Positions 1 through 64,000 of a stretch of 64,000 nucleotides of DNA are shown here, piece by piece. This DNA comes from Clostridia bacterium (lineage in GTDB: Bacteria; Bacillota; Clostridia; Oscillospirales; CAG-272): contig JAFQDF010000033.1 in assembly GCA_017416185.1 (NCBI GenBank), forward strand, positions 92,634 through 156,633, written 5' to 3'. The position numbers and the translations under genes were made by a program. Under the pieces are notes generated by a model. The model saw only the letters and a list, made by a program, of their open reading frames with translations, had not been told where the DNA came from and did not search any database. Position 1 is the first letter of the stretch. The number at the start of each line of letters is the position of its first letter.

Positions 1-587
1 ATATTAATTCCAAAGAAGGACAGCTCGACAAGTATGATGTTAACACCTATATATATAAGACATATCTTAATAAAAGAAGATACTATATAGGAAACCATGG
101 TGATGACCGATACGACATACTGGTCACCCTCTGCACTTATAATCAGCTTCAGCTTTGCAAGATAAAAGAAGTTAATACCCGTAAGTGCACCCGAAACGAC
201 AATATAACAAAATACCTCTATAGAGCTAATAGCCTCAACTTCAACGAAGAGTGAGTATACTATGCCTAATACCGCAAGCGATACAAAATACAGAATACCT
301 ATTCTGTTATAATACGATGATGCTGCCGATAGATAGGAATTTGTTGTGCTACGATCTCCTGTAGCAACAGGCTTATATAACGACTGCAAGGTGGATGCGC
401 CAACTCCGGCCTCAAGTAACGCTATATATGTAAATATCTGTCTGACCGAGCTCTGTAGTCCATTCACCTCAGAACCGTAGCTTGTTATAAACAGTCTGGG
501 GAGCAATAGTCCTACAACAATAACAACAAGCTTGTATATTATCGCCGTACTGAAATTAATTATGCTTTTTTTGCTTTTCGATTTCAT
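1..587 (-). CDS. wzx: Polysaccharide flippase (Wzx/MOP family), 3' part runs off the window
   Basis: Not in ORF track; manual translation from ATG at 587 (ATGA overlap with upstream GT stop): MKSKSKKSIINFSTAIIYKLVVIVVGLLLPRLFITSYGSEVNGLQSSVRQIFTYIALLEAGVG, typical flippase N-terminus. Confidence 0.8.
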   Translation of the reverse strand, partial: MKSKSKKSIINFSTAIIYKLVVIVVGLLLPRLFITSYGSEVNGLQSSVRQIFTYIALLEAGVGASTLQSLYKPVATGDRSTTNSYLSAASSYYNRIGILYFVSLAVLGIVYSLFVEVEAISSIEVFCYIVVSGALTGINFFYLAKLKLIISAEGDQYVVSVITMVSYIVSSFIKICLIYIGVNIILVELSFFGIN

Positions 588-1768
588 TTTATCATCACAT
601 CAATCAATTGATTATAAGAGCGTTCGTTGTCGTAAATGTATCCCGAACAATTCTTCTTTAGTTGCTCAAGCATATTTCTGTCTTCAAAAAGACAGGATAG
701 CTTTTCGAATATACTTTCTACACTTTGTTCAGCAATAAGACCGTTATAATTATCCACTATTATCTCCTCTACAGCCGGATATCTCGTAGTAACTATAGGT
801 ACGCCAAGTATCAGCCCCTCTCCTACCACCATAGGAAACGCTTCGGTAAAAGTTGGAAATATACACATATCTGCTTGAACTAAAATATTATAGGGGTTGC
901 TCTGTTGACCGACAAAAGTGAAGTGATCGGATAAGGACAAGCTATCGATTTTCTGCTTTAACGATTCCATATCAGGTCCATCGCCGACCAAATACCAGTG
1001 AAACTGTCCCTTATAAGAATCCTTCAGCATTTTGCATATGTAAGGAATTCTTCCGGTACCCTTGATATCATTTTCAATACGAGATACCGTTACGATATTT
1101 ATAACACTTTTATCAAATTCAAAATCGCATGGAATCCGTGATTTTTGGATTATACTATCATTGTCAAAAACATTATATACCGTAATTGCATTGTTGGTCA
1201 AATCATTATGTTTATTTATAAATCCCTGCTTTACAGCATTTGAAACGTAGGCGATAGCATCAAAATCATGCATATATCTGTACCATGTAGATATATCGCC
1301 CATAAAATTTATGTCACCGTGTACAAACCCTACTTTTTTTGTCGCCTCAACACAGTTCAATACAAAATGGTAACAGGGAGCACACTGACGATATGCAATT
1401 GCCATATCATAGCCGGAAAATCTTATTTTTTTGCCAAAAAGTAATCTTATCCATTTCGATTTGGTATTTATAAGCTTTTTTATAAACCCAAGACATAAAA
1501 GCAAAAACTTTGCCAAAGGGCGGTTTTCGCTATCTATCATCTGTTTATTAAGATTCCACAACCTGTCCTTGCCTTTAAGCTGTAATATGTTGACCTGTTC
1601 TCCAAGATCCGGTTCGTTTGATGCCCGGAGACTGCTCATAACAAGAACATCAACGAAATTTCCATGCTCCGTCAGACAATTACATAGGTTTATGGCAGCG
1701 GTGGTTACACCACCCACATTCAAATCCGTAAGTACTATTAGGTATCTTTTTTTCATGCTCTTGGCCAT
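584..1768 (-). CDS. Glycosyltransferase family 4 (GT-B)
   Basis: N-terminal GGV motif, VGDGP, EAFPMVVGE (EX7E) motif. Confidence 0.85.
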   Translation of the reverse strand: MAKSMKKRYLIVLTDLNVGGVTTAAINLCNCLTEHGNFVDVLVMSSLRASNEPDLGEQVNILQLKGKDRLWNLNKQMIDSENRPLAKFLLLCLGFIKKLINTKSKWIRLLFGKKIRFSGYDMAIAYRQCAPCYHFVLNCVEATKKVGFVHGDINFMGDISTWYRYMHDFDAIAYVSNAVKQGFINKHNDLTNNAITVYNVFDNDSIIQKSRIPCDFEFDKSVINIVTVSRIENDIKGTGRIPYICKMLKDSYKGQFHWYLVGDGPDMESLKQKIDSLSLSDHFTFVGQQSNPYNILVQADMCIFPTFTEAFPMVVGEGLILGVPIVTTRYPAVEEIIVDNYNGLIAEQSVESIFEKLSCLFEDRNMLEQLKKNCSGYIYDNERSYNQLIDVMIK

Positions 1769-1774
1769 ATAGAT

Positions 1775-2743
1775 TTATTGGTGCTTATTACGCTTACGTT
1801 CCATATATCTTGAAACAATTTTAGGCGCCACCGAAACAGCTATCATAAGTAATTTCTCTTTTCGTGTCAAATAAGAATTACATATTCCGGTTTTTAAGTT
1901 TTTTCGAACATATTTTAAAGCTTTTAAATAAATTTCATCAGATTTACGGTCATATCTGAAAGGACATCTGGTAAGAAATCCTATATGTTGACGTATTTCA
2001 AATCGCTGTGCTTCTTCGAAACAATTTGGAAAGTTATCCTCAACAAAACGACGCACGATAGAAGAATTATCTACCATATCATGCACTGCCTTTCCAAAGA
2101 TATTACTAATACTTCCTTTTCTGATGAAATATTCATATCCTATAGTGTCCGTATAAACAACGTCATCAATGTTTTCGATAATGGATACCATAAATAATAA
2201 ATCTTCATTTAGTTTTCCCTCATCAAAGCGTTTGTCCGCTATAACCGCCCGCGGGTACAAACGAGTACAAACCGATCCCCCATCTTTATTCAAAAGAATG
2301 TTTTTAAGCATTTGTTCCTGTGAAACGGTTTTTTTAGAAGATACATCCTTATATATGAGGTTTCCAAGTTCATCCTTGGCAATAAGACCGGTTTTTATGA
2401 TAGTACGATAACCTTTACGCAAAGCAACCATCTCCTCATACATGGTTTCACTTATCCGATCGTCACTATCCACAAAGCCGATATATTCTCCTTTACAATG
2501 ATCCAAGCCTGCATTGCGCGCGCTACTTAACCCCCCATTGGGTTTGTGTATTACGCAAACTCGGGGATCCTTTGCCGCATACATATCACATAATTCCGGA
2601 CATCTGTCAGGTGAACCGTCATTTACCAAAATCACCTCAATATTGGTGTATGTTTGGTTCAGAATCGAATTTACACAATCTTCCAAATAGTCCTCAACTT
2701 TATATATAGGAACTATAATACTTATTAAAACATTTTCATCCAT
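1775..2743 (-). CDS. Glycosyltransferase family 2
   Basis: ISIIVPIYKVE, VNDGSPD, NGGLSSARNAG, FVDSDD. Confidence 0.9.
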   Translation of the reverse strand: MDENVLISIIVPIYKVEDYLEDCVNSILNQTYTNIEVILVNDGSPDRCPELCDMYAAKDPRVCVIHKPNGGLSSARNAGLDHCKGEYIGFVDSDDRISETMYEEMVALRKGYRTIIKTGLIAKDELGNLIYKDVSSKKTVSQEQMLKNILLNKDGGSVCTRLYPRAVIADKRFDEGKLNEDLLFMVSIIENIDDVVYTDTIGYEYFIRKGSISNIFGKAVHDMVDNSSIVRRFVEDNFPNCFEEAQRFEIRQHIGFLTRCPFRYDRKSDEIYLKALKYVRKNLKTGICNSYLTRKEKLLMIAVSVAPKIVSRYMERKRNKHQ

Positions 2744-2767
2744 AAACTCACCTGCATATTGTTGTAT

Positions 2768-2834
2768 ATATCAGTATTAGCCATATAAATGTTGCCCGTC
2801 ACACACCACGAGGCGGTTCTGATATCAGTGTGAC
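2768..2834 (-). ncRNA. HDV-like self-cleaving ribozyme candidate (copy A)
   Basis: P1 GUCACAC/GUGUGAC, P2 AUAUCAG/CUGAUAU, P3 ACC/GGU, L3 GCCUCGU, GGGCAAC after P1, short P4 CAU/AUG, J4/2 GCUAA with putative catalytic C; G instead of U at first L3 position. Confidence 0.7.
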
Positions 2835-2835
2835 C

Positions 2836-2853
2836 CCCCTGCAAAAGCAGGGG
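2836..2853 (-). other. GC-rich hairpin between surface-protein stop codon and ribozyme A
   Basis: CCCCUGC-UUUU-GCAGGGG with no downstream U-tract on the coding strand. Confidence 0.7.
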
Positions 2854-2869
2854 TTGAAAAGACAGTTAA

Positions 2870-5800
2870 TTATTTTTCGATAATCATCTTACCGTCTTCA
2901 TCAAATTCGAAATATGCCTGAGGAACAGGGGTGCCGTCTGCAAAGGTAAGACCGTTGGTCTTATTTACATACTTGCGAACATCCTTGATGATCTTTGCAT
3001 TGTCGTTTACATAGTAGAAGTTGCCCTCGTGCTCTACCAGTCCGTAATAGTTACCTACCATTACACCGTTGATGTAGTAATGATCGCCTACAAGACCGTT
3101 GAGTACGGGAGTATCAGGGGTATCGGGCTCGTCTGCCTCGATAACCATCTTACCGTCAGCATCGAAATCATAGTATGCCTGAGGAACGGGAGTGCCGTCT
3201 GCAAAGGTAAGACCGTTGGTCTTATTTACATATTTACGTATGTTCTTAATTATCTTACCGCCATCATTTACGTAGTAGAAATCGCCTTCATGCTCTACGA
3301 GGCCGTAGTATGCACCAACTCGTACACCGTCAATATAATAGTAATCACCTACGAGACCGTTTCTGGTTGCGGTAACACCGTCCTTATAGTAGTTTTCTAC
3401 TCCAAATGCATCTGTATAAAGACCTGAATAAAGAACCTTACCGGTTTCATCTACAACATAAGATACGCCGTCAATTTCATAACTGTCTACAGCCGTAGAT
3501 ATATTTCCAAGCTCGAAATAATACAGAACACCGTCAACGGTTTGAAGTGCTTTATCAACCATCTTTCCATCTGCGCCAAATGTATATGTACCAGCGGGAA
3601 GATCACAATAAACTATATCACAATTTCTTGTTGTGTTGCTAACAGCGCAACGATAGTTGCCGGATGTGAAGTAATAATAAGCACCGTCGATCTTACGCAA
3701 GCCAACAGAGGAAAGTCCATCAACAACGTAGTAAAGCTTACCGTCCACGGTAAATGGACCATCCTGAGTGTAAGTGCTGATCATAGCGCCATCGGTGCCG
3801 AAATCATACCACTCGTACTGTTCATTGTTATCATCGTCGACAAAACGGATACCCTTGTAGCAGTAACCATCAACAGGGAAACAATACTGTTTGCCGTCAA
3901 TTTCATACCAACGAGCAGCACCATATCTACCTGTATAATATGTAGGACCGTAATAGTATCTGGAGCCGGAAGAGGTATGATACCACTGACCGGAGATAAG
4001 CTTACCGGTTGCCTCGAACTCAAACGTTACGTAGCCGTTGTTATAAGTAGCAACATTAGCATAAGTGGTTGTATCAAAATAGTACCACTCATCCTCGATG
4101 AGCTGCCAACCTGAAACCAAATTGCCGGCTACAACGTAGTATGATGTGTCACCGAAGGTAACAAGACCGTTCTTGGTATATGTAGCACCGCATGCACAAG
4201 CAAGCACACCTTCAACTACTGTATAAATATGACCTGTTGCAGGAACGGTAGTACCCCAATCGATTACGGAGCCACAGCCGTTATGTGTATCGCATTCAGC
4301 ACCGAGATTTTCAACGGAACCGCATGCACAAGCTGTACAGAATACACGATTTGCATATCCGGTTTCAGTACATGTAGGAGCCTTGCTCTCTGCTTCGCCG
4401 GGAGTACAGATATGGAAGCTCCATTTGTTCTGTCTGTTAGCGTTAGTATAGTAACGGTTCATTTCTGTCTGAAGCACAGTTTCGTTTGCAGAGAAGGTTT
4501 CGGTTGTGCCATCAGTATAGGTAACGACACCTGCTTCAGCACCAACAACCAAACGGTAATCTCTGGTACCGTCAGAATACCACATGGCGTGGGGGGTAAG
4601 AATATAATATTTGTCCTGTTTAGCAGGATCGTTGGAGATATAGTCCTTACGAATACCGCTGTCATCCATCCAACCCTTTGCCATCCAGATGCGAACGGGA
4701 AGCTTAGCAAGAACAGTAGTATCAGCAATTTCTGTACCTGTGCGGGTAAATGTAATTACTGCATCGTTATGATTGTTGATATAATATTCAGCCTCAAAAC
4801 CGTATGCAACCTCCATACCTTCGAGTTCCCAATCGTTGACATAGTCAAGATTAATGGTGGTGGTTACGGAATCTACGTCTGCAAGGTTATCAGCAACCAA
4901 GTTAAGCCAGTAAATAGAGCCTGTAGGAATTAAGCCGGTTGCAGCGGGTACTTCAAGGCGAACCGCACTCTTATCTGTATTAACAACAAGCTTGCGAACG
5001 ATGTTACCAACGTTACCCTGGTTGTCGCTGATTTCCATAACGAGGGTATGAACACCGTCATTCAAATACAGGTCGGAAACTGCGATAGTTCCGTTGACAG
5101 CTGTGAAAATCGCCGCTGTGCTTTGTACGCCGTCAACATACAGTTTTACAGAATTACGATTCAAACCAGTAGCATTGGTCTTTGTTGTGTTCTCGTATGC
5201 CTGTGCCATCAAATCGATGGTATTAGTGGTAATTGTCTGACCGTCAACCTCTACGCCATTCGTATAATCATCAGCAATTGTCATACTGGTGAAGTAGGGG
5301 TTCTCGCGGTCAATAGTAGCATCAGAATAGTCAACTGTAATGTCGTCTATATAGTAAGTAACATCCTGATAATAATTGTAACTTCCTGTACCGGCTGTAT
5401 AATGGCTGTTGATCTGAATATATTCGAAAGTCGAATAGGTATCCAGTACGTCCCAGCTAAAATAGTACCATCCACCATTATCAATTCCAGTATTGGATGC
5501 CAGATAAGCTGTCAATTGGTGGTCCACGCGAGCACTGCCACCGTCAGTTGTTCTGAAACCGGCATTAACATTCATAGATGCAGTAACCAGTTCAGCAGGA
5601 ATATACATCCAGAAACCAATCTTTGTTGCGTCTGTAAGATCAAGGGATTCAGGAAGGAAGAGATCCATCTGACCGTGGCAGGATGCGGTAACGTTGGTCC
5701 AATCTATATCTACACCCATAGCATAGTTGCCATTTCTGACCATACCGCTATCACGGTCCACCAAATATACCTGTGCAGGGATATCCATACCAACGGGAGT

Positions 5801-7477
5801 ATAGTTCTTCTTTCCAAAGAATCTGTACGCAAAATGACCGTTTGCACGTGTATCGCGGATGAACCATCCGTAAGGCTCACCTTCAGCGGGAGCTACTTCG
5901 GGGTCAACGTCAACAAGGAACTCACCGTCTTCGAAGTCGTAAGCAATCTCAGATGCTTTACCGAAACGGATCTCAGCAGTAACCGCTTTATCTGTCTGTC
6001 CGCAGATAACTGCTGTAACGGTACCGCCGGTCAGACCTGTGCTTTCATCGCATGCGGTAAACATATCACCATTGATTGTACCAAGATTTTCATCAGACAG
6101 AGTATAAACTATATCTTCATCTTCATATGCAACGGTATTGAAACCATCGTTAGTTGTTACTTCTATGGGAAGAGCTATAGAATCACCATATCCGATAACA
6201 ATTGTATCTGTCTTGAAAGAAATATCGGGAAGTACTATTGTGATTGAAGCTTCTCCAACCACATTACCGTTATATACCATTTGAGCGGTAACTTTACCTT
6301 CCTTACCATTGGATGTAAATATGCCATTTTCGATAGTACCAAAGGATTCGTCAACCAGCTGCCACTCTACATCTTCGGGAATATCTGCGGTTGTACCAAC
6401 AGCATCAGTACCTACAGCATTAAATACAACGTTAGAACCGGGTGTATAGTATTCGCTATCTGTGGTTATATGAGCACGAACAAACTCACCATTTGCGGGA
6501 GCAGTAGAAATAAAAAGAATACCGGAAGTGGTAGGACGTTCCGAACCGTCGGAGGGAGAGTTGTTAACCTTAAGCTCCTCACCGGGACGCTGTGAAAGGA
6601 AGGTAGATGTTCCGCCACCGTCACAGTTAACAGCATAGGAGCAGCCCAGATCAGCCATAACCTCAGCCAGCTCCTTCAGATTCATACCTTCAGAATAGGG
6701 GGTCTGACGACCATCATTTTCCATAATTACAACAGTACCATCGTCCTTGATACCTACGACAGAACGGGGTGCGGAGCTGGTGGCATAGTCACCGGTCGCA
6801 CTAACCACACCATTCTTAAGAATATAACCGCTGGAACAAGGGATGACCTGATCTTCCCAACCGTCGAGATCAGCGGCGGATGTGATCTGAGGCATCTCAA
6901 CCTTAGGGATATCATCAGGTCTGGGATTGCCGTTTTCGTCAAAATCCTTGTTAATAACAAGAACGGACGGGAAGCCTACCTTACCATAGGTATATCCACA
7001 ATTTGCGGGGTCAAAAAGAATCTCTGCATCGAGCATAATGAAGCCGAGAGGTTCACCTACACGATCTGCAGAATAACCGGTATACCAGCTAAGTGTGGTG
7101 TTCATAGCACCTACAACGTTGCCGTAGCCGTTTGCCTCAGCATACGCTGCCTGCTCGGACATAGTTCCGGTCTTGTAGTCACCATACTTAGGCACCATGC
7201 CGTTATAGCTGTTGATAACCTTAACGTATTCGTTATTAAGGTCAGCTTCCATAACATGAATGACCTGACGGTAAGTTCCGGCATCGTTATTTAATACGAT
7301 CTCGGATTCAGAAATACCGGGAGCTATTTCCCAGTCTTTCTTGCTGATGAGTTTGTAGTATCCGTCGTCGCTGATATCAAAATCAACGGCTGCAAAGAGC
7401 TGCAGGGGCATTATGCCGACAAGCATAAGTGCCACAAGCATACAGGACACTACACGTTTGAAAGAAGTGTTTTGCAT
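2870..7477 (-). CDS. Large secreted surface protein (~1535 aa): signal peptide, phosphodiester glycosidase (NAGPA-like) domain, aromatic-rich cell-wall-binding-like repeats
   Basis: GGAGG RBS before ATG 7477 (MQNTSFKR..., hydrophobic signal peptide); APRSVVG, DGRQ, NCDGGGTS motifs; duplicated C-terminal module (GLVGDYYYI..YYGLVEHEG.FYYVND). Confidence 0.8.
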   Translation of the reverse strand: MQNTSFKRVVSCMLVALMLVGIMPLQLFAAVDFDISDDGYYKLISKKDWEIAPGISESEIVLNNDAGTYRQVIHVMEADLNNEYVKVINSYNGMVPKYGDYKTGTMSEQAAYAEANGYGNVVGAMNTTLSWYTGYSADRVGEPLGFIMLDAEILFDPANCGYTYGKVGFPSVLVINKDFDENGNPRPDDIPKVEMPQITSAADLDGWEDQVIPCSSGYILKNGVVSATGDYATSSAPRSVVGIKDDGTVVIMENDGRQTPYSEGMNLKELAEVMADLGCSYAVNCDGGGTSTFLSQRPGEELKVNNSPSDGSERPTTSGILFISTAPANGEFVRAHITTDSEYYTPGSNVVFNAVGTDAVGTTADIPEDVEWQLVDESFGTIENGIFTSNGKEGKVTAQMVYNGNVVGEASITIVLPDISFKTDTIVIGYGDSIALPIEVTTNDGFNTVAYEDEDIVYTLSDENLGTINGDMFTACDESTGLTGGTVTAVICGQTDKAVTAEIRFGKASEIAYDFEDGEFLVDVDPEVAPAEGEPYGWFIRDTRANGHFAYRFFGKKNYTPVGMDIPAQVYLVDRDSGMVRNGNYAMGVDIDWTNVTASCHGQMDLFLPESLDLTDATKIGFWMYIPAELVTASMNVNAGFRTTDGGSARVDHQLTAYLASNTGIDNGGWYYFSWDVLDTYSTFEYIQINSHYTAGTGSYNYYQDVTYYIDDITVDYSDATIDRENPYFTSMTIADDYTNGVEVDGQTITTNTIDLMAQAYENTTKTNATGLNRNSVKLYVDGVQSTAAIFTAVNGTIAVSDLYLNDGVHTLVMEISDNQGNVGNIVRKLVVNTDKSAVRLEVPAATGLIPTGSIYWLNLVADNLADVDSVTTTINLDYVNDWELEGMEVAYGFEAEYYINNHNDAVITFTRTGTEIADTTVLAKLPVRIWMAKGWMDDSGIRKDYISNDPAKQDKYYILTPHAMWYSDGTRDYRLVVGAEAGVVTYTDGTTETFSANETVLQTEMNRYYTNANRQNKWSFHICTPGEAESKAPTCTETGYANRVFCTACACGSVENLGAECDTHNGCGSVIDWGTTVPATGHIYTVVEGVLACACGATYTKNGLVTFGDTSYYVVAGNLVSGWQLIEDEWYYFDTTTYANVATYNNGYVTFEFEATGKLISGQWYHTSSGSRYYYGPTYYTGRYGAARWYEIDGKQYCFPVDGYCYKGIRFVDDDNNEQYEWYDFGTDGAMISTYTQDGPFTVDGKLYYVVDGLSSVGLRKIDGAYYYFTSGNYRCAVSNTTRNCDIVYCDLPAGTYTFGADGKMVDKALQTVDGVLYYFELGNISTAVDSYEIDGVSYVVDETGKVLYSGLYTDAFGVENYYKDGVTATRNGLVGDYYYIDGVRVGAYYGLVEHEGDFYYVNDGGKIIKNIRKYVNKTNGLTFADGTPVPQAYYDFDADGKMVIEADEPDTPDTPVLNGLVGDHYYINGVMVGNYYGLVEHEGNFYYVNDNAKIIKDVRKYVNKTNGLTFADGTPVPQAYFEFDEDGKMIIEK

Positions 7478-7505
7478 GTGGTTTTCCTCCATATAAAAAT
7501 TTTTA

Positions 7506-8354
7506 TTATATAAACCGCTTAGCGGATTTATATTCTTGTTTGATGTACTCGGTATAAGACTTTTGGGTGTCGCACACCTCATACACATGATGACTGATCT
7601 GCTTTTCCTTGGAAAGCTCAGCTCTCCAGTCACCATACTTTTGGGTTAAGTATTCATCATATTTTTGCGGTATACGAACGTTGAGTCCTTCAAACTCTGC
7701 CCAGATTCCTTCACCATATTGTTCACGTGGTGCATATTCCAGCTCGCCCTGCCAATTTCCGTGATTGCACCATATTTCGGATTTCTCCAGCTGCCATCGG
7801 GATAAATAATTTGTCAGCTTCTCTGCGGTAGCATTGGTTTTTCGATGAAATCCAAACAATCGAAAAACCGATAAAAGCGCCTTTGTTAATGCTTTTTGCT
7901 CGTTATTATTTTTACATGATGAAATCATCAACAGTTTCAACAGTTTCTTTTTCTTTTCAAAACGCTTTATCATCCCGTGTTCGGACGGATATCCGTCAAG
8001 AGGAAATATGTCAATGTATATACCATGATTAATAGGCAAATCTGCAGTAGGGGTTTCTATAAACGCTGTTCTTGAATCTCTAAGCTTAGAATATATTGTA
8101 GGAAAGGCCGGGTCTGTTTTGTAATTCTGCAAAAAATAATACTCGGGCAACATTTTCTGCGCATTTTCACAGAAGATCTCATAATCTCTACGGGGTAACG
8201 CTATATCAATATCATCATCCCACGGAACAAATCCCTTATATTTCACAGCACCTATAACAGATCCGCATACCATATAATAGACAAGTCCCAACTCATCGCA
8301 TATGCCAAGTACTTGCTTGAGCATATTCAATTCAATTTCTTGTACCTCTGTCAT
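7506..8354 (-). CDS. licD: LicD-family phosphotransferase
   Basis: GSVIGAVKYKGFVPWDDDIDI, IDIFPLD, YLTQKYGDW. Confidence 0.88.
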   Translation of the reverse strand: MTEVQEIELNMLKQVLGICDELGLVYYMVCGSVIGAVKYKGFVPWDDDIDIALPRRDYEIFCENAQKMLPEYYFLQNYKTDPAFPTIYSKLRDSRTAFIETPTADLPINHGIYIDIFPLDGYPSEHGMIKRFEKKKKLLKLLMISSCKNNNEQKALTKALLSVFRLFGFHRKTNATAEKLTNYLSRWQLEKSEIWCNHGNWQGELEYAPREQYGEGIWAEFEGLNVRIPQKYDEYLTQKYGDWRAELSKEKQISHHVYEVCDTQKSYTEYIKQEYKSAKRFI

Positions 8355-9546
8355 ATACCCTCCTATACAGGTCTATATACTCTGCATATCTGTCATCCTT
8401 GTTAAATGAACGCGCTCTTTTAAGACAGTCTTCTGAAAAACTATACTTTTCTGAACAAAAATACTCTATAGTATCAACGAGTGTGGGAATACTATCAATC
8501 ACTCTGCCGCAAGTATCGTCTATAATCTCCTTGCTACCACCAACATCATAGGTAATCACAGGAGTTCCGCAAGCGAGTGCTTCCATATTAACAGTAGGAT
8601 AATTTTCTTCTCTCGATGCATTAATCACCACATCTGCTGCAGTATATAGCTGTGCAAGTTCCTGTTGATTCTGTGTGCGATTGATAGATATAATATCCCG
8701 AGGTAGCATCTTCTCCGTCATATAATCGGTTCCGACCAACACTATCTGATATTCAGAGGAATCCAATTTTGCGGCGAGCTCCACGAATCTGTCCAGCCCT
8801 TTGCGGTAACCCCAATCGAAAGCAACCCCAAGAAGCATCTTTTTGTCTATTGGAATACTATATTTATCCTTTATACACGATTCGATAGGTCTGAATGTTT
8901 TAAGATCTATTCCATTGTTGATAATTTCAATGGGACAACCACCAAGAAATGACTTTCTTACATAAGAGGCCAACCACGCCGAAGGAGTAACTACTGTCAG
9001 ATCTACAGCGCAAAACAACGTCTTTTTCTTTTGATATAGGTATCGGCTTCTATCAAAGAAGAAGCTATGATCGCGACGTTGAGGACATCTTTCACATCCG
9101 GATTTCCATTTATCGCATTTTGCTATGGTGAAATGAGGGCAGTATGCGGTAAACGCCCAACAATCGTGAAATGTCCATACAACCTTAATTTTTTTAGTTT
9201 TGAAATACTCAAATAACATTTTCAGGTTACAGTCATGACCGTGTATATTATGTAGATGAACTATATCAGGATTAAACATCTCCAGCTCTGCAATCATCTT
9301 TTGGGTAGAAGATATAGAATTGAATCCATAATTCCCAAGCAATCGGGATTTTATTGCTTGATATCTTATATATTTTTTGTCGGCACATTTAATTGAATAT
9401 TCATAATCGCTGTTTTCCGAGCAATAGAGTATCCTATTATCTATCCCATTATCAGTTAAGCAGACACTTATTTCCTTACATATTTTCCCCGTGCTGCCTA
9501 CACCACATACGGAATTTATCTGAACTACCTTCATTCTTATCTCCAA
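8332..9546 (-). CDS. Glycosyltransferase family 4 (start possibly 9534)
   Basis: GSTGKI, HLHNIHG, WTFHDCW, ENYPTVNME. Confidence 0.85.
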   Translation of the reverse strand: MEIRMKVVQINSVCGVGSTGKICKEISVCLTDNGIDNRILYCSENSDYEYSIKCADKKYIRYQAIKSRLLGNYGFNSISSTQKMIAELEMFNPDIVHLHNIHGHDCNLKMLFEYFKTKKIKVVWTFHDCWAFTAYCPHFTIAKCDKWKSGCERCPQRRDHSFFFDRSRYLYQKKKTLFCAVDLTVVTPSAWLASYVRKSFLGGCPIEIINNGIDLKTFRPIESCIKDKYSIPIDKKMLLGVAFDWGYRKGLDRFVELAAKLDSSEYQIVLVGTDYMTEKMLPRDIISINRTQNQQELAQLYTAADVVINASREENYPTVNMEALACGTPVITYDVGGSKEIIDDTCGRVIDSIPTLVDTIEYFCSEKYSFSEDCLKRARSFNKDDRYAEYIDLYRRVYDRGTRN

Positions 9547-10598
9547 AAAAACACATACGGGTAAATATTGAGGCTTCCCCCATGAATGAGATTGTAATAA
9601 AAGTACAATACAAAAAAGGCAGATATACCTAACACCGCAGTGTCAATTATATGTTTTAAGGCCGGCTTTCTGTTTATTGCAATCTTCGGCATTAAAACAG
9701 GTATAAAAATGAGATAATAATAATTTAATCTCATTGCCAAAGGATTAACTGATGCAAAACATTGCAAGCACACGCTTAACAGAAGCAAATTTCGTAATGC
9801 TTTGGTATCTTTATCAAGTGATTCTTCAACCGGAACTATATAGCAAAAAATAACAAACACGACCAGTAACATTAGTACGGTATATGCTCCTGTCTGCTCT
9901 ATTTCTCCAACGTACATATCACTGATAAATTTAACAAGAAAAGAAAAGATCTGTTCGTTAAATATTAAAACAACGCCTATAAATGGAACAGCAAACCATA
10001 TTCTGCGTCCGGTTATGTTTACATTACACATAGGATACATCGGCAAAAGAATAAACGCCGATCTGTGAAACATAAAGGCCAAGAAAACCATCAATAAGAA
10101 CATAATCGGTCTTTTGTTCCTTGAATAATTAAAAGCCGGTATGGCAAAAGCCATTGCGATAATTTGACGCATTCCTGAAAAATACATAGAAAAGGGAGAA
10201 ACCGCCAAGAAAAGGGCAATTGTCAGGATAGGAATTTCACTTTCTTTTTTATAAAAATCCCATATAGGAAATATGGCAAAGGAAGAGACCAATAATAAGA
10301 ACCATCTGAAATTTACAGATAATCCTGATAATATCTTTTGAAGTATCAAATACCCATGTTCCCATTCTGCATCAAGTATAAATATTTTATTCCAGCTCAT
10401 ATTTCGAGCTGCATCATAATAAGCCTTGTAACCATATGTATCATTGCCGATATTCAAATCTCGACATACCAATAAAAACAGAAATATCAAATAAAATACT
10501 GTTATTACAAGGATGTTACATTTCTTTTTTTCGGTTTTATTATTAAACGCCAAACCTGTCAATAAAGGAAAACAGACCAGCATCAGATACGGAATTAT
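9537..10598 (-). CDS. wzy: EpsG-family polysaccharide polymerase (Wzy); start codon uncertain
   Basis: Multi-TM; R..IGNDT..Y, E.GY, FSGMRQ.IA, FHRSA motifs; paralog of 48978-50096. Confidence 0.8.
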   Translation of the reverse strand: MIPYLMLVCFPLLTGLAFNNKTEKKKCNILVITVFYLIFLFLLVCRDLNIGNDTYGYKAYYDAARNMSWNKIFILDAEWEHGYLILQKILSGLSVNFRWFLLLVSSFAIFPIWDFYKKESEIPILTIALFLAVSPFSMYFSGMRQIIAMAFAIPAFNYSRNKRPIMFLLMVFLAFMFHRSAFILLPMYPMCNVNITGRRIWFAVPFIGVVLIFNEQIFSFLVKFISDMYVGEIEQTGAYTVLMLLVVFVIFCYIVPVEESLDKDTKALRNLLLLSVCLQCFASVNPLAMRLNYYYLIFIPVLMPKIAINRKPALKHIIDTAVLGISAFFVLYFYYNLIHGGSLNIYPYVFFWR

Positions 10599-11563
10599 AG
10601 CAACACACCCCTTAACTTTACCTTTACCCTCTTGAAAATTGCATAATATATTTTTCGGAATATAGGTCTTATTCTGCCATATAATCCAATCATCTGTAAT
10701 TTCCAAATTTCATATAAACCAAACAGCTTACAGTTTTTTCCTCGCGCAATACATTCTTTTACCACAGATGGATTATCGTAGATAGCGTTATACTTTGCAA
10801 AATAATACAGAATGTTTTGCTGATCATTACTGATTCTACATATATCATTCATCACCGCTGCGCCAAGTTTTTCACAATCACTGTGGAACAGGTCCCTTCT
10901 TGTATTGGTTAACTGTGCGTTATGTACTCGCGATTGTACATCCTTATTTACAATACACTTCAATTTGTAACCTTTGAGAAATATCCTAATCCACATCAAA
11001 AAATCCTGACAATAACGCAATTCCTCGTCAAACAACCCACTATCATCAAAAGCTTTCTTAGGAATCAATAAAGCGCAACCGTTAAAACACCCTTGCTGTA
11101 ACAAAGCAATAAGTGCCTCTCGATGATTCAAATCCTTTTCCTCTTGAAAACGGTATTTATCCCGAACATCTTCAAGTCTTTCTGACTTGGAGTTAATAAG
11201 ATACCTTCCGCACATAACCACTGTATCATCGCACGCATATGACATTTGATGTGCTATTTTATTTGGACCGTATACGTCATCATGGGACAGCCAAGAAAAA
11301 TACTCTCCCTTCATATTGCGTATACCTTCATTAAGTGCAGTGGAAACCCCGCCGTTTTCTTTAAGTATGTATCTTATTTTATCGCCGTAGGAACGAGCAA
11401 CACGGTCGGTTTCTCCGTCGTCTCTCGATCCGTCGTTCACAACGATGATCTCACAGTTTTTATATGTCTGTGCAAGGGCGCTGTCTATTGCCTCACGCAT
11501 ATAGTTTGCACCATTATACACTGGGATTATTATTGATACTAACGGCATATTAATGTCTGACAT
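10595..11563 (-). CDS. Glycosyltransferase family 2
   Basis: VSIIIPVYNG, VNDGS, NGGVSTALNEG, LSHDD. Confidence 0.9.
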   Translation of the reverse strand: MSDINMPLVSIIIPVYNGANYMREAIDSALAQTYKNCEIIVVNDGSRDDGETDRVARSYGDKIRYILKENGGVSTALNEGIRNMKGEYFSWLSHDDVYGPNKIAHQMSYACDDTVVMCGRYLINSKSERLEDVRDKYRFQEEKDLNHREALIALLQQGCFNGCALLIPKKAFDDSGLFDEELRYCQDFLMWIRIFLKGYKLKCIVNKDVQSRVHNAQLTNTRRDLFHSDCEKLGAAVMNDICRISNDQQNILYYFAKYNAIYDNPSVVKECIARGKNCKLFGLYEIWKLQMIGLYGRIRPIFRKIYYAIFKRVKVKLRGVLL

Positions 11564-11572
11564 ATCTCTTCT

Positions 11573-12706
11573 TTATTCCTCAAAATAAATTCTGACCAGT
11601 TCTTTTTTTACTTCATTACAGGTATATTGAAATGCAATTTCCATACCCTTCGATCTCATTTCGCGACAAATTTCTTCATTATCCAAAAGATACATGATTT
11701 TCTTCGACAAAGAATCCGTATCGTTTTGATCAATAAGAACACCGTTTACTTCATTTTGTATTAGTTCTCTGTGCCCCCTATTATAAGTTGCTATAACCGC
11801 ATTCCCGCTCAACATAGCTTCAACAATATTGAGGGGAAGGCCTTCTCTTTTACTACACGACACTGCAATATCACTTGCCTTTTGATACTCCTCAAGATTG
11901 GTAACATACCCGATCAGCTTTACGTTGTTCTCAAGCTCAAGGCTCTTAATAAGGTTCTCGAGGTTTTCCCTTTCGGGTCCATTACCTGCAAGAAGTAATA
12001 CTACTGAAGGAAATTCTTCCACCACCATTTTCATTGCTTTTATGGCTATGCTCTGGTTCTTGTTAGGTAAAAGCTCTCCAACGCAGATAATATATCTATT
12101 ATCTGTTTTCAAACCAAGCTTTTCTTTAATTGCTACTTGTTCGGCTGCGGATACGGGATAATATCTCTTCGGGTCTACTCCCACGCCGTAAATATGCTCT
12201 ACCTTGCAGGAAAATCTTTCCTTTGCCAGGATATAATCTTCCTTGTTTATTGTAATCAATATGTCCGTCTTACGAGCAAAGAGCTTTTCGATGGGGTAAT
12301 ATATTATCCAGTTAAGCTTTGCCGCTCCATTGTAAAAATGGAAACCGTGAGCAGTATATATGACCTTGCAACCTTTTTTTCTTGCTTTTTTTGCAGCAAG
12401 ACGGGTAACTATGCCGCCCATAGGTGTATTGCAGTGAATAATATCGTAATTTTCTTCGCTTATTATTTTCTTAAGCTGTTTGTACGCCTTGATATTATCC
12501 GTACTTTTTGGAGAACGGGAAAAGGGAATGTCATAGACCTTGTCAACAAAATCCAGCTTGAGACCGTTTTTCTCGGCAAGATTGTTTCTTGCAGCCACGT
12601 GTATCTCAACGTCACCCTGTTCTCTCAGCATCTCGACCAGAGGCTTGTGAAACTGACATATATGGCTTTGTACAGTTGCCGTCAGTAAAACCTTACGCAT
12701 TTTCAA
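11573..12706 (-). CDS. Glycosyltransferase family 4 (EpsD/CapM-like)
   Basis: HCNTPMGG, YTAHGFHF, REGLPLNIVEAM; paralog of 52441-53565. Confidence 0.88.
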   Translation of the reverse strand: MKMRKVLLTATVQSHICQFHKPLVEMLREQGDVEIHVAARNNLAEKNGLKLDFVDKVYDIPFSRSPKSTDNIKAYKQLKKIISEENYDIIHCNTPMGGIVTRLAAKKARKKGCKVIYTAHGFHFYNGAAKLNWIIYYPIEKLFARKTDILITINKEDYILAKERFSCKVEHIYGVGVDPKRYYPVSAAEQVAIKEKLGLKTDNRYIICVGELLPNKNQSIAIKAMKMVVEEFPSVVLLLAGNGPERENLENLIKSLELENNVKLIGYVTNLEEYQKASDIAVSCSKREGLPLNIVEAMLSGNAVIATYNRGHRELIQNEVNGVLIDQNDTDSLSKKIMYLLDNEEICREMRSKGMEIAFQYTCNEVKKELVRIYFEE

Positions 12707-13595
12707 ATTCCTTAAAATTATTTATTATCAAAGTGTTTAATCTGTAGCTGTTATTCTCCCCAACAAAGCTGTTATGGGGAGTTACGATTACATTTTCCAT
12801 ATTCCAAAGAGGGCTGTCAGCCGATAACGGTTCCTCTTCAAAAACGTCAAGCACCGCACCGTACAGACGGGGCAGTTCCTTTATAAGTGCCTCGGTGTCA
12901 ACAACACCGCCCCTTGCTATATTGACAAGCACCGCAGAATCCTTGAGCAGTGCCAGTCTTTCTGAATTTATAATATGACAGGTCTCTTCGGTCAAGGGAA
13001 GTGTCAAAACCAACACATCACATTCCGATATGACCGGGTTAAGCTCGTCAAGTGAGCATATTTTTACATAATTTTCATCCTCGCGGGGGTAAAGGTCAAC
13101 ACCCACTACTCTCGTTCCGAATGCCTTGAATCGCTTGGCACACTCGGTGCCTACGCTGCCGCAGCCTAAGATACAGACTGTTTTTCCATTCAGCTCTCTG
13201 AGTCCTCTGTTTTTTATCCAGCTTTGGTTTTTTTGGTTATCCCAAAAGAAACGGGATTGCTTGTAAAGCTCCAGCACTCCGGCAACGGCAAACTCTGCCA
13301 TAGGGATACTGTATACCCCTCCGGCATTGAATATGCGTATACCCTTGTCACGGATATACTCCAGATCAACACGGTCATAGCCTGCACTTGTAAGCTGTAT
13401 GTATTTTAAATTTTTGAATTCTTCTATCTGATGATGCAGGAACAGACCGTTACAGATGACCGCCTCATAACACCCGGCGGCATCGGGAAGGGCATCCTTT
13501 TCGTTCTGAAGAAGATCGACCCTGTGTCCCATGTCGGTCAGTATTTCCGCACACTCTCTGTGCGCCTGTAATGCTCCCGTTATCAAAAACCTCAT
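12693..13595 (-). CDS. D-isomer-specific 2-hydroxyacid dehydrogenase
   Basis: GCGSVG Rossmann motif, NIARG, LDVFEEEPL, TPH. Confidence 0.88.
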   Translation of the reverse strand: MRFLITGALQAHRECAEILTDMGHRVDLLQNEKDALPDAAGCYEAVICNGLFLHHQIEEFKNLKYIQLTSAGYDRVDLEYIRDKGIRIFNAGGVYSIPMAEFAVAGVLELYKQSRFFWDNQKNQSWIKNRGLRELNGKTVCILGCGSVGTECAKRFKAFGTRVVGVDLYPREDENYVKICSLDELNPVISECDVLVLTLPLTEETCHIINSERLALLKDSAVLVNIARGGVVDTEALIKELPRLYGAVLDVFEEEPLSADSPLWNMENVIVTPHNSFVGENNSYRLNTLIINNFKEFENA

Positions 13596-13614
13596 TTACA
13601 AATACCTTAATCGT

Positions 13615-14451
13615 CTATGCGATATCCCTTGCTATACGGGTTATAATTTCAGCTGTCCGAAGTTTATTATTTTCCCATTCCTCGGGATGTGACTCGCAGT
13701 ATGCCTCGTAATCTCTTATTTCGCGTAAACCTTCATCAAAGATACGCTTTATATGCTCTGTATCCGTAACTATGTCACAGTTACAGAAACTTCTCGACAG
13801 TATGGCTCTTTGTGAGCCCAAGCGGTAATGCTCCATTATTACATGCTCGCAGGGCAACATTCCCTTTCCGAGTGCCGCAATACCGCCGAAGCCGTAGGTT
13901 ATACCCTTATCTCTGCATTTGCGGCAGATATTCTCCACCGTACCGTCTGCAAGTAGCTCGAACATGAATTTTTTACCCAACGCAAGACTCATATCATTAA
14001 GTCCTATGTGTATCTCGTCGATTCCGTCAATTTCAAGTATCTCATCAAGACACTCCGCCGCCTCGGGAGTTTCCACAAGCAAAAACACAGTTGCTCTGCC
14101 TGCAACGATTCCCACAAAGCGCCTGACCTCATCTGCCGTTTTGAAATATGGCAGCATGACTACGTCCGCACCTGCCCTGATAACGGCATCTATCTCCTCC
14201 TCGCTTGAGGAGTATTCCTCTGTTGCATCGTGGATGGGATTGACACGGACCATAAGTTCGCTTTTGTCAAGATGCTTTCTCAGTTCAGCCACGTCGGAGA
14301 CGGTATGACGGCATTGAACCGTATTCATTCCGCCCTGTCTTAGCTGCTTGCCGATATATTCCATATCCACAAATATCCTATCCACTCCCGCAGCCTGTGC
14401 TATACAGGCTATCTCGGGACGGTTGGTTATATACATTAATTTTAATGACAT
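13615..14451 (-). CDS. HpcH/HpaI aldolase / citrate lyase family protein
   Basis: IFVDME, VRVN, VMLP, VETPEA, IHIGLNDMS. Confidence 0.82.
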   Translation of the reverse strand: MSLKLMYITNRPEIACIAQAAGVDRIFVDMEYIGKQLRQGGMNTVQCRHTVSDVAELRKHLDKSELMVRVNPIHDATEEYSSSEEEIDAVIRAGADVVMLPYFKTADEVRRFVGIVAGRATVFLLVETPEAAECLDEILEIDGIDEIHIGLNDMSLALGKKFMFELLADGTVENICRKCRDKGITYGFGGIAALGKGMLPCEHVIMEHYRLGSQRAILSRSFCNCDIVTDTEHIKRIFDEGLREIRDYEAYCESHPEEWENNKLRTAEIITRIARDIA

Positions 14452-14457
14452 AGCTAT

Positions 14458-15108
14458 CTACTTTAACACTTCGTCTTTGTTATCAGAAACCGATTCGGTA
14501 CTGTCTTTTTTCACCGTTGCACCAACGTTTTCGTTATCGGCGTTTGAAAAGACCTTGAAGAACGTAAGGAAAAATATTTTGATATCCAGCCACATAGTCA
14601 TATGGTCAACATACCAGACGTTCATCTTTATTCTTTCGTTCCATTCAACGCATTTTCGTCCGTGAATCTGCGCCCAACCTGTGATTCCCGGTCTTACCTC
14701 AAACATTCTGAACTGCTCTTCGGTATACTCTTCTACAGCCCAGGGATGATATGTAAGGGGAGGACGGGGCCCGACGAAGCTCATATCGCCCTTCAGTATA
14801 TTCAAAAGCTGCGGAAGTTCGTCGATACTGGTGGCACGTATGATCTTACCCACGCGGGTAACGCGGGAATCATTTTTCCCTGAATATACACCCGAGCCGC
14901 TATGCTCCGAATTGATTTTCATACTGCGGAATTTGTATATTTCAAATACCTTTCCGTCCCTGCCGACCCTTTTCTGCTTGAATATAACAGGTCCGGGAGA
15001 ATCTATCTTGATGATCAAAGCCACGATCAACATCGGAATTGCCAAAATGACAGTTGCAATACCTGACAACAGCAGGTCTAACACTCTTTTGATAAATTTC
15101 TTATACAC
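14458..15108 (-). CDS. Priming sugar transferase (bacterial sugar transferase family)
   Basis: KFRSM, RATSIDELPQL.N.LKGDMSFVGPRP, RPGITGWAQ; GTG start at 15108 after GGAG. Confidence 0.92.
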   Translation of the reverse strand: MYKKFIKRVLDLLLSGIATVILAIPMLIVALIIKIDSPGPVIFKQKRVGRDGKVFEIYKFRSMKINSEHSGSGVYSGKNDSRVTRVGKIIRATSIDELPQLLNILKGDMSFVGPRPPLTYHPWAVEEYTEEQFRMFEVRPGITGWAQIHGRKCVEWNERIKMNVWYVDHMTMWLDIKIFFLTFFKVFSNADNENVGATVKKDSTESVSDNKDEVLK

Positions 15109-15266
15109 TTCGAATTCTCCTAATCTACATACCAACCTCAAAGTTGTACACGTTGCCCGGTTCTAAATAATCATAATTTTTCTCATTTGTGACATCGGTT
15201 TTTTAGAATTTCCAGTATCTTTTTGAGAATCCGTTTCGTTGTTCTTAGTATTTTTATCGTCCATCT

Positions 15267-17558
15267 TCAGACCCCTATTGCCATTAACATTTTTGTCTGC
15301 CTTGGAGTAAGTTTTTTATCGCTTTTTCCGTTAAGTCGTTTCCTCTGTTCATAAAGCCAACGGTAGAGCCATACCCCCCCGCAAACATAATCGGAAGGAA
15401 TATTCGTATGTCCGTGTTCGTTATAGTAATCCTTTACCAACAGGTATTTTTCTTCCCACTGATCAGTAGACTTCCAATTCATTCCGATAAGATCCAGCTT
15501 TTGCTTTCTTTCGGGTGCAAGAGTACCCTTTTCGTACGTCTCACGCTGGAGTCTCAACCATCTGCCTATACGCAAGCCTTCGGGAGTTTCGTATGCTACG
15601 GGAATATTAAGATGTCCGTTTGCTTTTTTATAAGCACAAACTGCGGCATAGTTTTTTTGCCAAATTATGTCCTGCTTATTTCCCCACAGCATACCAAGCT
15701 CGTCCAGTCTACGTTTCTGCTCCTCGGTAAGCTTAGCTCTGTTGTTTTGGTCCTTCATAGCAGCACGAAGAGAATATATCCATGCACCGAGACGTATACC
15801 GTCTTCATCTGTATATGCAGCAGGAACGTCAAGATCTCCGTACTCTCTGTGATATCTCAAAGCTGACTGAAAATTACGTTCCCACAGATAGTCAACGGCA
15901 CTCCATACCATACCTATCTTCTCTAACGCTTCCACACGCTCGGGCGTAAGGTAAGCGGTTTTGATACCGTTTTTTCGGTAACTTCGGAGATTGGCTATCC
16001 ATGAACCGAGATCAACACCGCAATAATCCTTCTCGGCAATATTCACCACTAGATCTCCGTGCTCTGCATAATACTTACAGGCTGCCGAATAATACCTCTC
16101 CCAGGCCATATCCTTTACACTTTTCCATGAAAAGCCTATAGCTTCTAATTTAGCTGTCTGCTCATCGGTCAGCTTTCCTCTGACTTTACCCTCATGGACG
16201 AGCCGTTGTGTAGCAAGCCAGGAACCCAAGGTATAACCCTCTGAAGTTACATATCTTTTCGGAACATCCAGATTACCGTTTTCATCAAAGTATCTTTTCG
16301 CAGCTTCATACATAAGATCCCAGGAAGCTCCCAGGGTATCATTGAGCCTATCAAAAAGCTCTCTGCAATCTCTGACCTCGTCCGTTATTTTGAAATGCTC
16401 GTTTACTATATCGTCTTCGCACCCCAAAGAGCGGTAATAGGAGGTTGCTATCTGCATCTCCTCCTCTATGGCGTCGATGCTGTAAAGATTATCAATATTC
16501 AATACGATATCGAATATGACGGCAGACTCATTCCTGCCTGCAGCGAGAGCTCTGCCTATCTGCTGCTTGTATACTATGGGCGATACCGTAGGACGAAGAA
16601 GAATCACTCCGCTTATATCATCAACGTGTACGCCCTCGTTAAGCATATCGATACAGAACAAAAGCTTGATATGCTTACTTGTATCCTTCTTAAAAGCCGC
16701 AAAGCTGGCATCGGTTTCCGGATCGTCCGAATACGCCTTATAAATATGGGGCTCGTTGTCTATGTTCTTAAACCATTCCCTCGCCAGCTCAACCATACTG
16801 CACATATGATCGTAGTCCGCGCAGAAGACAAGATACTTGCCTGAACGGTCTGTTATATGCTTTTCAAAAATTTCATCTATACCCTCAGACATTTCGAGGG
16901 TCCTACGTAATGCATCCAGATACTTTTGCCCCTCATCACGTACCGCCTTGTTTTTAGCAGAACGTACCCGATGCTCGTATCTCTTCAGCTGCTTTTCATA
17001 AGCAAACACGGCTAAAACATACTTTGGAGGTGCAAGAATTCCCTTTACGACAGCCTCTCCTAAGGTCATATTGCTTGCAACACAACCGTCAAAAAGCTCA
17101 TCAGCCATATTTCTTTGATTATCAAGATATCTGACAGCCGTAGCAGATAAGCCGAGGATAGGCGTATCGGGATACGTCTGCAATAACGTATCCACTCCAC
17201 CGCCCCACATCTTAGCGCCGCAACGGTGAAACTCGTCCAATATAATGTAGTCGGGTTGTATCTGCATAAGCTCTTCTTCGCCTATATTCATAAGCTTGGC
17301 ATAGGTAAAAAAGATGATATTATCGGGGACATAACCGTCAGAGCATCTACGGAGATTATCTAACTGAGTCTTGAATATGTATTCGGAAGGAGATAACCAA
17401 CATATACGTTTGTCCGGATTATCCTCACAGAGCTTAAATCCGATAAATGACTTGCCGGTTCCGGTAGGATGAACAACAGCGGCTTTGCCGGTCTTTTCCA
17501 GCATAGCGACAGCGCTATGATAAGCATCACAATTATGCTTGAATAAGTCTATTGCCAC
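15267..17558 (-). CDS. Superfamily-2 (DEAH/ResIII-like) helicase with C-terminal helicase-associated (HA) repeats
   Basis: PTGTGKS, DEFH, SAT, QQIGRA; about five Trp-rich repeats (W...Y..A..Y...HG.L.VP..Y....G..LG.W...QR). Confidence 0.85.
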   Translation of the reverse strand: MAIDLFKHNCDAYHSAVAMLEKTGKAAVVHPTGTGKSFIGFKLCEDNPDKRICWLSPSEYIFKTQLDNLRRCSDGYVPDNIIFFTYAKLMNIGEEELMQIQPDYIILDEFHRCGAKMWGGGVDTLLQTYPDTPILGLSATAVRYLDNQRNMADELFDGCVASNMTLGEAVVKGILAPPKYVLAVFAYEKQLKRYEHRVRSAKNKAVRDEGQKYLDALRRTLEMSEGIDEIFEKHITDRSGKYLVFCADYDHMCSMVELAREWFKNIDNEPHIYKAYSDDPETDASFAAFKKDTSKHIKLLFCIDMLNEGVHVDDISGVILLRPTVSPIVYKQQIGRALAAGRNESAVIFDIVLNIDNLYSIDAIEEEMQIATSYYRSLGCEDDIVNEHFKITDEVRDCRELFDRLNDTLGASWDLMYEAAKRYFDENGNLDVPKRYVTSEGYTLGSWLATQRLVHEGKVRGKLTDEQTAKLEAIGFSWKSVKDMAWERYYSAACKYYAEHGDLVVNIAEKDYCGVDLGSWIANLRSYRKNGIKTAYLTPERVEALEKIGMVWSAVDYLWERNFQSALRYHREYGDLDVPAAYTDEDGIRLGAWIYSLRAAMKDQNNRAKLTEEQKRRLDELGMLWGNKQDIIWQKNYAAVCAYKKANGHLNIPVAYETPEGLRIGRWLRLQRETYEKGTLAPERKQKLDLIGMNWKSTDQWEEKYLLVKDYYNEHGHTNIPSDYVCGGVWLYRWLYEQRKRLNGKSDKKLTPRQTKMLMAIGV

Positions 17559-17577
17559 TGTTTTCCCTCCTTCCTGT

Positions 17578-17605
17578 ATGCAACGTAATTTACATTATGT
17601 TACAT
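17578..17605. repeat. Left recombination site (dif-like 11-6-11)
   Basis: ATGCAACGTAA-TTTACA-TTATGTTACAT; core 17582-17601 is a 19/20 inverted match to 17873-17892. Confidence 0.8.
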
Positions 17606-17693
17606 TGGGTTTTGTCAACGATAATCCCGTTTCAATCGAATATCTACAAAATCATCACATTACAGGATATTAATTGGCAAAAAACAAAAATAA

Positions 17694-17749
17694 GCATAAC
17701 AATGCTACCCTTATTTTTGAAAGAATCAAAATAAGGGCATTTGTTATGC
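17694..17749. other. Long imperfect hairpin inside the invertible segment
   Basis: GCATAACAATG..CCCTTATTTT / AAAATAAGGG.CATT.TGTTATGC. Confidence 0.6.
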
Positions 17750-17797
17750 CTTGAAACATTATGTATAATCAACGGTTTCCATTTAATGAAAAAACTC

Positions 17798-17826
17798 TTG
17801 ATTTTTATTAAGAATGATGATATAAT
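17798..17826 (+). promoter_or_regulatory. Sigma-A promoter inside invertible segment, currently pointing away from cluster 1
   Basis: TTGATT-17 nt-TATAAT with extended -10 TG. Confidence 0.72.
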
Positions 17827-17868
17827 TTATTTGGGGTATTGGCGATACCTGTAGTTTTTATGCAATTT

Positions 17869-17896
17869 TTTCAACATAATGTAAATTATGTTTACC
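17869..17896. repeat. Right recombination site (dif-like 11-6-11)
   Basis: TTTCAACATAA-TGTAAA-TTATGTTTACC; 6-bp spacer is the reverse complement of the left spacer. Confidence 0.8.
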
Positions 17897-17897
17897 C

Positions 17898-17919
17898 GGG
17901 TGCTTCGGCATCTTTTTTT
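17898..17919 (+). terminator. Intrinsic terminator just outside right inverted repeat
   Basis: GGGTGC-TTCG-GCATC followed by T7. Confidence 0.7.
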
Positions 17920-17920
17920 G

Positions 17921-18739
17921 TTATATTACCAAATGCATATTTTCCATTTTTCTTCGATGTTCGATTCCTGTCGTTATAATATATATTCTTGTAGTATTGA
18001 TATTGGAGTGACCGAGGATATCGGCAAGCTTAACGATGTCCTTTTCTATTGAATAGAATATTCGGGCAAACAGATGTCGTAAATTATGCGGAAAAACCTT
18101 ACGACTGTCAACCCCGGCAGCATCGCATACACTTTTCATACTTCGCCATACGGTCACACGGCACAAAGGTATGCCGTTGGAGTTTACAAATATAGGTCCT
18201 GCAGCTATTCCTTTGTCCTTAGCATAACGAAGAAGCTGCTGCTTTAATCTTTCTACAATAAATACGGTTCTCGACTTACCCTTGCATTTTACGGTTACAC
18301 AACCCTGTCGAACTCCCTCTACCGTTATATATTTCAACTCGCTGATACGTATCCCCGTACCGCAAACGGTCTGAAATATCAGATAGAGTCGGATATTGTT
18401 TTGTCTTTTTGCTTCGTTTAACAGCCGAAAATATTCCTCTTTAGACAGCTCTTTGTCCTCGGAGCAATATATTTCCCTCTGTATTTTGAATTGACGCACG
18501 CACAATTCGGCTCTGCCGATGAATTTAAGATACGAATTCAAGGCTGCAATCATCGAGTTGGCAGACCTTGGGGTATATTTCCTTTCAAGCTCCGCCTTAT
18601 ACTCAAGGATCAACTGCTTGTCCAACGTTTTACCGTCCGAAAATTCGGCAAACTTTTTTACATCTCTTATATATTTTTCGATAGTCAGCTCGCTTTTTTC
18701 GTCTTCATAAAGAAAGGTTCTGTACTCGGCAATTTTCAT
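17921..18739 (-). CDS. Tyrosine recombinase (XerC/D-like site-specific invertase candidate)
   Basis: TGIRISEL, KGKSR, HNLRH, LGHSNINTTRIY catalytic motifs; GGAGG RBS before ATG 18739; lacks arm-binding N-terminal extension. Confidence 0.92.
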   Translation of the reverse strand: MKIAEYRTFLYEDEKSELTIEKYIRDVKKFAEFSDGKTLDKQLILEYKAELERKYTPRSANSMIAALNSYLKFIGRAELCVRQFKIQREIYCSEDKELSKEEYFRLLNEAKRQNNIRLYLIFQTVCGTGIRISELKYITVEGVRQGCVTVKCKGKSRTVFIVERLKQQLLRYAKDKGIAAGPIFVNSNGIPLCRVTVWRSMKSVCDAAGVDSRKVFPHNLRHLFARIFYSIEKDIVKLADILGHSNINTTRIYIITTGIEHRRKMENMHLVI

Positions 18740-18927
18740 GTTTTTACCTCCGTAAAAATCTTTTGCATAAGATAACAAAACAGGAACTATTCCCAAAATT
18801 GTTCCTGTTGCTCTGATTATATTTTAACACAAAAATAGCCGATTATTAATAATCAGCTCTTTATGAATTTATATTAGTGAACAATAATAAAAATATCGTA
18901 ATTTCTAATATAAAGCAAAAATGCATC

Positions 18928-18956
18928 TTGCATTCAAACCATACTTGGAGTATACT
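18928..18956 (+). promoter_or_regulatory. Sigma-A promoter for ECF sigma operon
   Basis: TTGCAT-17 nt-TATACT. Confidence 0.5.
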
Positions 18957-18985
18957 TGTAATATCAACAAATCGAGGTTTATTGT

Positions 18986-19537
18986 ATGACATTAGATACT
19001 GCAATGGATAAATATTATAACTCCATACACGCGTATATATACGGTAAAACAGGTAAAAACCAGAGTTTTGCTGACGAATGCAGTAACAGCGTATTCTTTA
19101 TTTTCTCCAATAAAGGACAAACATTGGATGATAATGCCGTGTATCCCTGGCTTATGAAAACAGCATCCAATAAGCTAAAGGAATATTACCGTAAACTGAA
19201 AAAGGAAAATATGGTTACGTATCTCGAGGATATAACGGTTATTCCTTCGTATGATACCGATCTGTCTGATCAGATGATTACGGATGCTGATATAGAAGAA
19301 GCCAAGGAAAAGCTTATTTCTCTTCTCTCTCCCAAAGACAGGGAAATGTATGAGTGTTATTTCGTGAAAAAGATGACCTATGTCGAAGTAGCTAAGAAAT
19401 TCGGAATAGACAGAAATACCGCATCGAAAAGATTACATATCATAAAGAAAAGACTTGAGGACGAAGCAAGAAAGATGTTTGCCGTGGGTGGAGCTATAAC
19501 GGTTTTCCGTATAATAGCCGCTCTGTTCAACAGATAG
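18986..19537 (+). CDS. ECF-type RNA polymerase sigma factor
   Basis: Region 2-like WLMKTASN..KEYYRK; region 4 HTH LSPKDR...MTYVEVAKKFGIDRNTASKRL. Confidence 0.75.
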   Translation: MTLDTAMDKYYNSIHAYIYGKTGKNQSFADECSNSVFFIFSNKGQTLDDNAVYPWLMKTASNKLKEYYRKLKKENMVTYLEDITVIPSYDTDLSDQMITDADIEEAKEKLISLLSPKDREMYECYFVKKMTYVEVAKKFGIDRNTASKRLHIIKKRLEDEARKMFAVGGAITVFRIIAALFNR

Positions 19538-19548
19538 GAGTATAAAAT

Positions 19549-20319
19549 ATGTATATAGAAAAGAAAAGGGCAGAGCTTGCCGATATTTGTTATATGACCA
19601 TAGAAAAAGAATGCTCTAAGCCTACAGAAGAAATAAATACCGCACTTATAGATGCTTGTATAGATCTCGCCAACAAGCTGCTTGATATCAAGCCTCTAAG
19701 CGAAGAAGAATTGCTGCGTGCAAAAAAGAAGATAGAAGCTATGGCTCTTCACCGCCGCAAAAAGAATCTTAAAATACGTATAATTGCTGCGATCTTAGCT
19801 ATCATTGTCGTATTAGTTACTACGGCATGTGCCTTTTCGGATTGGCTTGTTGGAATATTTGGAATCAATACTCTATACACTGTTCAGTCCGGGGAAAGCG
19901 TTACGGTAGAACAACACAAATTGGAGGCACCCTCAGATGTTCTCAACTTTGACAGTATTGATGATTTAGATGAGTATATCGAGGAACCGATATATCTTCC
20001 TATAGGATTGCCGGAAGAGTTTGTTTTAAGTAGTATAACGATGTATAAAGAAGAAACTTCACAAATCGAAATAATATGGACAAAAGAATCTCACAGAATA
20101 CGGTATAAAATCACTTTTGATCCCTCGTATTTTAATAAAAGTCGTTTCGATTTGCTTGAATACGAATATTACTCACAAGATGGCTATCCTTTTGATTGTG
20201 TTCAAATAACTTCGTATTGGCAAGCATCAAGTTGGATAAATGATAATGAATATGTTATATCAGCAGATAATACAGATCTGATAGAAGAAATAATAAACTA
20301 TGTGGTTGTTACACAGTAG
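19549..20319 (+). CDS. Putative membrane anti-sigma factor (DUF4367-like)
   Basis: Follows sigma gene; single TM after basic patch; P.YLP.GLPEEF and W motifs in extracellular part. Confidence 0.6.
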   Translation: MYIEKKRAELADICYMTIEKECSKPTEEINTALIDACIDLANKLLDIKPLSEEELLRAKKKIEAMALHRRKKNLKIRIIAAILAIIVVLVTTACAFSDWLVGIFGINTLYTVQSGESVTVEQHKLEAPSDVLNFDSIDDLDEYIEEPIYLPIGLPEEFVLSSITMYKEETSQIEIIWTKESHRIRYKITFDPSYFNKSRFDLLEYEYYSQDGYPFDCVQITSYWQASSWINDNEYVISADNTDLIEEIINYVVVTQ

Positions 20320-20320
20320 C

Positions 20321-20357
20321 ATAAGAATATCCCTCCTCTCGGGAGGGATATTCTTAT
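20321..20357 (+). terminator. Hairpin terminator after anti-sigma gene
   Basis: ATAAGAATATCCCTCC / GGAGGGATATTCTTAT. Confidence 0.7.
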
Positions 20358-20467
20358 AGGTATCAAAGATTAACAAATTGTAAATAAATACAACAAATTT
20401 CGGCAAAAATAAAAAAAACATCATTATACAAATGAGGGGAAAATATTTCAGATCAAAGGAGAGAAAA

Positions 20468-20842
20468 ATGAAAAAAATTATTTGTTTAATACTCATATCC
20501 GTTTTACTTATCCCTATGTCTGTGGGAATTTTTGCTCACGAACAGGAATACACCTTTTTTATAGAGGACGAGGAAATAACCATAACAGGTATGTATACCG
20601 AAGCTGAAGCCTATGAAATAGCATATCTTCATTACTGTATGGAAAACGATATAGAGATTTCCGGTTCTTATGCCATATGTTCCCATGTTTATGAATATCA
20701 GATAGTTACGGCAACTACCCATAAGGCACGTACTACTCAGCCCAGATGCCAGAAATTCAGATACAATATCGGCAGATGTACAAAATGCGTTCACGTAACG
20801 ACCGAGCTGTTGGACACTTGGTATATATATTGCTGTGACTAA
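20468..20842 (+). CDS. Small secreted Cys/His-rich protein
   Basis: AAGGAG RBS, MKKIICL signal peptide, C-terminal CSH..THK..PRC..C.KC...CCD. Confidence 0.65.
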   Translation: MKKIICLILISVLLIPMSVGIFAHEQEYTFFIEDEEITITGMYTEAEAYEIAYLHYCMENDIEISGSYAICSHVYEYQIVTATTHKARTTQPRCQKFRYNIGRCTKCVHVTTELLDTWYIYCCD

Positions 20843-20903
20843 TGTTAAATAAGGGTTCCTTCCCCTCGGAACTCTTTGCAAAATGTTTACGGCTTTATAA
20901 TAC

Positions 20904-20936
20904 CGCAAAAGCCACCCTCAAAGGGTGGCTTTTGCG
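20904..20936 (+). terminator. Intrinsic terminator
   Basis: GCAAAAGCCACCCT-CAA-AGGGTGGCTTTTGC. Confidence 0.75.
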
Positions 20937-21115
20937 CGTTATTTACCTCATTTAATCAAGTAATTGCGGGATATGTATTATTAAATTAATCCTCTATTCC
21001 TTCGCCGACAGAACGGTTTGTTGAAAAAAACATCTTGAAAAATAGTTTTACATATGCTAAACTACTACCAAATACTGCAAATACCTGTTTGCAAAATGAC
21101 GTGGAGGTAAAGTGA

Positions 21116-22288
21116 ATGGATAACGGTTTTAAAAGCGGTCTTGACGTGATATATCTTACCTCCTGTGCGCTTCACAACATAGTTCCGGATAAAAAGAGCG
21201 TTGAAGCAATGGATCTTTCGGCGGTGTTTGTCCAGGCAAAAAGGCATAAAATGCTCTCTGTGACCTGTATGGCGCTTGAGCCTTATTGGGACGAGCTTGA
21301 TCCTGAGCTTATGAAGGTGTGGAGACTGTCGGTAAATCGGGCGATAAAAAGCAGTCTTATGTATTCTGTGGAACGTGAAAAGCTCTTCAGATTTATGGAC
21401 AAAAACGAAATTGCCTATCTTCCCCTAAAGGGTATTATCCTCCAGAACATTTATCCTAAGCTTGGTATGCGGCAGATGGTAGATAACGATATACTTATCG
21501 ATATCAACAAACGTGATCTTGTACGTAATTATATGGTCAATAACGGTTATAAGGTTGACGGTTACGGCAAGGATATCCACGACGTGTATGTAAAGTCTCC
21601 CTTCTTCAACTTTGAGATGCACGTATATCTGGCGATAGAATCTGTAGATGCCGTATTCTATAATTATTATCTCGACGTTTGGCAGAGACTTGAAAGACCG
21701 GACGAAAATAAATACGAGTTCAGGTTTTCGATTGAAGATTTTTATATCTATATTCTTGTTCATGCATACAAGCATTTTAATTATACCGGTGGCGTGGGAC
21801 TCAAACCTTTAACAGATATTTTTGTCTACCTTCGCAAATACGGTGAAAGTTTTAATAAACGGTATCTTGCCACGGAGTTAGAAAAAATAAAACTTACCGT
21901 TTTTGAAAAAAACATACGCTCTTTATCCCAAAAAATATTTGATATTGATGCCGCAAGAGAAAATCGTATTGCAGATATCCTCAATGAGGAAGAAAAACAA
22001 CTGCTGAAATTTTTTATTGATTCGGGAAGCTTCGGAAATAAAAACGTATTATACAGAGGAATGATAGAGAAATTTGCCAACGGCGACGGTAAGATAACCA
22101 AATCCGGAAAGGCGAAGTATATAATTAACAGGCTCTTTCCCACAGGTCCGTACGTTAAGGAAAACTATCCGTTTTTTCACCGTCATAAAGCACTTCTTCC
22201 TGTTATGTGGGTGTATAGATTCTTCTCGAAAATATTTGTAAAATTCAAACACGTATGTAAACAAATAAGATTTATAAGTAAGCAATAA
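21116..22288 (+). CDS. Uncharacterised nucleotidyltransferase family protein (NTP_transf_5-like)
   Basis: LPLKG...YP..GMRQMVDNDIL, FEMH, HAYKH; paralog of 57821-58996. Confidence 0.8.
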   Translation: MDNGFKSGLDVIYLTSCALHNIVPDKKSVEAMDLSAVFVQAKRHKMLSVTCMALEPYWDELDPELMKVWRLSVNRAIKSSLMYSVEREKLFRFMDKNEIAYLPLKGIILQNIYPKLGMRQMVDNDILIDINKRDLVRNYMVNNGYKVDGYGKDIHDVYVKSPFFNFEMHVYLAIESVDAVFYNYYLDVWQRLERPDENKYEFRFSIEDFYIYILVHAYKHFNYTGGVGLKPLTDIFVYLRKYGESFNKRYLATELEKIKLTVFEKNIRSLSQKIFDIDAARENRIADILNEEEKQLLKFFIDSGSFGNKNVLYRGMIEKFANGDGKITKSGKAKYIINRLFPTGPYVKENYPFFHRHKALLPVMWVYRFFSKIFVKFKHVCKQIRFISKQ

Positions 22289-22298
22289 TAAAAGTTAC

Positions 22299-22325
22299 AA
22301 AACCACCCATGACAGGGTGGTTTTT
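22299..22325. terminator. Bidirectional terminator
   Basis: AAAACCACCC-ATGACA-GGGTGGTTTTT between convergent genes. Confidence 0.75.
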
Positions 22326-22335
22326 GTGAATTGTT

Positions 22336-22554
22336 TTATTCGGGGTCAAGCAATTCGGAAACGGTCATACCCGTATAAGCTGCTATCTTCTGTACAGTAC
22401 TCACCTTAACGTCATCCGCCACATTTTCTATAGAACTCATAGTATAGTGACTTATGTCGCAATGTTCGGCAAACTCAAGCTGACTTTCTCTGTGTTCGTG
22501 CCGAAATTTCAATATCTTTTTAGATAGCGCCTCTAACTCAGGCATAACGTTCAC
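22336..22554 (-). CDS. XRE-family HTH regulator
   Basis: SQLEFAEHCDISHYTMSSIEN...TVQKIA; GGAGG-like RBS. Confidence 0.8.
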   Translation of the reverse strand: MNVMPELEALSKKILKFRHEHRESQLEFAEHCDISHYTMSSIENVADDVKVSTVQKIAAYTGMTVSELLDPE

Positions 22555-22600
22555 CGTCCTCTTTTATATAAATGACGGTTTTGTCCTAAATGCTGAATTT

Positions 22601-22813
22601 TTAGTTAACTTTTCTAACAAAAAGGATATCTTCCGACACGTCTTCAAGATGTATAGGACTAAGTTGCAATACAGTACAAAGATTTGCAAATTCAACAGCT
22701 TTATCCTCAGACTCAAACAGACCGTCTGATCTGCATACAGCTTCACCGTTTTCATGTGCCTCTATGCCATATTTGCACCCGTCGTAACATACACGGTATT
22801 TAAACATCTTCAC
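22601..22813 (-). CDS. Small hypothetical protein (DUF6514-like)
   Basis: YGIE...F.N.C...QLSPIHLEDV motif; AAGGAG RBS. Confidence 0.55.
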   Translation of the reverse strand: MKMFKYRVCYDGCKYGIEAHENGEAVCRSDGLFESEDKAVEFANLCTVLQLSPIHLEDVSEDILFVRKVN

Positions 22814-22879
22814 TCTCCTTTACAGTTTTTAGGTTACCAACAACGTAAGTATATTGTACTCCCTGTCGAAAAATATCGC

Positions 22880-22897
22880 TAACAGTTATAACTGTTA
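22880..22897. promoter_or_regulatory. Perfect 18-bp palindrome, probable operator
   Basis: TAACAGTTATAACTGTTA upstream of the DUF6514-like/HTH operon. Confidence 0.55.
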
Positions 22898-23014
22898 TTT
22901 GCCTTGAGCTCCTTCTTTCAAACGATTTGCTTGTTCTGAAAGTAATTCTAAAATAATAAACGTACCGTAGATTTTTAATCCGCGGTACGTTTTTTGTTGA
23001 TATTAAAATGTTAT

Positions 23015-23218
23015 TTACATTAAACTCTCTTTTGCTCTTTTTTCGAGCGAGTATGTTCTGTATTTTATCTTACGTATCATATTGTTATGATCTATCTCGG
23101 AAATAAACCCTGATTTTAAGGCATAATTGTTGAGAAACAAAAGATATGCTTCCTCTACCCATATCCTTTCCCCGATATATTCGGGTATAGTTTTGTCCGG
23201 CTCTTTTTTCATAGCCAT
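23015..23218 (-). CDS. Small hypothetical protein
   Basis: Strong GGGAGG RBS and downstream terminator hairpin (~22958-22995). Confidence 0.55.
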   Translation of the reverse strand: MAMKKEPDKTIPEYIGERIWVEEAYLLFLNNYALKSGFISEIDHNNMIRKIKYRTYSLEKRAKESLM

Positions 23219-23387
23219 ACCTCCCTTAGGTGAGGAGGATGGTTAATAAAGCCTATTTCTGAACACCTTGTATTTATGATACCTCAAGCCTCACCGTTTA
23301 TCATTAACGTCCGGAAACAGTCCGTCCGTTATGATGATTGCCATAAGGTCTTATTTTAAATCATACAATTTGAATTATTGCAGTGAT

Positions 23388-23819
23388 TTATTTATGTTTT
23401 CTTGCGTAGGATTCTTTCAGACGATCGATAGCCATTTCAGGACTCATGGTATGATACATCAAATACATTGCTCTCATTATGGAAGCAGGAGCTTGCTTGT
23501 AGATCTCTTTGCTCGTTTCTCCTGTATAGAAGTGCCAATATCGGTAGAGATACCCGGACCAGTAAAGTGTTTCATTGTCAAACAAATCCCCGTTTGTTGC
23601 AAGTGTATCTGCATTTTGCTCTTTCAGTCGGTCGATGATATATCCCTGACCCGCCCATTGCATATGATTGAAGGTCTTATCAAGATCAACTGCTGTATCA
23701 GAAAGCATAAAAGTCTTGATGAAAGATTCACTTGAAAAGCCTTCGGCGGCAGACATCTCAAAAAGTTTGCCCTGCATATCGCACAAAGTTAATTCGAACA
23801 CATCAAGCATTTTATTCAC
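23388..23819 (-). CDS. Hypothetical partner of DUF3990 protein (putative antitoxin)
   Basis: Translationally coupled to upstream gene; QGKLFE, YWSGYLYRYW, YHTMS motifs. Confidence 0.6.
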   Translation of the reverse strand: MNKMLDVFELTLCDMQGKLFEMSAAEGFSSESFIKTFMLSDTAVDLDKTFNHMQWAGQGYIIDRLKEQNADTLATNGDLFDNETLYWSGYLYRYWHFYTGETSKEIYKQAPASIMRAMYLMYHTMSPEMAIDRLKESYARKHK

Positions 23820-24657
23820 CTCTCAAAATTTCATCAAAATACTTGCCTTCACGTCTATATCGTTTTTCTATTTGGTTTGCAATATCATAGCTCTCTTTTC
23901 TGCGTACGGTTGCTTTTTCCTGAAGGGCGGTAAGCTCCATCTGATAAATATCCGATTCTGAAATTACAGAGAACGCATCACATCCTTTTTGGGTCTTAGC
24001 AACATATTGTTTGCCAAGATCGAGAGCGACCAAGCATTTCATAAGGGCGGTGTCGGTAATATCTCCATTGAAGAAACGGGTAAGCTCGGTATAAAGACGG
24101 TCATCTGCAATGTGACCGATCACTATATCGTAATCATCAAACAGGTGAGCATATTTCTCGTACAGCTCGCTGTCTTTTACTGTATCCATATAGCCACGGT
24201 GATATGCAACTACCATTGCCCAATCCAACCCGAGTTCAAGATCAAGAACCTTCAATCCATCGAGTATCAAACCTACAGCATAGAACTTTGGATTAGGTTC
24301 ACCGCAAACCAAAGTCAAAGGCTGAATGGTATCAGTACCGGTATAGAAACCTATACCGAAATCGCAGTCCTCTCGGCTCTTAGGTTGAATTTTTCCTTTG
24401 AGCCCTTCTTTAGAACCGTGATATAAAATAAGCATATCGTCACCGTGTTCGTAACGATACTTCTCTACGATTACTTCAGCTATATCAATATTATGATTAT
24501 TACAAAAAAGATTGAGTTGGTTCTGAGCCATAGGATTAGGTATCGACTTGCCGTTCTCCCAACGGTTAACCGAAACTACTGTAGTCCCGATTTCTTTAGC
24601 AAATTGTTCTTGGCTCATGTTTGTAAACTCACGCATCTTCTTGATCAAATATTTCAT
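23812..24657 (-). CDS. XRE HTH fused to DUF3990 domain
   Basis: N-terminal SQEQFAKEIGTTVVSVNRWENG; LYHGS, DFGIGFY, YDIVIGHIADD, LGKQY. Confidence 0.75.
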   Translation of the reverse strand: MKYLIKKMREFTNMSQEQFAKEIGTTVVSVNRWENGKSIPNPMAQNQLNLFCNNHNIDIAEVIVEKYRYEHGDDMLILYHGSKEGLKGKIQPKSREDCDFGIGFYTGTDTIQPLTLVCGEPNPKFYAVGLILDGLKVLDLELGLDWAMVVAYHRGYMDTVKDSELYEKYAHLFDDYDIVIGHIADDRLYTELTRFFNGDITDTALMKCLVALDLGKQYVAKTQKGCDAFSVISESDIYQMELTALQEKATVRRKESYDIANQIEKRYRREGKYFDEILRGE

Positions 24658-24666
24658 GCAAAACCC

Positions 24667-24718
24667 ACCTATCATTTGTTTTCAATTTTATTATATACTA
24701 TGATAGGTAATTTGTCAA
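24667..24718 (-). promoter_or_regulatory. Consensus promoter with overlapping inverted-repeat operator
   Basis: TTGACA-17 nt-TATAAT (24718-24690); ACCTATCAT (24667) / ATGATAGGT (24700). Confidence 0.7.
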
Positions 24719-24981
24719 CTGTTCGCTTTTAAGAGCCGCTTTGCGAATTGCATTTTAAGCATAGTGGTTTCGCCAATCTTACGCAGGCCGCAAGCAAAAT
24801 TATAAACCTCGGCTAAAATACGATTGCGTCGCATTTTAGCCGAGGTTTTGTTCTGTTTATATATTATCGGTCTTATAAGAGTTATACGGTTATACTTATC
24901 CTATATGTACACTCTTCTTCGTGTCCGATAACGGTGCGGTTTTTACGATGAAATTTCATAATTCGTATGGGAGTCACGTTT

Positions 24982-25026
24982 AAGAAGATGATCGAGAAGT
25001 ACGAGCGCGATCTCGCCTCCAAGTAA
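24982..25026 (+). pseudogene. 3' fragment resembling an alpha/beta small acid-soluble spore protein gene
   Basis: Encodes KKMIEKYERDLASK-stop, like SASP C-terminus (VK.MI..YE..L); N-terminal part absent. Confidence 0.45.
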
Positions 25027-25243
25027 ACAGGGTCGAAGACCCTGTACCCATTAATCGGCAGGGACCAGTCCCTGCACCCATTAATCGGGTGAAGTTTAGC
25101 TAAAGGCTTTTATTATCACACGATGGGTAGCTCTGCGAAACTTCGGCAGAATAAAATTCCTGCACCCATCAATCGGCAGGGAGCAGTCCCTGCACCCATT
25201 AATCGGGTGTAACTGATCTAAAAGCTTTTACTGTCACACGATG
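25027..25243. repeat. Two 118-bp-period direct repeats containing four CCTG(C/T)ACCCAT(T/C)AATCGG units and GC hairpins (REP-like)
   Basis: Units at 25041, 25071, 25159, 25189; hairpins ACAGGGTC-GAA-GACCCTGT, GCAGGGAC-CA-GTCCCTGC. Confidence 0.8.
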
Positions 25244-25387
25244 ATGCTGTAATCGAGGTGTTCATGATATAAGATAAAGCTACTATAACCGTTTGTTCTG
25301 TATAGAATGAACAGTTAAAGGTATTTATCTTATACAGAACAACCGTATAAGCGATCAAAAAACCTCCCCAACAGGGGAGGTTTTTAT

Positions 25388-26470
25388 CTAAGCTTTCTTT
25401 TTAACAGGCTTTTTTCCTGACAGTACATAATTTACCGTGGGTAAATACTTTTCCAGCAGAATACAAAAGATATTGATCAAAATCAGGGTAAGAACTATTG
25501 TAACTATAAAATTAGGGATAAACAGCTCCTCACGTCGAGGCAAGAAGATAGTGATCAACTTTGTAATAATTGCCGAAACATTCGTGTGTATGGCAAAAAC
25601 CATAAAGGATCGGGTGTATAAGGGTCTTTCCTTCATTCTGTCAATAAATGCATCAAATATACACCAAAGAGAAACTGCACAGAGTATATATACAAGGGTA
25701 GTAACAAACGGTTTTGCGGTATAGGTTGAGTCGGGGAATATATTTTTGAGTACGATTATAACAGTCAGAAATACCCCCGAAGCTATACGGGCGGGGATAG
25801 GAGATTTTTTGCACAGATGATCAAAATAATGCTTACCCAGAATGCCGCCGAAAATGAAGTAAATGATCGAATCCTCATTTGTGGAAACGGTTATGGGAAG
25901 ACTGATGTTAAATATCAGAAGCACCGATAAAACAAGCATTGTTCCCATGCCGACATATTTGTTCTTGATTACAAGATTTATCAACGGAGAAAGCACTATA
26001 AAAATCATCAGATCCAGGATAAACCAAAAGGGTATAACGCACTTATGCAGGAATATGCCGCTGAGGATATTGGGTAAAGTAATCTCAAAGATCGGTCTGC
26101 CTATGAAAAATCGGGAAATAAAGGTATGAGAACAAATAATATCAAAAAGCATCCATATTGTATTCCAGGCAAGGTAGGGTATCAACAGGGTAAACACTCT
26201 TGACTTGAGTTTGCCGAAATACTGTTTGACCTCAAAATTTCTGAAAAATGCTATTCCGGAAAGTATAAAAAACATGGGAACGGCAAAACGGGAAATTGAT
26301 TCGGTAAAGAAAAAATTGAATTTTTGATTTACAACAGATACTATTCCTTCTCCATGGCCATACTGTCCGTATGTTGATATGTGGATCATAAAAACAAGTA
26401 TGCTGAGCACATAAGAAATAATAGTCTTCTTTTTCCAGAATAGCTGTGGTGTTGAAGCATTCAGATCCAT
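25388..26470 (-). CDS. Acyltransferase family 3 (membrane O-acyltransferase)
   Basis: LVFMIH, RFAVPMFFILSG, LLIPYLAW, FWFI; multi-TM. Confidence 0.82.
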   Translation of the reverse strand: MDLNASTPQLFWKKKTIISYVLSILVFMIHISTYGQYGHGEGIVSVVNQKFNFFFTESISRFAVPMFFILSGIAFFRNFEVKQYFGKLKSRVFTLLIPYLAWNTIWMLFDIICSHTFISRFFIGRPIFEITLPNILSGIFLHKCVIPFWFILDLMIFIVLSPLINLVIKNKYVGMGTMLVLSVLLIFNISLPITVSTNEDSIIYFIFGGILGKHYFDHLCKKSPIPARIASGVFLTVIIVLKNIFPDSTYTAKPFVTTLVYILCAVSLWCIFDAFIDRMKERPLYTRSFMVFAIHTNVSAIITKLITIFLPRREELFIPNFIVTIVLTLILINIFCILLEKYLPTVNYVLSGKKPVKKKA

Positions 26471-26487
26471 AAAAACCTCCGTATAGC

Positions 26488-26730
26488 TTATTTTATTTCC
26501 TGTTCCAGATTTTCAAATTCTTCCGTGTCAAAAAACTCCTTGAGAGTTATTTCCAAGCCATCGCATATCATTTTCAGAGTAAGAATTTTCGGATTATGAC
26601 TTTTTCCGTAAAGTATATTTTTTATGGAAGAGGGCGGCAAACCGCAAATATTTGCTAACTTGTTTATTGAAATATTTCTTTCTCCGCACAGATGTAAAAT
26701 GCGGTTTTTGATCACAGAAACAGTATCCAT
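26488..26730 (-). CDS. XRE-family HTH regulator
   Basis: ISINKLANICGLPPSSIKNIL..NPKILTLKMICDGL. Confidence 0.85.
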   Translation of the reverse strand: MDTVSVIKNRILHLCGERNISINKLANICGLPPSSIKNILYGKSHNPKILTLKMICDGLEITLKEFFDTEEFENLEQEIK

Positions 26731-26790
26731 TCCAAATTCTCCTTACTATTCATGTTCCATATAATAGGATACAAAAAATAATAAAAAAAT

Positions 26791-26830
26791 ATAGGCTATG
26801 TGTGATACTGTTAGTCTACACATAGCCTAT
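26791..26830. promoter_or_regulatory. 13-bp inverted repeat upstream of HTH gene (probable operator)
   Basis: ATAGGCTATGTGT-14 nt-ACACATAGCCTAT. Confidence 0.55.
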
Positions 26831-26873
26831 AACTAAAAGTTTATATTAAAAATAGTGAACCGTAATTTAAAAA

Positions 26874-26902
26874 TCTCCCGTAGCAGATACCGCTGCGGGA
26901 GA
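26874..26902 (-). terminator. Probable terminator ending cluster 2
   Basis: TCTCCCGCAGC..GCTACGGGAGA followed by T-run on minus strand. Confidence 0.65.
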
Positions 26903-26916
26903 ATTGTGATTTTGAT

Positions 26917-27426
26917 TCAGTTTACCGTCATACCGTGGTCGTATACAAGATGAGAAATTATGACATTGAGATCCTCGCACAGTATAGCATATTCCTCGGA
27001 AAATTCTTCAGGGACAAGCTCTGTTCCTTCAAGGGTATGGTCATCGCAATATACCTCTACGCTTGTGTCTTCATAGGGCAGGTCGCCGATCTTAAAGGCG
27101 TTTTCTGTTTCGATCTTGCCGAAAACTATGTCATACAGAGGAATACTCAGATCATTATACTTAGCCTTGAAGATAACCCTGAAATTTTCTCCCTCCTCGA
27201 CTGTAGTAACATCTACCTTTCCGACCCACTCTATGGGGTAACTCAACGTTCCGTATGGAGTTTCAAACTCGTTTGTTTCAACGTCTGTTTTATAGTACTC
27301 TGTGCTGCCACTCGTTTCTGTGTCCTTCTCGGTTTCTGTTTTCGGAGCGGAAGGAGCTTCTTTTTTGCAAGCACAGATGCAGACAAGCATCGCTGCTACC
27401 ATCAATAATGCTATAATTTTTTTCAT
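26917..27426 (-). CDS. Hypothetical lipoprotein
   Basis: MKKIIALLMVAAMLVCICAC lipobox-like signal. Confidence 0.7.
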   Translation of the reverse strand: MKKIIALLMVAAMLVCICACKKEAPSAPKTETEKDTETSGSTEYYKTDVETNEFETPYGTLSYPIEWVGKVDVTTVEEGENFRVIFKAKYNDLSIPLYDIVFGKIETENAFKIGDLPYEDTSVEVYCDDHTLEGTELVPEEFSEEYAILCEDLNVIISHLVYDHGMTVN

Positions 27427-27450
27427 AACGTATACCTCGCTGTTTTCAGA

Positions 27451-28185
27451 TTAATAAATCTTGCTTACAATACCGTAGTTCTTCTTCTTGTTGGTATCGT
27501 CACCGACATGGTACATACCCTCAACGGTAAAGTCGTCCCAGGGATGCTCCCTCTTTCTAAGAAGGATCTCAAATGCACGAAGCACGCTGCCCTGGCTCAT
27601 AAGAAGTATCTTCTTGCCTGCGTAATTTTCGTTGATATAGTCCATAACATCAACGCAGTTAGCAATTACCATACCCCAGGAAGTACCGCTCTTTGTTCTT
27701 GCGAACATATTGTTTTCTAACTCACGGGCGATAAATGTGGGGGTCTGATGGATCTCCTCGAAGGACTTATATTCCCAGCCTGTGTTATCGATACCGTGGA
27801 GCTTATGTACCTTTATTGCCTCAAATTTCTGCGGATGAGACATAATTATCTCCTGCGTATGTACAACTCTGGGAATAGGACCGTAGAGAGCAACGTCAAA
27901 ATCATAAGGATCAAGCTCGGTTGCCTGCTTACGGGTAATAGCCTCACCGTTTTCGGTAAAGCCGCAGTTATCGGATGTGTCGCTCATAAACTCGTGCTTT
28001 GCAACCGCCATAGTTTCAGCGTGACGGATAAGGTGGATGGATGCAGCTCTCACCTCGAGAGGCTTGGTACCCTCGATATAGTCGATCTTACCTGTGTACT
28101 GGTCAATATCTATTCCCCATCTGAGAAGATTCTTGGTGATATGAACTCTCTCTGATACAGGAATGCTGTTTACATCAAAATTCAT
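27451..28185 (-). CDS. Histidine phosphatase (phosphoglycerate mutase-like) family protein
   Basis: LIRHAET motif, P..RV..T, LLMSQG. Confidence 0.7.
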   Translation of the reverse strand: MNFDVNSIPVSERVHITKNLLRWGIDIDQYTGKIDYIEGTKPLEVRAASIHLIRHAETMAVAKHEFMSDTSDNCGFTENGEAITRKQATELDPYDFDVALYGPIPRVVHTQEIIMSHPQKFEAIKVHKLHGIDNTGWEYKSFEEIHQTPTFIARELENNMFARTKSGTSWGMVIANCVDVMDYINENYAGKKILLMSQGSVLRAFEILLRKREHPWDDFTVEGMYHVGDDTNKKKNYGIVSKIY

Positions 28186-28203
28186 TAATTCTCTCCTTGA
28201 TTT

Positions 28204-28770
28204 TTACTTCTGTAATAATTTGATTACTTTATCTGTCAAGTTATTTTCAACGATGTAGTCATATACCGCCTTGGGTACCATATCGCTCCAGTCAACACCG
28301 TCTACGATCTTCTGTCTGATCTCGGTAGAGCACATTGCTTTCTCTCTCTTATCGAAAAGTACATGGGTACCGTATCCCAGCTCTCCCAGTCTGTGAAGCT
28401 TTTCATAGCCCCAATCATCATAGATAGTAAAGAAGGATGTAGCGTGGAGAGGTACATAGTTATACAGTATCTCAGGACGCTCTATAGGATAAGGAGTTAT
28501 CTCAAAATCCTCTCTCGGAATTCCAGCCTCCAAAAGGGCGAGCTTTACCATATTAAATCTTTCATAATAGGTAAAGGGGTTTGCTGCCGCTTCGCTTCTG
28601 TGAGGATCTATGTCTTCACGGATAAGCGTAGCGTTCTCGGGGGAAGTGATTCCCACGATGAGCTTTTTGCACTGCTCCTTTGCGAGCAGGGCGTAGTTCA
28701 GGTGATCATTGTGAAACAGTTGAAATCTGCCATGAATGAATCCTAATTCTACCATAGTTTCAACCTCCAA
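28204..28770 (-). CDS. Cytidylyltransferase / NMN-adenylyltransferase-like protein
   Basis: GRFQLFHNDH (HxGH-like), NPFTYYER, CSTEIR. Confidence 0.8.
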   Translation of the reverse strand: MEVETMVELGFIHGRFQLFHNDHLNYALLAKEQCKKLIVGITSPENATLIREDIDPHRSEAAANPFTYYERFNMVKLALLEAGIPREDFEITPYPIERPEILYNYVPLHATSFFTIYDDWGYEKLHRLGELGYGTHVLFDKREKAMCSTEIRQKIVDGVDWSDMVPKAVYDYIVENNLTDKVIKLLQK

Positions 28771-29689
28771 TATTTTTTGAAATTATATTTTTAATAATCT
28801 CTTTACGTAGGTAAGGAACCGGTGATATTGCAACCCCCGATTCAAAACGGACACCGAAGACCTCCTCGAGTCCTGTCTGACAAACCGAATTGTCAGTAAC
28901 AAAATAACTGCAACGGTGTTTTATATCTATAATGTTCATCAACCAGTTGTCCTTACCGTCGAAGTACTGCCTTATCTCAGGCAGCTTTTTTATTATGCCC
29001 TCCCCGTCCCAGACACAGAGCTGTGCCATACGGGATGGGAGAATATTATTATTGTTTATAGCCTTGATATCATTGAAAATTGCATTTTTCAGGTCAGACT
29101 CAACGCTTTTCTGCACCTCGGAAAAATAAGCAGCGCACCACTCTTCACCAATACTTTCTTTTCTGCACAGAGCCTTAAAAACCTCTCTGTCCTCCTCGGT
29201 TGTGTTTGATGAGGTAAGGTTAAGAGTATTGTCAAGGATAGCCGCAACAAGAAGTCTTGCCGTATGCCCCGACATTTTATCCTCAAGACCTGCCTTTTTC
29301 CACTCACGGTATATGAGAGTTGCTGCAGCACCGATAAACTCGATGTTCGTACCGTCACCGATACGGCTTGTCCAGTATTCCTCAAAGCCAACGTGATGGT
29401 CATAGACCTTGATGATATTATCCAAAGGAACATTATCCTTAAGGTAATTCGGGTCGGATACGTCAACAATTATATATTTTGCTTTTTCCTCAATCTCTTT
29501 CGGCAAAGAGGTTACAAGCAGCCCTTTTTCTATAAGGGAAGGACACACGCTGTAATTACAGGGAGCGTCCGAATAAGCTACAGCATCAATTCCCTTTAAG
29601 TGAAGTAGCTCTGCCAGGGCTATACTGCAGGCATAGGCATCTATATCAAGATAGGTGGCTCCTGCGGTGACTATTATACGGTTCATCAA
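28760..29689 (-). CDS. DHH-family phosphoesterase (Mn-dependent pyrophosphatase-like)
   Basis: DIDA, IIVD, YDHH, GAAAT, AILDNT, RK C-terminal motif. Confidence 0.8.
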   Translation of the reverse strand: MMNRIIVTAGATYLDIDAYACSIALAELLHLKGIDAVAYSDAPCNYSVCPSLIEKGLLVTSLPKEIEEKAKYIIVDVSDPNYLKDNVPLDNIIKVYDHHVGFEEYWTSRIGDGTNIEFIGAAATLIYREWKKAGLEDKMSGHTARLLVAAILDNTLNLTSSNTTEEDREVFKALCRKESIGEEWCAAYFSEVQKSVESDLKNAIFNDIKAINNNNILPSRMAQLCVWDGEGIIKKLPEIRQYFDGKDNWLMNIIDIKHRCSYFVTDNSVCQTGLEEVFGVRFESGVAISPVPYLRKEIIKNIISKNIGG

Positions 29690-29701
29690 AAAACTGATCC
29701 T

Positions 29702-31006
29702 TTAATTCTCTTTCTTTTTACTTTTGCGGTTTTTGAGCATTCCCTTGAGCATTACCGCCTCGGCGACCAGCTTGACATTGGGACGCATATCCTTAATTAA
29801 TACAGGGAACAGGAATATGGTGGAGATCTGGGTGATCAAGGTTGCTATAGCCGCACCGCTTGCGCCGAATATGGGAATAGCAAAGTAATTTAAGACTATA
29901 TTCAGAGCAGCAGAGCCCGCATACATATACTTCAGATATTTTTGCTTGCGCTCACACACTATCCATATATCTCTTGCTACACCTAAGTAAGAGAATGCAA
30001 CATACCATGTAACGATTCTCAAGGGTGTTGTGGCAGGAAGATAGGCCTCTCCGTATACAATTTTTATAAACAGAGGAGCTACTACAAAAACACAAGAGGA
30101 TGCAAACAGAGAAAAATAGAAGATTATAGCATAAAGGTTACGGTTGCCTTGTATATACTTTTCTTTGTTTTCATTATGATCTCGCATAATGCCCGGCTTC
30201 ATGGAATCTATGATTGCTGCCAGAATAAATGCCCACATCGTGCTTATAGAAAAAGCCAAGGCATAATAACCGACAGAGGTCTCGTCAAGCATCTGCTTGA
30301 GCATAAGCTTATCTGTAGCCGCATATACCGCAACCATAAGGCCGGAAAGTATATAGCTGCAGCTGACACTGAGAAGCTCCTTTGCCTTTCTCAGTGAAAA
30401 TGAAAGCCTGGGACCGTGATTTGTCTTATAGAATATAACCAACAAAACTGCGACTATAGCATAGTCCACAGAGTTTGCAATAGCAAACCACTGAGTGCTT
30501 TTGCCTGTCATCAGTAAAACTATACGGTAAGTAGAAGCAGCAAGATAGGATACAAGAGTTGCTATTGCATAATACTTTGAAAGAAGCTTTGACTGGAACC
30601 AATAATTGAAGGTATCAAAAACATGAAAAACAAGACTGATACAATAAAGCGCAACAACAACTATAGTTACCGTTTCACCGCGGTCAATAATACTGACTAT
30701 ACCTGTAATGGTACACAATGAAAGAAAACTGGATACTAATCGCAGGATCAGGGTAGTTCCTAATGTTTCGCCCTCCTCCTCGGGATGGTCTATAAAGTTT
30801 TTTACGATTACAGAATTGATACCCAAAGTACAAAAGGCATTGAAAAAGGTTGCAAAGGCTGTAGCATAATTGATCAGTCCGTAGTTTCCGGGGCCGAGAT
30901 ATCTTGCGCTTAACAGCCCTATGACAAAGGACAGTATTATATGTATGATTCTTCCGCCTATAAGCCATCCTGCATTGCGGGCTGTTCTGTTTTTAAAAAA
31001 TTTCAT
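29702..31006 (-). CDS. wzx: Polysaccharide flippase
   Basis: ARYLGPGNYG, TDKLML, VGYYALA, LNY..IP.FGASGAAIAT. Confidence 0.88.
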   Translation of the reverse strand: MKFFKNRTARNAGWLIGGRIIHIILSFVIGLLSARYLGPGNYGLINYATAFATFFNAFCTLGINSVIVKNFIDHPEEEGETLGTTLILRLVSSFLSLCTITGIVSIIDRGETVTIVVVALYCISLVFHVFDTFNYWFQSKLLSKYYAIATLVSYLAASTYRIVLLMTGKSTQWFAIANSVDYAIVAVLLVIFYKTNHGPRLSFSLRKAKELLSVSCSYILSGLMVAVYAATDKLMLKQMLDETSVGYYALAFSISTMWAFILAAIIDSMKPGIMRDHNENKEKYIQGNRNLYAIIFYFSLFASSCVFVVAPLFIKIVYGEAYLPATTPLRIVTWYVAFSYLGVARDIWIVCERKQKYLKYMYAGSAALNIVLNYFAIPIFGASGAAIATLITQISTIFLFPVLIKDMRPNVKLVAEAVMLKGMLKNRKSKKKEN

Positions 31007-32166
31007 TCTTTGTTTTCCTTAAACCAATTATCCTTTAAGATCTCTGCCTTACTGCAGGGACCGTCCTCAAAAAGCCCGGGATTATTTTCTCCTGACAGTA
31101 GCTTTTCCGACAGCTGCAAAAACCTCGAAGCAGCAGTCTTTGCATTCCATAATCCTGTCATTGTTTCATAAGCGGCACTTCCAAGCCGTTTTTGTTCTTC
31201 GGGATGATCCAACAAATACTTGACCTTATCGAACAACATTTCAGTATTTTCGGATTCGTATAAAAATCCGTTTTCACCGTCACGTACAAGAAAAGGTGCA
31301 GATCCCACCGCATGGCTTGTAACAACAGCACATCCGCTGTTCATAGACTCGTTGAGCACTGCCCCCCAGCCCTCCTGTCGGTCGCTGGTAAACAAATATA
31401 TGCCTGCTTCCTCCATATATGTTCTGACCTTTTCGGGAGGCATAGAACCGAGAAAAGTAATTTTATCCGAAACTCCAAGATCATATGAAAGTTGCTTTAG
31501 CTCTTCTTCCATTACTCCGCCGCCTACGATATTCAACAAAAAATCATAACCTGCTGATTTTAGCTTTGCGGCAAGGGTAATAACGTCATCGGGATGCTTC
31601 CAATCTATAAAACGTCCGCACCACATAATGGTGTTGGTTTTCTTTTGGGACATCAAAGAATCTGTATCATATTCATTTACCGCCGGAAAATATCCCCATT
31701 TATATGCACGGTTCTTATATAAACCCACACCTGCATAATCACCTGCCGCATATGCACTGGCACAAAGCATATAAATATTCTTATTTCCCATATCCCTCTT
31801 ATTGAGCTTTATACCGTGATAAAACTTTTTAAGATAAGATATTTTTTTCTTAAAAGGACGTTCTGTATATCTGAACAAAAGCTTGTTCTGACGTATACGG
31901 TCTTTAAGAATATCGGATGGCACACCGCCTGCAATAACTACATCGGCATCATTTATTAAGAATAATGCTTTTTTTCGTTGCTCCTCTCCTTCATAGCAAA
32001 GAAGCACATATGGGGGATTATCCTGTGCATAGCCTAATTTTCTTCTCTCCTCACGCATTACGGTAGTGGAGATAAAGGTAAAATCCGAGCCGAGTCTTTG
32101 ATACAGCTCTTCACAGAAGGGCTTTTGATGATGGTTAAAATAATTTGAAACAAATACTATTTTCAT
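31003..32166 (-). CDS. Glycosyltransferase family 4
   Basis: Real start MKIVFVSNY at 32166; GRFIDWK, EGWGAVLNE. Confidence 0.85.
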   Translation of the reverse strand: MKIVFVSNYFNHHQKPFCEELYQRLGSDFTFISTTVMREERRKLGYAQDNPPYVLLCYEGEEQRKKALFLINDADVVIAGGVPSDILKDRIRQNKLLFRYTERPFKKKISYLKKFYHGIKLNKRDMGNKNIYMLCASAYAAGDYAGVGLYKNRAYKWGYFPAVNEYDTDSLMSQKKTNTIMWCGRFIDWKHPDDVITLAAKLKSAGYDFLLNIVGGGVMEEELKQLSYDLGVSDKITFLGSMPPEKVRTYMEEAGIYLFTSDRQEGWGAVLNESMNSGCAVVTSHAVGSAPFLVRDGENGFLYESENTEMLFDKVKYLLDHPEEQKRLGSAAYETMTGLWNAKTAASRFLQLSEKLLSGENNPGLFEDGPCSKAEILKDNWFKENKE

Positions 32167-32194
32167 ATAACATCTGACCCTTTCTGAAAAATCC

Positions 32195-32266
32195 TGACCG
32201 ATTCTGCCGTAAATTTGATTTACGTTGCCCGCCGCACGCCCCGTGGAGGCTTCGATCATGTGCGGC
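32195..32266 (-). ncRNA. HDV-like self-cleaving ribozyme candidate (copy B)
   Basis: P1 GCCGCAC/GUGCGGC, P2 UGAUCGA/UCGGUCA, P3 GCC/GGC, L3 UCCACGG, P1.1 CC/GG, GGGCAAC, P4 CGUAAAU/AUUUACG, J4/2 GCAGA. Confidence 0.85.
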
Positions 32267-32296
32267 ACCCCCCGAAGGGGGAACACCGTAGGGTGT

Positions 32297-35200
32297 TTAT
32301 TTTAATATCAATCTGCCTTCAGCATCGAACTGATATGTACCTGCAGGCAACAGGCCGTTAGCTCTTGCCGCATTGAAGGAGTACGTACAGTTCTTGACTG
32401 CCTTTGAAGAGGAGTTGATGTAATAGTAGTTGCCTTCGTACTCAACGAGACCCTTACTCTTAACAGCTACACCGTTTTCATAGTAACGGATGTTGCCGTC
32501 GGGATCCCATACAAGTCCGTTTTTAGGTGCATTGGGATCGGGAAGTTTTTCAATTATCTGTGTTTCAGTAACACCACAGACTGTACAAGATCTTGTCTTG
32601 ATACCTGTTGAGGTGGTGGCAGGTGTTGTTACTACCCAGTCACCCCATATATGTGCTGAACAAACCAGCATAGGAATTTCCCTTGTATCGGTTGCGCCGC
32701 AGTTCACACAGGTGCCTGTTTCGATACCCTTTGAGGTATAGCTTGCAGGGGTCGTTACCACCCAGCTCATAATATGCTCGGCACAGATAAGCATGGGTAT
32801 CTCCCTTGTATCACTTGCCTTACAGTTGGTGCAGGTGCCTGTTTCGATACCCTTTGAGGTATAGCTTGCAGGGGTCGTAACTATCCAGCTCATAATATGC
32901 TCGGCACAGATAAGCATAGGCAGCTCTCTTGTCTCGCTTACCTTACAGTTGGCACAGGTGCCTGTTTCAATACCCTTTGAGGTATAGCTTGCAGGGGTTG
33001 TAACTACCCAATTCATAATATGCTCTGTACAGATAAGCATGGGGATCTCTCTTGTCTCTGCCTCGCCGCAGCCTGCACAGGTCCTTGTTTCCACACCTAT
33101 ATTGGTATAGCTTGCGGGAGTTGTCAGGAGCCAGTTGCTCCATACGTGGGTATGGTCAAGCATGGGAATTCTGCGGCTCTCGGTGACTGCACAATCGGCA
33201 CAGGTCCTTTCCTCAAGACCTACAGTACTTTCACTTGCCGGGGTCTTGACTGTCCAAGAGCTCCAGATATGCTCTGTACAAGTAAACATAGGAATTTCCT
33301 TGGTCTCGGTCTCCCCGCACTTGGGACAAGCTCTGCTCTCGATACCTTTTTCAATGTAGCTTGCAGGAGCTGTGATGAGCCAATCACTCCATACATGGGT
33401 ATGGTCAAGCGTGGGAATATCCCTTGCCTCGGTCTCACCGCAGAGGGTGCAAAGCCTGATCTCATTACCTACAGTATCCTCTGTTGCGGAGGATACAACT
33501 GTCCATACAGACCAGCTGTGAGCACAGGAAAGGGGAGAAATTTCACCCTTTTCGCTTGCTTTACAGTAATAGCAATCTCTTGACTGAAGACCTGCTTCAG
33601 TATCGGTGGCAGGAGTGATCACAGTCCACTCTGCCCAGAAATGAGCCTTGCAGTCAGCTACGGGAGGATCGATGATCCTGCCCTGTGCATCAAATTTATA
33701 GGTGCCTGCAGGGAGCAGACCGTTTGCTCTTGCTGCATTGAAGGAGTATGTACAGTTCTTGACTGCCTTAGAGGTGGAGTTGATGTAGTAGTAATCTCCA
33801 TTATATATAACAAGACCTTTACTCTTAACAGCTACACCGTTTTCATAATAACGTATGTCACCGTTGGCATCCTTCACAATGCCGTTCTTGGTAGCATTGG
33901 GATTCACAACGGGAATGCTCTGCGTTTCGGTCATACCGCACTGAGTACAGCCTCTTGTCTGAACTCCTGCAGAGGTGGTTGTGGCCTCGGTCATAATGAT
34001 CCAGCCGCCCCAGGTATGTGTGCAACCGGGAACTCCAAGCATTGGAATCTCTCTTTCCTCAGTGGCATTACATACTGCACAGGCTCTTGCTTCAATGCCT
34101 GCCTCTTCATAGCTTGCAGCGCTCTTTACCGTCCATATACCCCATATATGCTCTGCACATACGAGCATAGGAATTTCCTCGATTTCGACAGCACCGCAGT
34201 TTGCACAAACAGCAGTCATTTCGCCTGCAGAGGTATAGCTTGCAGGAGCAGTTATTGTATAACTCCAAATATGCTCTGTGCAAAGGAGCTTGGGAGTTTC
34301 TCTTGTCTCGGCTTCACCGCAGCCGACACAGGCTCTGGACTCAACGCCGGAGACTGTATAGCTTGCAGGAGCTGTAATAAGCCAGGAGCTCCATACATGA
34401 ACATGCTCAAGTATAGGTATCTCTCTGGTTTCAGCTTCGCCGCAGTTTGCACAGGTTCTGCTTTCAATACCCACAGAGGTCTCGGTCGCAGGAGTTGTTA
34501 CTGTCCACGCACTCCAGATATGCTCTGTACAAATGAGCATGGGAATTTCTCTTGTTTCTGTTTCACCGCAGCCTGCGCAGGTTCTGACTTCAGCACCGAC
34601 AGAGGTGTAAGTGGCAGGAACTGTTACAATCCAGTCGCTCCATACGTGAGTATGTTCAAGCAGGGGGATCTCTGCGGTTTCTTTTTCGCCGCAAAGGGTA
34701 CATTCTCTGGCTTGAACACCTGTAGAAGTCTCGGTTGCAGGAGTTGATACCACCCATTCGCCCCAGCTGTGTGTGCATATGAGCATGGGAATATTACGTG
34801 TTTCGCTTGCACCGCACTTGGGACAAGTTCTTGTTTCAACACCCTCGGACGTATAACTTGCGGGAGTTGTTACTACCCATTCGCCCCAAATATGTGTATG
34901 CGGCAGCTTGGGAATTTCTCTGGTTTCCTTTTCGCCGCAGGAACAGCTTCTGGTTTCAGTACCTACCGTATCCTCAGTTGCGGGAACTGTTACCGTCCAG
35001 GCACTCCAGCTGTGTGTATGTACCGAAAGCTCTCTTGTTTCGGATGTACCGCAGTAGCAGCATTTTCTGATCTCAAGACCCGCTGCGTCAGCGGTCTTCC
35101 ATTCTCCCCAATAGTGAGCCCTGCACTTGGTAACGGGGGGATCGATCAGCTTGCCTGTAGCATCGAACTTATATGTGCCTGCAGGAAGCAGACCGTTTGC

Positions 35201-38200
35201 CATAGACGCAGCGAAGGAGTAAGAACAATTCTTAACTGCTTTAAGGGAAGAATTGATATAGTAAAAGTTACCTTCATTATCTCTCACAAGACCTGCACGG
35301 GTAGCCTTGCCGTCAACATAGTAACGGACATCACCGTTTGAATCCTTGATAAGTCCGTTTTTCACAGAAGATGCAGGTATCTGCTGTGTCTCGGTCTTGC
35401 CGCACTCGGTACAGCCTCTGCCCTCTACACCTGCAGAAGAAGCGGTGGGTTGAGTATGGATGACCCACGCACCCCATATATGAGTACATACCTTAACAGG
35501 AACGATCTGTGTTTCGGTAAGCGTACAAAGGGTACACGATCTGGTCTCAATTCCTGTTTCGGTATAGCTTGACGGTACTGTTACCGTCCAAGCACTCCAC
35601 ACATGGGCAGTGCAGGTAACCTTAGGAATTATCAGCTCCTCATAAACGTCACAAAGCTTACAATCTCTTCTTTTGTAGCCCTCGGAGGTATAGGTTGCAG
35701 AGGTTACAATGACCCAGTTGCCAAATGTATGGGTTGCACACTCCACGTAGGGCGGATCGATCATCTTACCGTCGTCACCAAACTGATATGTACCTGCAGG
35801 CAAGAGACCGTTGGTCATTGACTCAGGAACGGTAAAGCTGCAGTTCTTTACAGCCTTGAGATCCGAGTGGATATAGTAATATGCTCCGTTGTCCTCTACG
35901 TCTCTTATAAGACCTGCATAGGTTGCAACGCTGTCAACATAGTAACGTACCTCACCGTCATCATCTCTGATAATGCCGTTTTTGATCCATTCTGCCTCAA
36001 CACCGTTTTCATAATAATGTGTCTTTTGATCGGGGCCCTTAAAAAGACCGGTATAAAGCACCTTGCCGTCAGAGGCGATAGCATAGCTGTTGCCGTTAAT
36101 ATCAACGCTGCCCGTTCCCTGAGACTTTACACCTGTCTTAAAGTAATACAGAACACCGTCAAAGGCATAAACGTCATCATTGAGCATTCGTCCCTCTGCA
36201 TCAAAGAAGTAGGTGCCTACGGGAAGCAATCCCTTGGTATATCCGCAGTAGAAGGACTGATTCTTTATGCCTGCGTATTTATTTGAAAAATAGAAGTAGT
36301 AATATTCTCCGTCTACCTTGTACATTCCGTACTGGGAGACGCCGTTTTTAACGTAATAGTGATTGCCGTTCCATCTGGCAAGGCCTGTATAATTCCATTT
36401 GCCCTGGCAGGCACCGTATTCGTCAAAAATATACCAGGTGTATGTATCGGATGCGTCATTTTGATCATCTACCCAGCGGGTACCTGTTGCAACGTATCCG
36501 TCCTTGTCGATGCAGTAGTCCTTACCGTCGATGGTGTACCAGGTCATACAGCTGCTTCCGCCCTTGAGACAGTCAGGGCCCTCATAATACTTATGGCCTG
36601 CGGCAGAGTGATACCATACACCGGATACCAGCTTGCCGTCGGGGTAGAACTCAAAGGTAACGTAGCCGTTATTATATGTATCTACAGAGGTATAGGTCTT
36701 GGTATCAAAGTAATACCAGGAGCCGCCCATGCTTACCCAGCCGCCCAGCAGCTTTCCGTTTACCAGATAACAGCTCTTTCCGTTCAGCTCAACAAGTCCG
36801 GTGCCGGTCTTTACATCACCGCAGACGCAAACGAGCTGTCCGTTTTTAACCTTATATATATGTCCTGTTGCAAGAGTGGTTTCACCCCACTTGACAACAG
36901 AGTCACAGCCGTAGCAGAAGCTTCTGCCCGTATACCCTGCCTCCTGACAGTTGCCTGCCTTGTCGGCGATAGCCACGGGAGTATGCTCGTGGAAGCCCAC
37001 ACCTGCCGAAATACAGCTGTTGAGCCATTCGTTTGCGCCCTCTGTACTGTCCTTTTCGGAATAGTTAAAGAACAGCTCGGTATCAACCGATATATCATTC
37101 ATTCCGAAAGCTCCGAAAACCTCGGATCCGTAGGAATCTACATATGTTACCTCGCCCTTTTCAAGAGCTATTTCCACACTCTGAGCCCAGATAACACCGT
37201 CACGGACCAGCTCTGCGGGAGATTTATCCGAGGAAGAGGTCCAGGTACGCACAGGTATTGTGGCAAGTATTGTCTCACCTGTGGAAATAACCTCACCTGT
37301 TCGCTCAATAACGATAGTTGCGATGTTATCCGCACTTTGAACAGCAGACGTTACACCAAAGCCTGCAGCAAGGGTCATACCCTCAAGCTCCCAGGAGGAA
37401 GCATTGTTAAGATCAAGGGACAGCGTCACCTTGTCTAATGTTTCTATTTGGGTAGCGGTAACGTCCAGCTGATAAACAGAGCCTATGGGCAGACGGTCGG
37501 CATCAGGATCGTGAGGCTCAACTCTGACACTTGAAAGCCCGCTGCCGCTCTTAATAATGATCTTTGCCTGTGTATAGGCGATATTTCCCTTGTTATCGGC
37601 GATTTTGAACATAACGGTATGAATACCGTCTGCCAGGGTTATGCCCGAAAGGGTAATTTTTTCGTTTTTATAGGTACAAGCTACCTCTACACCGTCAATA
37701 AATGCCTGTGCAGAGCGCTCATTAATGCCCGAAGCATTTGCAAAATCTGTATTTTCCGCAACAGATACCTCATAGGAGGCCTTGTTATAGCCGACTGTCT
37801 GTCCATTAAGAGCGTTTACCGCTCCGTTTGTGGGATCAATAACGCAAATATCGGAAAATACGGGAGCATAACGGTCATCCACCGCCTCCGAATAATCCAC
37901 TGTAATATCGTCGATATAAAATACAAATCTGCCGTTAAGATTTGTATTGTCAGTACTGTTGTCATCTACCGTTACGGTAATACTGTCAAAGGAATCGCCG
38001 CCCGGTGCTGCACTTATATAATTCCAACCCTCTGTGAGATCATATAGCTCGCCGACTTCGATACCGCCGTTGCCGAATTTTATTTCGGCATTACGTGCTT
38101 CGTAAGGAGCATAAAGCCAGAAGCCTACTGCAGTCGCATCGGTAGTGTCAAGTGCGGGGAAATTCACGGTAATGCTGTTATTGCCGGTTGTGTCAAGTGT

Positions 38201-39880
38201 GGTGAAATCACACTCAAAGGCCAAAGCCCAATCTCCGTTTTTGACCTTACCACCGGATTTATTGATAACATGGAGGTTACCGCAAGCTCCGTTTTCCGCA
38301 GAAACAGACCAGCCTGTAAGCTTTTCTGCCTCAGTTTCTATCTCGCCTTCGTTTTCAAAGGTATATACCACATTGGAGCCGTTGCCCAACGTGATGGAAG
38401 CAGAAGCGGTTGCACTACCTACAGTTGCGGAAATAACACCCGATGCTGCACCGACTCCCTCTGCGGTAGCCGTAAAGTAAAAGCCGTCGATTGACCCGAT
38501 ACTGTTATCCGACAGAGAAAAGCTCACGTCCGATTCTTTGAGCACCACGGTATTGCCTTGATACGAAGCATTGAGCACAACGGCTGTCTTTGCCCCGTAA
38601 GCCACTACCATACTTGACGATGCAAATGACAGCTTATCGGGCATAGCTATATGAATCGTATGCTCTCCGACGATCTCACCTTCAACACTTAACTGAACGG
38701 TTACGTCGCCGAGCTTACCGTTGGATACGAATATTCCTCTTTCAACAGTACCGAAGGAGGGATCTGTCAGCTGCCAAACGGCATCCACAGGAATATCTGC
38801 CGCAGCACCTGTATAGTCTGTACCTGTTGCAGAGAAAGAAACTGTACTGCCGGGAGTATAATAATCATATTCTGAAGAGATATGTGCCTGATCGAGAGTT
38901 CCCGAAGCAGGTGCGGTGGATATAACAAGAACTCCGTTGGTGGTGGGACGCTCCGCACCGTCGGAGGGCTTATTCTGCATCTTAAGCTCTTCTCCCGGAC
39001 GCTGTGACAGGAAGGTGGAGGATCCGCCTCCGTCACCGTTGGTCGCGTAAACGCAACCGAGGGACAGCATAAATTCTGCCATTTCATAGCAATTAAAGCC
39101 CACAGAATGAGGCGCCAGACGGCCCTCATTTACAACAAGGACTATCGTACCGTCTGCCTTGACACCCATAAAGGAACGGGATGCAGGCTCGGTGGGATCG
39201 TCGATACCGTAAATATTTTTGCCGTTTTCCAGAAGGGGATGGAAGTTTGCGGGGATAACCTGCTCCTCCCAGCCTGTGATGGCATCATAGGTCTGACGGA
39301 TCTCGGTTTTGGGAATATTGTCGGGACGCTTTACACCGTCCTTTTCGTCAAAATTAATTACAAGACATGTCCATGCACCGAAATAACGGCTCTGGCTGTT
39401 GGAATATTCAACTCCGTCCATAATGAGAAGACCCAGAGGCTCACCCACAAGCTCGGGGTGCTGGGCATAGTAGTCTGTATCATACCAATGAAGGGTGGTA
39501 TTCATAGCGGCAACCACGTTACCGTATCCGTGCTCCTCGGCATATTTTGCCTGCTCGGACATAACCTGGGTGCCGTATTTTTTTGCCTGCAAGCCCTCGG
39601 CCATACCCTTTGCGCTGGGCATAACCTTGGTGTAAGGATTATGTATGTCGATCTCCACAACGTGATTTACCTGACGTTTGCTGCCCGCAGCATTGTTCAG
39701 GATGATCTCGGACTCGGTTATACCCGGCGCAAGCTCCCAGTCTGTTTTGGAAATAACGCTGTAATAACCGTCAGGACTGTCCTTGAAGTCAACAGCAAGT
39801 GAGGCTATGGGAAAAATACCAATTAAAAAGATAAAACAAAGAAGAATGGAGATGATTTTGGTGAAAAGATCGGTTTTCAT
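32297..39880 (-). CDS. Giant secreted surface protein (~2527 aa): NAGPA-like phosphodiester glycosidase domain, aromatic cell-wall-binding-like modules, many Cys/His repeats
   Basis: GAAAGGAG RBS before ATG 39880; signal peptide; ASRSFMG, NGDGGGSS; ~38-aa repeats C.H.W..W....PA.....G.E.R.C..C. Confidence 0.82.
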   Translation of the reverse strand: MKTDLFTKIISILLCFIFLIGIFPIASLAVDFKDSPDGYYSVISKTDWELAPGITESEIILNNAAGSKRQVNHVVEIDIHNPYTKVMPSAKGMAEGLQAKKYGTQVMSEQAKYAEEHGYGNVVAAMNTTLHWYDTDYYAQHPELVGEPLGLLIMDGVEYSNSQSRYFGAWTCLVINFDEKDGVKRPDNIPKTEIRQTYDAITGWEEQVIPANFHPLLENGKNIYGIDDPTEPASRSFMGVKADGTIVLVVNEGRLAPHSVGFNCYEMAEFMLSLGCVYATNGDGGGSSTFLSQRPGEELKMQNKPSDGAERPTTNGVLVISTAPASGTLDQAHISSEYDYYTPGSTVSFSATGTDYTGAAADIPVDAVWQLTDPSFGTVERGIFVSNGKLGDVTVQLSVEGEIVGEHTIHIAMPDKLSFASSSMVVAYGAKTAVVLNASYQGNTVVLKESDVSFSLSDNSIGSIDGFYFTATAEGVGAASGVISATVGSATASASITLGNGSNVVYTFENEGEIETEAEKLTGWSVSAENGACGNLHVINKSGGKVKNGDWALAFECDFTTLDTTGNNSITVNFPALDTTDATAVGFWLYAPYEARNAEIKFGNGGIEVGELYDLTEGWNYISAAPGGDSFDSITVTVDDNSTDNTNLNGRFVFYIDDITVDYSEAVDDRYAPVFSDICVIDPTNGAVNALNGQTVGYNKASYEVSVAENTDFANASGINERSAQAFIDGVEVACTYKNEKITLSGITLADGIHTVMFKIADNKGNIAYTQAKIIIKSGSGLSSVRVEPHDPDADRLPIGSVYQLDVTATQIETLDKVTLSLDLNNASSWELEGMTLAAGFGVTSAVQSADNIATIVIERTGEVISTGETILATIPVRTWTSSSDKSPAELVRDGVIWAQSVEIALEKGEVTYVDSYGSEVFGAFGMNDISVDTELFFNYSEKDSTEGANEWLNSCISAGVGFHEHTPVAIADKAGNCQEAGYTGRSFCYGCDSVVKWGETTLATGHIYKVKNGQLVCVCGDVKTGTGLVELNGKSCYLVNGKLLGGWVSMGGSWYYFDTKTYTSVDTYNNGYVTFEFYPDGKLVSGVWYHSAAGHKYYEGPDCLKGGSSCMTWYTIDGKDYCIDKDGYVATGTRWVDDQNDASDTYTWYIFDEYGACQGKWNYTGLARWNGNHYYVKNGVSQYGMYKVDGEYYYFYFSNKYAGIKNQSFYCGYTKGLLPVGTYFFDAEGRMLNDDVYAFDGVLYYFKTGVKSQGTGSVDINGNSYAIASDGKVLYTGLFKGPDQKTHYYENGVEAEWIKNGIIRDDDGEVRYYVDSVATYAGLIRDVEDNGAYYYIHSDLKAVKNCSFTVPESMTNGLLPAGTYQFGDDGKMIDPPYVECATHTFGNWVIVTSATYTSEGYKRRDCKLCDVYEELIIPKVTCTAHVWSAWTVTVPSSYTETGIETRSCTLCTLTETQIVPVKVCTHIWGAWVIHTQPTASSAGVEGRGCTECGKTETQQIPASSVKNGLIKDSNGDVRYYVDGKATRAGLVRDNEGNFYYINSSLKAVKNCSYSFAASMANGLLPAGTYKFDATGKLIDPPVTKCRAHYWGEWKTADAAGLEIRKCCYCGTSETRELSVHTHSWSAWTVTVPATEDTVGTETRSCSCGEKETREIPKLPHTHIWGEWVVTTPASYTSEGVETRTCPKCGASETRNIPMLICTHSWGEWVVSTPATETSTGVQARECTLCGEKETAEIPLLEHTHVWSDWIVTVPATYTSVGAEVRTCAGCGETETREIPMLICTEHIWSAWTVTTPATETSVGIESRTCANCGEAETREIPILEHVHVWSSWLITAPASYTVSGVESRACVGCGEAETRETPKLLCTEHIWSYTITAPASYTSAGEMTAVCANCGAVEIEEIPMLVCAEHIWGIWTVKSAASYEEAGIEARACAVCNATEEREIPMLGVPGCTHTWGGWIIMTEATTTSAGVQTRGCTQCGMTETQSIPVVNPNATKNGIVKDANGDIRYYENGVAVKSKGLVIYNGDYYYINSTSKAVKNCTYSFNAARANGLLPAGTYKFDAQGRIIDPPVADCKAHFWAEWTVITPATDTEAGLQSRDCYYCKASEKGEISPLSCAHSWSVWTVVSSATEDTVGNEIRLCTLCGETEARDIPTLDHTHVWSDWLITAPASYIEKGIESRACPKCGETETKEIPMFTCTEHIWSSWTVKTPASESTVGLEERTCADCAVTESRRIPMLDHTHVWSNWLLTTPASYTNIGVETRTCAGCGEAETREIPMLICTEHIMNWVVTTPASYTSKGIETGTCANCKVSETRELPMLICAEHIMSWIVTTPASYTSKGIETGTCTNCKASDTREIPMLICAEHIMSWVVTTPASYTSKGIETGTCVNCGATDTREIPMLVCSAHIWGDWVVTTPATTSTGIKTRSCTVCGVTETQIIEKLPDPNAPKNGLVWDPDGNIRYYENGVAVKSKGLVEYEGNYYYINSSSKAVKNCTYSFNAARANGLLPAGTYQFDAEGRLILK

Positions 39881-39950
39881 AAAGGATCTCCTTTCCGGTT
39901 TATATATTTCAAATTGACCGTTACAGGTAATTTGCAAACCCTCGGTTTGA

Positions 39951-40026
39951 ACGACCGAATCAGCCGAAATCTTAAATGATTTCGTTGCCCGCCGCACGCC
40001 CCGTGGAGGCTTCGATTATGTGCGGC
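39951..40026 (-). ncRNA. HDV-like self-cleaving ribozyme candidate (copy C)
   Basis: P1 GCCGCAC/GUGCGGC, P2 AUCGAA/UUCGGU, P3 GCC/GGC, L3 UCCACGG, GGGCAAC, P4 CGAAAUC/GAUUUCG, J4/2 GCUGA. Confidence 0.85.
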
Positions 40027-40056
40027 ACCCCCCGAGGGGGGAACACCGTAGGGTGT

Positions 40057-43000
40057 TTATTTTAATATCAATCTGCCTTCTGCATCGAACTGATATGTAC
40101 CTGCAGGCAACAGGCCGTTGGCTCTTGCTGCGCTGAAGGAGTATGTACAGTTCTTAACTGCCTTGGAGGTGGAGTTGATGTAGTAGTAGTTGCCTTCGTC
40201 ATCCTGAACAAGACCCTTACTCTTAACAGCTACACCGTCAACGTAGTAACGGATGTTGCCGTCAGCATCCCATACAAGACCCTGCTTAAGATCGGAAGGA
40301 ACCTTAGCTATTGTCTGTGTCTCTGTTGCGCCGCAGTTTCCGCAGGTTCTGGTCTCTACACCTGTCTCGGTATAGGTAGGCTCCTTGGTTACTACCCAAT
40401 CACCCCATACGTGCTCTGTACAAACCAGCATGGGAATGGTGTTTGTTTCAGACATACCGCAGCCTGCACAGGTTCTGGTCTCAACACCTGCAGTGGTATA
40501 GGTAGGCTCTGTGGTTACTGTCCAATCACCCCATACGTGAGTATGCTCAAGCATGGGAATGATGCGTGTTTCTGTCTCACCGCAAAGAGTACATGTTCTG
40601 GTCTCTGTGCCGTTTGCAGTCTCGGTTGCGGGAGTGGTTACTACCCATGCGCTCCAATCGTGTGCACATACGTTGATAGCAGGAATTTCCTCTGTATCGG
40701 TTGCGTTACAGTAGTAGCAGTCTCTGGTCTGGAGGCCGGACTCGGTCTCGGTAGCATCGGTGATAATCACCCATGCGCCCCAGAAGTGTGCGTTACAGTC
40801 AGCAACGGGAGGATCGATCATCTTACCGGTTGCATCGAACTTGTATGTACCTGCAGGGAGCAGACCGTTAGCTCTTGCTGCATTGAAGGAGTATGTGCAG
40901 TTCTTAACTGCCTTAGAGGTGGAGTTGATGTAGTAGAAGTCACCGTTGTACTTAACAAGACCCTTACTCTTAACAGCTGCACCGTTTTCATAGTAACGAA
41001 TATCACCGTTGGCATCCTTCATAACGCCGTTCTTAACAGCATTAGGATCTACTACGGGAATATCCTGAGATTCGGTCGCACCGCACTCGGTACAGCCTCT
41101 TGCCTCAACACCTGCAGTAGTGGTGGTAGCCTCGGTCATAACGATCCAATCACCCCATACGTGTGTGCAGGGAGGAGGATCAAGCTTGGGAACAGACTGT
41201 GTTTCGGTTGCACCGCAGTTAGCACAGGTCTTGGTTTCAACACCCTCGGTGGTGTAGGTAGGCTCTGTGGTTACTACCCACTCACCCCATGCGTGCTCTG
41301 TGCAAACGAGCTTAGGAATCTCTCTGGTCTCTGTTTCACCACAGCCTGCACAGGTCTTGGTCTCAACACCTGCTGCAGTATAGCTTGCGGGAGTTGTAAC
41401 TACCCACTCACCCCATACGTGTGTATGGTCAAGCATAGGAATGGTCTGTGTTTCGGTTGCACCGCAGACATCACAGGTTCTGGTCTCAACACCTGTGGAG
41501 TTCTCGGTTGCGGGAGTTGTAACTACCCATGCGCCCCATGTATGTGTGCATACAAGCATGGGAATCTCTCTTGTTTCGGTTTCACCGCACTTGGGACATG
41601 TTCTGCTCTCTTCACCTACAGAAGTATAGGTTGCGGGAACTGTTTCTGTCCACTCGCCCCATACGTGTGTATGAGGAAGCTTGGGAATCTCTCTTGTTTC
41701 GGTTTCGTTACAAGCGCAGGTTCTGGTCTCAACACCTGTGGTGTCCTCAGTTGCGGGAGTTGTAACTACCCATTCGCCCCAAACGTGAACGTGCTCAAGT
41801 ACGGGGATCTCACGGGTATCGGTCGCATGACAGTAGTAGCATGTACCAAGCTCAACACCTGTAGTGGTCTCGGTTGCGGGAGTTGTAACTACCCAGTTGC
41901 CGAGGAAGTGAGCGTTACACTCAGCTACGGGAGGATCGATCATTCTGCCCTGTGCATCGAACTTATAAGTTCCTGCAGGAAGCAGACCGTTGGACATAGC
42001 TGCGTTGAAGGAGTAAGAACAGTTCTTAACTGCCTTGAGAGAGGAGTTGATGTAGTAGAAGTAACCGTCATTGTCTCTTACAAGACCTGCTCTGGTTGCC
42101 TTACCGTCAACATAGCAACGAACGTCGCCGTTAGCATCCTTCATAATACCGTTCTTAACATCGGATGCAAGTACGGGGATTTCCTGAGTCTGGCTCTCAC
42201 CACACTCGGTACAGCCTCTGCTCTCAACACCTGTGGAGGTGGTGGTTGCAGGAGTCATAACTACCCAGAAGCCCCATGTATGTGTACATACCTTAACGGG
42301 AGCTACCTGAGTTTCTGCAAATGAACAAAGTGTACATGTTCTGGTCTCGATACCTGTCTCGGTATAGGTAGGAGGAGTTGTAACAACCCACTCGCCCCAA
42401 ACGTGCTCTGTACATTCAACCTTAGGAATAACTTCAGTTTCAACAACGTCACACAGTCTGCATTCTCTCTGTCTGAGACCGTCTGCTGTGTAGGTTGCAG
42501 GAGTAACGATAACCCACTTGCGCCATGTATGCTCAGCACACTCAACGTAAGGAGGATCGATCATCTTACCGTCAGCACCGAACTGATATGTGCCTGCGGG
42601 AAGTAATCCGTTGGACATTTCTGCGTTGAAGGAATATGTGCAGTTCTTAACTGCTACCATGGAGGAATTGATGTAGTAGTAGTTACCGTTCATGTCTCTT
42701 ACAAGACCTGCACGGGTAGCCACACCGTCAACATAGTAACGAACTTCGCCGTCATTGTCTCTGATTACACCGTTCTTGACCCATTCGGTCTGTACACCGT
42801 TTTCGAAGTAGATGAGATTGCCGAGAGCATCCTCAAGAAGACCGGTGTAAAGTACGGTACCGTTTGCATCAATATCCCAATAATCGCCGTCAACTGTAAC
42901 AGTGCCGGGACCCTGGTTAGGCTGGCCATTTACAAAGTAAGAAAGCTTGCCGTCAATAACGTAATACTCATTATTGAGCATCTTACCGTCAACATCAAAG

Positions 43001-46000
43001 GCATATGTGCCCACAGGCATAAGGCCCTTGGTGTATCCGCAATAGAAGGACTGGTTCTTGATTGCGCATCTGTAATTTGTAAAGTAGAAGTAGTAATATT
43101 CACCGTCTACCTTGTACATACCGTACTGGTTTATACCGTCCTTGAGGTAGTACAGGTTACCGTTCCACTCATGGAGACCGTTACCGTAGTATCTGCCCTG
43201 GCTTACGCCGTACTCGTCAAAGTTATACCAGTAGAAGGTATCGGAACCGTCGTTCTGGTCGTTTACCCAACGGGTACCGGTCATAACGTAACCTGTCTTA
43301 TCAAAGAGGTAGTCCTTACCGTCGATGGTATACCAGGTCATACAGCTCTTACCGCCTCTGAGGAAGGAAGGACCTTCGTAGTACTTATGACCGGCATCAG
43401 AATGATACCACTGACCGGAAACGAGCTTACCGTCGGGATAGAACTCATAGGTTACATAACCGTTATAAAGTGTATCAACAGAAGCGTATGTGGTAGTATC
43501 GAAGTAATACCACTCCTCAGCAATTGTCATCCAACCGCTGTTGAGCTTACCGTTAACGAGGTAGTAGCTCTTGCCGTCAATAGTTTCAAGACCTGTGGTC
43601 ATCTTTACCTTGCCGCAATCGCAGGCAATGGTATCATCAACGATCTTGTAAACGTGCTCGGTCATGGGAATGGTAGTACCCCATTCAACTACAGAGTTAC
43701 AGCCCTCACAGAAGGTTCTGCCGGTGTAACCAACCTCGGCACATGTTGCAGCCTTATCCTCGAGAGCTACGGGAGTATGAACGTGAGTTGTACCGTGTTC
43801 TGCAAAGTAAGTCTTATCCATAGCTGCGTTGGAGGTATATGTTTCTGTATCAACGTGGAACTCCTCGTTAGAGAAGGTAGAGGTCTTACCGTTGGTATGA
43901 GTAATAAGACCCATATCAACATCCATCTTCATGTCCTGGGGGAAGAAGTTGTATGTTGTCCAATATGTCTGTGCTGTAAAGCCGGGAACCTTAATATCGG
44001 TATCAAAGTACAGGATACGAACAGGGATCTTAGCGAGAACTGCTGCACCTGTCTGAGCATTGATGTCTGTACGTGTGAAGGTTATGGTAGCTGTGTTGGT
44101 CTCTTCATCGATGGTGTACTCAGCGGTGAAGTCCTGAGCAAGCTCCATGTGGTCGAGCTGCCAGTGGTTTACACTGTTAAGGTCGATCACAGTCTCAACC
44201 TTCTGAATTGTTTCGATATTGGTTGCCTCAAGGTTCATCCAATAGATAGAACCGTAAGGAATTCTGTCAAGTGTTGCGTCTGCGGGAACAAGCTTGAGTG
44301 TGGAAGCTGTAGAACCACCCTCTACCTTGACAACACGGATGATAACAGACTTGTTACCCATGTTATCGCAGATCTCAAACTTAATACGGTGATAACCGTC
44401 TGCTACAGTAAGGTTGTTTGCAGAAATCACGCCGTTTGCAAATGTAGAAGCTACCTCTACACCGTCAATATATACCTTTGCAGTATCTGCATTAAGGCCG
44501 GATACGTTGTAGAGAGGCTGATCAACACCCATAGCGTCAGGCAATGTTGTAGCATCAGCTACTGCTGCGGAAAGGTTAAGAGTGTTGTTGGTTAAAGTAA
44601 CGACCTCACGCTTAACGAGAGGAGTTGTACCGTCAACGTAGATCTTGTCAAATACAGGATTTTCTCTGTCGTCAACTGCCTCAGAGTAGTCTACTGTAAA
44701 GCTGTCAAGATAGTATGTGTAAGGACCGTTGATAGTACCGTTGGTCTGCCACAGAAGGTTATTCTTTGTTCTGTGAGTAACGATTGCAAGGAAGAACTCG
44801 CCCTTCTCAGTCAGCTGACCGGTGGTCTGACCGTCTGCATCCTGCTTGTTGAACTGATTGGAATACTTCAGTGCAACCTTTTCAAAATCACTGATGTCCA
44901 TAGACATATAATGCCAGCCGGATTCATCAATATTGTAGTAAACGTTTTCGGATTCCATCATGCTAACGGTTGCCAGAGTGTCATATGTACCGTCACCGTT
45001 GGAGTCGGTCATATAGTGGCCCTGGACCCAACACTGGATGTTATCCTCCGGAACGTAAAGCCAGAAGCCAACTCTGCGTGCATTTTCAAGAATGACCGCA
45101 TCTCCGTCAACACCAAGTCTGATCCAAGCGTACTCACTGGAGTCGGATTTCTTGGAAGACAAGCCGTTGATATTCAAACGCATGGAGTAATCGCCGTCGT
45201 GAACCTGCCCGTTGGTACGATCTGCCAAAGACAGCTTCAAATAATAATCACGGTAATCGTTGGTTCTGCTGTTAATAACGTTCCACTCATCAATGTCAGT
45301 CTGACCGTCCTCAAAGTCCCAAAGGACCTCGGAGCCCTTACCGATATTCAACTGAACCGTTGCGGTAAGCTCGGGATTGGCATTATAGGTTGCGGTAACC
45401 GTACTTGTAAGATCAGCAGGGGCATTAGCCTCATCTACTGCTGTAAAGTTAAGACCGCTGAAGCTACCGAGTGTGCTGTTGTTTGTGGTAAAGGTAACGT
45501 CATTAGAACCGAGACCGATCTCATAAACACCGTCGCCAACAGTTGCCTTAACGGGAACGATTGCAGTTTTACCAAAGGGAATGGTAACAACAGGCTGCTC
45601 AAAGGACAGTGCCTCGGGAGCTGCGATGTTTACAGAATGCTCGCCTACGACCTTACCGTCATAGACCATCTGAGCTGTAACCTTACCCTCGGTACCGTTG
45701 GAGGTGAACACACCGTTTTCGATGGTACCCATGCCCTCTTCCTTGATCTGCCACTCTACGTCTGCAGGAATATCAACCTTGGTACCTACTGCGTCGGTGC
45801 CGAGCGCTGAAAATGAAACAGAGCTACCGGGAGTATAGTAGTCATAGTCGGAAGAAATGGTCGCACGTGCAAACACGCCGTCTGCGGGTGCATCGGAAAT
45901 AACCAGGATAGTACTTGTTGTAGGTCTTTCACCGCCGTCTGCAAGAGAGCAGTTGACCTTAAAGTCCTCACCGGGACGCTGAGTACAGAAGGTGGTAGAT

Positions 46001-46926
46001 CCGCCGCCGTCACAGTTAGCAGCAATAACACAACCCATGTTTATCATGTAGTCAGCCATTTCGAATTGGGTAAATCCGGTAGAATAAGGAGCCTGCTCAC
46101 CGTCAGAAACAACGATAAGGAGTGTACCGTCTGCCTTTACACCTACAAATGTTCTGGAAGCAATACCGGAACCATGAGCACCGGACTGACCATACGAAGT
46201 TATTGCAGGTTTTCCGTTTGCATCAGGCTTTACAAGAAAGTCGAAGGAAACGGGAATAGCCTGCTCCTCCCAACCGGTAAGAGGATCTTGGGTACTGCGG
46301 ATCCATACCTTAGGCATATCCGCAGGTCTTTCCTCTCCTGTTATGGGATGATTATCATAGTTGATTACGATAACAGTCTTAGTAGTATCAGCTGCGTTAT
46401 ATGTATACTTCTGTGTAGTCTCATCAAATGTCCAGCTACTGTTTGCATAACGCTCACCGTCGAGGATGGTATAACCGAGAGGCTCACCGATGAGGTGAGG
46501 ATTCTTCTTGTAATAATCAGCTGTATACCAGCTCAGAGTAGTGTTGGTAGCGGCAACAACGTTACCGTAACCGAGCTTTTCTGCTTCGAGAGCCTGTACA
46601 GAGGTAGATTGTGTGCCATAGTTGCCTTCCTCAGGCCACATTCCCTTGTAACCGGCAATAACTCTGGTATAAGGATTGTTAACGTCAACGGCCAATGTGT
46701 GGACAACCTGTCTTCTGGTGCCTGCATCATTGTTAAGTACCATTTCGGTTTCCAAAACGCCGGGGGCAAGCTCCCAGTCTCTCTGTGTGATTATCTGATA
46801 ATAATCACTACCGCCGTTACTTGTATCATAATTGGCATCGAGTGCAAAAAGATTTAACGGAAGAACACTGATAACCATTATTGCAACAAGTAACATTGAT
46901 AAAATTCTGGAAAATGGTTTTTTCAT
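40057..46926 (-). CDS. Giant secreted surface protein (2289 aa), paralog of 32297-39880 and 2870-7477
   Basis: AAGGAG RBS, signal peptide, ASRTFVG and NCDGGGST motifs, same repeat architecture. Confidence 0.85.
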   Translation of the reverse strand: MKKPFSRILSMLLVAIMVISVLPLNLFALDANYDTSNGGSDYYQIITQRDWELAPGVLETEMVLNNDAGTRRQVVHTLAVDVNNPYTRVIAGYKGMWPEEGNYGTQSTSVQALEAEKLGYGNVVAATNTTLSWYTADYYKKNPHLIGEPLGYTILDGERYANSSWTFDETTQKYTYNAADTTKTVIVINYDNHPITGEERPADMPKVWIRSTQDPLTGWEEQAIPVSFDFLVKPDANGKPAITSYGQSGAHGSGIASRTFVGVKADGTLLIVVSDGEQAPYSTGFTQFEMADYMINMGCVIAANCDGGGSTTFCTQRPGEDFKVNCSLADGGERPTTSTILVISDAPADGVFARATISSDYDYYTPGSSVSFSALGTDAVGTKVDIPADVEWQIKEEGMGTIENGVFTSNGTEGKVTAQMVYDGKVVGEHSVNIAAPEALSFEQPVVTIPFGKTAIVPVKATVGDGVYEIGLGSNDVTFTTNNSTLGSFSGLNFTAVDEANAPADLTSTVTATYNANPELTATVQLNIGKGSEVLWDFEDGQTDIDEWNVINSRTNDYRDYYLKLSLADRTNGQVHDGDYSMRLNINGLSSKKSDSSEYAWIRLGVDGDAVILENARRVGFWLYVPEDNIQCWVQGHYMTDSNGDGTYDTLATVSMMESENVYYNIDESGWHYMSMDISDFEKVALKYSNQFNKQDADGQTTGQLTEKGEFFLAIVTHRTKNNLLWQTNGTINGPYTYYLDSFTVDYSEAVDDRENPVFDKIYVDGTTPLVKREVVTLTNNTLNLSAAVADATTLPDAMGVDQPLYNVSGLNADTAKVYIDGVEVASTFANGVISANNLTVADGYHRIKFEICDNMGNKSVIIRVVKVEGGSTASTLKLVPADATLDRIPYGSIYWMNLEATNIETIQKVETVIDLNSVNHWQLDHMELAQDFTAEYTIDEETNTATITFTRTDINAQTGAAVLAKIPVRILYFDTDIKVPGFTAQTYWTTYNFFPQDMKMDVDMGLITHTNGKTSTFSNEEFHVDTETYTSNAAMDKTYFAEHGTTHVHTPVALEDKAATCAEVGYTGRTFCEGCNSVVEWGTTIPMTEHVYKIVDDTIACDCGKVKMTTGLETIDGKSYYLVNGKLNSGWMTIAEEWYYFDTTTYASVDTLYNGYVTYEFYPDGKLVSGQWYHSDAGHKYYEGPSFLRGGKSCMTWYTIDGKDYLFDKTGYVMTGTRWVNDQNDGSDTFYWYNFDEYGVSQGRYYGNGLHEWNGNLYYLKDGINQYGMYKVDGEYYYFYFTNYRCAIKNQSFYCGYTKGLMPVGTYAFDVDGKMLNNEYYVIDGKLSYFVNGQPNQGPGTVTVDGDYWDIDANGTVLYTGLLEDALGNLIYFENGVQTEWVKNGVIRDNDGEVRYYVDGVATRAGLVRDMNGNYYYINSSMVAVKNCTYSFNAEMSNGLLPAGTYQFGADGKMIDPPYVECAEHTWRKWVIVTPATYTADGLRQRECRLCDVVETEVIPKVECTEHVWGEWVVTTPPTYTETGIETRTCTLCSFAETQVAPVKVCTHTWGFWVVMTPATTTSTGVESRGCTECGESQTQEIPVLASDVKNGIMKDANGDVRCYVDGKATRAGLVRDNDGYFYYINSSLKAVKNCSYSFNAAMSNGLLPAGTYKFDAQGRMIDPPVAECNAHFLGNWVVTTPATETTTGVELGTCYYCHATDTREIPVLEHVHVWGEWVVTTPATEDTTGVETRTCACNETETREIPKLPHTHVWGEWTETVPATYTSVGEESRTCPKCGETETREIPMLVCTHTWGAWVVTTPATENSTGVETRTCDVCGATETQTIPMLDHTHVWGEWVVTTPASYTAAGVETKTCAGCGETETREIPKLVCTEHAWGEWVVTTEPTYTTEGVETKTCANCGATETQSVPKLDPPPCTHVWGDWIVMTEATTTTAGVEARGCTECGATESQDIPVVDPNAVKNGVMKDANGDIRYYENGAAVKSKGLVKYNGDFYYINSTSKAVKNCTYSFNAARANGLLPAGTYKFDATGKMIDPPVADCNAHFWGAWVIITDATETESGLQTRDCYYCNATDTEEIPAINVCAHDWSAWVVTTPATETANGTETRTCTLCGETETRIIPMLEHTHVWGDWTVTTEPTYTTAGVETRTCAGCGMSETNTIPMLVCTEHVWGDWVVTKEPTYTETGVETRTCGNCGATETQTIAKVPSDLKQGLVWDADGNIRYYVDGVAVKSKGLVQDDEGNYYYINSTSKAVKNCTYSFSAARANGLLPAGTYQFDAEGRLILK

Positions 46927-46988
46927 GCTTAGTCTCCTTTATTAAAATTTTTATATATTAACAGCCAAAGGCTGATTGTTTTTGTAAA

Positions 46989-47795
46989 TTACAACTTATA
47001 TGCCTTGAACAGGTGATGGGTCTTCTGCTTTTCCTTGGGTGGCTCGGGCAGATAGTCACCGTAAAGGCTGGTAAGATAAGCGTCGTAGCCCTTGGGACCG
47101 AAGAACTTATGTCCCTCAAACTCAAGCTCGATCTGTTCTTCAAATATCTCAGCGGGAAGAATGTCACGCTCGCCGTAAACACACCACGCCTTGTCGCCTA
47201 AATAACGGGCAGGCTTACCCTCATATCTTGTGCTTATATCAATGATCTTCTTCATATAATACTTACTTCCGCGCATCTTGCAGAAGAGCATCAGCAGGCC
47301 CTTAGCGGTACGCTTTACAAAATTGCCTGAAGAAGGCATTTTGCAGTGCTTTGTCAAGCCAAGGCGGAAGTTTGCCTTCTGCAGAGCCTTGACCTCTTTT
47401 TTTGCTTTTTCAAGATCATCATCCCATGCATCCAGAGGGAAAATGTCCATGTCAAGTCCCAACTTAACACCGTTGTCAAAACCGGGCTCGTCTTTAAATG
47501 TGGTTATATCACAGAGCTTGGCATAGGGAAAACGGTATTCGGGCTGCCTTTCAAAGCAGAAAAGCTTATATTGCTCGGTGTCTTTGAACAGGGAGATTAT
47601 TTTGTTATAATCCTCACGTGGCACCAGTACGTCAACATCGTCATCCCAGGGGATAAAGCCCTTGTATCGGATCGTTCCCAGAAGTGTTCCGTGAGAAAGA
47701 TAATATCTGATGTTGTTTTCAACACAGAAGGCGTGGAAATGCTTTAAGATTTCCAGCTCAATTTCTTTCATTTCATTGAGTGATAATTCTTTCAT
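46989..47795 (-). CDS. licD: LicD-family phosphotransferase
   Basis: GTLLGTIRYKGFIPWDDDVD, MDIFPLD, YLTSLYGDY. Confidence 0.88.
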   Translation of the reverse strand: MKELSLNEMKEIELEILKHFHAFCVENNIRYYLSHGTLLGTIRYKGFIPWDDDVDVLVPREDYNKIISLFKDTEQYKLFCFERQPEYRFPYAKLCDITTFKDEPGFDNGVKLGLDMDIFPLDAWDDDLEKAKKEVKALQKANFRLGLTKHCKMPSSGNFVKRTAKGLLMLFCKMRGSKYYMKKIIDISTRYEGKPARYLGDKAWCVYGERDILPAEIFEEQIELEFEGHKFFGPKGYDAYLTSLYGDYLPEPPKEKQKTHHLFKAYKL

Positions 47796-48963
47796 ATAAC
47801 TCTGTATACTCCTTAAATCTTTGATTTTTATCAAAGTCTTTTGCTTTATTTGTGCATTGCTGTACAGAATAGGGTTTTTCGGTACAGATGCGTATTATTT
47901 CTGCCTCAAGAGCAGCCACATCATCACAAACCACCGAAGCACCGCAATCCCCGTCAACAATTTCGGGGCTGCCGCCGGTTTCAAAGGTAAGCACCGGTGT
48001 GCCGCAGGCGATCGCCTCCATATTTACGGTGGGATAGGTATCCTCTCTCGTAGTGTTTACAAAGAGATCTGCAGCGGTATATATACCTGCCAACTCCTTT
48101 TGATCCTGTGTACGGTGTATTGAAATTATATTATCGGGCAGCTGACCGTCAACCGAATCATTTGTACCCACAAGCACTATCCTGTAATCATCGGGAAGTC
48201 TTTTGGCAAGCTCGATAAACACATCAAGTCCCTTGCGTTCTCCCCAATCAAAGGAAACTCCCAAAAGAAGTTTTTTATCCTCAAGGGAATGCTTTTGTCT
48301 GAAATCGCTTTCACAGGGCTTAAATACCTCAAGATCTATACCGTTGTTTATAACCTCAACGGGGTATTCCTTTAAGAATGACTGTTTGACCAATTCAGCC
48401 AACCACCGTGACGGAGTCACTATTGTCAGATCAAGACCTTCAAACAGCCTTTTCTTTTTTTCATAAAGACCGCTGCTCCTGTCAAAGAACCAGGAGAACT
48501 CCCGTTTTTGAACACAGTCCCTGCATTCCGATTTCCATTTGTCGCATTTCGCCATCGTGAAATGGGTACAGTATCCGGTGAATGCCCAGCAATCATGGAA
48601 GGTCCAAACCAATTTTGTTTTATTCTTTTTGAAATATGTAAACAGCATTTCCAGGTCACAGTCGTGACCGTGAATGTTATGGAGATGAACAACGTCAGGC
48701 TGAATACGTTCAAGCTCTTTTATTATTCTTTTGGTAGCTTTTTTTGAATTAAAGCCGAAATTGCCAAAAAACCTTGATTTTAATGCCTGAAGCTTTATAT
48801 ATTTATTATTCGAGCAGGAAATACCCAGCTCATAGCCGTTGCTTCTGTTACTGTATATGATGTAATTTTCTATGCCGTCTGCACTAAGCAGTCTGCTGAT
48901 ACCCACAGCAATCTTTCCTGTGCTACCGATCCCGCAGGTGGCATTAAACTGTACTATCCTCAA
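47773..48963 (-). CDS. Glycosyltransferase family 4
   Basis: Paralog of 8332-9546; HLHNIHG, DTYPTVNME. Confidence 0.85.
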   Translation of the reverse strand: MRIVQFNATCGIGSTGKIAVGISRLLSADGIENYIIYSNRSNGYELGISCSNNKYIKLQALKSRFFGNFGFNSKKATKRIIKELERIQPDVVHLHNIHGHDCDLEMLFTYFKKNKTKLVWTFHDCWAFTGYCTHFTMAKCDKWKSECRDCVQKREFSWFFDRSSGLYEKKKRLFEGLDLTIVTPSRWLAELVKQSFLKEYPVEVINNGIDLEVFKPCESDFRQKHSLEDKKLLLGVSFDWGERKGLDVFIELAKRLPDDYRIVLVGTNDSVDGQLPDNIISIHRTQDQKELAGIYTAADLFVNTTREDTYPTVNMEAIACGTPVLTFETGGSPEIVDGDCGASVVCDDVAALEAEIIRICTEKPYSVQQCTNKAKDFDKNQRFKEYTELYERIITQ

Positions 48964-48977
48964 AACTTAACTCCGAT

Positions 48978-50096
48978 CTAATTCCAGAAAAAACGGTATG
49001 GATAAATATCCAAAGTGCTGATACCTGTACGACAGCTACGGTAAGTGTTAAACAGATAGTAAGTCATAAAAAATAGCAACATAACAGTTTTTGCAGCCCA
49101 GGCCACATCCTTGAAATTTTCCCTGGTATATTTAAGAAATTTACCGATAGCAACAGGTACTAACACGATAAAGTAATAGTTCATTCTCATTGCCAGCATA
49201 TGTATGGGAGCAAAGCACTGCAATATAGCCGACAGAAGAAGAATGTTACGCAACCCCAAAGCCTCCTCATCCATTTCGTCTTCATCGGGGAGAAAATAGG
49301 AGAGCACCGCAAACATAAAAAACAGCATAACCATTGTGTAAGCACCGTTGTTATCCACCTCGACCAGATAGTCCTCTTCTCCGAAGACCCTGCTAAGAAA
49401 CGCTGTGGCTGTGGTGAATATCTGTCTGTTAAAAACAAACATCACCAAAAAAGTAGGAACAACGAATATGAGATGCTTTCTCTTTAACGGATAATGGTAC
49501 AAGGGATAGAGCAGAAACACCATAAACGCAGTATGATGAAAGCCCCAGGCAATAAAGGCAAACAAAATAAACCAGCCGAGTTTTTTCTTCCGGACAAAGG
49601 TATACGCCACAACGCCCATGGTGATAGCCAAGGACTGTCTGAGTCCCGAAAACATCATGATAAAGGTGGGCATGTTCAAGAACAACATTGCCTTAAGCAC
49701 ACTATATTCCTTGTCCTGAGAGTACACCACCGCAATGGGCAGGACCGTGATGGCCGCCACTATTGCCAAAAACACCTGGAAATTGTCGGTAAACCGACCC
49801 ACCACCCAGTTCAGAGCAACGTACAAAACATCCCAGTCGCTACTGAACAATTCTTCGAAACCGGCTCTTGACAGCTTGTCAAAATAATACTCATACTTAA
49901 GAATATCTCTGCCGATCGTATCGTGTCTCAGCATTAGTATCAAAGTAAGGATGATAAAGAAAACAGGTAGAACACAGTTCTTTGTCACTATCTCCTGACT
50001 GTTTCCGATATTCAGGCTCAATCTGCCTTTTTTCTTATAGATACCGACATAATAGAATATAAAGGGAACAAATACTAATATCAAATATGGAACCAT
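48978..50096 (-). CDS. wzy: EpsG-family polysaccharide polymerase (Wzy)
   Basis: Multi-TM; R..TIGRD, FSGLRQSLA, FHHTA. Confidence 0.82.
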   Translation of the reverse strand: MVPYLILVFVPFIFYYVGIYKKKGRLSLNIGNSQEIVTKNCVLPVFFIILTLILMLRHDTIGRDILKYEYYFDKLSRAGFEELFSSDWDVLYVALNWVVGRFTDNFQVFLAIVAAITVLPIAVVYSQDKEYSVLKAMLFLNMPTFIMMFSGLRQSLAITMGVVAYTFVRKKKLGWFILFAFIAWGFHHTAFMVFLLYPLYHYPLKRKHLIFVVPTFLVMFVFNRQIFTTATAFLSRVFGEEDYLVEVDNNGAYTMVMLFFMFAVLSYFLPDEDEMDEEALGLRNILLLSAILQCFAPIHMLAMRMNYYFIVLVPVAIGKFLKYTRENFKDVAWAAKTVMLLFFMTYYLFNTYRSCRTGISTLDIYPYRFFWN

Positions 50097-50129
50097 AAAC
50101 CTGAATAATCCTCAATGTATTTTGTAATG

Positions 50130-51404
50130 TTACCGACCGTCTCCGGCGATGCTGTAGAAATCCTCCCGGATACCCTTTTCTATATCCTCTCTGATGTGAT
50201 TTCTTTTACCTAAAGCGATCGCTTTTGCTGAATATTCCTTTATCAGATCGGAATCGTTTGCCAGCCTTTGCACAACAGAAGGCAGGCTGTTAATGTCACC
50301 GACGCAGATCGCCGCATCATTGTCCTTGAGATAAGCAATACCCGCCTGACCCTCGGGACCGATGGCAAGAACGGCGCATCCGCTGTTCATACAGTCAATG
50401 ATCTTGGTGGAAAATGAAAGCCTTGTTATAAGACGGTTTTTGAGATCGAAGGATTCCACGTGAACGGCAACATCCGAGCTTCTGTATATTTTTGAAAGCT
50501 CACCGAAAGGCACGGGAGCATGCATAACAGAGCTCCTGCCGTTATTTAGCTTCTTTACTGCCTTTTCACTTAACTTTGAACCGGAATATATGTGAAGCTG
50601 TGCTTTTATTTCCTCTGCATTTACAGCCTCCAGGGCATCAACCAGCTTACACAAAACCTTCCATCTGTTAAGATAAAGTCCTCCTGCATATATGATCTGA
50701 ACAGGATCACCTATTTCGGTTTCCCTATCTTCAAATTCGGCAGATTTGCACAGAACCTTCATCGGTCTGCCGAGCAGAGCCTCGTATTCGGTTTTCTGTA
50801 GCTCGGTCATAGTGTAGACCAACGAACACTCTTTAAAAAGTCTGCGGATCCACTTGCGTGTTATAAGTCTGTTGATAAAGAAGGAAGGATAAAGCTTAAG
50901 CTGTTTGATTGAATAGTTATCATCCGATATATAGGAAATCATGGGACAGCCTGCTATGCTTTTTACATATAAAGCAAGCTTTGAAACATGAAAGAATGAA
51001 TAACATGGAGCAAAGATTATATCCGGAGCAAAGTCCTTAATAAACCCCTCAAGCTCCTTGGTCTTCCAATCCGAAAATACCCACAGCATTTCTCTTGCCA
51101 GCATAGATGCAGATTTTAAGAATCCGGGGATCTTACTCTTAACGTTATTCTCCGTGACCTCGGACAGATCGGTATTTTCGGCGCTGTAATCCTTTTCTTC
51201 TAAGCGTCTGCCCTTTTTTCCCCGCATAAGCATTGAATCTGAGATCTGAAAATACTTACGGCAGATCGAATTTTGCGGCGGCTCACCGGAGCAGTAGATC
51301 TGAGCTATATCAGCCTCGGGAAAGGCGCAGAACATATTTGACAGCACGTTTCCGCCGTTGTTACCCTCTCGCCAGGATTCATAGGATATGATCAGTATCT
51401 TCAT
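50130..51404 (-). CDS. GT-B fold glycosyltransferase
   Basis: YAGGLY..R, SFSTKIIDCM.SG motif; operon context. Confidence 0.7.
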   Translation of the reverse strand: MKILIISYESWREGNNGGNVLSNMFCAFPEADIAQIYCSGEPPQNSICRKYFQISDSMLMRGKKGRRLEEKDYSAENTDLSEVTENNVKSKIPGFLKSASMLAREMLWVFSDWKTKELEGFIKDFAPDIIFAPCYSFFHVSKLALYVKSIAGCPMISYISDDNYSIKQLKLYPSFFINRLITRKWIRRLFKECSLVYTMTELQKTEYEALLGRPMKVLCKSAEFEDRETEIGDPVQIIYAGGLYLNRWKVLCKLVDALEAVNAEEIKAQLHIYSGSKLSEKAVKKLNNGRSSVMHAPVPFGELSKIYRSSDVAVHVESFDLKNRLITRLSFSTKIIDCMNSGCAVLAIGPEGQAGIAYLKDNDAAICVGDINSLPSVVQRLANDSDLIKEYSAKAIALGKRNHIREDIEKGIREDFYSIAGDGR

Positions 51405-52408
51405 TTATAGGTTGCCTTTCTGTACTTTTTCAAGAGGAAGGCGGTCATTCTAATACCGCAGAATCTGCTGACAATAAATACGAGCTTGCTCATTTTGTTG
51501 GATCTGTATTTCAAGATCCATTTATACTGTCTCAGCTTTTTCATAGCATCCTTCTTATCCTCTTTGCGGATAAGATTATATAAGTATATCAAGGTAGAAT
51601 ACTCATATGCCACAAAGCCCATTGCTATACGGCTGATATCATCCTTAGCCTTTTTGTCAACGGTTAGTTTTTCAAGTGATTCGTCGATGAAGGTTATAAG
51701 GTCATAAAAATTGCGTGATGACAGATTATTGGTTATTGAACCCTTGCGTTTAAGTCTGTAACGGTAAAAGGGAAAATCCAGTGCATCTATACTCTCGGCA
51801 GATACAATACTGTCAAGAATAAATCCGAGATCCTCGGAATAGCGTCGGTCATAAGGAAAGTGCAAATCATTTTTAAGTAAAAATTCTCTTCGAAACAGCT
51901 TTGCCCATGCACTGCCGGGGTACTTCGGCCTTGATGCAAGATACTCAACAGCGCTCTTTTTGTCCTTACCTCGAAGCTCTGTTCTGACTATACCCTCACC
52001 AAGATCCATTTCGGTGCCGTCGGGATAGAATTTAATTACCTGCATAAAGCAGAGATCCGTCCCCTCATTCTTTATCCATTCAAGAATCTGTGATACACAG
52101 TCGGAGCTGATCATATCATCCGAATCCACAAAGGAAACATATTTGCCCGAAGCGATCTGCAAGCCTGCATTTCTTGCAGAGGAAAGTCCTCCGTTTTCTT
52201 TATGTACAACTCTGATGGCAGAATGTTTTTCAGAATATCTGTCGCAGATCTCTCCGGAGGAGTCGGTAGCACCGTCATCCACCAGGATTATCTCACATTC
52301 TTCTGTTATCTGTACGAGAATACTCTCTATACATTCCCCAAGACAATCCTCAACGTTGTATATAGGTAATATAAAGCTTAAAAGAATTCCGTTGTTTTTG
52401 TTTTCCAA
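51401..52408 (-). CDS. Glycosyltransferase family 2
   Basis: LPIYNVE, VDDGATD, NGGLSSARNAG, FVDSDD. Confidence 0.9.
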   Translation of the reverse strand: MENKNNGILLSFILPIYNVEDCLGECIESILVQITEECEIILVDDGATDSSGEICDRYSEKHSAIRVVHKENGGLSSARNAGLQIASGKYVSFVDSDDMISSDCVSQILEWIKNEGTDLCFMQVIKFYPDGTEMDLGEGIVRTELRGKDKKSAVEYLASRPKYPGSAWAKLFRREFLLKNDLHFPYDRRYSEDLGFILDSIVSAESIDALDFPFYRYRLKRKGSITNNLSSRNFYDLITFIDESLEKLTVDKKAKDDISRIAMGFVAYEYSTLIYLYNLIRKEDKKDAMKKLRQYKWILKYRSNKMSKLVFIVSRFCGIRMTAFLLKKYRKATYK

Positions 52409-52440
52409 AATAAATTCTCCTTAATCGCTGTTACGGCATA

Positions 52441-53565
52441 CTAAAGACCGTATATCTCCCTAAGCTCCTTCTTTACATTTTCAAAACCGTAAAGCTTTGA
52501 AAACTCAAGTGCATTTTTTGAATATTCTGTTGCCTTGTCGGGGTTATCAAGAATATCAAGTATACACTCTGTCATTTTGTCATAGTCATTAACCTTAACA
52601 AGATACCCGTTTCTGCCTCCGTTTATAAGCTCGCGGTGACCGCGGTTTTCACTCAGAACACAGGGGTTACCCGACATCATAGCCTCTATAACGTTGAGGG
52701 GGAGTCCCTCACGCTTGCTGCAGGAAATAAGAATATCGCTTATATGCTGATAATCCTGCAGGTTTGTAACGTATCCCAACATCGTGACACTCTTTTCAAG
52801 TCCAAGAGAGGCGATAAGCGCCTCGAGATTTTCCTTCTCGGGACCGTTGCCTGCAAGCAGAAGCCTTGCATCGGGATACTTCTTCAGTATCTGCGGCATT
52901 ATATTTATTATCATCTGCTGATTCTTGTTGGGAAGTAGCTCACCTACACAAAGTAGTATCTTCTGATCCGCATCAAAGCCCATCTCATAACGTAACCGTT
53001 TTTTCTCTTCTTTCGAAACGGTAGTATATCTTTCCTCGTTTACACCTACACCGTGCATATGGTACACAGGACACTTAAACTTATCCTTTACAGATTCATA
53101 ATCCTCTTTTGCAACCGTTATCAGCTTGTCTGTTTTACGAGAAAAGAGCTTTTCAATAGGATAATATATCAGCCAGCTCTTCTTGGGACCGCCTTTGAAG
53201 AAATGAAATCCGTGAGCGGTATAAAAAACCTTGCAACCCATTTTTCTTGCTTTTTTTGCAGCAAGACGGGTAACTATACCGCCCATAGGTGTATTACAGT
53301 GAACTATATCGTATTTTTCGTCGTTTAACAGCTTTTTGAGCAGCTTGTATGCCTTGATGTTATCCGTACTTTTTGGAGATCGGGAAAAGGGTATATCATA
53401 GACCTTGTCGACAAAATCCAGCTTCAGACCGTTTTTCTCGGCAAGATTATTTCTTGCAGCCACGTGTATCTCAACGTCACTCTGTTCTCTCAGCATTTCG
53501 ACCAGAGGCTTGTGAAACTGACATATATGGCTCTGTACTGTCGCTACCAGTAATATCTTTTTCAT
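52441..53565 (-). CDS. Glycosyltransferase family 4 (EpsD/CapM-like)
   Basis: Paralog of 11573-12706; REGLPLNVIEAM. Confidence 0.88.
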   Translation of the reverse strand: MKKILLVATVQSHICQFHKPLVEMLREQSDVEIHVAARNNLAEKNGLKLDFVDKVYDIPFSRSPKSTDNIKAYKLLKKLLNDEKYDIVHCNTPMGGIVTRLAAKKARKMGCKVFYTAHGFHFFKGGPKKSWLIYYPIEKLFSRKTDKLITVAKEDYESVKDKFKCPVYHMHGVGVNEERYTTVSKEEKKRLRYEMGFDADQKILLCVGELLPNKNQQMIINIMPQILKKYPDARLLLAGNGPEKENLEALIASLGLEKSVTMLGYVTNLQDYQHISDILISCSKREGLPLNVIEAMMSGNPCVLSENRGHRELINGGRNGYLVKVNDYDKMTECILDILDNPDKATEYSKNALEFSKLYGFENVKKELREIYGL

Positions 53566-53587
53566 ATTCCTCTGCCGGTCCTTTCTT

Positions 53588-55165
53588 TTACGGTAACAGT
53601 TTGTTTACTATGTAATAAAGATTTTCGCGTTTCGCACGGGAATCGGTATGATTTACATCTACTACAGCCTCTACTGCAGAGTCAATACGTTCATCCAGTT
53701 TCTTACGCATCAGTGTATAAAGTCTGTCATTGATCCTGTCCTCCTCGGGAACCGAAAGGAGCAACTCAAGAACCTTCCTGTTATTATAGGGAACGGTTAT
53801 ATCATCCGAGAACATATGCTCACTTGTAAGAGAAAGTCCGAACAGACTGGACCACTGATATTCCCAATAGAGCTGTTCCTGCCAGGGGATAGGATTCTTT
53901 TTATCTGATTCAAAATATTTGTCAATATATTCCTTAAACTGTTTGTCACAGTATCTTACAGCACCGCGATGCGTGAGAAGGAATTTGTAAAAGGTGGTGC
54001 ATACTCTGGGACTGGGCTTTTTGCCGAAATTCCGTCTGCCGTTATATCTCTTGGTATAACGTGTCCTGCCCACCTCGGATGCCCAGGATTTGACCTCAAT
54101 ATCAAAATCGTCAACCTTATCGAGGTATGCCCTTTTTCTCACGTCAAAGGGGTTGTTATATCTTACGTCGCCGCCGTTCCAGAGAAGCACGGCTCTTATT
54201 CCCTCTATGTTCTCAAAAGCTTCATCCTCGTAAGGGATTTTGTAAAAAATATGCTCAAGTCCCAAGGCCTTGCATATCTGTCCTGCCGCCTTGGCATCAG
54301 GCAGCTCGTTTTCCTGAGAATCGTAGCTGAAGTATTTGAAACGGTCATAAATATCCGAAGCACAAGCAAGGGTAGTCTTGCTGTCGCAGCCGCCGGTAAG
54401 AGAGATCGCAGGTCTTTGCCATTTGTCAGCGATGAGCTCCATTGTTTTCTTCATTAAAGGAATAAGACGGTCACAGGCCTCCTCTACACTCAGGTTGAGG
54501 TTAACGGGATGATAAAATCTTCTCTGCTCAATACCGTTGTCAACCGTTTCTGCAATATGGCTCGGATTTAATCTCTTTACCTCTTTAAATGAAGTTATGT
54601 TACCGGGAAGCTGATTTCCGAAATATTTGAATGTCTTGCGGGTTTTTAGCTTTGTAACACAGGGATCCTCGCTCAGACCTAAAATATCACCTATAAGATT
54701 TGTATGTGTACTTACATAATTATGTCCGCCGTAAGAGGAATAGAAAACACTTAACAGCCCTACAGTATCACAAAGAAATCTTAAGTTATCGCCGTCGGCA
54801 ACAAACAGACAGAATATACCGGTAAGATTATTTACCATGTCAAAAAATGCCGCTTCATTGCCGTAAACCGAAGCCAGACCGTCTATTATCTCTTCCTCTC
54901 CGATAATACCTCTTATAGGATCATAGGCATGTCCGATAAAACCGATGCTTCTTTCCTCGCCTGCCGGCTTCACACAATATTTTGTCTCGGGGTGAAGAAG
55001 CAGTGTATAGCTGTCGTTAAGGACAGTTTTATTCCATAAGCCGTAAAAGGGATATTCATCGGTATTGATATCCTTACTGTCGGCTATAAGAAAACCTCTG
55101 CAGAAAAGCTTGGATCTCAGATATTCGTCATTTAAAGTAAGCTCTTTGACCGTTTCTCTGTTCAT
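53588..55165 (-). CDS. Asparagine-synthase-like PP-loop protein
   Basis: ISLTGGCDS PP-loop; D.VGL..VFY in N-terminal domain; PYNNR.VLELLL near C-terminus. Confidence 0.6.
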   Translation of the reverse strand: MNRETVKELTLNDEYLRSKLFCRGFLIADSKDINTDEYPFYGLWNKTVLNDSYTLLLHPETKYCVKPAGEERSIGFIGHAYDPIRGIIGEEEIIDGLASVYGNEAAFFDMVNNLTGIFCLFVADGDNLRFLCDTVGLLSVFYSSYGGHNYVSTHTNLIGDILGLSEDPCVTKLKTRKTFKYFGNQLPGNITSFKEVKRLNPSHIAETVDNGIEQRRFYHPVNLNLSVEEACDRLIPLMKKTMELIADKWQRPAISLTGGCDSKTTLACASDIYDRFKYFSYDSQENELPDAKAAGQICKALGLEHIFYKIPYEDEAFENIEGIRAVLLWNGGDVRYNNPFDVRKRAYLDKVDDFDIEVKSWASEVGRTRYTKRYNGRRNFGKKPSPRVCTTFYKFLLTHRGAVRYCDKQFKEYIDKYFESDKKNPIPWQEQLYWEYQWSSLFGLSLTSEHMFSDDITVPYNNRKVLELLLSVPEEDRINDRLYTLMRKKLDERIDSAVEAVVDVNHTDSRAKRENLYYIVNKLLP

Positions 55166-56070
55166 TTATCAAAATTCTCCAGGTTAGTTTTTATTACATT
55201 CAGCAAGCGCTCGGAATTATTCTCTCCCACAAAGGAGTTATGGGGAGTTACGATTACATTTTCCATATCCCAAAGAGGACTGTCACAAGATAACGGCTCC
55301 TCCTCGAAAACATCCAGCACCGCTCCGCCTAAACGGGGAAGCGCTCTTATCAAAGCCTCGGTATCTATAACTGCACCGCGGGCTATATTTACAAGCACCG
55401 CCGTATCCTTCAGCAAAGCAAGCCTGCCGTCATTTATAATATGCTGTGTCTTATCTGTCAGTGGAAGGGTCAGCACCAAAATATCACATTCCGAAATGAC
55501 ATTGTCAAGTCCGTCAAGCGGATATATTTTTTCATAGCTTTCATCCTCACGGGGATACAGATCAACTCCGACCACCCTTGTGCCGAATGCTTTAAATCTC
55601 TTTGCACATTCGGTGCCTACACTTCCGCAACCGAGAACACATACTGTCTTGCCGTTGAGCTCTGTAAGGCCTCTGTGCTTTGTCCAGCTGTGATTTCTTT
55701 GATTATCTCTGAAAAATGCCGACTGCTTGTAAAGGCTCAGCACTCCTGCAAGAGCAAACTCCGCCATGGGAATGCTGTACACCCCTCCGGCATTGAATAT
55801 GCGTATGTCCCTGTTACGGATATAATCCATATCCACACGGTCATAGCCTGCGCTTGTGAGTTGTATGTATTTTAAATTTTTGAATTCTTCTATGGGATGA
55901 TGCAGGAACAGACCGTTACAGATGACCGCCTCATAACACTCGGCGGCATCGGGAAGGGCATCCTTTTCGTTTTGAAGAAAATCGACCCTGTGTCCCATGT
56001 CGCTCAGTATTTCCGCACACTCTCTGTGCGCCTGTAATGCTCCTGTAATCAGTATCCTCATATGCTGCAT
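55162..56070 (-). CDS. D-isomer-specific 2-hydroxyacid dehydrogenase
   Basis: Paralog of 12693-13595; GCGSVG, NIARG, TPH. Confidence 0.88.
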   Translation of the reverse strand: MQHMRILITGALQAHRECAEILSDMGHRVDFLQNEKDALPDAAECYEAVICNGLFLHHPIEEFKNLKYIQLTSAGYDRVDMDYIRNRDIRIFNAGGVYSIPMAEFALAGVLSLYKQSAFFRDNQRNHSWTKHRGLTELNGKTVCVLGCGSVGTECAKRFKAFGTRVVGVDLYPREDESYEKIYPLDGLDNVISECDILVLTLPLTDKTQHIINDGRLALLKDTAVLVNIARGAVIDTEALIRALPRLGGAVLDVFEEEPLSCDSPLWDMENVIVTPHNSFVGENNSERLLNVIKTNLENFDK

Positions 56071-56072
56071 CC

Positions 56073-56912
56073 TTATTTTTTCAAGCTCTGCGCTATGCCG
56101 GATATCTTTTCGGCGGTCACTGTTTTATTACCTTCCCATTCCTCGGGATGTGACTCGCAGTAAGCTTCGTAATCTCTTATCTCGCGCAATCCCTCATCGA
56201 AAATGCGCTTTATCTCGGCGGTATCCGTAACTATATCACAGTTACAGAAGCTTCTTGAAAGTATAGCTCTCTGTGAGCCTAAACGGTAATGCTCCATCAC
56301 CACGTGCTCGCAGGGGAGCATTCCCTTGCCGAGAGCGGCAATTCCTCCAAAGCCGTACACAATACCCTTGTCACGGCACTTGTTGCAAATACGCTCCACC
56401 GTGCCGTCGCAAAGCAGCTCAAACATAAAGCGCATACCCAGGGCAAGGCTCATATCGTTAAGTCCTATATGTATTTCATCTATGCCCTCAAGAGCAAGGA
56501 TGTCGTCGATAATCTCTGCCGCCTCGGGGGTTTCCACCAACAGGAAGGTCGTTGCTCTGCCCGCAACACAGTCAAGAAATCTCCTGACCTCTGTAAGTGT
56601 CTTAAAATAGGGCAGCATAACCACGTCAGCACCTGCCCTGATAACGGCATCTATCTCCTCCTCGCTTGAGGAGTATTCCTCTGTTGCATCGTGGATGGGA
56701 TTGACACGGACCATAAGCTCGCTTTTGTCAAGACACTTTCTCAGCTCTGCCACATCGGAGACGGTATGACGGCACTGAACCGTATTCATTCCGCCCTGTC
56801 TGAGATGCTTGCCGATATATTCCATATCCACAAATATTCTGTCCACTCCCGCAGCCTGTGCTATACAGGCTATATCGGGGCGGTTGGTTATGTACATCAG
56901 CTTTAATGACAT
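56073..56912 (-). CDS. HpcH/HpaI aldolase / citrate lyase family protein
   Basis: Paralog of 13615-14451. Confidence 0.82.
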   Translation of the reverse strand: MSLKLMYITNRPDIACIAQAAGVDRIFVDMEYIGKHLRQGGMNTVQCRHTVSDVAELRKCLDKSELMVRVNPIHDATEEYSSSEEEIDAVIRAGADVVMLPYFKTLTEVRRFLDCVAGRATTFLLVETPEAAEIIDDILALEGIDEIHIGLNDMSLALGMRFMFELLCDGTVERICNKCRDKGIVYGFGGIAALGKGMLPCEHVVMEHYRLGSQRAILSRSFCNCDIVTDTAEIKRIFDEGLREIRDYEAYCESHPEEWEGNKTVTAEKISGIAQSLKK

Positions 56913-56917
56913 AGTTA

Positions 56918-57568
56918 CTACTTCGTTACCTCTTCCTTACTGTCCAAGGGAGTTTCTGCGCTGTCCTTCTTAACCGTCGCACCCACATTTTCGTTGTCGG
57001 CATTTGAAAAGACCTTGAAGATGGTGAGGAAGAATATTTTCATATCCAGCCACAAGGACACATGGTCAACATACCAAACGTTCATCTTTATTCTTTCGTT
57101 CCACTCAACGCACTTGCGTCCGTTGATCTGCGCCCAGCCGGTAATACCCGGTCTTACCTCGAACATTCTGCGCTGCTCGTCGGTGTACTGCTCTATTGGC
57201 CAGGGATGGTATGTAAGGGGAGGACGGGGGCCGATAAAGCTCATCTCACCCTTGAGAATATTGAATAACTGAGGCAGCTCATCAATGCTTGTTGCTCTGA
57301 TGATCCTTCCTATACGTGTAACACGGGGATCTCCCTTACCGGAATACACGCCTGAGCCTGTATGCTCGGAATCGATCTTCATGCTTCTGAATTTCAGTAT
57401 CTCAAATTCCTTGCCGCCCACACCAAGCCTCTTCTGCCTGAACAGAACGGGGCCGGGGCTGTCCAGCTTGATCAACAGTGCTACGATCGCCATAGGCAGC
57501 CAAAGTATAAGAGTGCCGAAAACCGATAAAATAATATCCGCTAAACGCTTAAAAAATCCTTTATACAT
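56918..57568 (-). CDS. Priming sugar transferase
   Basis: KFRSM, DELPQL, GPRP, RPGITGWAQ. Confidence 0.92.
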   Translation of the reverse strand: MYKGFFKRLADIILSVFGTLILWLPMAIVALLIKLDSPGPVLFRQKRLGVGGKEFEILKFRSMKIDSEHTGSGVYSGKGDPRVTRIGRIIRATSIDELPQLFNILKGEMSFIGPRPPLTYHPWPIEQYTDEQRRMFEVRPGITGWAQINGRKCVEWNERIKMNVWYVDHVSLWLDMKIFFLTIFKVFSNADNENVGATVKKDSAETPLDSKEEVTK

Positions 57569-57642
57569 CTAACTATCCTTTTCGTTTGATTATGCAACTA
57601 TTCGCAAAAGGGCAAACTACCCCTATTTTCATATTCTGTTAT

Positions 57643-57671
57643 ATTATAACATAATGTATAAAAAAAAGCAA
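57643..57671 (-). promoter_or_regulatory. Sigma-A promoter of cluster 2
   Basis: TTGCTT-17 nt-TATAAT with extended -10 TG. Confidence 0.6.
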
Positions 57672-57820
57672 TATGCTGAATTGATTTTTTTGGTTGACGG
57701 GATCGGTTCCGCATCGTGTGAAATCAGGAAAAAGAGCCCTACTGTGGAAAATGTTGACTGTTTAAAGGATTTATGATAAAATAATCAACAAGGAAAGTGA
57801 TTTGGCAAGGAGGTAAAGTG

Positions 57821-58996
57821 ATGGACAAAAGTTTTAAAAGCGGACTTGATGTTATATATCTTACCTCCTGTGCGCTTAACGGTATTACTCCCGACAGAGG
57901 GGTTATCGAAGCAATGGACCTTGAGGCTGTATTCGGTCAGGCAAAAAGGCACAGAATGCTCTCGATCACATATATGGCTATTGAGTCCTGCCGTGATACC
58001 CTTGAGCCCGAGCTTGCAAGGAAATGGGGCATATCGGCACCTCAAGCGGTAAAAAGCAGTCTTATGTACTCTGTAGAGCGGGAAAAGCTGTACAGATTTA
58101 TGGATGAAAATGAGATCGCATACCTGCCCTTAAAGGGTATAATTATGCAGGACATTTATCCGAAGCTGGGTATGCGGCAGATGGCGGACAACGATATTCT
58201 GATAGATATAGATAAGCGTCACCTTGTCCGTGATTATATGGTCAAAAACGGCTATAAGAGCGACGGATACGGCAAGGACATGCACGATGTGTATATTAAG
58301 CCTCCGATATACAATTTTGAAATACATGTATATTTGGCGATAGAGTCGGTGGATGCCGTTTTTTATAATTATTATCTTGACATCTGGCAGCGTCTTCAAA
58401 GACAGGATGACAAGAGAAGCGAATACAGATTTTCTGTCGAGGATTTTTACATCTATACCCTTGTTCACGCATATAAGCATATCAATTATACCGGCGGTAT
58501 AGGTATCAAGCCGTTGACGGATATCTTTGTATATTTGCGCAGATATGAGGACTCTCTCGACAGGGGGTATCTGGATGCCGAGCTTGAAAGGATCAGGTTG
58601 ACTGCATTCGAAAAAAACATGCGGCTGCTGTCGAAAAAGATCTTTGATGCTGAAGCAACAAAAGAAAACAGGATAGAGGATGGCTTGAACGAAGAGGAAA
58701 TACAGCTGCTGAAATTCTTTATCGATTCGGGCAGCTTTGGAAATAAAGACACCTTATACCGAGGCATGATAGACCGCTTTGCCAACGGAGAGGGCAAGAT
58801 CACAAGGACGGGTAAGATCAGATATTTATTGAGCAGACTCTTCCCCACAGGCCCTTATATCAGGGAGAATTATCCCTTTTTCCACAGACATAAAATACTT
58901 CTTCCGGCTTTATGGGTCTACAGATTTTTCACAAAAATATTCGTAAAGTTCGGACACGTGTGTAAGGAATTAAAGTTTATAAGCAAACAAAAATAA
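57821..58996 (+). CDS. Uncharacterised nucleotidyltransferase family protein (NTP_transf_5-like)
   Basis: Paralog of 21116-22288; GGAGG RBS; upstream TTGACT-17-TAAAAT. Confidence 0.8.
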   Translation: MDKSFKSGLDVIYLTSCALNGITPDRGVIEAMDLEAVFGQAKRHRMLSITYMAIESCRDTLEPELARKWGISAPQAVKSSLMYSVEREKLYRFMDENEIAYLPLKGIIMQDIYPKLGMRQMADNDILIDIDKRHLVRDYMVKNGYKSDGYGKDMHDVYIKPPIYNFEIHVYLAIESVDAVFYNYYLDIWQRLQRQDDKRSEYRFSVEDFYIYTLVHAYKHINYTGGIGIKPLTDIFVYLRRYEDSLDRGYLDAELERIRLTAFEKNMRLLSKKIFDAEATKENRIEDGLNEEEIQLLKFFIDSGSFGNKDTLYRGMIDRFANGEGKITRTGKIRYLLSRLFPTGPYIRENYPFFHRHKILLPALWVYRFFTKIFVKFGHVCKELKFISKQK

Positions 58997-59023
58997 CTGC
59001 TTTTTTCAAAGCAGTTATTTTTT
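58989..59023. terminator. Bidirectional terminator
   Basis: AAAAATAACTGCTTT / AAAGCAGTTATTTTT between convergent genes. Confidence 0.7.
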
Positions 59024-59032
59024 GTTTATTGC

Positions 59033-61474
59033 TTATTTTGCGTCGTTATCCCAGTGCTTGGGGTCCTTGCCTGCATCCCAGTTGCCGGGAGCTCTGTAGT
59101 TGTCGCTTTCAAGAGTTCCGAGGTAAGCAAAGTAAGCCTCTGCCATTTCGTTGTACTTGTCAAGATCAGCCTGATCGCCGGAATCTCTGTAATCCTCATA
59201 TGCAAGACAAACCTCGATGTACTTCATCTGGGTAGCACTTCTGCGTACACGGAGCTTCTGCTCATCTGTAGAAGCAAGCTCAAGAGCCTTATCAAAGAGT
59301 CCCATAAGATAGTCAAAGTTCTCTCTGTACTGTTCCTCGGTAATAACGTCATCCCAGTTACAGTTGGACCAGATATGCCATTCGTTCTCGCTCTGGAGCT
59401 CGTAAGTCTTTTCGATATACTCACGGATATAGGTCCAGCCGTCGCCGTAGAATGACTCAAGGAAGCTGTCTACGTAATTCCAGTACTCTGCTTCGGTCAT
59501 ATCCGTCTCCCAAACCAGCTTGGAGGTAAGATAAACCTTAAGCTCGGCAAAGGGCGCGCTGTTGATGTTATCGCCTAAAACGATTATACCCGAAACGCCT
59601 CTCTTATGGAAGTCGTGATACTTTCTGTACATCTGATGAATTACCGGAAAGGGAGCATCTGCATAGGTCGTATCGCTGGAATAGTCCCATACCCATACAT
59701 TGGGAGAGAACTCAAACCAAGCATCAAGTATCTCGGAATATTTAGCTGCGCTATTGCTCTTGTTTGTACAAACGTCGGTCTGGGTATGATCGTGGTTACC
59801 GCAGGCGGTATCGGTACAAGCACATACTATAACATTATCGCTGATATCTTCTTTGTTAAAGTTTCTGGGGAGATTCCAGGTATATTTGTATGCAAGACCA
59901 ACAACGTAGTAATCAGGATATTCCTCGGCGATAGCCTCACCTACAACGTCAAGAATATTGAAGTATGTAGACGTTCTGCCGTGCTCACGGTAAAACTCAT
60001 CGCACTGGCAGTTGGGACCGCCCTTACAGTAATATACGGAGTCGGACATTGCAACCCATACGAATCTGTTTTGAGGACTTGCTGCAAGCTGGGTCTTTAC
60101 GTTTGCAATAATATTTTGCTGGATCTGAGGATCGGTCAGACAGGGGTCATCCGACATATGGTGGGCTGTGTAGTAACCCCACTGAGGCTTGAAATCTGCG
60201 GGATCCTGGCCCAGTGCGGGCATAGAATGATAGAAGTTAGCCTGATTGAAATAACCGCCGTTGTCTCTGAGCTTCTTTCCGACATGAGGAAGATCTCCCT
60301 TACCGAAAATATAATCACGGTAACGCATACCGGTTGTTTCTGTATGATAGAGGTCTGCGGGAACGTTGTAGCAGTTCTTGGGTGTAAAGGTCTCGATAAC
60401 GCCCATAAAGCTTACGCCTGCATATTCTTCAAGGAACTCATATACAGCAAACTGTGTTGCCGCATAGTTTTCGTCAGAAGCAAGGATAAGATATCCGTTC
60501 TGAACCTCCATAAGCAGTGTGTCGGGATCAAAGCCGGAACGGTCGATGTTGACTACAACACCCTCACGGTTGGTCTTACCGATAAGGATCTCCTTTTCAC
60601 CGATCTCACGGTCGGTATCCTTGTATACGGGAAGAGAGAAGCCTGTTACTTTATTGATATAAGAATGAAGCTCATTTGCACAGGTCTGTGCGCTGCTGCC
60701 GCTCTTTGCAGCGGTGGTGCCGTATACGATGGTGTACTCGGAGATAGAAGTGTCACCGATCATAATATCGCCCACGGGAGTTTCTGCATTGTAGCGAAGC
60801 TCCATATAGCTCATAAGTATCTGAGCCGCCTGAGCTCGGGTAGCGTTGCCGTTGGGATTAAGGATGGGAGCACCCTTCTCTGTACCCATACCGTTGATAA
60901 GTCCGGTGGTGGACATCCAGGTAATACCTTCCTTTGCCCAATCCTGCACCTTATCTGCATCTGCAAACTTGTTAAAAGCTGTTACTCTTACGTCGGTAAG
61001 ATCGTAGCTGTCCTCACCTGCAGCATAGAGGGCAAGGATACGCGCCATCTGGGAACGTGTGATCTTGCCGTTGGGTGCGAAGGTAGTTTCGGTCATACCT
61101 GCAACGTAATTCTTTTCGTTTGCCCACTGTACAGCCTTTGCATACCACTGATTTACGGGTACGTCGGTGAACACGGTCTCACCGGTATAGGTTGTCTGGT
61201 CAACTCCGGAAAGTCTGAACAGAACTGTTACGAACATACCTCTTGTCATAGTTACGTTGGGACCGAAAAGGTCGCCTGCCGCATTGTTTGCCGCAAAGAT
61301 ACCGTTATCGTAGGTATACTTTACCGCATTGTAGAACCAATGGCTCTCTTTTACATCCTTAAAGGGCATGCCTGTTTCGGGGATGATGGGAGCAGCTTCA
61401 TCAGCGGAAACTGCCATAGGAACTGCCGCTAAAAGTGTCAATACCACAAGAAGTAAAGAAATAAATCTCTTCAT
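59033..61474 (-). CDS. Secreted S-layer homology (SLH) protein with DUF4838-like catalytic domain
   Basis: Signal peptide; three SLH repeats (F.DV...WF, TRGMF, TRSQMA, TRAQAA); PCLTDP, LAY.YT, VWDY motifs. Confidence 0.75.
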   Translation of the reverse strand: MKRFISLLLVVLTLLAAVPMAVSADEAAPIIPETGMPFKDVKESHWFYNAVKYTYDNGIFAANNAAGDLFGPNVTMTRGMFVTVLFRLSGVDQTTYTGETVFTDVPVNQWYAKAVQWANEKNYVAGMTETTFAPNGKITRSQMARILALYAAGEDSYDLTDVRVTAFNKFADADKVQDWAKEGITWMSTTGLINGMGTEKGAPILNPNGNATRAQAAQILMSYMELRYNAETPVGDIMIGDTSISEYTIVYGTTAAKSGSSAQTCANELHSYINKVTGFSLPVYKDTDREIGEKEILIGKTNREGVVVNIDRSGFDPDTLLMEVQNGYLILASDENYAATQFAVYEFLEEYAGVSFMGVIETFTPKNCYNVPADLYHTETTGMRYRDYIFGKGDLPHVGKKLRDNGGYFNQANFYHSMPALGQDPADFKPQWGYYTAHHMSDDPCLTDPQIQQNIIANVKTQLAASPQNRFVWVAMSDSVYYCKGGPNCQCDEFYREHGRTSTYFNILDVVGEAIAEEYPDYYVVGLAYKYTWNLPRNFNKEDISDNVIVCACTDTACGNHDHTQTDVCTNKSNSAAKYSEILDAWFEFSPNVWVWDYSSDTTYADAPFPVIHQMYRKYHDFHKRGVSGIIVLGDNINSAPFAELKVYLTSKLVWETDMTEAEYWNYVDSFLESFYGDGWTYIREYIEKTYELQSENEWHIWSNCNWDDVITEEQYRENFDYLMGLFDKALELASTDEQKLRVRRSATQMKYIEVCLAYEDYRDSGDQADLDKYNEMAEAYFAYLGTLESDNYRAPGNWDAGKDPKHWDNDAK

Positions 61475-61554
61475 CTTTTTTCTCCTTTTTTATTATGGAA
61501 GAAAATAGTGTCCGAGGACACTATTTTCTTCATTTAATTATGCATTACGGATTA

Positions 61555-63339
61555 TTAAAGCTCCCACTTTCTGGTTATAAGTCTTCTGTCAGCCGCCTCG
61601 GTGAAGATCCAGTCAAATTCTACGCCTGTGCCGTAGAAATGATGGTGAGCCCACTCGATGGGAGGACGGCGGAAGTTCAGCTTGGGAGGCCAAGCATAGC
61701 CTTCCTTCCAACAGCTGTCGTATCTTACGGTGTCGTTGTAGAAGTTCTGGTTCTCAACAACATACCAGAGCTGGGTATCTCTGTCGCCTCTTACAAAGCG
61801 ATCCTCGTACTCGAGACAGAGCTTAACGAATCTCCACTGGATGGAGGAACGGTGAACGTGGTCAACAAGCTCCTTGTCGCCTGTTTCCTTTGCCATGTTC
61901 TCGGCATCCTCCCACCACTTCTTGCAGTCCTCGTATCTTGCCTGATAGTCTTCAAACTTGATAACCTCGAAGGGATCAGAGAAGAGGTCGCAGTGATTCT
62001 TCTTTGCTGCTTCGTTTATGAAGTTGATCCAGTTAAGGATGTTCTTCCAGCCGGGACCGTAGTATGCTTCCATAAACTCGTGCATATGAGCATAATACTC
62101 TTCCTCAGGCATATAGGGATTCCACATCAGCTTTGCGTGGAGGTAGGAGCGAAGCTCTGCAAATTCACAGTGATTGGATATGTAGTTAGCCTCGGGATAG
62201 TAGCCCTTTACGTTATTTTCGGCAAACCATCTCATATTCTTGGGCATAATATCAAGGTTGGGGAAGGGACAGTGGAACCAGGAATAGTTTACGGAGTAGT
62301 CCCAAACATAGATCTTTGATGCCTTTTCGTTCCAGCCCTCAAGGTCGCGCTTGAAGTCTGCGTTCTGCTGGCAGGAGTCATCGTTAAATGCGTGGTTGGG
62401 ACACATCTCCATAGGACAGAGCTTGATAACGATGTTATCACGGCACTTGGTCTTGGGAGGCTTACGGGTATACTGGTAAGCAAAGGTCTGGAACTTCAGC
62501 TTGGGATGAGACTCCTTGAAGGCATCTGCAAGCTGGTTCATAAAGTAGATAAGCGTGCCTGCTCTGGAGCCTTCTTTCTCGTTGATCTTACGGCATCTTT
62601 CACACTTACAGTCGTTCTGGTTATCGTTCTGGGAGATTTCAAAGAGCTCGATCCAGGGACGCTCTTCAAGCTCCTTCTTGATATTTTCGATAACTATCTT
62701 GATGTTTTCGGGATCGGTAAGACAGGGCTGTCTGTCACTTGAATCATTGAAATAATGACCCATTGAGTGGATAGCGCCGCCCCAGCGAAGCTCGCCGCCG
62801 TATTCCTCACCGAAGTCGCGGTAGTTGCCGTTGATATGAGCCTTAACAGCCCACTCCTTGGGTCTTGCACACTTCCAGTCAAGCTCACGGTATTCAAATA
62901 CGGGAGTGTAGCTCTCGCTTAACTCGCCGATCTCGATAGCTTCGGGAGCCTTACATACCTCAAGATCATTGGTGAAGAATCTCCAGCCCATATATCTCTC
63001 GATAAACTCGTATGCGCCGTACATACCGCCTCTGCGGCTGCCGCCTGCGATAAGCAGCTTTGTACCGTCGGTACGGATAACATATCCGTCCTCCTCGAGG
63101 GGAGTGCGGTCAAAGGCGAGCTTACCTGTCTCACGGTCGCTCTTACCTACGATGATCTCACGCTCAGCCTTTACGCTGCCGTCAACGATATCAAGCTTTA
63201 CACCTGTGGTGAGCTCAATATATTTTACAAGCTCCTTTGCTCCTGTCTTCTCAGAGGGAAGAGACTCGGGTGCGCTGACGATAACGTACTCGGATATGTC
63301 AGCTCCCAGGAGCTTCATTGTTCTTTTGGTCATTTCCAT
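61555..63339 (-). CDS. DUF4838-like protein (putative glycoside hydrolase), cytoplasmic
   Basis: GH67/GH20-type N-terminal domain (EDGYVI, GGSRRG.MYGAYEF), QPCLTDP, SQNDN, FAYQYT, VWDY. Confidence 0.72.
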   Translation of the reverse strand: MEMTKRTMKLLGADISEYVIVSAPESLPSEKTGAKELVKYIELTTGVKLDIVDGSVKAEREIIVGKSDRETGKLAFDRTPLEEDGYVIRTDGTKLLIAGGSRRGGMYGAYEFIERYMGWRFFTNDLEVCKAPEAIEIGELSESYTPVFEYRELDWKCARPKEWAVKAHINGNYRDFGEEYGGELRWGGAIHSMGHYFNDSSDRQPCLTDPENIKIVIENIKKELEERPWIELFEISQNDNQNDCKCERCRKINEKEGSRAGTLIYFMNQLADAFKESHPKLKFQTFAYQYTRKPPKTKCRDNIVIKLCPMEMCPNHAFNDDSCQQNADFKRDLEGWNEKASKIYVWDYSVNYSWFHCPFPNLDIMPKNMRWFAENNVKGYYPEANYISNHCEFAELRSYLHAKLMWNPYMPEEEYYAHMHEFMEAYYGPGWKNILNWINFINEAAKKNHCDLFSDPFEVIKFEDYQARYEDCKKWWEDAENMAKETGDKELVDHVHRSSIQWRFVKLCLEYEDRFVRGDRDTQLWYVVENQNFYNDTVRYDSCWKEGYAWPPKLNFRRPPIEWAHHHFYGTGVEFDWIFTEAADRRLITRKWEL

Positions 63340-63471
63340 AATTCTTTCTCCTAACGGGAATGTATAGTCACACTTATTATACAAAAAAGACCTGCAAAAA
63401 GCAAGTCTTTTTGGCAATATTAGAAATATAAATAATTAACGTTGTTAATGCGATGAATTTGTGTTATTTCA

Positions 63472-63500
63472 TTGACATAATTACATTACTTTGTTATAAT
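63472..63500 (+). promoter_or_regulatory. Consensus sigma-A promoter
   Basis: TTGACA-17 nt-TATAAT with extended -10 TG. Confidence 0.75.
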
Positions 63501-63542
63501 TACCCTGTATTACAATGCTATTTATTTAAAGGAGATATAAAA

Positions 63543-64000
63543 ATGGCAAACAGAGAACTTGTAAAAAAGCTGTATGACGACATTTGGGATATGCCCTTAG
63601 TTGACCTTCATACACATCTTGACGCTGACCATCTTGCAGCAAGAGGTCTTCATGACATCCTTCTGTATCATATGGTAATTTCCGACCTCTATGCAGCAGG
63701 CTGTCCCGACGGCGACAGACTCAGCGAGGAGCCTACAGAGGAAGAGGCGCTCTACCGCCTTGAGCGTGCTATCCCCTACGTTAAGCACATCCGCGGCACC
63801 AGTTGCTACTGGGGCGTTCGTATAATCCTTGAGGACCTCTACGGCTGGACCGAAGAACTCAACGAGGATAACTGGAGAGAGTGCCACGAGCTCATTAAGT
63901 CTAAGGGCTGCGGCGCAGAGAGAGCTAAGGAGATCGCAAAGAAGGCTAAGATCGAAAAGTCTTCCACAGAGCTCTGGAGAGCTAAGGGTCACAAGCACGA
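63543..64000 (+). CDS. Amidohydrolase-superfamily protein, uronate-isomerase-like (runs off window)
   Basis: Not in ORF track; AAGGAG RBS; MANRELVKKLYDDIWDMPLVDLHTHL (DxHxH), LLYHM..SDL. Confidence 0.7.
   Translation, partial: MANRELVKKLYDDIWDMPLVDLHTHLDADHLAARGLHDILLYHMVISDLYAAGCPDGDRLSEEPTEEEALYRLERAIPYVKHIRGTSCYWGVRIILEDLYGWTEELNEDNWRECHELIKSKGCGAERAKEIAKKAKIEKSSTELWRAKGHKH

Follow-up and report, generated by a model that had tools for sequence, protein, structure and literature searches.

A probable third HDV-like ribozyme, with G at the first position of L3, in a hairpin and ribozyme cassette of a clostridial polysaccharide-synthesis operon

The described family with which the present locus is best compared is RF02682, the HDV-F-prausnitzii ribozyme, which we take to be drz-Fpra-1 of the Luptak laboratory. 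Our analysis covers a window of 64,000 nucleotides, i.e., the whole stretch of DNA presented above, and concerns a locus termed copy A, which shares with RF02682 a 7-bp P1, a 3-bp P3 closing a 7-nt L3, the GGGCAAC/AGGCAAC segment, a short P4, and the GGCUAA segment, as well as the host order of gut Clostridia. It differs from the family in its score (41.3 bits, below 44) and in the first base of L3, which is G and not U. The F. prausnitzii ribozyme is placed upstream of glmM in a passage of a 2019 review (PMC6765202), whereas copy A lies between the gene of a NAGPA surface protein and that of a family-2 glycosyltransferase (GT2). With the hepatitis delta virus ribozyme itself (RF00094), copy A has in common the nested double pseudoknot, the cytosine at the catalytic position of J4/2, and the G at the sixth position of L3 (G25/G28), whereas it scores only 21 bits, has a far shorter P4, and carries G at the position of U20/U23.

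Other known systems resemble the locus in arrangement. The theta or minimal HDV-like ribozymes of gut Caudoviricetes, as presented in the relevant passages of Kienbeck 2024 (PMC10879173), likewise consist of a small core directly 3' of a stable helix, which is a tRNA acceptor stem in theta and a GC hairpin at copy A, and in both cases the cut sets the 3' end of the upstream RNA, for copy A as a prediction. The theta ribozymes, however, belong to phage tRNAs, whereas copy A has a P4 and a chromosomal mRNA setting, and ARAGORN finds no tRNA in the 64-kb window. Copy A was therefore rejected as a theta ribozyme, since that class lacks P4 and has the 3' end of a tRNA no more than about 5 nt from the cleavage site, and here a 3-bp P4 is present and a tRNA is not. 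The glmS ribozyme is also a self-cleaving RNA in a bacterial amino-sugar and cell-envelope mRNA, whose cut alters the fate of the message (in the account of PMC6765202), but its fold is unrelated, it uses GlcN6P as a cofactor, and it resides in a 5' UTR, and nothing of this kind is seen at copy A. The same review (PMC6765202) mentions a suggestion that hammerhead and twister ribozymes divide polycistronic transcripts into portions of unequal stability, and remarks that this needs work. The likeness lies in the proposed cut within an operon transcript, yielding segments of different stability or translation; the difference lies in the ribozyme class and in the flush upstream hairpin, which seems to be built into the cassette described below (51 of 53 cases). 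Classical intercistronic stabilizer hairpins are processed by RNases.

The features of the copy A locus are as follows.

1775..2743, minus strand: downstream gene, family-2 glycosyltransferase (GT2; PF00535, E 1.6e-37), with its ATG 24 nt past the end of P2
2747..2753, minus strand: AGGUGAG, a Shine-Dalgarno-like segment for the downstream gene, visible in the sequence itself; putative role
2768..2834, minus strand: HDV-like ribozyme copy A, 67 nt (RF02682, 41.3 bits; covariance model R1, 61.4 bits; helix parse)
2780, minus strand: J4/2 cytosine in GGCUAA, counterpart of HDV C75, the catalytic base; aligned with the GGC that is invariant in the family
2814, minus strand: first L3 nucleotide, G, equivalent of U20 in genomic and U23 in antigenomic HDV (RF00094 and RF02682 alignments)
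2834..2835, minus strand: predicted scissile bond, which joins G(-1) (2835) to G1 (2834), the latter being position 1 of the RF02682, RF00094, and R1 alignments; assigned by family likeness
2836..2853, minus strand: GC-rich hairpin CCCCUGC-UUUU-GCAGGGG, predicted -15.6 kcal/mol, 1 nt before the predicted cut
2870..7636, minus strand: large upstream gene with a NAGPA (phosphodiester glycosidase) domain (ORF; PF09992, E 1.7e-23)

The upstream stop codon occupies 2872-2870, so that 35 nt separate it from G1 at 2834, which is the spacing that the earlier note had given, and the minus-strand sequence quoted there agrees with the DNA letter for letter. The upstream ORF encodes 1588 aa from its first ATG, the 1535 aa previously mentioned presumably corresponding to a later start. 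The C-terminal repeats of its product finish with ...YFEFDEDGKMIIEK, the C terminus being ...DGKMIIEK, and show a weak likeness to choline-binding repeats (PF19127, 19.5 bits, below the 27-bit cut-off); the last 250 aa are homologous to proteins encoded upstream of 13 other ribozymes. The downstream GT2 is 33 to 34% identical to the GT2 genes downstream of the ribozymes in L005 and L006. Scanning of the minus strand from 2740 to 2900 revealed no promoter-like or terminator-like site, and the GC hairpin, which has no U-tract, is absent from the terminator-scan list.

According to our parse, copy A folds on the minus strand, from 2834 to 2768, as a complete HDV-like double pseudoknot composed of the following elements.

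2834-2828 with 2804-2798, minus strand: P1, 7 of 7 pairs, GUCACAC/GUGUGAC, beginning at G1
2825-2819 with 2774-2768, minus strand: P2, 7 bp
2817-2815 with 2807-2805, minus strand: P3, 3 bp, ACC/GGU
2814-2808, minus strand: L3, GCCUCGU
C2813-G2796 and C2812-G2797, minus strand: P1.1, 2 bp
2791-2789 with 2784-2782, minus strand: P4, 3 bp, A-U-rich

Copy A thus displays P1, P3 and P1.1, the P2 pseudoknot, and C2780 at the catalytic position of J4/2, which are features of the HDV-like class, but departs from the loop signature of that class, in which U is first and G sixth in L3, by having G at both positions. In the minimum free energy (MFE) fold of the 125-nt context, which also contains the hairpin at 2836..2853, P3 is extended via G2814-U2808 and C2813-G2809, an extension that would compete with P1.1 in that model.

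The gathering cut-off of RF02682 is 44 bits, and an Rfam scan of the window at this threshold reports only copies B (32266-32194, 46.8 bits) and C (40026-39953, 50.5 bits), both over the cut-off. Copy A remains below it: in a permissive scan of positions 2500-3200 (701 nt), it was matched with 41.3 bits and an E value of 3.4e-6, all model positions from 1 to 74 being covered. When the whole genome was searched with RF02682, the E value of copy A was 3.0e-6, and the search returned the same three sites plus one noise match of 14.7 bits. The generic HDV model RF00094 matched copy A with 21 bits at an E value of 1.3. A covariance model, R1, built from 16 family members with copy A held out, gave 61.4 bits for copy A (rough E 2.8e-14), the next-best match in the 64-kb window reaching 10.7 bits, and retrieved the three copies only from the whole genome. 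P2 is invisible to covariance models, and a separate shuffle test was run for it, in which a helix of at least 7 bp between J1/2 and the tail occurred in 3.0% of 20,000 shuffles if G-U pairs were counted and in 0.6% if pairing was restricted to Watson-Crick pairs. The claim of a third, divergent HDV-like ribozyme is upheld by this complete fold together with the covariance-model scores, and we regard the HDV-like fold of copy A as almost certainly real.

All three copies lie directly 3' of large genes with a NAGPA domain (PF09992), and the genes located 3' of the ribozymes encode glycosyltransferases or, in the case of copy C, another NAGPA protein. Copy A had been described as occupying the equivalent position in cluster 1, and the gene order, which is that of the paralogous polysaccharide cluster carrying B and C (cluster 2), agrees: both clusters contain Bac_transf, an HpcH/HpaI-like gene, a 2-hydroxyacid dehydrogenase (2-Hacid_dh), GT4, GT2, EpsG, GT4, LicD, NAGPA, and the ribozyme. 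Cluster 2 has, within the shared run, an additional Asn-synthase-like gene and a further GT4-like gene, and it includes two tandem NAGPA genes with a ribozyme after each. Protein identity between the clusters ranges from 88% (HpcH) down to 32% (LicD and EpsG), with 39% for NAGPA, a low level that indicates long separation of copy A from B and C.

The differences between copy A and copies B and C fall within the helices in the manner that the earlier note had described. P1 is GUCACAC/GUGUGAC in copy A versus GCCGCAC/GUGCGGC in B and C, with two double changes (C-G to U-A and G-C to A-U), and P3 is ACC/GGU versus GCC/GGC, with one double change. P2 of copy A has a sequence different from that of B and C yet forms 7 bp (AUAUCAG/CUGAUAU), while GGGCAAC and the J4/2 cytosine (of GGCUAA) are retained. 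We find the same for P4, whose sequence is unlike that of B and C and whose pairing is retained. The compensatory character of these changes is corroborated by the helix parse and by pair counts in the family. L3 reads GCCUCGU in copy A and UCCACGG in B and C. P1 and P2 are more A-U-rich in copy A than in the other two copies, and copy A has the lowest RF02682 score and the weakest P4 of the three.

Matches to RF02682 at an E value of 0.01 or better were detected in 9 of 101 genomes of relatives (its own genome included), 5 of them over the cut-off. In a sample of 151 genomes from the family, 7 contained matches to this model. Genome searches yielded 14 further ribozymes, which together with A, B, and C make 17 loci. 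In a MAFFT alignment of these 17 members, P1 is 98.3% paired and both sides change in six of its seven pairs; P3, P1.1, and P4 are paired at 100%, 97.1%, and 93.3%, respectively. P2 is only 43.7% paired in this alignment, where its 3' strand stands one column out of register in many rows, and for this reason per-sequence parses were used for P2; in each of the first 13 members so parsed, the longest helix between J1/2 and the tail has 6 to 8 bp, that of L005 lying outside the usual P2 register. The covariation score of the 17 members was 0.382 versus 0.184 in shuffles, none of 500 of which reached it, and the maximum with slid partners was 0.165.

A scan with a core pattern of the U type, carried out on one genome per prokaryotic species, returned 56 instances, of which 53 have at least 6 of 7 P1 pairs and 48 have all 7. 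Their hosts are Ruminococcus, Acutalibacteraceae, Oscillospiraceae, Faecousia, Lachnospiraceae, and unclassified Clostridia, and their sources are human, ruminant, and other animal guts. The ribozyme closest to copy A, found in a Faecousia MAG (L263), is 81% identical and has a U-type loop. No orthologue of copy A was found among the sequences searched, and the downstream GT2 protein had no match at an E value of 1e-40 or better in nine genus mates (75 to 97% complete). The pattern ACCNCCTCGTGGT-N7-GGGCAAC occurs in seven stretches of genome contigs, none of which is an orthologue of copy A. One of the seven is a true U-type ribozyme from a Nitrosopumilaceae MAG (L018), and the other six, in which no P1 partner is visible, were discarded as most likely due to chance.

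Comparison of these loci revealed a recurrent arrangement. A hairpin ends 0 to 6 nt before G1 in 16 of the 17 family loci (-11 to -21 kcal/mol), and in 51 of the 53 further ribozymes of gut and rumen Clostridia a hairpin of -10 kcal/mol or stronger is present within 3 nt of G1. The upstream ORF stops 30 to 57 nt before G1 in 13 of the 17 family loci, that of copy A included, and its product has the C terminus ...Y.FD..GK(M/L)I... (DGKMI-like); among the further ribozymes, 35 of 46 upstream ORFs show a ...GK... C terminus and 6 the CGITQEQI motif. Downstream, an ATG-started ORF of at least 150 aa begins 4 to 179 nt after the match (median, 25.5 nt) in 16 of the 17 family loci. The neighboring genes themselves vary between family members and include GT2, GT4, a flippase, and another surface protein. 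We define the cassette here as a strong hairpin 0 to 3 nt before G1, with the stop codon of a surface-protein gene (...GK... C terminus) 20 to 75 nt upstream and the next ORF at about 20 to 110 nt. In copy A, the hairpin of -15.6 kcal/mol leaves a 1-nt gap, the stop codon lies 35 nt away, and the ATG follows P2 by 24 nt, so that every element of this definition is found. The counts of hairpins (51/53) and of ...GK... upstream ORFs (35/46) indicate that the cassette is conserved and widespread in gut Clostridia. The open-access main texts searched contain no link of HDV-like ribozymes with polysaccharide or glycosyltransferase loci. The cassette and its association with the NAGPA genes of polysaccharide loci may be undescribed so far, as may the G-type loops found in nature that are discussed below.

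The earlier note had also pointed out that L3 of copy A starts with G rather than U, and this reading stands, since the same G is present in contigs from sequencing runs X4, X5, and X7. These contigs, which come from two other studies, span at least positions 2400-2875 and differ from our sequence at two to three positions each, none of them within 2741-2869. The agreement of three other runs excludes an assembly error at G2814; it bears in no way on selection, since these other strains are about 99.5% identical. G is first in L3 in none of the 69 relatives with a parsed loop, a number composed of 16 family members, all with U, and 53 pattern matches, in which the pattern itself fixed the U.

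The effect of the two signature bases has been studied in the trans-acting antigenomic HDV ribozyme, for which all 16 combinations were made. In the passages of that work dealing with the loop mutants (Levesque et al. 2012, PMC3386971), U and G occupy both positions in all 508 natural HDV versions and are called part of the signature, and G23/G28, the combination present in copy A, is one of four mutants that retained activity, with k2 of 0.0037 versus 1.74 per min, i.e., a 470-fold drop, KMg of 10.0 versus 4.4 mM, and a half-time of about 3 h at 10 mM Mg2+.

A pattern with GGGCAAC and GGCURA as anchors was used to look for natural ribozymes with G at this position. Among 19 matching stretches from species-representative genomes, one was a true ribozyme, located in a Melainabacteria MAG (L165), with 7 of 7 P1 pairs and the loop GCCACGA. 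In metagenome contigs, 22 of 47 stretches had a P1 with 7 of 7 pairs, representing nine P1 sequences, and application of R1 to 49 sources of the G-type pattern gave 45 ribozymes; single contigs bear up to five of them, the two loop types occurring next to each other. In one of these contigs (L211), an encoded protein matches the terminase large subunit (E 5.8e-11), which makes a phage origin probable for it. Altogether, G-type loops occur in 11 natural P1 classes other than that of copy A, and on the strength of these ribozymes we consider G at the first position of L3 a recurrent natural state that accompanies intact, covarying helices. When the J4/2 anchor was omitted, the pattern gave at least 120 matches; among the 120 listed, none that passed the P1 filter was ribozyme-like, all being G+C-rich. 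No tRNA adjoined the G-type ribozymes in the 14 loci that were scanned, the nearest in L183 and L165 being a tRNA-Met some 65 to 80 nt downstream of the pattern match. We found no printed G-type core in the open-access main texts searched.

The last base of L3 depends on the first, as the following counts show; they are descriptive, the sequences being pattern-selected and related.

U first, 53 pattern matches: C 28, U 21, G 4, A 0
U first, 16 relatives: G 5, U 7, C 4
G first, 11 P1 classes: A 6, G 4, U 1

U is thus last in 28 of 69 U-type loops versus 1 of 11 G-type classes, and the loop of copy A, with G first and U last, looks by its sequence like a U-type loop with one change.

From the observed fold, hairpin, and conserved context, a course of events can be predicted. 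Transcription would pass from the NAGPA gene into the GT2 gene, and the RNA would fold and cut itself between 2835 and 2834. The upstream message would be left with the GC hairpin at its 3' end, followed by a 1-nt overhang and a 2',3'-cyclic phosphate, and would be a poor substrate for 3' exonucleases, while the downstream message would start at a 5'-OH engaged in P1, its Shine-Dalgarno sequence following some 60 nt later. The two halves of the operon, a very long surface-protein message and the glycosyltransferase messages, would thereby gain separate lifetimes with transcription uninterrupted. The upstream hairpin may additionally stop the upstream sequence from mispairing with the ribozyme, an effect that is known for HDV. 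The 5'-OH product of glmS cleavage undergoes degradation by RNase J1. That this product is degraded and not protected is also recorded in a passage of the 2019 review (PMC6765202), and in view of its fate the downstream half of the present transcript could be destabilized instead.

Could the locus owe its likeness to HDV ribozymes to chance, or be a cluster of noncatalytic hairpins? The Rfam score is below the cut-off, and the MFE z-score of the 68 nt taken alone is -0.48, although pseudoknots are outside the model from which this value derives. Set against this are the E value of 3.0e-6 per genome, the 61.4 bits obtained with the held-out model R1, the pairing of P2, which is independent of the covariance models, and the same gene context in more than 60 relatives; given the genome E value, the R1 score, the P2 shuffles, and the context in relatives, we consider this explanation refuted, with hardly any probability left to it. 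A more serious question is whether copy A is a crippled descendant, in which the fold has been inherited intact and the change of U to G has lowered catalysis by at least two orders of magnitude, so that the element would hardly cut while an mRNA lasts and would now be only a structured spacer or a decaying relic. The same change slows HDV 470-fold in the kinetic passages of PMC3386971, the G is unique among the 69 relatives, and the nearest relative, L263, is U-type at 81% identity; moreover, the last loop base, which is that of the U-type pattern, suggests a recent single change, and the lowest RF02682 score and the weakest P4 of the three copies are found here. However, all helices are intact, and P1 shows compensated double changes relative to every relative, which means that pairing has outlasted a long divergence; the NAGPA protein next to A is only 39% identical to those next to B and C. 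Nor has the hairpin been lost or the spacing to either gene disturbed, and natural G-type ribozymes with full covariation exist. We see a real, though lesser, chance that a loss of this magnitude has occurred.

The 470-fold figure itself was obtained with a trans-acting antigenomic HDV ribozyme and not with a member of the F. prausnitzii-type family, and the 11 P1 classes in which G-type loops occur naturally show that G need not cripple the ribozyme. Slower cutting is nevertheless to be expected from G in place of U at the first position of an otherwise U-type loop, and the suggestion of the earlier note that this copy may cleave more slowly or be tuned differently is a reasonable one. Copy A probably cuts at a biologically useful rate and, provided that it cuts, is likely to do so more slowly than B and C. 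A further proposal, made by analogy, is that a sugar phosphate or a nucleotide sugar would modulate cleavage of copy A, the G variant setting a different response. In its favor, a passage of PMC6765202 on the F. prausnitzii ribozyme, which lies upstream of glmM, refers to GlcN6P as an allosteric modulator, and copy A resides within a sugar-polymer operon; but apart from the standard fold its 67 nt offer neither an additional domain nor a conserved pocket, and the neighboring genes differ among family members (GT2, GT4, flippase, other surface protein), so that we regard such tuning as very improbable. We favor, with some reserve, the reading of copy A as a genuine self-cleaving member of the F. 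prausnitzii type of HDV-like ribozymes, situated in an intercistronic hairpin and ribozyme cassette of a polysaccharide-synthesis operon.

The roles of bacterial self-cleaving ribozymes other than glmS were termed "largely elusive" in a passage of the 2019 review (PMC6765202). Here, one genome holds three natural versions of an HDV-like ribozyme in the same slot of two paralogous polysaccharide operons, and one of them, copy A, is changed at a core position that is nearly essential according to the HDV mutagenesis passages of PMC3386971. The cassette in which they lie, i.e., surface-protein gene, flush hairpin, ribozyme, and next gene, turns up in over 50 Clostridia of the gut and rumen and offers a testable function, namely, self-made mRNA 3' ends and uncoupling of the operon. 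Comparing copy A with B and C offers a ready natural experiment as to what the U-G reverse wobble does. As a tentative joint reading, which we put forward as a possibility of modest likelihood, the "invariant" U of the HDV loop would not be invariant, and the G-type loop would be a working alternative core that occurs in copy A as well as in a genome of Melainabacteria and in gut phage contigs rich in ribozymes; the cassette would by itself produce protected mRNA 3' ends inside an operon, with no need of a terminator or an RNase; and copy A would be a slow cutter that sets a ratio of surface protein to glycosyltransferase in cluster 1 different from that in cluster 2.

In cluster 2, two giant NAGPA-domain genes lie in tandem and encode proteins of 2566 aa and 2289 aa (longest ORF):

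window 32297-39997, minus strand, NAGPA-domain gene
window 40057-46926, minus strand, NAGPA-domain gene

Their final ~100 nt are near-identical, and the same double hairpin plus ribozyme comes after both genes, which looks like a recent duplication of the gene end together with its cassette. Elsewhere, the same hairpin-plus-ribozyme cassette lies 3' of a second class of upstream genes, found at L217, L222, L227, L241, L268, L270, and L025, whose products carry the C-terminus ...CGITQEQI..(L/I)R.IYL.. in place of the ...GK... motif.

The gene at the head of cluster 1, which is adjoined just upstream by a tyrosine-recombinase (phage integrase family) gene, is as follows:

window 15267-18796, minus strand, helicase gene with five HA (helicase-associated) domains

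This arrangement hints that the polysaccharide locus is mobile or invertible.

Three family members carry GGAAAC or GUAAAC after P1, replacing GGGCAAC:

L011:1501-1574, ribozyme in genome G002
L014:1495-1566, ribozyme in genome G002
L026:1495-1570, ribozyme in genome G187

Apart from this change, their helices are intact, and their core is a variant with a shortened J1/4. The exact 13-nt P3-L3-P3 core of copy A, the cluster 1 ribozyme, was also detected on eight metagenome contigs (L166, L171, L173, L175, L184, L189, L194, and L198). There, GGGCAAC comes directly after the core, then a long P4 and then GGCUAA, and the P2 pairing is present. The P1 5' strand was not found upstream of the core in these contigs, the best match reaching 3-4 of 7 pairs; it seems possible that the far flanks pair as a helix, and these contigs may encode an RNA that is permuted, split, or of a different kind.

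A well-formed HDV-like ribozyme was identified in an archaeal genome, a Nitrosopumilaceae MAG (L018:4674-4750, plus strand), with the L3 sequence UCCUCGU and a score of 57.7 bits against R1, the covariance model built from 16 family members without copy A; a long GT dinucleotide run precedes it.

Finally, metagenome contigs L211, L200, L179, L210, and L195 each carry 3-5 HDV-like ribozymes within ~10 kb, in which U-type and G-type loops (named for the first L3 base) are intermingled; the ribozymes whose flanks were inspected have a hairpin just upstream. Because L211 encodes a terminase-like protein, these contigs are probably gut phages that use full-size (P4-bearing) HDV-like ribozymes to punctuate their transcripts.

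Follow-up and report, generated by a model that had tools for sequence, protein, structure and literature searches.

An invertible segment with predicted promoters beside a tyrosine recombinase gene, most likely a switch of a surface-polysaccharide operon in a Clostridia bacterium

In the stretch of Clostridia DNA analysed here (the window, 64,000 nt), a short segment lies between a helicase gene, which is followed by genes for glycan synthesis, and the gene of a tyrosine recombinase, and it is bounded by two nearly identical sites in inverted orientation. This raises the questions of whether the segment is a promoter inverted by the neighbouring enzyme and which genes its orientation would govern. 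The phase variation of surface glycans has been much studied in Bacteroides and barely in uncultured Clostridia, a large part of animal gut communities. Our analysis indicated that the locus is very probably a recombinase-linked invertible promoter (inverton), and the gene layout suggests that the segment most likely switches a surface-polysaccharide operon on and off.

The two sites were recovered by a repeat search as an inverted repeat of 20 nt each, 271 nt apart and complementary at 19 of 20 positions (95%), exactly where the original prediction had placed two inverted cores. The left site, on the helicase side (17582-17601, no strand assigned), reads AACGTAA-TTTACA-TTATGTT, with 7-nt arms and a 6-nt spacer, and the right site, on the recombinase side (17873-17892, no strand assigned), reads AACATAA-TGTAAA-TTATGTT. 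The spacers TTTACA and TGTAAA are reverse complements of each other, confirming the opposite orientation claimed for them. The 11-6-11 dyad that had also been claimed was not found: the symmetry of the sites is 7-6-7 (AACATAA-N6-TTATGTT), perfect in the right site and matching at 6 of 7 positions in the left one, where one arm position departs from the consensus (G for A). The consensus arms of the family described below reach about 9-10 nt (acaACATAA...TTATGTtgt), unlike the window's own sites, whose outer bases are asymmetric. When up to three mismatches were allowed, the site occurred at two places in the 64-kb window, which were these two, against 0.00 expected from 100 shuffles.

Promoters and terminators in and around the invertible segment of 271 bp (17602-17872, no strand assigned) were called by consensus scans, which gave 13 promoter-like sites between 17300 and 19100 against 8.1 +/- 3.3 in shuffled sequences. 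The main predicted promoter, TTGATT-17-TATAAT with a TG extension (17798-17826, + strand; 10 of 12 consensus positions), faces the recombinase gene in this assembly, and a predicted outward terminator (17898-17920, + strand), made of a hairpin (17898-17913) and a run of seven T, lies between the right site and the recombinase stop codon; both motifs stand where the original prediction had described them. A second promoter-like site, TTGTTA-17-TATAAT (17741-17769, + strand; 10 of 12), has the same direction as the main one and was absent from the original prediction. These two sigma-70-type candidates run rightward into the hairpin and T7 just beyond the right site, so that the assembly would represent the predicted OFF state of the switch. 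This state may be leaky, because a weaker promoter-like site with a TG extension, TTGCCA-18-GATGAT (17680 to 17651; 9 of 12), faces the operon in the present orientation and because no terminator in the recombinase's own (sense) direction was found after the recombinase gene in any of 86 related loci. The segment in its present orientation also holds a minus-strand terminator-like hairpin with a T-rich tail (17750 to 17736). After inversion, the -10 box would stand 89 nt before the GTG start (17558) of the helicase gene, in agreement with the approximately 90 nt originally estimated.

The gene to the right of the segment (17921-18739, - strand) encodes a Xer-like tyrosine recombinase of 272 aa, the putative invertase, with the Pfam domains Phage_integrase and Phage_int_SAM_1. 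The Phage_integrase score (PF00589, 84.5 bits against a cut-off of 27.1) confirmed the adjacent tyrosine recombinase that had been proposed, and the distance between the recombinase stop codon (17921-17923) and the right site is 28 nt instead of about 25 nt. Residues R131, K153/K155, H218, R221, H244 and Y253 were invariant among 15 recombinase sequences (alignment A1), and we take this R-K-H-R-H-Y set to be the canonical one of tyrosine recombinases. The same alignment showed a conserved C-terminal tail after the catalytic tyrosine, in which E260, H261, R262 and R263 as well as M265, E266, N267 and M268 were invariant. The best NCBIfam scores were obtained with Xer models, and every Xer cut-off was missed (XerA_Arch, 142.2 against 220; XerD, 117.4 against 329.6; XerC, 109.8 against 335.15); no Fim-type NCBIfam model matched at E <= 1e-5, and the best relative of solved structure was 4a8e, of the XerA type. 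The term dif-like, as first applied to these sites, is thus justified as a resemblance, by the CATAA...TTATG core and the best scores against Xer models, but an assignment to the Xer/dif system was rejected with the missed cut-offs.

The inversion of the 271-bp segment is real. A close relative (L005), whose recombinase is 94% identical, has flanks collinear with those of the window (helicase side, 974 of 1000 identical nt; recombinase side, 884 of 1031), and its interior is inverted, with the sites as the exact boundaries and the promoter directed at the helicase gene. When the interiors were compared, 229 of 275 aligned columns were identical in the flipped alignment and 172 of 324 in the unflipped one. 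The second promoter-like site of L005 has TATGAT as its -10, and the left site bears the same arm mismatch as in the window, yet the orientation is the opposite one.

The locus was also present in 20 sequencing runs, all of them DNA and kept as contigs. In X4, a metagenome run that belongs to another study than X1 and X2 (the probable source runs), contig ends fall at 17601 and 17888 and contig starts at 17873 and about 17586, and junction contigs of 44 nt are present; these break points and this length are those expected for 31-letter words if both orientations coexist. Behind 17892, the loose end agrees at 8 of 10 positions with the reverse-complemented helicase-side flank; the loose end before 17873 agrees at 13 of 14 with the reverse-complemented interior end of L005. 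The depth in the bins covering 17816-17917 was 21.9, of which the listed contigs explained 14.8, and that of the left bin (14.4) was wholly accounted for by them (14.4). From the loose ends and the depth we infer two contigs with inverted junctions, absent among the contigs listed, and both orientations appear to be present within this sample. The opposite orientation, whose existence had been predicted, was observed in L005, and the breaks and loose ends in X4 fit both junction types. In X1 and X2 a single contig runs straight through the switch in the OFF orientation, which neither shows nor excludes switching, because contigs drop rare variants. A hole at 17757-17827 in the locus in run X3 is no evidence against switching.

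The first gene facing the segment (15267-17558, - strand) encodes an SF2 helicase of 763 aa with five helicase-associated (HA) domains (Pfam HA, 288 bits in five stretches, together with ResIII and Helicase_C), and its GTG start is preceded by GGAGG. Co-directional glycan genes, recognised by Pfam and ORF layout, follow at 3-15141 (- strand) in the order Bac_transf (the initiating sugar transferase), HpcH-like, 2-hydroxyacid dehydrogenase, GT4, GT2, EpsG, GT4, LicD, a 1588-aa NAGPA-domain protein, GT2, GT4 and one ORF running off the window. All 13 ORFs are read in one direction, and neighbours either overlap or stand a short distance apart. The helicase and sugar-transferase genes are separated by 125 nt, in which the consensus scan found neither a minus-strand promoter nor a minus-strand terminator. 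A helicase-HA gene is directly followed by glycan genes (DegT, Bac_transf) in two Lachnospiraceae relatives as well, suggesting that they form one unit. Judging from this arrangement, the helicase and glycan genes are probably one operon, and the switch would then control the whole of it; the OFF state could be fully off.

The whole module is conserved well beyond the window. Among 106 related loci, 88 had a site pair with the window's arms and exactly reverse-complementary spacers, of which 52 were distinct; in these 88 the pair begins a median of 32.5 nt past the recombinase stop codon and encloses an interior of 128-358 bp. The module, ordered as recombinase, outward terminator, site, promoter segment, site and target gene, was counted as complete in these 88 loci. 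An outward promoter of the kind predicted in the window was scored in 70 of them. The best-scoring promoter faces the recombinase in 52 of the 88 and the target in 18, and its direction is ambiguous in the other 18. An outward terminator was found on the recombinase side in 68 of 86 loci and on the target side in 5 of 86. An internal terminator behind the promoter, which would block read-through in the OFF state, was rejected as a feature of the family, not being enriched (19 against 15 of 70 loci). Contigs end inside the switch in 12 of the 106 loci, and 5 of 20 stretches downstream of the recombinase gene reach the contig end about 100-130 nt after the gene, the pattern that mixed orientations leave in assemblies. 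In one subclade the arms are ACATTA/TAATGT and have changed together with the recombinase, as is expected if the arms are its binding sites.

The window's own genome contains a second module, whose recombinase is 63% identical and whose sites have the same arms and the spacer TCGACA; it precedes the gene of a 970-aa surface protein with M23-peptidase and C-type-lectin domains and shows the same layout of a promoter running into a terminator. Of 201 genomes sampled from the order, 67 carry the recombinase, each with 1-12 copies. The first gene behind the switch had a Pfam match in 14 of 20 related loci and none in 6. Four of these genes encode SPFH/zinc-ribbon proteins, two BspA-type LRR surface proteins and two TetR regulators; helicase-HA, a pectate-lyase-like adhesive domain, subtilase, NPCBM/TPR, transglutaminase-like and MACPF/Big_3 were found once each.

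According to the mechanism that we propose, the 272-aa recombinase would bind the symmetric arms AACATAA/TTATGTT of both core sites and exchange strands across the 6-bp spacers; because these are oppositely oriented, the 271-bp segment between the sites would invert. In the OFF orientation the predicted promoter, if active, would read toward the 3'-end of the recombinase gene and be stopped at once by the terminator between the site and the stop codon. In the ON orientation, with the -10 box at its 89-nt distance from the GTG, transcription would enter the helicase-HA gene and probably continue into the 17-kb array of glycan-synthesis genes behind it. The outcome would be a heritable and reversible ON/OFF (or high/low) heterogeneity of the surface polysaccharide.

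Other explanations of the same observations have to be weighed. The segment might flip and set only the level of the helicase-HA gene, or a high and a low level, with the glycan genes transcribed from their own promoters and the polysaccharide not phase-variable as a whole. The 125-nt gap before the sugar-transferase gene would leave room for this, as would the weak operon-facing site in the OFF orientation and an operon structure deduced from gene layout. We consider it rather unlikely, since the consensus scan of that gap gave neither a promoter nor a terminator on the minus strand, all 13 ORFs run the same way and lie close together or overlap, and glycan genes (DegT, Bac_transf) directly follow helicase-HA in both Lachnospiraceae relatives. 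Improbable, too, is a mechanism in which transcription reads through from the recombinase gene upstream, terminator formation depends on which way the segment lies and the internal promoters are irrelevant. The C. difficile cwpV switch works in this way, according to the accessible text of PMC2784873, and here the recombinase gene and the operon share a strand, sense-direction terminators after the recombinase gene were found in 0 of 86 loci, and the minus-strand hairpin (17750 to 17736) lies inside the segment in its present orientation. However, internal terminators directed against the promoter show no enrichment across the family (19 against 15 of 70 loci); the features conserved in it are the strong outward promoter 40-80 nt from one segment end and the recombinase-side terminator that would catch its transcripts (68 of 86 loci).

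The orientations could also be a fossil polymorphism, left by a past inversion in one lineage after switching had been lost in the window's strain. The single orientation in the X1 and X2 contigs and the arm mismatch of the left site agree with this, but the recombinase gene is intact and keeps all catalytic positions, L005 has the other orientation in spite of sharing the mismatch, signs of both junctions occur in the single sample X4, and contigs end in or near the switch in 12 of 106 loci and 5 of 20 stretches, all of which makes such a fossil very improbable. It is extremely improbable that the sites serve the resolution of chromosome or replicon dimers, or form the boundaries of Xer-type (pdif) modules, with no regulatory switch at all. 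Scores far under the Xer cut-offs (142 against 220, 117 against 329.6 and 110 against 335) argue against this, and so do inverted site pairs that flank a non-coding promoter segment beside the enzyme gene, two such pairs in the window's genome and other genomes with as many as 12 recombinase copies, even though XerA, XerD and XerC are the enzyme's best models and the arms have dif's CATAA...TTATG core, as described in the accessible text of PMC2731167. Moreover, another tyrosine recombinase gene of the genome, with a stronger Pfam score (C14:27276-27800, 128.9 bits), could be its Xer.

As a recombinase-linked inverton, the window switch belongs to an already known kind. E. coli fimS is an invertible promoter of about 300 bp with the adjacent tyrosine recombinases FimB and FimE, which turns a surface structure ON and OFF; its two recombinases act with directional bias, the repeats are of 9 bp, and IHF and Lrp serve as host factors. 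The window locus resembles it in its short invertible promoter segment and adjacent tyrosine recombinase but has a single recombinase and dyad sites of 20 nt, and a conserved terminator there would catch OFF transcripts. In Bacteroides, the distant serine invertase Mpi flips many capsule promoters, Tsr recombinases also take part, and upxY/upxZ are the first operon genes. Invertible promoters before long polysaccharide operons of gut commensals are common to both cases, whereas phylum and promoter type differ, a dedicated tyrosine enzyme lies beside each switch of the window's family and the first gene is that of the SF2 helicase-HA. Xer-related tyrosine recombinases in surface-protein phase variation are a likeness with Mycoplasma: M. 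agalactiae reportedly uses the Xer-like invertase Xer1 at its vpma locus, and small promoter segments are said to be inverted at M. penetrans mpl. There one enzyme gene serves many loci, and lineage and sites differ too.

In C. difficile the recombinase RecV is reportedly not adjacent to cwpV and serves several switches. The accessible text of PMC2784873 describes the cwpV segment as one without a promoter, in which OFF is a terminator formed in a transcript started upstream. The cwpV switch has in common with the window locus the class Clostridia, the type of enzyme (a tyrosine recombinase), an invertible segment, of about 200 bp, and a target at the cell surface. The window differs in having its predicted promoters inside the segment, and internal terminators are not enriched in its family. 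The closest relatives in sequence and structure are Xer/dif systems, especially that of the archaeal single recombinase XerA, which, as described in the accessible text of PMC5357621 and PMC2731167, have a 6-bp central region between two symmetric arms; further likenesses are the bases CATAA/TTATG on the inner side of the arms and the use of one enzyme for both arms. In contrast to them, the window's sites form an inverted pair beside the recombinase gene and lead to inversion instead of resolution; the scores are under all Xer cut-offs, the spacer is hypervariable between loci and, throughout the family, the catalytic tyrosine is followed by a conserved C-terminal tail. Against one dif site per replicon, the window's genome has two inverted pairs, each beside its own recombinase gene.

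Inverton group 139 of the hCom2 community, linked to invertase group 35, is compatible with the window's family by its main-text description (PMC11892184): 32 of 33 invertons come from the class Clostridia, a tyrosine recombinase gene lies within 5 kb of nearly every one, and the interiors of two examples, about 205 and 227 nt, fall inside our range of 128-358; for the group, shifts of orientation during culture passages were shown. Nothing is said in the main text about dyad core sites, spacers that co-vary, an outward terminator, Xer likeness or a polysaccharide target for this group (PMC11892184). Among the matches listed in our literature search, no description of a dif-like promoter switch in Clostridia was found, the term occurring only in work on the prediction of dif sites, and the accessible text of the DeepInverton paper (PMC11602134) has nothing on this recombinase or switch family. 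The window locus is a well-supported but ordinary inverton in a large and little-described family of switches of gut Clostridia.

The design is clean and compact, consisting of a single enzyme, a pair of dyad sites, one promoter and an insulating terminator, and it recurs before many surface and regulatory genes. Assemblies of such organisms break at these switches, and gene-content surveys will misjudge which surface structures are expressed. The many natural spacer variants on constant arms could supply orthogonal recombination sites. It is a tentative idea, to which we give a little less than an even chance, that the unit of recombinase, terminator, dyad site, promoter segment and dyad site is a self-contained, portable cassette for phase variation placed before unrelated genes. 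If so, the 6-bp spacer would be a freely evolvable address that keeps the switches of one genome from recombining together, the family would be a natural set of orthogonal recombinase/site pairs, and much of the surface of uncultured gut Clostridia would be phase-variable.

Different spacers within one genome were found in that of the window (TTTACA and TCGACA) and in G043 (three distinct spacers). That spacers always differ between the switches of a genome was contradicted by G090, where 10 of 12 stretches showed a site (2 had none) and 8 of those 10 have TTGATA, and by G147, with TCGGCA (the counterpart of TCGACA) in 2 of 2, and it is kept only as a possibility. The 27-nt sequence of helicase-side flank plus site had 0 matches in metagenome contigs, whereas the 20-nt right site was found at 21 loci; blastn did not identify the window locus among them, and they gave no additional count of orientations. 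Three of the 21 (L129, L133 and L139) had weak similarity to the recombinase gene, and L133 carried an inverted pair of the right-site sequence.

A repeat search placed the invertible segment (271 bp, 17602-17872) between two 20-nt sites, AACGTAATTTACATTATGTT on the left (17582-17601) and AACATAATGTAAATTATGTT on the right (17873-17892), which were 95% complementary and 271 nt apart, bearing out the inverted pair of 20-nt cores of the original prediction. At up to three mismatches, matches to the sites were found at these two places only in the 64 kb (0.00 expected, 100 shuffles), and a single position (17585/17889) differed between them. Each site was a dyad of 7-nt arms (AACATAA and TTATGTT) separated by a 6-nt spacer. 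As had been claimed, the two spacers (TTTACA and TGTAAA) were reverse complements, and the sites are therefore in inverted orientation; the proposed 11-6-11 symmetry was absent from the window, where the symmetry was 7-6-7.

The consensus scan detected two sigma-70-type matches on the plus strand of the segment, TTGTTA-17-TATAAT (17741-17769) and a TG-extended TTGATT-17-TATAAT (17798-17826), and the terminator scan detected a plus-strand hairpin (17898-17913) with a T7 tail immediately beyond the right site, so that the predicted promoters, as assembled, face away from the operon and run into a terminator. The scans thus recovered the right-facing TTGATT-17-TATAAT promoter and the T7 terminator of the original prediction, and once inverted the stronger -10 box would sit 89 nt upstream of the helicase GTG, in agreement with the anticipated distance of about 90 nt. 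The helicase gene (15267-17558, minus strand; SF2 helicase with five HA domains, 763 aa) starts with a GTG at 17558, a distance of 23 nt from the left site. The tyrosine recombinase ORF (17921-18739, minus strand; 272 aa, ATG preceded by GGAGG) matched Phage_integrase with 84.5 bits and carried an N-terminal SAM-like domain; its stop codon was 28 nt from the right site, close to the 25 nt first estimated.

Comparison with a close relative from a public goat-caecum MAG (L005; recombinase 94% and helicase 88% identical to those of the window) revealed the segment in the opposite orientation, as an invertible promoter had implied. The flanks were collinear with the window (974/1000 nt identical on the helicase side and 884/1031 on the recombinase side), and the interior aligned only when flipped, with 229/275 columns identical vs 172/324 unflipped. 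The change of orientation was located exactly at both sites, and the same TTGATT-17-TATAAT promoter faced the helicase gene in the relative.

The contigs of four metagenome runs covering the locus (X1-X4; X1 and X2 are possible sources of this DNA, and X4 is from another study) were placed on 17000-18500. One contig each of X1 and X2 ran straight through in the assembled orientation, and X3 had a hole inside the segment. In X4, one contig ended together with the left site at 17601, another began together with the right site at 17873, and an interior contig extended from about 17586 to 17888, its ends adjoining the lone position at which the sites differ (17585/17889). Two 44-nt contigs covered both reference junctions at depths of 4.0 and 3.7, roughly half those of their neighbours (7.3-11.1). 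These breaks and junction contigs are exactly the branch points and the length expected for a graph of 31-letter words holding both orientations. Ten letters of a loose end beyond 17892 matched the reverse complement of the helicase-side flank at 8/10 positions and the reference continuation at 0/10, and fourteen letters ahead of 17873 matched the reverse complement of the interior end of L005 at 13/14. Summed depth exceeded the share of the listed contigs in the right-hand bins (21.9 vs 14.8 and 13.1 vs 11.7) and was fully explained in the left bin (14.4 vs 14.4). From the breaks, loose ends and depth among the contigs listed, which are coherent, we infer that both orientations were present in X4.

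The recombinase family was surveyed by a search of species-representative genomes, which gave 30 loci, and by a search based on an alignment of 15 recombinase relatives (A1), which gave 588 confirmed relatives in 600 candidate stretches, 80 of which were kept. The census comprised 106 loci (L005-L030 and L035-L114), L031-L034 being excluded as distant or partial. A pair of ACATAA-N6-TTATGT sites with exactly reverse-complementary spacers was present in 88/106 loci. Fifteen loci lacked a pair: 12 had the first site on a contig ending less than 260 nt past the recombinase stop, two had full flanks but only one site by pattern, and one had none within 528 nt. In the other three the recombinase gene was missed by the protein motif. 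The first site started a median of 32.5 nt past the recombinase stop, and the interior measured 128-358 bp (median 242). The 88 pairs had 52 distinct spacers and near-invariant arms, although the pattern itself admitted no more than one mismatch in each arm; bases flanking the pattern were also biased (acaACATAA...TTATGTtgt).

Scored simply against the consensus, the best promoter pointed toward the target in 18 of these 88 loci, toward the recombinase in 52 and was ambiguous in 18; assemblies catch the module in either state. A hairpin with a T-run was placed so as to block transcripts leaving the segment toward the recombinase in 68/86 loci; terminators were found in 5/86 on the target side and in 0/86 in the recombinase's own direction. 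The site pairs, spacers, promoter and outward terminator recurring across loci indicate that the whole module is conserved, in the order recombinase, outward terminator, site, promoter segment, site and target. Inversion is thus real on three lines, between genomes, within one sample and across the family. The invertible promoter is confirmed as an observation, its interpretation as a dif-like switch for the polysaccharide cluster, captured OFF, is supported by the sequence comparisons, and the switch is well documented by comparative evidence.

Three or four site copies, about 26-85 nt apart, occurred in some relatives (L006, L009, L011, L019, L020, L023 and L029; 16/88 census loci), such as 2+2 in L006 or 1+3 in L020, which would permit more than two arrangements. 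The arms were ACATTA/TAATGT in a subclade whose genomes have 7-12 recombinase copies each (G006, L152-L154; G090, L140-L151), which fits co-evolution of arms with the enzyme; several contigs of these two genomes stopped about 100-130 nt past the recombinase gene. In an even sample of the order, 67/201 genomes and 51/121 genera had at least one family recombinase (E <= 1e-60), with 1-12 copies each, and many copies there, as in the census, had a contig end no more than a few hundred bases away on the switch side.

Among the NCBIfam models, the window recombinase scored best with archaeal XerA (142 bits, cut-off 220), followed by XerD (117, cut-off 329.6) and XerC (110, cut-off 335), and there was no Fim-type model among the matches. 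The closest solved structure was the XerA-type 4a8e (E 1.9e-25). Invariant positions in A1 were the usual catalytic ones (R131, K153/K155, H218, R221, H244 and Y253) and a family-specific tail beyond the tyrosine (E260 H261 R262 R263 and M265 E266 N267 M268). The inner arm bases of the window sites are the same as in the retrieved parts of published dif lists, where the predicted sites of Ehrlichia ruminantium and Bordetella pertussis read CATAA, six bases and TTATG (PMC2731167). According to the passages retrieved from a second source, dif consists of two half-sites and, between them, a 6-bp central region in which strand exchange takes place, and XerA acts as a single enzyme on both arms (PMC5357621). 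The shared bases, this layout and the single-enzyme mode make 'dif-like' and 'Xer-like' fair labels for the working of the switch. The dif-like part of the original prediction therefore stands as a resemblance of the CATAA-6-TTATG arms; membership of Xer proper was rejected for the enzyme, whose XerA, XerD and XerC scores were below cut-off, and for the sites, which form two inverted pairs in this genome, each beside a recombinase gene of its own.

In the mechanism that we propose, four recombinase subunits would occupy the four arms and cut at the spacer borders, and the segment would be inverted through a Holliday junction. Tyrosine recombinases in general require spacer identity between partner sites, which would explain why the spacers co-vary within a pair and drift between loci. 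In the OFF state, with the promoter facing the recombinase, its transcripts would be terminated ahead of an antisense run into the recombinase gene, and in the ON state they would traverse the 20-nt site and the 23-nt leader and enter the helicase gene. OFF may be leaky, because a weak promoter-like site with TG (TTGCCA-18-GATGAT, 17680 to 17651, minus strand, 9/12) faces the operon as assembled and no terminator stops transcripts that run on from the recombinase gene, which has the same direction. Also facing the operon as assembled is a terminator-like hairpin (17736-17750, minus strand) whose tail is T-rich; neither this hairpin nor the weak site was conserved in L005 or enriched in the recombinase family. 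A 233-nt contig of another locus in run X2 had in common with the switch only the 35-nt promoter core (17797-17831, 3 differences), with unrelated flanks; other switches or organisms may make use of this core too.

Systems in which a tyrosine recombinase gene adjoins an invertible promoter have long been known, for example fimS, and the window switch adds a member to this class. The retrieved text of an inverton catalogue of a defined gut community describes a Clostridia-dominated 'inverton group 139', with interiors of about 205-227 nt and measured orientation shifts, tightly linked to the tyrosine 'invertase group 35' (PMC11892184); judged by this description, these may well be the same family. 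In contrast, the segment of C. difficile cwpV is described, in the portion retrieved, as having no internal promoter (PMC2784873), whereas that of the window has predicted ones. The literature passages retrieved, including those of the DeepInverton paper (PMC11602134), held no description that we found of the family's dyad sites, co-varying spacers and outward terminator.

The genome of the window (G000) contained four tyrosine recombinase genes and a second switch on contig C14 (47095-48420, equal to L004:11096-12420), whose recombinase was 63% identical to that of the window; a genome-wide scan found no third site pair. The C14 sites, AACATAATCGACATTATGTT and AACATAATGTCGATTATGTT, had the same arms with the spacer TCGACA/TGTCGA, and the 199-bp interior had a TTGATT-17-TAATAT promoter pointing into the recombinase-side terminator. 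Its target was a 970-aa M23-peptidase/C-type-lectin protein (L004:8159-11071, minus strand). The spacers of the two switches differ at two positions, which would stop them recombining with each other. Separation by spacer is not universal, since TTGATA was shared by 8/10 stretches of G090 in which a site was found (12 fetched) and both loci read in G147 shared one spacer.

Behind the helicase gene there were twelve co-directional minus-strand ORFs, in the order Bac_transf (initiating sugar transferase), HpcH-like, 2-hydroxyacid dehydrogenase, GT4, GT2, EpsG, GT4, LicD, a 1588-aa NAGPA-domain protein, GT2, GT4 and an ORF running off the window. No minus-strand consensus promoter or terminator was detected by scan in the 125-nt gap behind the helicase gene, which makes one long transcript of helicase and glycan genes plausible. 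A helicase-HA gene is unusual at the head of a glycan operon. A single-protein search gave four relatives, one of which (L115) was the L005 locus again. The helicase was likewise the first gene in two Lachnospiraceae MAG loci (helicases at L116:2956-5370 and L118:2956-5112), directly followed by DegT aminotransferase, Bac_transf and acetyltransferase genes, with no ACATAA-type switch upstream; L117 yielded no glycan gene, its single ORF scanned on the downstream side having no Pfam match. The helicase seems to belong to glycan loci, and we would guess that it is a locus-specific transcription factor. The leaders of L116-L118 shared a conserved stretch, cttcattacatt.cc.aa, directly ahead of the ribosome-binding site.

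At 20 related loci, the first downstream ORF had a Pfam match in 14: four SPFH/zinc-ribbon proteins, two BspA-type LRR surface proteins, two TetR regulators, and one each of helicase-HA, pectate-lyase-like adhesive domain, subtilase, NPCBM/TPR, transglutaminase-like and MACPF/Big_3 proteins.

Divergent from the window recombinase (18986-20319) were genes for a 183-aa sigma-70 family protein (region 4/ECF-like) and a 256-aa ORF with no Pfam match, possibly its anti-sigma partner, and a 28-nt palindrome (18821-18874) lay between this pair and the recombinase gene. The window also had two paralogous NTP_transf_5 genes (21116-22288 and 57797-58996), the second divergent from a second glycan cluster (46989-57568) whose first gene was Bac_transf (56918-57568, minus strand) and at which no ACATAA-type switch was found. 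Behind this cluster were two giant ORFs (32297-46926; 2289 and 2566 aa), and SLH/DUF4838 proteins were encoded at 59033-63417.

What the first reader, a model, noticed from the sequence alone, without database searches (positions are those of the whole stretch)
32195..40056. HDV-like self-cleaving ribozymes directly after the giant surface-protein genes inside a polysaccharide operon (copies B and C)
Seen: on the minus strand, 30 nt after the stop of each of the two giant genes of cluster 2, lies GCCGCAC-AU(G/A)AUCGAA-GCC-UCCACGG-GGC-GUGCGGC-GGGCAAC-[P4]-GC(A/U)GA-(A/U)UCGGUC (32266-32195 and 40026-39951). Established: this matches the nested double pseudoknot of HDV/CPEB3-family ribozymes: 7-bp P1 starting at G1, P3 with a 7-nt L3 keeping the U..G pair, CC/GG P1.1, GCAAC, catalytic C in J4/2, and closing P2. 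P4 differs between B and C yet stays paired (CGUAAAU/AUUUACG vs CGAAAUC/GAUUUCG). Bacterial HDV-like ribozymes I know of are the Faecalibacterium prausnitzii ones near glmM and the tRNA-linked theta ribozymes of gut phages. Inference: a repeated placement at internal gene boundaries of glycan operons may be an undescribed use.
Basis: partly seen in the sequence, partly recalled or inferred. Interest (0 to 1): 0.92.

Follow-up and report, generated by a model that had tools for sequence, protein, structure and literature searches.

The report
Self-cleaving ribozymes after giant operon genes
Three genuine HDV-like self-cleaving RNA motifs, each placed directly behind a strong hairpin, follow the giant secreted-protein genes inside sugar-polymer operons of this gut-type bacterium and its relatives, and probably cut the long operon transcript so that the giant message gets a stable end without stopping transcription.

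Summary
Rfam's model RF02682 (HDV ribozyme of F. prausnitzii) matches both sites above its gathering score. A third, weaker copy follows the third giant gene of the window, and these three are the only matches in the genome.

The fold is supported by covariation in P1, P3, P4 and the P2 pseudoknot across about 70 homologues.

The context is conserved:
- In 65 of 65 assessable homologous loci, all from gut or rumen Clostridia assemblies, the ribozyme lies 20-240 nt after an ORF homologous to the giant NAGPA-domain proteins.
- Co-directional polysaccharide genes follow closely.

- In 69 of 70 cases a very stable C/G-rich hairpin ends 0-3 nt before the cleavage site.
- Paralogous giant genes without a ribozyme end in classical hairpin-plus-U terminators instead (7 of 7 evaluable).

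My reading is a self-contained intercistronic processing module. It would give the giant mRNA a hairpin-protected 3' end while RNA polymerase reads on into the downstream genes.

Cleavage and RNA ends were not testable here. My literature searches found no description of this context.

The parts
40057..46926 (-). Giant gene C (2289 aa): N-terminal signal-like hydrophobic segment and a NAGPA (phosphodiester glycosidase) domain at residues 123-342
   Evidence: ORF. Pfam PF09992 at E 2e-21. N-terminus read.
40028..40057 (-). Spacer C: two tandem hairpins (40057-40042 and 40041-40028), then one nucleotide (U, 40027) before the cleavage site
   Evidence: Sequence, MFE fold, hairpin statistics.
39953..40026 (-). 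HDV-like ribozyme C: G1 at 40026, predicted catalytic C at 39963, P2 3' strand ends at 39953
   Evidence: RF02682 at 50.5 bits, above the gathering score of 44. Coordinates read.
32297..39880 (-). Giant gene B (2527 aa from the ATG at 39880 that has a GGAAAGGAG Shine-Dalgarno; the longest ORF runs to 39997 and would overlap ribozyme C), with a NAGPA domain
32268..32297 (-). Spacer B: two tandem hairpins (32297-32282 and 32281-32268), then U at 32267 before the cleavage site
32194..32266 (-). HDV-like ribozyme B: G1 at 32266, predicted catalytic C at 32206
   Evidence: RF02682 at 46.8 bits, above the gathering score of 44. Coordinates read.
31003..32166 (-). First gene after ribozyme B: group-1 glycosyltransferase, with its ATG about 27 nt after P2
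   Evidence: Pfam PF00534 at E 4.9e-35. Start codon.
2870..7636 (-). Giant gene A (up to 1588 aa) with a NAGPA domain, in the other polysaccharide cluster of the window
2836..2853 (-). Hairpin A (7 bp, CCCCUGC/GCAGGGG), followed by G at 2835 before the cleavage site
2767..2834 (-). HDV-like ribozyme A: a short-P4 variant with a different, compensated P1 (GUCACAC/GUGUGAC). Predicted catalytic C at 2780.
   Evidence: RF02682 at 41.3 bits, below the gathering score. All helices seen in the alignments.
1775..2743 (-). First gene after ribozyme A: family-2 glycosyltransferase
   Evidence: Pfam PF00535 at E 1.6e-37.
25388..57568 (-). Co-directional polysaccharide gene cluster that holds giants C and B and their ribozymes. 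In order: Bac_transf initiating transferase, sugar-modifying enzymes, GT4/GT2 transferases, EpsG, LicD, the two giants, GT1, Wzx-type flippase, a cytidylyltransferase, a phosphatase and an acyltransferase.
   Evidence: ORFs. Pfam.

Best explanation
These are active-type HDV-like self-cleaving ribozymes of the F. prausnitzii (RF02682) kind, used as an intercistronic RNA-processing module.

Proposed sequence of events:
1. The polysaccharide cluster is transcribed as a long polycistronic RNA.
2. When RNA polymerase has passed the stop codon of a giant NAGPA-protein gene, it transcribes one or two very stable hairpins and then the ribozyme.
3. The ribozyme folds into the nested double pseudoknot and cuts 5' of position +1, 0-3 nt after the last hairpin.
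4. The upstream giant-gene mRNA is left with a hairpin-capped end carrying a 2',3'-cyclic phosphate. This works like a terminator-type protective 3' end, but transcription is not terminated.
5. The downstream message starts with a 5'-OH buried in the folded ribozyme, with the next ribosome-binding site a few tens of nucleotides further on.
6. The stability, and therefore the expression level, of the giant gene is thus uncoupled from that of the enzymes encoded downstream. Where two giants stand in tandem (C then B), B is released as a discrete mRNA with structured ends on both sides.

What is shown: the motif, its covariation, the conserved gene context, the abutting hairpin, and the terminator-versus-ribozyme contrast among paralogues.

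What is inferred: cleavage in vivo, co-transcription, and the effect on RNA stability.
For: Family and fold
- B and C exceed Rfam's gathering score, and there are no other matches in the genome or in 14 control genomes.
- On 74 distinct aligned homologues, 98.2% of cells are paired. 10 of 14 modelled pairs show changes on both sides. 0 of 500 shuffles reach the covariation score, and slid controls give 24-55% pairing.
- The P2 pseudoknot, which is not in any model, averages 6.56 bp against 4.06 for shuffled tails, in 51 distinct helix sequences among 70.
- The J4/2 cytosine is present in 70 of 70.

Context
- 65 of 71 strong, non-identical ribozymes have an upstream ORF homologous to the giants that ends 250 nt or less before G1. 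The other 6 have 182 nt or less of upstream sequence and cannot be judged.
- 16 of 17 loci with at least 5 kb upstream include the NAGPA domain.
- Pfam found NAGPA in 9 of 9 complete giants tested.
- Searches made with the Rfam model alone, so not shaped by my pattern, gave the same architecture in 12 of 13 matches in the family and 3 of 3 in other families of the order.

Hairpin
- 69 of 70 have an MFE of -10 kcal/mol or lower in the 30 nt upstream, against 1 of 244 control windows taken from the ORFs.
- The hairpin's 3' end lies 0-3 nt from G1 in 69 of 70, and 69 of the 70 upstream 30-mers are distinct sequences.

No termination or re-initiation signal
- No minus-strand terminator-like site lies at the modules, and promoter-like sites are at the chance level (32 found, 30.9 expected).
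- A Shine-Dalgarno-supported start lies a median of about 30 nt after P2 (62 of 71 loci evaluable, heuristic).

Contrast among paralogues
- In this genome 3 of 3 evaluable giant NAGPA genes without a ribozyme end in a long hairpin followed by a T-run. The same holds for 4 of 4 evaluable in two relatives. None has a match to my model.

Known analogy
- Theta ribozymes sit directly 3' of phage tRNAs and are proposed to make their 3' ends (passages of PMC10879173).
Against: - No RNA evidence. No RNA run holding the region was listed, so cleavage, co-transcription and RNA half-lives are all untested.
- Copy A is below Rfam's gathering score. Its high score with my own model does not count, because it was in the seed.
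- The alignment used for the pair counts was fitted to the model, which favours the structure. My search pattern also fixed L3, part of P3 and two P1 positions.
- Homologues are kin and not independent. The ribozyme could simply have been inherited together with the 3' end of the giant gene.
- Related ribozymes in phage tRNA arrays also carry a hairpin directly upstream (39 of 48 unique). The hairpin may therefore be a general folding aid of this ribozyme subgroup rather than an mRNA end protector.
- For the glmS ribozyme, cleavage leads to degradation of the downstream mRNA by cellular RNases (passage of PMC6765202). That RNase J1 acts on its 5'-OH product is recalled, not checked. A 5'-OH could therefore destabilise rather than protect the downstream genes.
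Confidence: 0.6

Rival explanations
1. The ribozyme mainly serves the downstream genes. Cleavage would give the glycosyltransferase and flippase message a defined, structured, context-independent 5' leader, an insulator comparable to engineered ribozyme insulators. Alternatively it would mark that message for 5'-OH-dependent decay, as with glmS. On this view the upstream hairpin only stops the giant gene's 3' sequence from interfering with ribozyme folding.
For: - The next start codon is close, a median of about 30 nt after P2.
- The same hairpin-then-ribozyme arrangement occurs in phage tRNA arrays, where no mRNA 3' end needs protection (39 of 48).
- glmS cleavage leads to mRNA degradation (PMC6765202 passage).
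- That upstream helices help HDV ribozyme folding, and that ribozyme insulators exist, is recalled and not checked here.
Against: - A folding insulator would not need 5-8 G-C pairs. The mean MFE is -16.3 kcal/mol, and a second hairpin is often present.
- It would not explain why ribozyme-less paralogues carry terminators at the same position.
- It would not explain why the module is found only after the giant genes and not before other genes of these operons.
Confidence: 0.2
2. A metabolite-responsive switch: self-cleavage is modulated by a sugar phosphate or nucleotide sugar of the pathway. This has been reported for the F. prausnitzii ribozyme and glucosamine 6-phosphate next to glmM. It would tune the expression of the downstream polysaccharide genes.
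For: - Same Rfam family.
- The review passage in PMC6765202 cites Passalacqua et al. 2017 for a possible metabolite-dependent role of the glmM-linked copy.
- The operons here make sugar polymers.
Against: - No extra conserved domain that could bind a ligand. P4 is short and free to vary, down to 2-3 bp in copy A.
- The downstream gene differs from locus to locus: GT1, GT2, another giant, and others.
- The original paper was not held, so the size of the reported effect could not be read.
Confidence: 0.1
3. A passenger: the hairpin and ribozyme are inherited, duplicated and gene-converted together with the 3' end of the giant gene cassette, and have no present function in the operon.
For: - The last ~110 nt of genes B and C, plus the spacer and the ribozyme up to P4, are about 95% identical, while the proteins are 49% identical over their body (identity is my count on the printed alignment).
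- Distribution is sporadic: 7 of 151 genomes of the family and 3 of 150 others in the order.
- One apparently decayed copy lacks the GGGCAAC core (L023 4493-4567).
Against: Compensatory changes in P1, P2, P3 and P4, an invariant catalytic C, and hairpins that are kept although 69 of 70 differ in sequence, all argue for selection on the RNA structures across deep divergence.
Confidence: 0.07

Closest known systems
HDV-like ribozymes of Faecalibacterium prausnitzii (Rfam RF02682; drz-Fpra-1/-2)
   Same: Same Rfam family by score for copies B and C. Same nested double-pseudoknot layout, GGGCAAC-type J1/4 and a J4/2 cytosine. drz-Fpra-2 cleaves co-transcriptionally in vitro (passages of PMC7668259).
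   Different: - The published copy is described as lying upstream of glmM, with a suggested metabolite link (PMC6765202 passage). Here the ribozyme lies after giant NAGPA-protein genes inside polysaccharide clusters, with a conserved hairpin at the cleavage site.
- L3 reads CUCCACG here, against CUCUACG in the Rfam consensus.
- I could not examine the F. prausnitzii locus itself.
Theta ribozymes (minimal HDV-like ribozymes next to tRNAs of gut phages; PMC10879173)
   Same: An HDV-like ribozyme whose cleavage site lies directly 3' of a stable RNA structure, so that cleavage makes that structure's 3' end. Found in the gut habitat. Ribozymes with the same core are found in phage tRNA arrays.
   Different: The window holds no tRNA. 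The upstream structure is a simple hairpin at the end of an mRNA. P4 is present in B and C. The host element is a bacterial chromosome operon, not a phage.
Intrinsic (rho-independent) terminators and intercistronic stabilising hairpins of bacterial operons
   Same: A G+C-rich hairpin just after a stop codon that would end and protect the upstream message. Paralogous giant genes carry true terminators at the equivalent place.
   Different: No U-run follows the hairpin. On my reading the 3' end is made by RNA self-cleavage, not by polymerase release or by a protein RNase, so downstream genes can still be transcribed.
glmS ribozyme
   Same: A self-cleaving RNA within a Gram-positive mRNA for cell-envelope sugar metabolism. 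Cleavage products carry a 5'-OH and a 2',3'-cyclic phosphate.
   Different: A different fold and Rfam family. glmS lies in a 5' leader, needs GlcN6P as cofactor, and lowers expression (PMC6765202 passage). Nothing here indicates a cofactor.

Membership tests
HDV-like ribozyme, Rfam RF02682 (HDV-F-prausnitzii) | Score at or above the curated gathering score (44 bits) | tested here: met
   C scores 50.5 bits and B 46.8 bits. Copy A does not reach it, at 41.3 bits.
HDV-like ribozyme fold | P1 (7 bp starting at +1), P3 (3 bp) and P4 helices supported by covariation | tested here: met
   98.2% of cells paired. 6 of 7 P1 pairs, 1 of 3 P3 pairs and 3 of 4 P4 pairs show changes on both sides. 0 of 500 shuffles reach the score. 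Caveats: the alignment was fitted to the model, and my pattern fixed two P1 positions on the 3' side.
HDV-like ribozyme fold | P2 pseudoknot between J1/2 and the 3' tail | tested here: met
   among 70 sequences the best helix is 5-9 bp in 69, averaging 6.56 bp against 4.06 bp with shuffled tails, in 51 distinct helix sequences. In B and C it is GAUCGA with UCGGUC.
HDV-like ribozyme fold | P1.1 (two C-G pairs between L3 and J1/4) | tested here: inconclusive
   CC in L3 and GG in GGGCAAC are present in all three window copies. These positions never vary in my set, partly because my search pattern fixed them, so there is no covariation evidence.
HDV-like ribozyme fold | Cytosine at the first position of J4/2 (general acid) | tested here: met
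   Present in 70 of 70 aligned homologues, at 32206, 39963 and 2780 in the window. Its catalytic role was not tested.
HDV-like ribozyme | Mg2+-dependent self-cleavage 5' of +1, giving a 2',3'-cyclic phosphate and a 5'-OH | not testable with these tools
Theta ribozymes | Minimal form without P4, directly 3' of a phage tRNA | tested here: not met
   No tRNA in the window. P4 is 7 bp in B and C. The setting is a chromosomal operon.
Intrinsic terminator | G+C-rich hairpin followed directly by a U-run | tested here: not met
   The hairpins are followed by one nucleotide and then P1 of the ribozyme. No minus-strand terminator-like site was called there.

The most novel reading that the evidence does not exclude
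A natural, protein-independent way of forming an mRNA 3' end without terminating transcription. A hairpin-plus-HDV-like-ribozyme cassette would replace the intrinsic terminator whenever a giant surface-protein gene sits inside an operon rather than at its end. It would excise that gene's message with a hairpin-capped end and set its level independently of the neighbouring enzymes. The same cassette (structured RNA, cleavage site, ribozyme) would be a general end-making device shared by gut Clostridia and their phages, and theta ribozymes at tRNAs would be one special case of it.
Probability: 0.4. Interest if true: 0.85.

Novelty: new variant of a known kind. Interest (0 to 1): 0.74.

Why it matters
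[quoted passage not shown] For bacterial HDV-like ribozymes the literature I could read offers only the glmM-linked case and the phage tRNA case.

This finding supplies a tightly conserved and repeated context, a conserved accessory element (the hairpin at the cleavage site), and a natural control (paralogues that carry terminators). Together they turn "function unknown" into a concrete hypothesis that can be tested with simple reporters.

If the hypothesis is right:
- It adds self-cleavage to the known ways in which bacteria set different expression levels within one operon.
- It explains how 7-kb surface-protein genes can be embedded in envelope-polysaccharide clusters of abundant gut and rumen Clostridia.
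- It offers a compact natural part (hairpin plus ribozyme) for operon engineering in Gram-positive hosts.

Tried and rejected
- Chance match: rejected. In addition, 5 of the 69 pattern matches in genome contigs, all in non-Clostridia (L026, L052, L078, L082, L086), gave no covariance-model match, which shows that the pattern alone is not enough.
- Intrinsic terminator reading of the hairpins: rejected. No U-run follows, and no site was called on the minus strand.
- Theta ribozyme or tRNA processing in the window: rejected. No tRNA is present.
- Mobile retroelement ribozyme (R2/L1Tc-like): nothing in the neighbouring Pfam annotation points to one, so it was not pursued.
- RNA evidence: the look-up of sequencing runs listed no RNA holder.
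- Cell-wall-binding repeats in the window's giants: only sub-threshold Pfam hits, and no NCBIfam hit. "Surface protein" therefore rests on the signal-like N-terminus, on size, and on choline-binding repeats in two relatives' giants.
- G117 (L021) and the Acidimicrobiales hit (L070): weak matches (27.1 and 30.7 bits with my model) in other contexts. Both were left out of all counts of 'strong' ribozymes. Rows dropped before the counts were identical ribozyme sequences (L030 = L027; L087, L063, L056 and L031 duplicate my own loci) and the two truncated matches (L065 for the P2 and hairpin counts, L087:7963).
- F. prausnitzii's own locus could not be examined.
- Supplementary files of PMC10879173, which list non-tRNA-associated ribozymes, could not be seen and may contain related phage cases.
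- Literature limits: only the held open-access library was searched. Subscription papers (Webb 2009, Webb and Luptak 2011, Riccitelli 2014, Passalacqua 2017) are known to me from citations or recall only.
Full report
**1. The observation**

On the minus strand, G1 of the two motifs lies at 32266 and 40026. Each is exactly 30 nt after the TAA stop of a giant ORF: 32297-39997 and 40057-46926.

Rfam's covariance models, run on the whole window at curated thresholds, return two matches only. Both are to RF02682, 'HDV ribozyme from F. prausnitzii' (gathering score 44): 50.5 bits for 40026-39953 and 46.8 bits for 32266-32194.

A permissive run adds a third copy at 2834-2767, with 41.3 bits and E 3e-4, below the curated threshold. 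It lies 35 nt after the third giant ORF of the window, 2870-7636.

The whole assembly (2.55 Mb, 45 contigs) holds just these three matches. 14 control genomes hold none.

A plain nested MFE fold of the stretch from stop codon to P2 recovers P1, P3 and P4 in all three copies. It also shows hairpins between the stop codon and the cleavage site.

**2. The fold is under selection**

Searching relatives with the Rfam model gave 13 matches in 7 of 151 genomes of the family, G000 included. It gave 3 further genomes among 150 others of the order.

A degenerate 26-letter pattern of the core found 69 stretches in one-genome-per-species contigs.

A covariance model built from 12 of the first matches (P1, P3, P4 only) then scored 79 matches in the loci held.
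- Five of the 69 pattern matches, all outside Clostridia, did not match the model.
- By record title, the true matches come from uncultured gut and rumen Clostridia labelled Oscillospiraceae, Acutalibacteraceae, Ruminococcus, Lachnospiraceae, Faecousia and similar.

On the 74 distinct aligned rows:
- 98.2% of pair cells are standard pairs.
- 10 of 14 pairs show changes on both sides.
- None of 500 shuffles reaches the covariation score.
- Sliding the partners drops pairing to 24-55%.

The P2 pseudoknot, which no model contained, was scored by a script:
- In 70 sequences the best J1/2-to-tail helix averages 6.56 bp, against 4.06 bp for shuffled tails.
- It occurs in 51 different sequence versions, for example AUCAAA/UUUGAU, AUCGAU/AUCGAU, AUCAGU/ACUGAU and AAAUAAC/GUUAUUU.
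- The J4/2 cytosine is present in all 70.

Caveats:
- The alignment was fitted to the model.
- My pattern fixed L3, J1/4 and two positions of P1.
- The sequences are kin.

Copy A carries a fully compensated different P1 (GUCACAC/GUGUGAC), a different P2 and a 2-3-bp P4.

**3. The gene context is conserved**

All three window giants carry Pfam NAGPA (phosphodiester glycosidase) near the N-terminus, behind a signal-like hydrophobic segment. Six of six complete giants upstream of ribozymes in relatives do too.

Of 71 strong, non-identical ribozymes, 65 have an upstream same-strand ORF that ends within 250 nt of G1 and is homologous (blastp E < 1e-5) to these giants. Nine of those 65 are the reference proteins themselves. 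The remaining six loci have 182 nt or less of upstream sequence.

Where at least 5 kb upstream was available, 16 of 17 loci contain the NAGPA domain. The exception, L023 7566, follows a 704-aa homologue of a giant's C-terminal part.

Downstream, a Shine-Dalgarno-supported start codon follows a median of about 30 nt after P2. This is a heuristic, with 62 of 71 loci evaluable.

In the window the giants sit in the middle of two co-directional polysaccharide clusters. These hold a Bac_transf initiating transferase, GT4, GT2 and GT1 transferases, EpsG, LicD, a Wzx-type flippase, a cytidylyltransferase and an acyltransferase.

Tandem giants each carry their own module: C and B here, two to three in G020, and three in one Lachnospiraceae-labelled contig.

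**4.

Results:
- In 69 of 70 cases the 30 nt before G1 fold with an MFE of -10 kcal/mol or lower (mean -16.3). This is true of only 1 of 244 control windows taken 150-450 nt upstream in the ORFs.
- The hairpin's 3' end is 0-3 nt from G1 in 69 of 70.
- The stems have 5-8 G-C pairs in 69 of 70.
- The 5' arm is 65% C.
- 69 of the 70 upstream 30-mers are distinct.
- The -1 nucleotide is A (38), U (31) or G (1; this one is copy A).

Many loci, including B and C, have a second hairpin just before the first.

No U-run follows. The scan calls no minus-strand terminator at the modules, and promoter-like sites are at chance level: 32 found against 30.9 expected.

**5. A natural control**

The genome has eight NAGPA frames: the three with ribozymes, four other giants, and one small protein.
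- The four other giants' flanks have no match to my model even with filters off (best 11.6 bits).
- The three whose 3' ends are on the contig each end in a long hairpin followed by a T-run, a classical intrinsic terminator. The next gene lies more than 100 nt away or on the other strand.

In two relatives, four of four evaluable ribozyme-less giants show the same thing. A fifth was not reached by my fetch.

So paralogues that close a transcription unit carry hairpin plus U-run. Paralogues embedded in an operon carry hairpin plus ribozyme.

**6. Mechanism proposed**

Self-cleavage just 3' of the hairpin would leave the giant mRNA with a hairpin-capped end carrying a 2',3'-cyclic phosphate, while the polymerase continues. 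The downstream RNA would begin with a 5'-OH paired in P1 of the folded ribozyme.

This would uncouple the stability of the giant message from that of the enzyme genes.

The steps shown are the motif, its covariation, the context, the hairpin and the contrast with terminators. The steps inferred are cleavage in vivo, co-transcription and the stability effects.

Three points weigh against, or limit, this reading:
- There are no RNA data.
- The glmS precedent shows cleavage leading to decay of the downstream mRNA (PMC6765202 passage).
- Related ribozymes on IMG/VR contigs lie within phage tRNA arrays and also have a hairpin directly upstream (39 of 48 unique sequences). The hairpin may therefore be a general accessory of this ribozyme subgroup.

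**7. Comparison with what is known**

By Rfam's own threshold, B and C are members of RF02682. A is a sub-threshold relative.

According to the review passage I read (PMC6765202), the described F. prausnitzii copy lies upstream of glmM, with a suggested metabolite link. drz-Fpra-2 cleaves co-transcriptionally in vitro (PMC7668259 passages).

Theta ribozymes (PMC10879173 passages) share the principle that the cleavage site directly follows a structured RNA. They are minimal, phage-borne and tRNA-linked. That paper's main text mentions neither hairpins nor terminators (0 occurrences), and only 12 hits in bacterial genomes.

Ten full-text searches found no paper linking HDV-like ribozymes to polysaccharide operons, glycosyltransferases, operon-internal processing or these giant genes. 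The library lacks most subscription papers, and supplements were closed, so this is not proof that the context is unpublished.

**8. Verdict**

The ribozymes are new members of a known family. The conserved hairpin-ribozyme module after giant NAGPA-protein genes, and its complementarity with terminators, looks like a new use of that family. I rate it a new variant of a known kind, with interest 0.74.

Noticed in passing
L102-L177 (IMG/VR viral contigs), e.g. L151 10430-13991, L107 3438-7009: Ribozymes with the same core occur several per locus inside phage tRNA arrays: 129 matches, 48 unique sequences. 39 of the 48 have a hairpin ending 3 nt or less before +1. Some are followed within about 5 nt by a tRNA. 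Only one was called directly 3' of a tRNA by ARAGORN. Only one locus (L146) encodes a homologue of the giants.
   Followed up: partly
window 32100-32700 and 39860-40460 (minus strand): The last ~110 nt of giant genes B and C, the spacer and the ribozyme up to P4 are about 95% identical, while the proteins are 49% identical over 1973 aa. This suggests gene conversion or strong nucleotide-level constraint on the 3' end and module. P4 and everything downstream differ.
   Followed up: partly
L021 4523-4609 (G117): A weak HDV-like match (36 bits to RF02682, 27 bits to my model) whose L3 resembles the Rfam consensus. It lies after NTP-transferase/HAD and SIS-domain (sugar-nucleotide) genes. It has no strong upstream hairpin and no giant gene. 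It may represent a separate context of the family.
   Followed up: partly
L023 4493-4567: A copy following a giant gene that has lost part of the GGGCAAC core and has A in place of G before the J4/2 cytosine. It is probably a decayed ribozyme. An intact copy lies 3 kb further downstream, after a 704-aa homologue of a giant's C-terminal part.
   Followed up: no
alignment A2, column 1: Position +1 is G in only 45 of 72 rows (G-C 36, G-U 9). 22 rows have A paired with U, and 5 have a non-standard pair. Whether A at +1 is compatible with fast cleavage is not known to me.
   Followed up: no
window 25263-25389 (+): A sub-threshold Rfam match to Phe_leader (39.3 bits against a gathering score of 55). 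Its 3' part is a G+C hairpin flanked by A-run and U-run. It most likely marks a two-way terminator at the end of the polysaccharide cluster, not a leader.
   Followed up: no
window 32281-32298 and 40041-40058 (+): Read on the plus strand, the first spacer hairpin is followed by a T-rich run and is called terminator-like. It could stop antisense transcription entering the giant genes.
   Followed up: no
window 28760-29689 (-): A 309-aa ORF in the cluster has a sub-threshold DHH-family match (E 1.9e-4). DHH proteins include small-RNA exonucleases and phosphoesterases. Any relation to the ribozyme products is pure speculation.
   Followed up: no
L018, L019, L022 (G140 giants): Relatives' giants combine NAGPA with other phosphoesterase domains (calcineurin-like/purple acid phosphatase, tyrosine-phosphatase-like) and choline-binding repeats. 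LicD phosphotransferases sit next to the giants in the window. This hints at processing of phosphodiester-linked envelope glycans.
   Followed up: no
L070 2765-2838 (Acidimicrobiales-labelled MAG): A weak match (30.7 bits) to my model outside Clostridia, with no hairpin and no giant gene upstream. It may be chance or a distant relative.
   Followed up: no

Follow-up and report, generated by a model that had tools for sequence, protein, structure and literature searches.

A recurrent hairpin at the predicted cut of HDV-like ribozymes in clostridial polysaccharide operons, and its possible role in splitting operon RNA

Genes and ribozymes of the two polysaccharide operons

The 64,000-nt stretch of DNA analyzed here (the window) holds two paralogous polysaccharide-biosynthesis operons, and all three ribozyme cassettes (A, B, and C), together with the genes discussed alongside them, are located on its minus strand. 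The operons run in the order Bac_transf priming sugar transferase, HpcH-type aldolase, 2-hydroxyacid dehydrogenase, several GT1/GT2/GT4 glycosyltransferases, EpsG-type polymerase, and LicD. LicD is followed by one giant gene or two (1.5-2.5 thousand codons each) and then by further glycosyltransferases, and a Wzx-type flippase lies behind the giant genes in the larger operon.

Giant gene C (40057..46926) encodes 2289 amino acids, with the NAGPA domain near the N-terminus and a C-terminus reading ...YQFDAEGRLILK. Giant gene B (32297..39880) encodes 2527 amino acids from an ATG at 39880, which is placed behind GGAAAGGAG; a longer GTG frame was rejected, as it would run over ribozyme C. The third, giant gene A (2870..7636), has an uncertain start and encodes ~1530-1588 amino acids, ending in ...YFEFDEDGKMIIEK. 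All three proteins are described as secreted and carry an N-terminal NAGPA (phosphodiester glycosidase) domain, because of which they may be wall-associated enzymes. Among all frames of at least 300 codons in the window's own genome, only these three end with the motif [YFW]xF[GDN]xxG[KR], and all three precede a ribozyme. Repeats resembling this C-terminal motif also occur inside other large proteins of the genome, there without a ribozyme. Likewise, the last 300 amino acids of giant protein B, tried as an ortholog query, hit repeats within numerous large proteins (35 of 151 genomes), and a comparison of orthologous junctions with and without ribozyme was therefore dropped.

Downstream of site B, a GT1/GT4-type glycosyltransferase (31003..32166; Pfam Glycos_transf_1, 4.9e-35) starts 101 nt after the predicted cut and is followed directly by the Wzx-type flippase (29702-31006; Pfam Polysacc_synt, 2.2e-27). 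Analogously, a GT2 glycosyltransferase (1775..2743; Pfam Glycos_transf_2, 1.6e-37) starts 92 nt after predicted cut A, and the start of giant gene B itself lies 147 nt after predicted cut C. Gaps between genes are small throughout, and the only large ones in the two operons are the three ribozyme gaps (~126, ~130, and ~176 nt). A consensus scan of the minus strand called no terminator at the three hairpins described below and neither promoter nor terminator in the three gaps; independent promoters or terminators, which the first-pass annotation had named as a refuting observation, were not called on the coding strand. Gene spacing and the absence of consensus promoters and terminators speak for co-transcription of the operons.

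The region between the two operons (15267-27400) looks like an inserted island, with a helicase carrying five HA domains, a tyrosine integrase (17921-18796), an HTH/DUF3990 gene, and an acyltransferase. A Phe_leader match at 25263-25389 on the plus strand was rejected at 39.3 bits (cut-off 55) and represents an unrelated, ordinary terminator-like stem, the 3' part of which reads CCUCCCC-AACA-GGGGAGG followed by U's.

The ribozymes belong to Rfam family RF02682 (HDV-F-prausnitzii; gathering score 44 bits), the model of which begins at the first ribozyme base, G1, and holds no leader. Ribozyme C (39953..40026, minus strand) scores 50.5 bits, above the gathering score, with P1, P1.1, P2, P3, and P4 all present and the predicted cut between 40027 and 40026. 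Ribozyme B (32194..32266, minus strand) also exceeds the gathering score (46.8 bits); its helices were read from the sequence, and the cut is predicted between 32267 and 32266, the latter being G1. Ribozyme A (2767..2834, minus strand; predicted cut between 2835 and 2834, G1 at 2834) is more divergent and has a short P4. It scores 41.3 bits (E 3e-4), just under the gathering score and recovered at a relaxed threshold, and reaches 47.9 bits with model R1 built in this analysis; its P1 and P2 were read directly from the sequence. G1 is present in A, B, and C, and P2 of each can be read directly from the RNA strand. Further, GGC is invariant after P4 in the alignments (J4/2 segment GGC[AU][GA]A), and we take the C of this segment, by analogy, to be the catalytic cytosine. 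The RF02682 matches in the 2.55-Mb genome are these three only. Together, the sequences support that all three are genuine members of the HDV-like family, for which self-cleavage is predicted.

Hairpins at the predicted cut in the window and among relatives

At each site, the stop codon of the giant gene is followed by one or two GC-rich hairpins, one unpaired base, and the ribozyme. Hairpin 1 of site B (32297-32282; 6 bp, loop CUAC, core ACACC-CUAC-GGUGU) begins at the final base of the TAA stop codon (32299-32297). It is followed by hairpin 2 (32281-32268; CCCCC-UUCG-GGGGG), which a single U (32267) separates from G1; the 33-nt stretch folds at -16.6 kcal/mol. This double hairpin is also found in a genome of the same genus (L008). 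Site C (40027-40059; -17.8 kcal/mol) has the same layout, with hairpins ACACC-CUAC-GGUGU and CCCCC-CUCG-GGGGG at 40028..40057 and the unpaired U at 40027. Site A carries a single hairpin (2836..2853, CCCCUGC-UUUU-GCAGGGG) followed by the unpaired G2835; its fold at -15.6 kcal/mol corresponds to a z-score of -4.2, and none of 200 shuffles was as stable. Reading of sequence and fold at all three sites thus upholds two statements of the first-pass annotation, namely that hairpins without a U-tract lie between the giant-gene stop and the predicted cut, and that the cut falls 1 nt after the last of them. No T-run follows the hairpin at A, B, or C, and the hallmark of an intrinsic terminator, a U-tract directly 3' of a GC-rich stem, is missing at these sites.

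The same annotation had described the hairpins of C as those of B with a CUCG loop. This holds for the layout, but B and C are not independent: they form one paralogous block comprising the 3' end of the gene (~380 nt), the hairpins, and the ribozyme up to its own 3' end, where the block stops, with 81.5% identity over 492 nt; the remainder of the two giant genes is ~70% identical. By sequence, B and C are the outcome of one duplication and hence dependent observations. Taken alone, their shuffle z-scores are weak (-1.7 for B and -2.1 for C) because any G/C-rich 33-mer folds, and the test was therefore moved to relatives. On the plus strand, a T-rich run lies behind hairpin 1 at both sites (window 32281-32298 and 40041-40058), and the scan scored it as terminator-like. 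This run is the complement of the giant gene's final codons, and the reading could reflect an antisense transcription stop or coincidence.

Searches with RF02682 found copies in 7 of 151 same-family and 4 of 151 same-order genomes, both counts including the window's own. A core-only DNA pattern comprising P3, L3, the P1 3' strand, and J1/4, and excluding the hairpin, yielded 67 loci from contigs of one genome per species, nearly all of them gut or rumen metagenome-assembled genomes (Oscillospiraceae, Acutalibacteraceae, Ruminococcus, Lachnospiraceae). The two samples overlap (e.g., L005 is L057, and L008 is L050). Five loci were dropped before the hairpin was assessed: one without P1 (L072), one duplicate (L024), and three of odd geometry in Planctomycete, Bacteroidota, and Actinomycetota records (L020, L046, and L064). 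In the remainder, the cut position was anchored by the 7-bp P1, and a hairpin was scored as present if it had at least 5 bp, a stability of -8 kcal/mol or better, and its last paired base 0-2 nt from the cut.

By this definition, 60 of the 62 non-redundant copies from gut and rumen Clostridia carry the hairpin, compared with 41 of 472 windows taken from other parts of these loci and 60 of 620 shuffled versions of the true leader sequences. One of the two failures has no hairpin (L028) and the other has one at offset 3 (L082). Among the copies found with the Rfam model, 13 of 16 pass, and two of the three failures again have a hairpin at offset 3. The distance from the last paired base to the predicted cut is 0 nt in 27, 1 nt in 26, 2 nt in 7, and 3 nt in 2 of the 62 copies, and the base preceding the cut is A in 35 and U in 27. 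As at sites B and C, a second hairpin lies within the 45 nt before the cut in 39 of the 62 loci. The stems comprise 56 distinct hairpin sequences. On this comparative evidence, the leader hairpin is present beyond chance.

Covariation points in the same direction. A covariance model was built from six copies with hairpins in one register, and its 77 matches were realigned. In this alignment, each of the nine stem pairs of the hairpin shows changes in both partners, with 97.3% of cells paired; when the partners are shifted by 1-3 columns, pairing across the whole structure amounts to 35-55%. The pair counts of the hairpin lean toward the model, since the alignment was fitted to its structure, a bias from which the P1-anchored assessment above is free. 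RNAalifold predicts the same leader helix from the same alignment. Among the ribozyme helices (77 aligned sequences, 72 distinct including A, B, and C), pairing amounts to 98.6% for P1, 99.3% for P1.1, 83.4% for P2, 100% for P3, and 91.4% for P4, and conservation of the hairpin next to the cut is on a par with these. The P2 pseudoknot is absent from the model, yet all six of its pairs covary; from this and the pairing of P1.1, we conclude that the full HDV-type double pseudoknot is present. Since its helices covary, the ribozyme is under selection. The first P1 pair (alignment A3, columns 56 and 95) is G-C in 34, A-U in 23, G-U in 9, and A-C in 6 of the 72 distinct copies, many of which begin with A in place of the canonical G1.

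The position of the hairpin relative to the genes is equally regular. In all 58 loci with enough flank, an upstream same-strand frame (at least 60 codons) has its stop codon 20-123 nt ahead of the cut (median ~38), always clear of the hairpin. The downstream start codon is found at +55 to +206 from the cut (median ~91), ~20 nt past the ribozyme. The upstream gene ends with [YF]xF[GD]xxG[KR] in 42 of the 62 loci, and the downstream genes, judged in relatives by their N-termini and confirmed by Pfam for the window's own genes, are mostly GT2 or GT1/GT4 glycosyltransferases, Wzx-type flippases, or further secreted giant proteins. Read from the sequence, each site is a compact cassette of stop codon, clamp hairpin or hairpins, HDV-like ribozyme, ribosome-binding site, and next start codon.

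A metagenome scan with the core-only pattern extended the sample. From 80 loci listed, 8 without a perfect 7-bp P1 and 11 duplicates were left out, which gave 61 further non-redundant copies, 41 of which pass. At least two of the loci set aside for an imperfect P1 (L094 and L160) visibly carry the hairpin. None of the 80 loci listed has a boundary at the cut of the kind expected if the contig derived from RNA. The metagenome copies divide by their P1 sequence. In a second gut class with P1 GCUGCY, all 18 copies carry the hairpin, and in 17 of them the stop codon lies 17-58 nt before the cut. This class (L084, L099, L100, L110, L111, L146, L156, and others) has hairpins of the type GCGCGG...CCGCGC, and its cassette is located between two unrelated small genes, with an upstream tail ...NLFNAEM and a downstream head MRVQQVPNSPYF.... 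An environmental class with P1 [AG]CCCCAC and the same core lacks the hairpin in all 17 copies; its leader is T-rich and unstructured (e.g., CACCCUUUUUUUCUU). Its members are L085, L090, L091, L102, L105, L106, L113, L114, L127, L129, L133, L135, L144, L149, L153, L154, and L159, and some of its contigs hold two copies ~1.1 kb apart (L153 and L154). The remaining copies, of neither P1 class, carry the hairpin in 23 of 26 cases. This split indicates that the hairpin belongs to the gut-bacterial classes and not to the HDV core as such, and because the environmental class does without it, the HDV fold itself needs no hairpin. Its presence in the other classes could reflect lineage history.

Stem orientation, folding, and rival explanations

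The leader stems have a median energy of -16.2 kcal/mol in the relatives, compared with -11.6 kcal/mol for 608 terminator-like stems of the window's genome, at a median length of 9 bp in both sets. They are also strongly oriented, with 333 5'-C/3'-G pairs versus 37 G-C pairs, the corresponding counts for the terminator-like stems being 1525 and 1411, and G is nearly invariant at -3 and -4. Because of this orientation bias, the hairpin is shaped by the neighboring ribozyme and not by stability alone; the bias presumably reflects avoidance of C's before the cut, with which P1 could extend by pairing to the GGG of J1/4. When 59 loci were folded in a nested-only thermodynamic model, the probability of P1 is 0.76 for the native sequence, 0.72 with the hairpin deleted, and 0.60 with its bases shuffled. 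Since deletion barely shifts this value, the hairpin is not predicted to be necessary merely for folding of the ribozyme; since shuffling lowers it, locking up the G/C-rich leader does matter for folding.

The latter observation could be taken to mean that the hairpin is only a folding clamp, which sequesters the bases by the cut and permits fast co-transcriptional cleavage but does nothing for the stability of the upstream RNA. The genomic HDV ribozyme is helped to fold by a helix on its upstream side, P(-1), and the 5'-C/3'-G orientation, absent from terminator-like stems, constitutes a constraint imposed by the ribozyme, as the near-invariant G's at -3 and -4 and the loss of P1 probability on shuffling would also lead one to expect. 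A cell needing only good folding could, however, do without a G/C-rich leader in the first place, and a related class has the hairpin in 0/17 copies. The predicted near-neutrality of hairpin deletion, stems stronger than the terminator-like stems of the genome, and the second hairpin just upstream in 39 of 62 loci likewise argue against a clamp alone, which we consider rather unlikely. A hairpin that is strong, flush with the cut, untranslated, often doubled, and near-neutral on deletion fits a separate function at the newly made 3' end. Both this function and the folding-clamp role fit, and they are compatible with each other.

Two further readings assign the cassette a different effect on the operon. 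The ribozyme might act as a down-regulator, its 5'-OH recruiting RNase J-type decay of the downstream glycosyltransferase/flippase RNA as with glmS; in a variant of this reading, cleavage may be tuned by a sugar-phosphate metabolite, and the hairpin would merely mark the end of the surviving upstream RNA. The loci are indeed sugar-metabolism operons, and passages of PMC6765202 describe cleavage followed by RNase decay for glmS and mention that a link to a metabolite has been proposed for the HDV-like ribozyme of F. prausnitzii. Such decay would, however, strike genes that are needed for the same pathway and lack promoter-like sites of their own within the gaps, and it would have to start from a G1 that is base-paired at the extreme 5' end, a probable hindrance to 5' exonucleases. 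Moreover, no ligand-binding element was found, and the same cassette lies between unrelated genes in the P1 GCUGCY class; we regard down-regulation as improbable. Still further down in probability, and clearly disfavored, are ordinary or decayed intrinsic terminators, with downstream genes served by their own promoters and an incidental or inactive ribozyme. The stem size, with its median of 9 bp in both sets, speaks for this picture; against it, a T-run is found neither at the three sites nor in relatives, because the ribozyme begins 0-2 nt past the stem; promoter-like sites are absent from the gaps; the hairpin is fixed at 0-2 nt from the cut; and covariation of the ribozyme helices attests to selection on the ribozyme. 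Without a U-tract, the hairpins were rejected as terminators. An RNase III site was rejected as well, the stems probably being too short, as was a protein-binding site, given that the sequence is not conserved.

A possible operon splitter and its known counterparts

The reading we favor, and hold to be somewhat probable, is that the hairpin and the HDV-like ribozyme together split the RNA of the co-transcribed polysaccharide operon and leave both ends protected. The polymerase would read through the hairpin, as there is no U-tract. The hairpin would fold first, and the ribozyme would then fold and cut 5' of G1. HDV-type cleavage yields a 2',3'-cyclic phosphate, and bacterial 3' exonucleases can attack a stable stem only from a single-stranded 3' tail. 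The upstream RNA, carrying the giant NAGPA-domain gene, would terminate in a stable stem that leaves 0-2 bases overhanging and bears the cyclic phosphate, and would be a poor substrate for 3' exonucleases. The downstream RNA would begin with a 5'-OH on a base paired in helix P1 of the compact ribozyme, and its ribosome-binding site would lie ~20 nt past the ribozyme; pairing of G1 at the extreme 5' end probably hinders 5' exonucleases. With a protected 3' stem on one side and a ribozyme-paired 5' end on the other, the two halves of the operon RNA would decay independently. We infer cleavage in vivo, protection of either end, and an effect on protein ratios from this anatomy.

The first-pass annotation had proposed that cleavage leaves a surface-protein mRNA with a protective 3' stem and a glycosyltransferase/flippase mRNA capped by the ribozyme. 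The anatomy fits this proposal in general, but site C precedes giant gene B, so that two giant genes are separated there and a division into surface protein and enzymes does not describe it. Its further suggestions, that the cassette sets operon stoichiometry and that the surface proteins are abundant, are conjectural, and the giant proteins with their NAGPA domain may be wall-associated enzymes.

The ribozyme family as such is already known. RF02682 corresponds to drz-Fpra of gut Firmicutes (Webb et al. 2009; Passalacqua et al. 2017, both as cited in passages of PMC6765202 and PMC7668259), with which the window's ribozymes share fold, core sequence, and the cut 5' of G1. In contrast to the cassettes, the Rfam model starts at G1 without a leader hairpin, and the copy described in the passages of PMC6765202 is located upstream of glmM, whereas the copies here follow giant NAGPA-domain genes in polysaccharide operons. 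These passages treat as open both the function of the F. prausnitzii ribozyme and, except for glmS, the cellular role of bacterial self-cleaving ribozymes. They further describe the 5'-OH made by the glmS ribozyme as a decay signal in Firmicutes; by analogy with this precedent, a ribozyme-made 5'-OH may trigger decay of the downstream RNA instead of protecting it. For the hammerhead and twister classes, processing of polycistronic or 3'-UTR RNA is raised there only as a suggestion (refs 41 and 148, Felletti et al. 2017, as cited therein). The idea of a ribozyme splitting operon RNA into parts of different stability is common to that suggestion and to ours; the ribozyme class differs, and a conserved clamp hairpin is not mentioned in those passages.

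Theta ribozymes, a minimal HDV-like type found in gut phages, have their cut at the 3' end of a tRNA (Kienbeck et al. 2024, PMC10879173). They too define, by an HDV-type cut, the 3' end of a structured RNA lying directly upstream. Here, however, that RNA is a hairpin at the end of an mRNA and not a tRNA (ARAGORN found no tRNA in the window), P4 is present, and the setting is a chromosomal polysaccharide-synthesis operon rather than a phage; the tRNA-adjacent cut, phage genome, and lack of a real P4 that mark theta ribozymes are thus not what is seen at these sites. The closest functional counterpart is selective RNA processing and stabilization in clostridial operons such as cip-cel, where the ratios of transcripts are determined by stem-loops at their 3' ends (Xu et al. 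2015, PMC4423207). As in those operons, a stem-loop stands at the new 3' end of the upstream cistron beside an intergenic processing site, which in the window is a predicted one. Unlike the cip-cel sites, which are cut by cellular RNases and were mapped experimentally, those described here would be self-catalyzed and are predicted from sequence. The anatomy fits what a self-catalyzed version of such processing and stabilization would need. Intrinsic terminators resemble the cassettes in having a GC-rich stem of ~9 bp with a short loop directly after the stop codon; they differ in that the stems of the cassettes lack a U-tract, are stronger and oriented 5'-C/3'-G, and that transcription must continue past them for the ribozyme to be made at all.

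Our literature search returned no description of a hairpin abutting the cut of a bacterial HDV-like ribozyme, nor of HDV-like ribozymes in polysaccharide operons, and a prior description in the primary papers is possible for both. The clamp hairpin and the polysaccharide-operon context are accordingly features of a known family for which we found no description.

What emerges is a defined, recurrent anatomy of stop codon, clamp hairpin, cut, ribozyme, and ribosome-binding site, which rests on more than 100 natural sequence variants with fixed geometry in two unrelated gene contexts. It turns the vague idea of ribozymes processing operon RNAs into a directly testable one, for which the natural hairpin-less class provides a control. 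Even if the clamp-only explanation were true, the hairpin would be a feature of the family missing from present Rfam models and search descriptors. The recurrent pairing of hairpin and ribozyme suggests protein-free cutting of a long message into separately protected pieces. Beyond the window, we tentatively propose, as a possibility in which our confidence is limited, that clamp hairpin and HDV-like ribozyme act together as a device dedicated to splitting operons, independent of nucleases and widespread among Clostridia of gut and rumen, which gives giant surface-enzyme genes and small enzyme genes independent lifetimes from one promoter. A single self-cut would then furnish the upstream message with a hairpin end proof against exonucleases and the downstream message with a ribozyme cap. 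If this is true, bacterial HDV-like ribozymes would for the first time have a defined cellular role, and the ribozyme family would gain a conserved 'P0' helix. The cassette would also provide a compact natural part for RNA engineering; HDV-like ribozymes are in laboratory use for defined 3' ends (bioRxiv 10.64898/2026.10.01.755752). For the organisms themselves, it would mean that gut Clostridia express surface-protein genes of 5-8 kb in the middle of a capsule or wall-polysaccharide operon, with the fate of the downstream enzyme genes untied from them.
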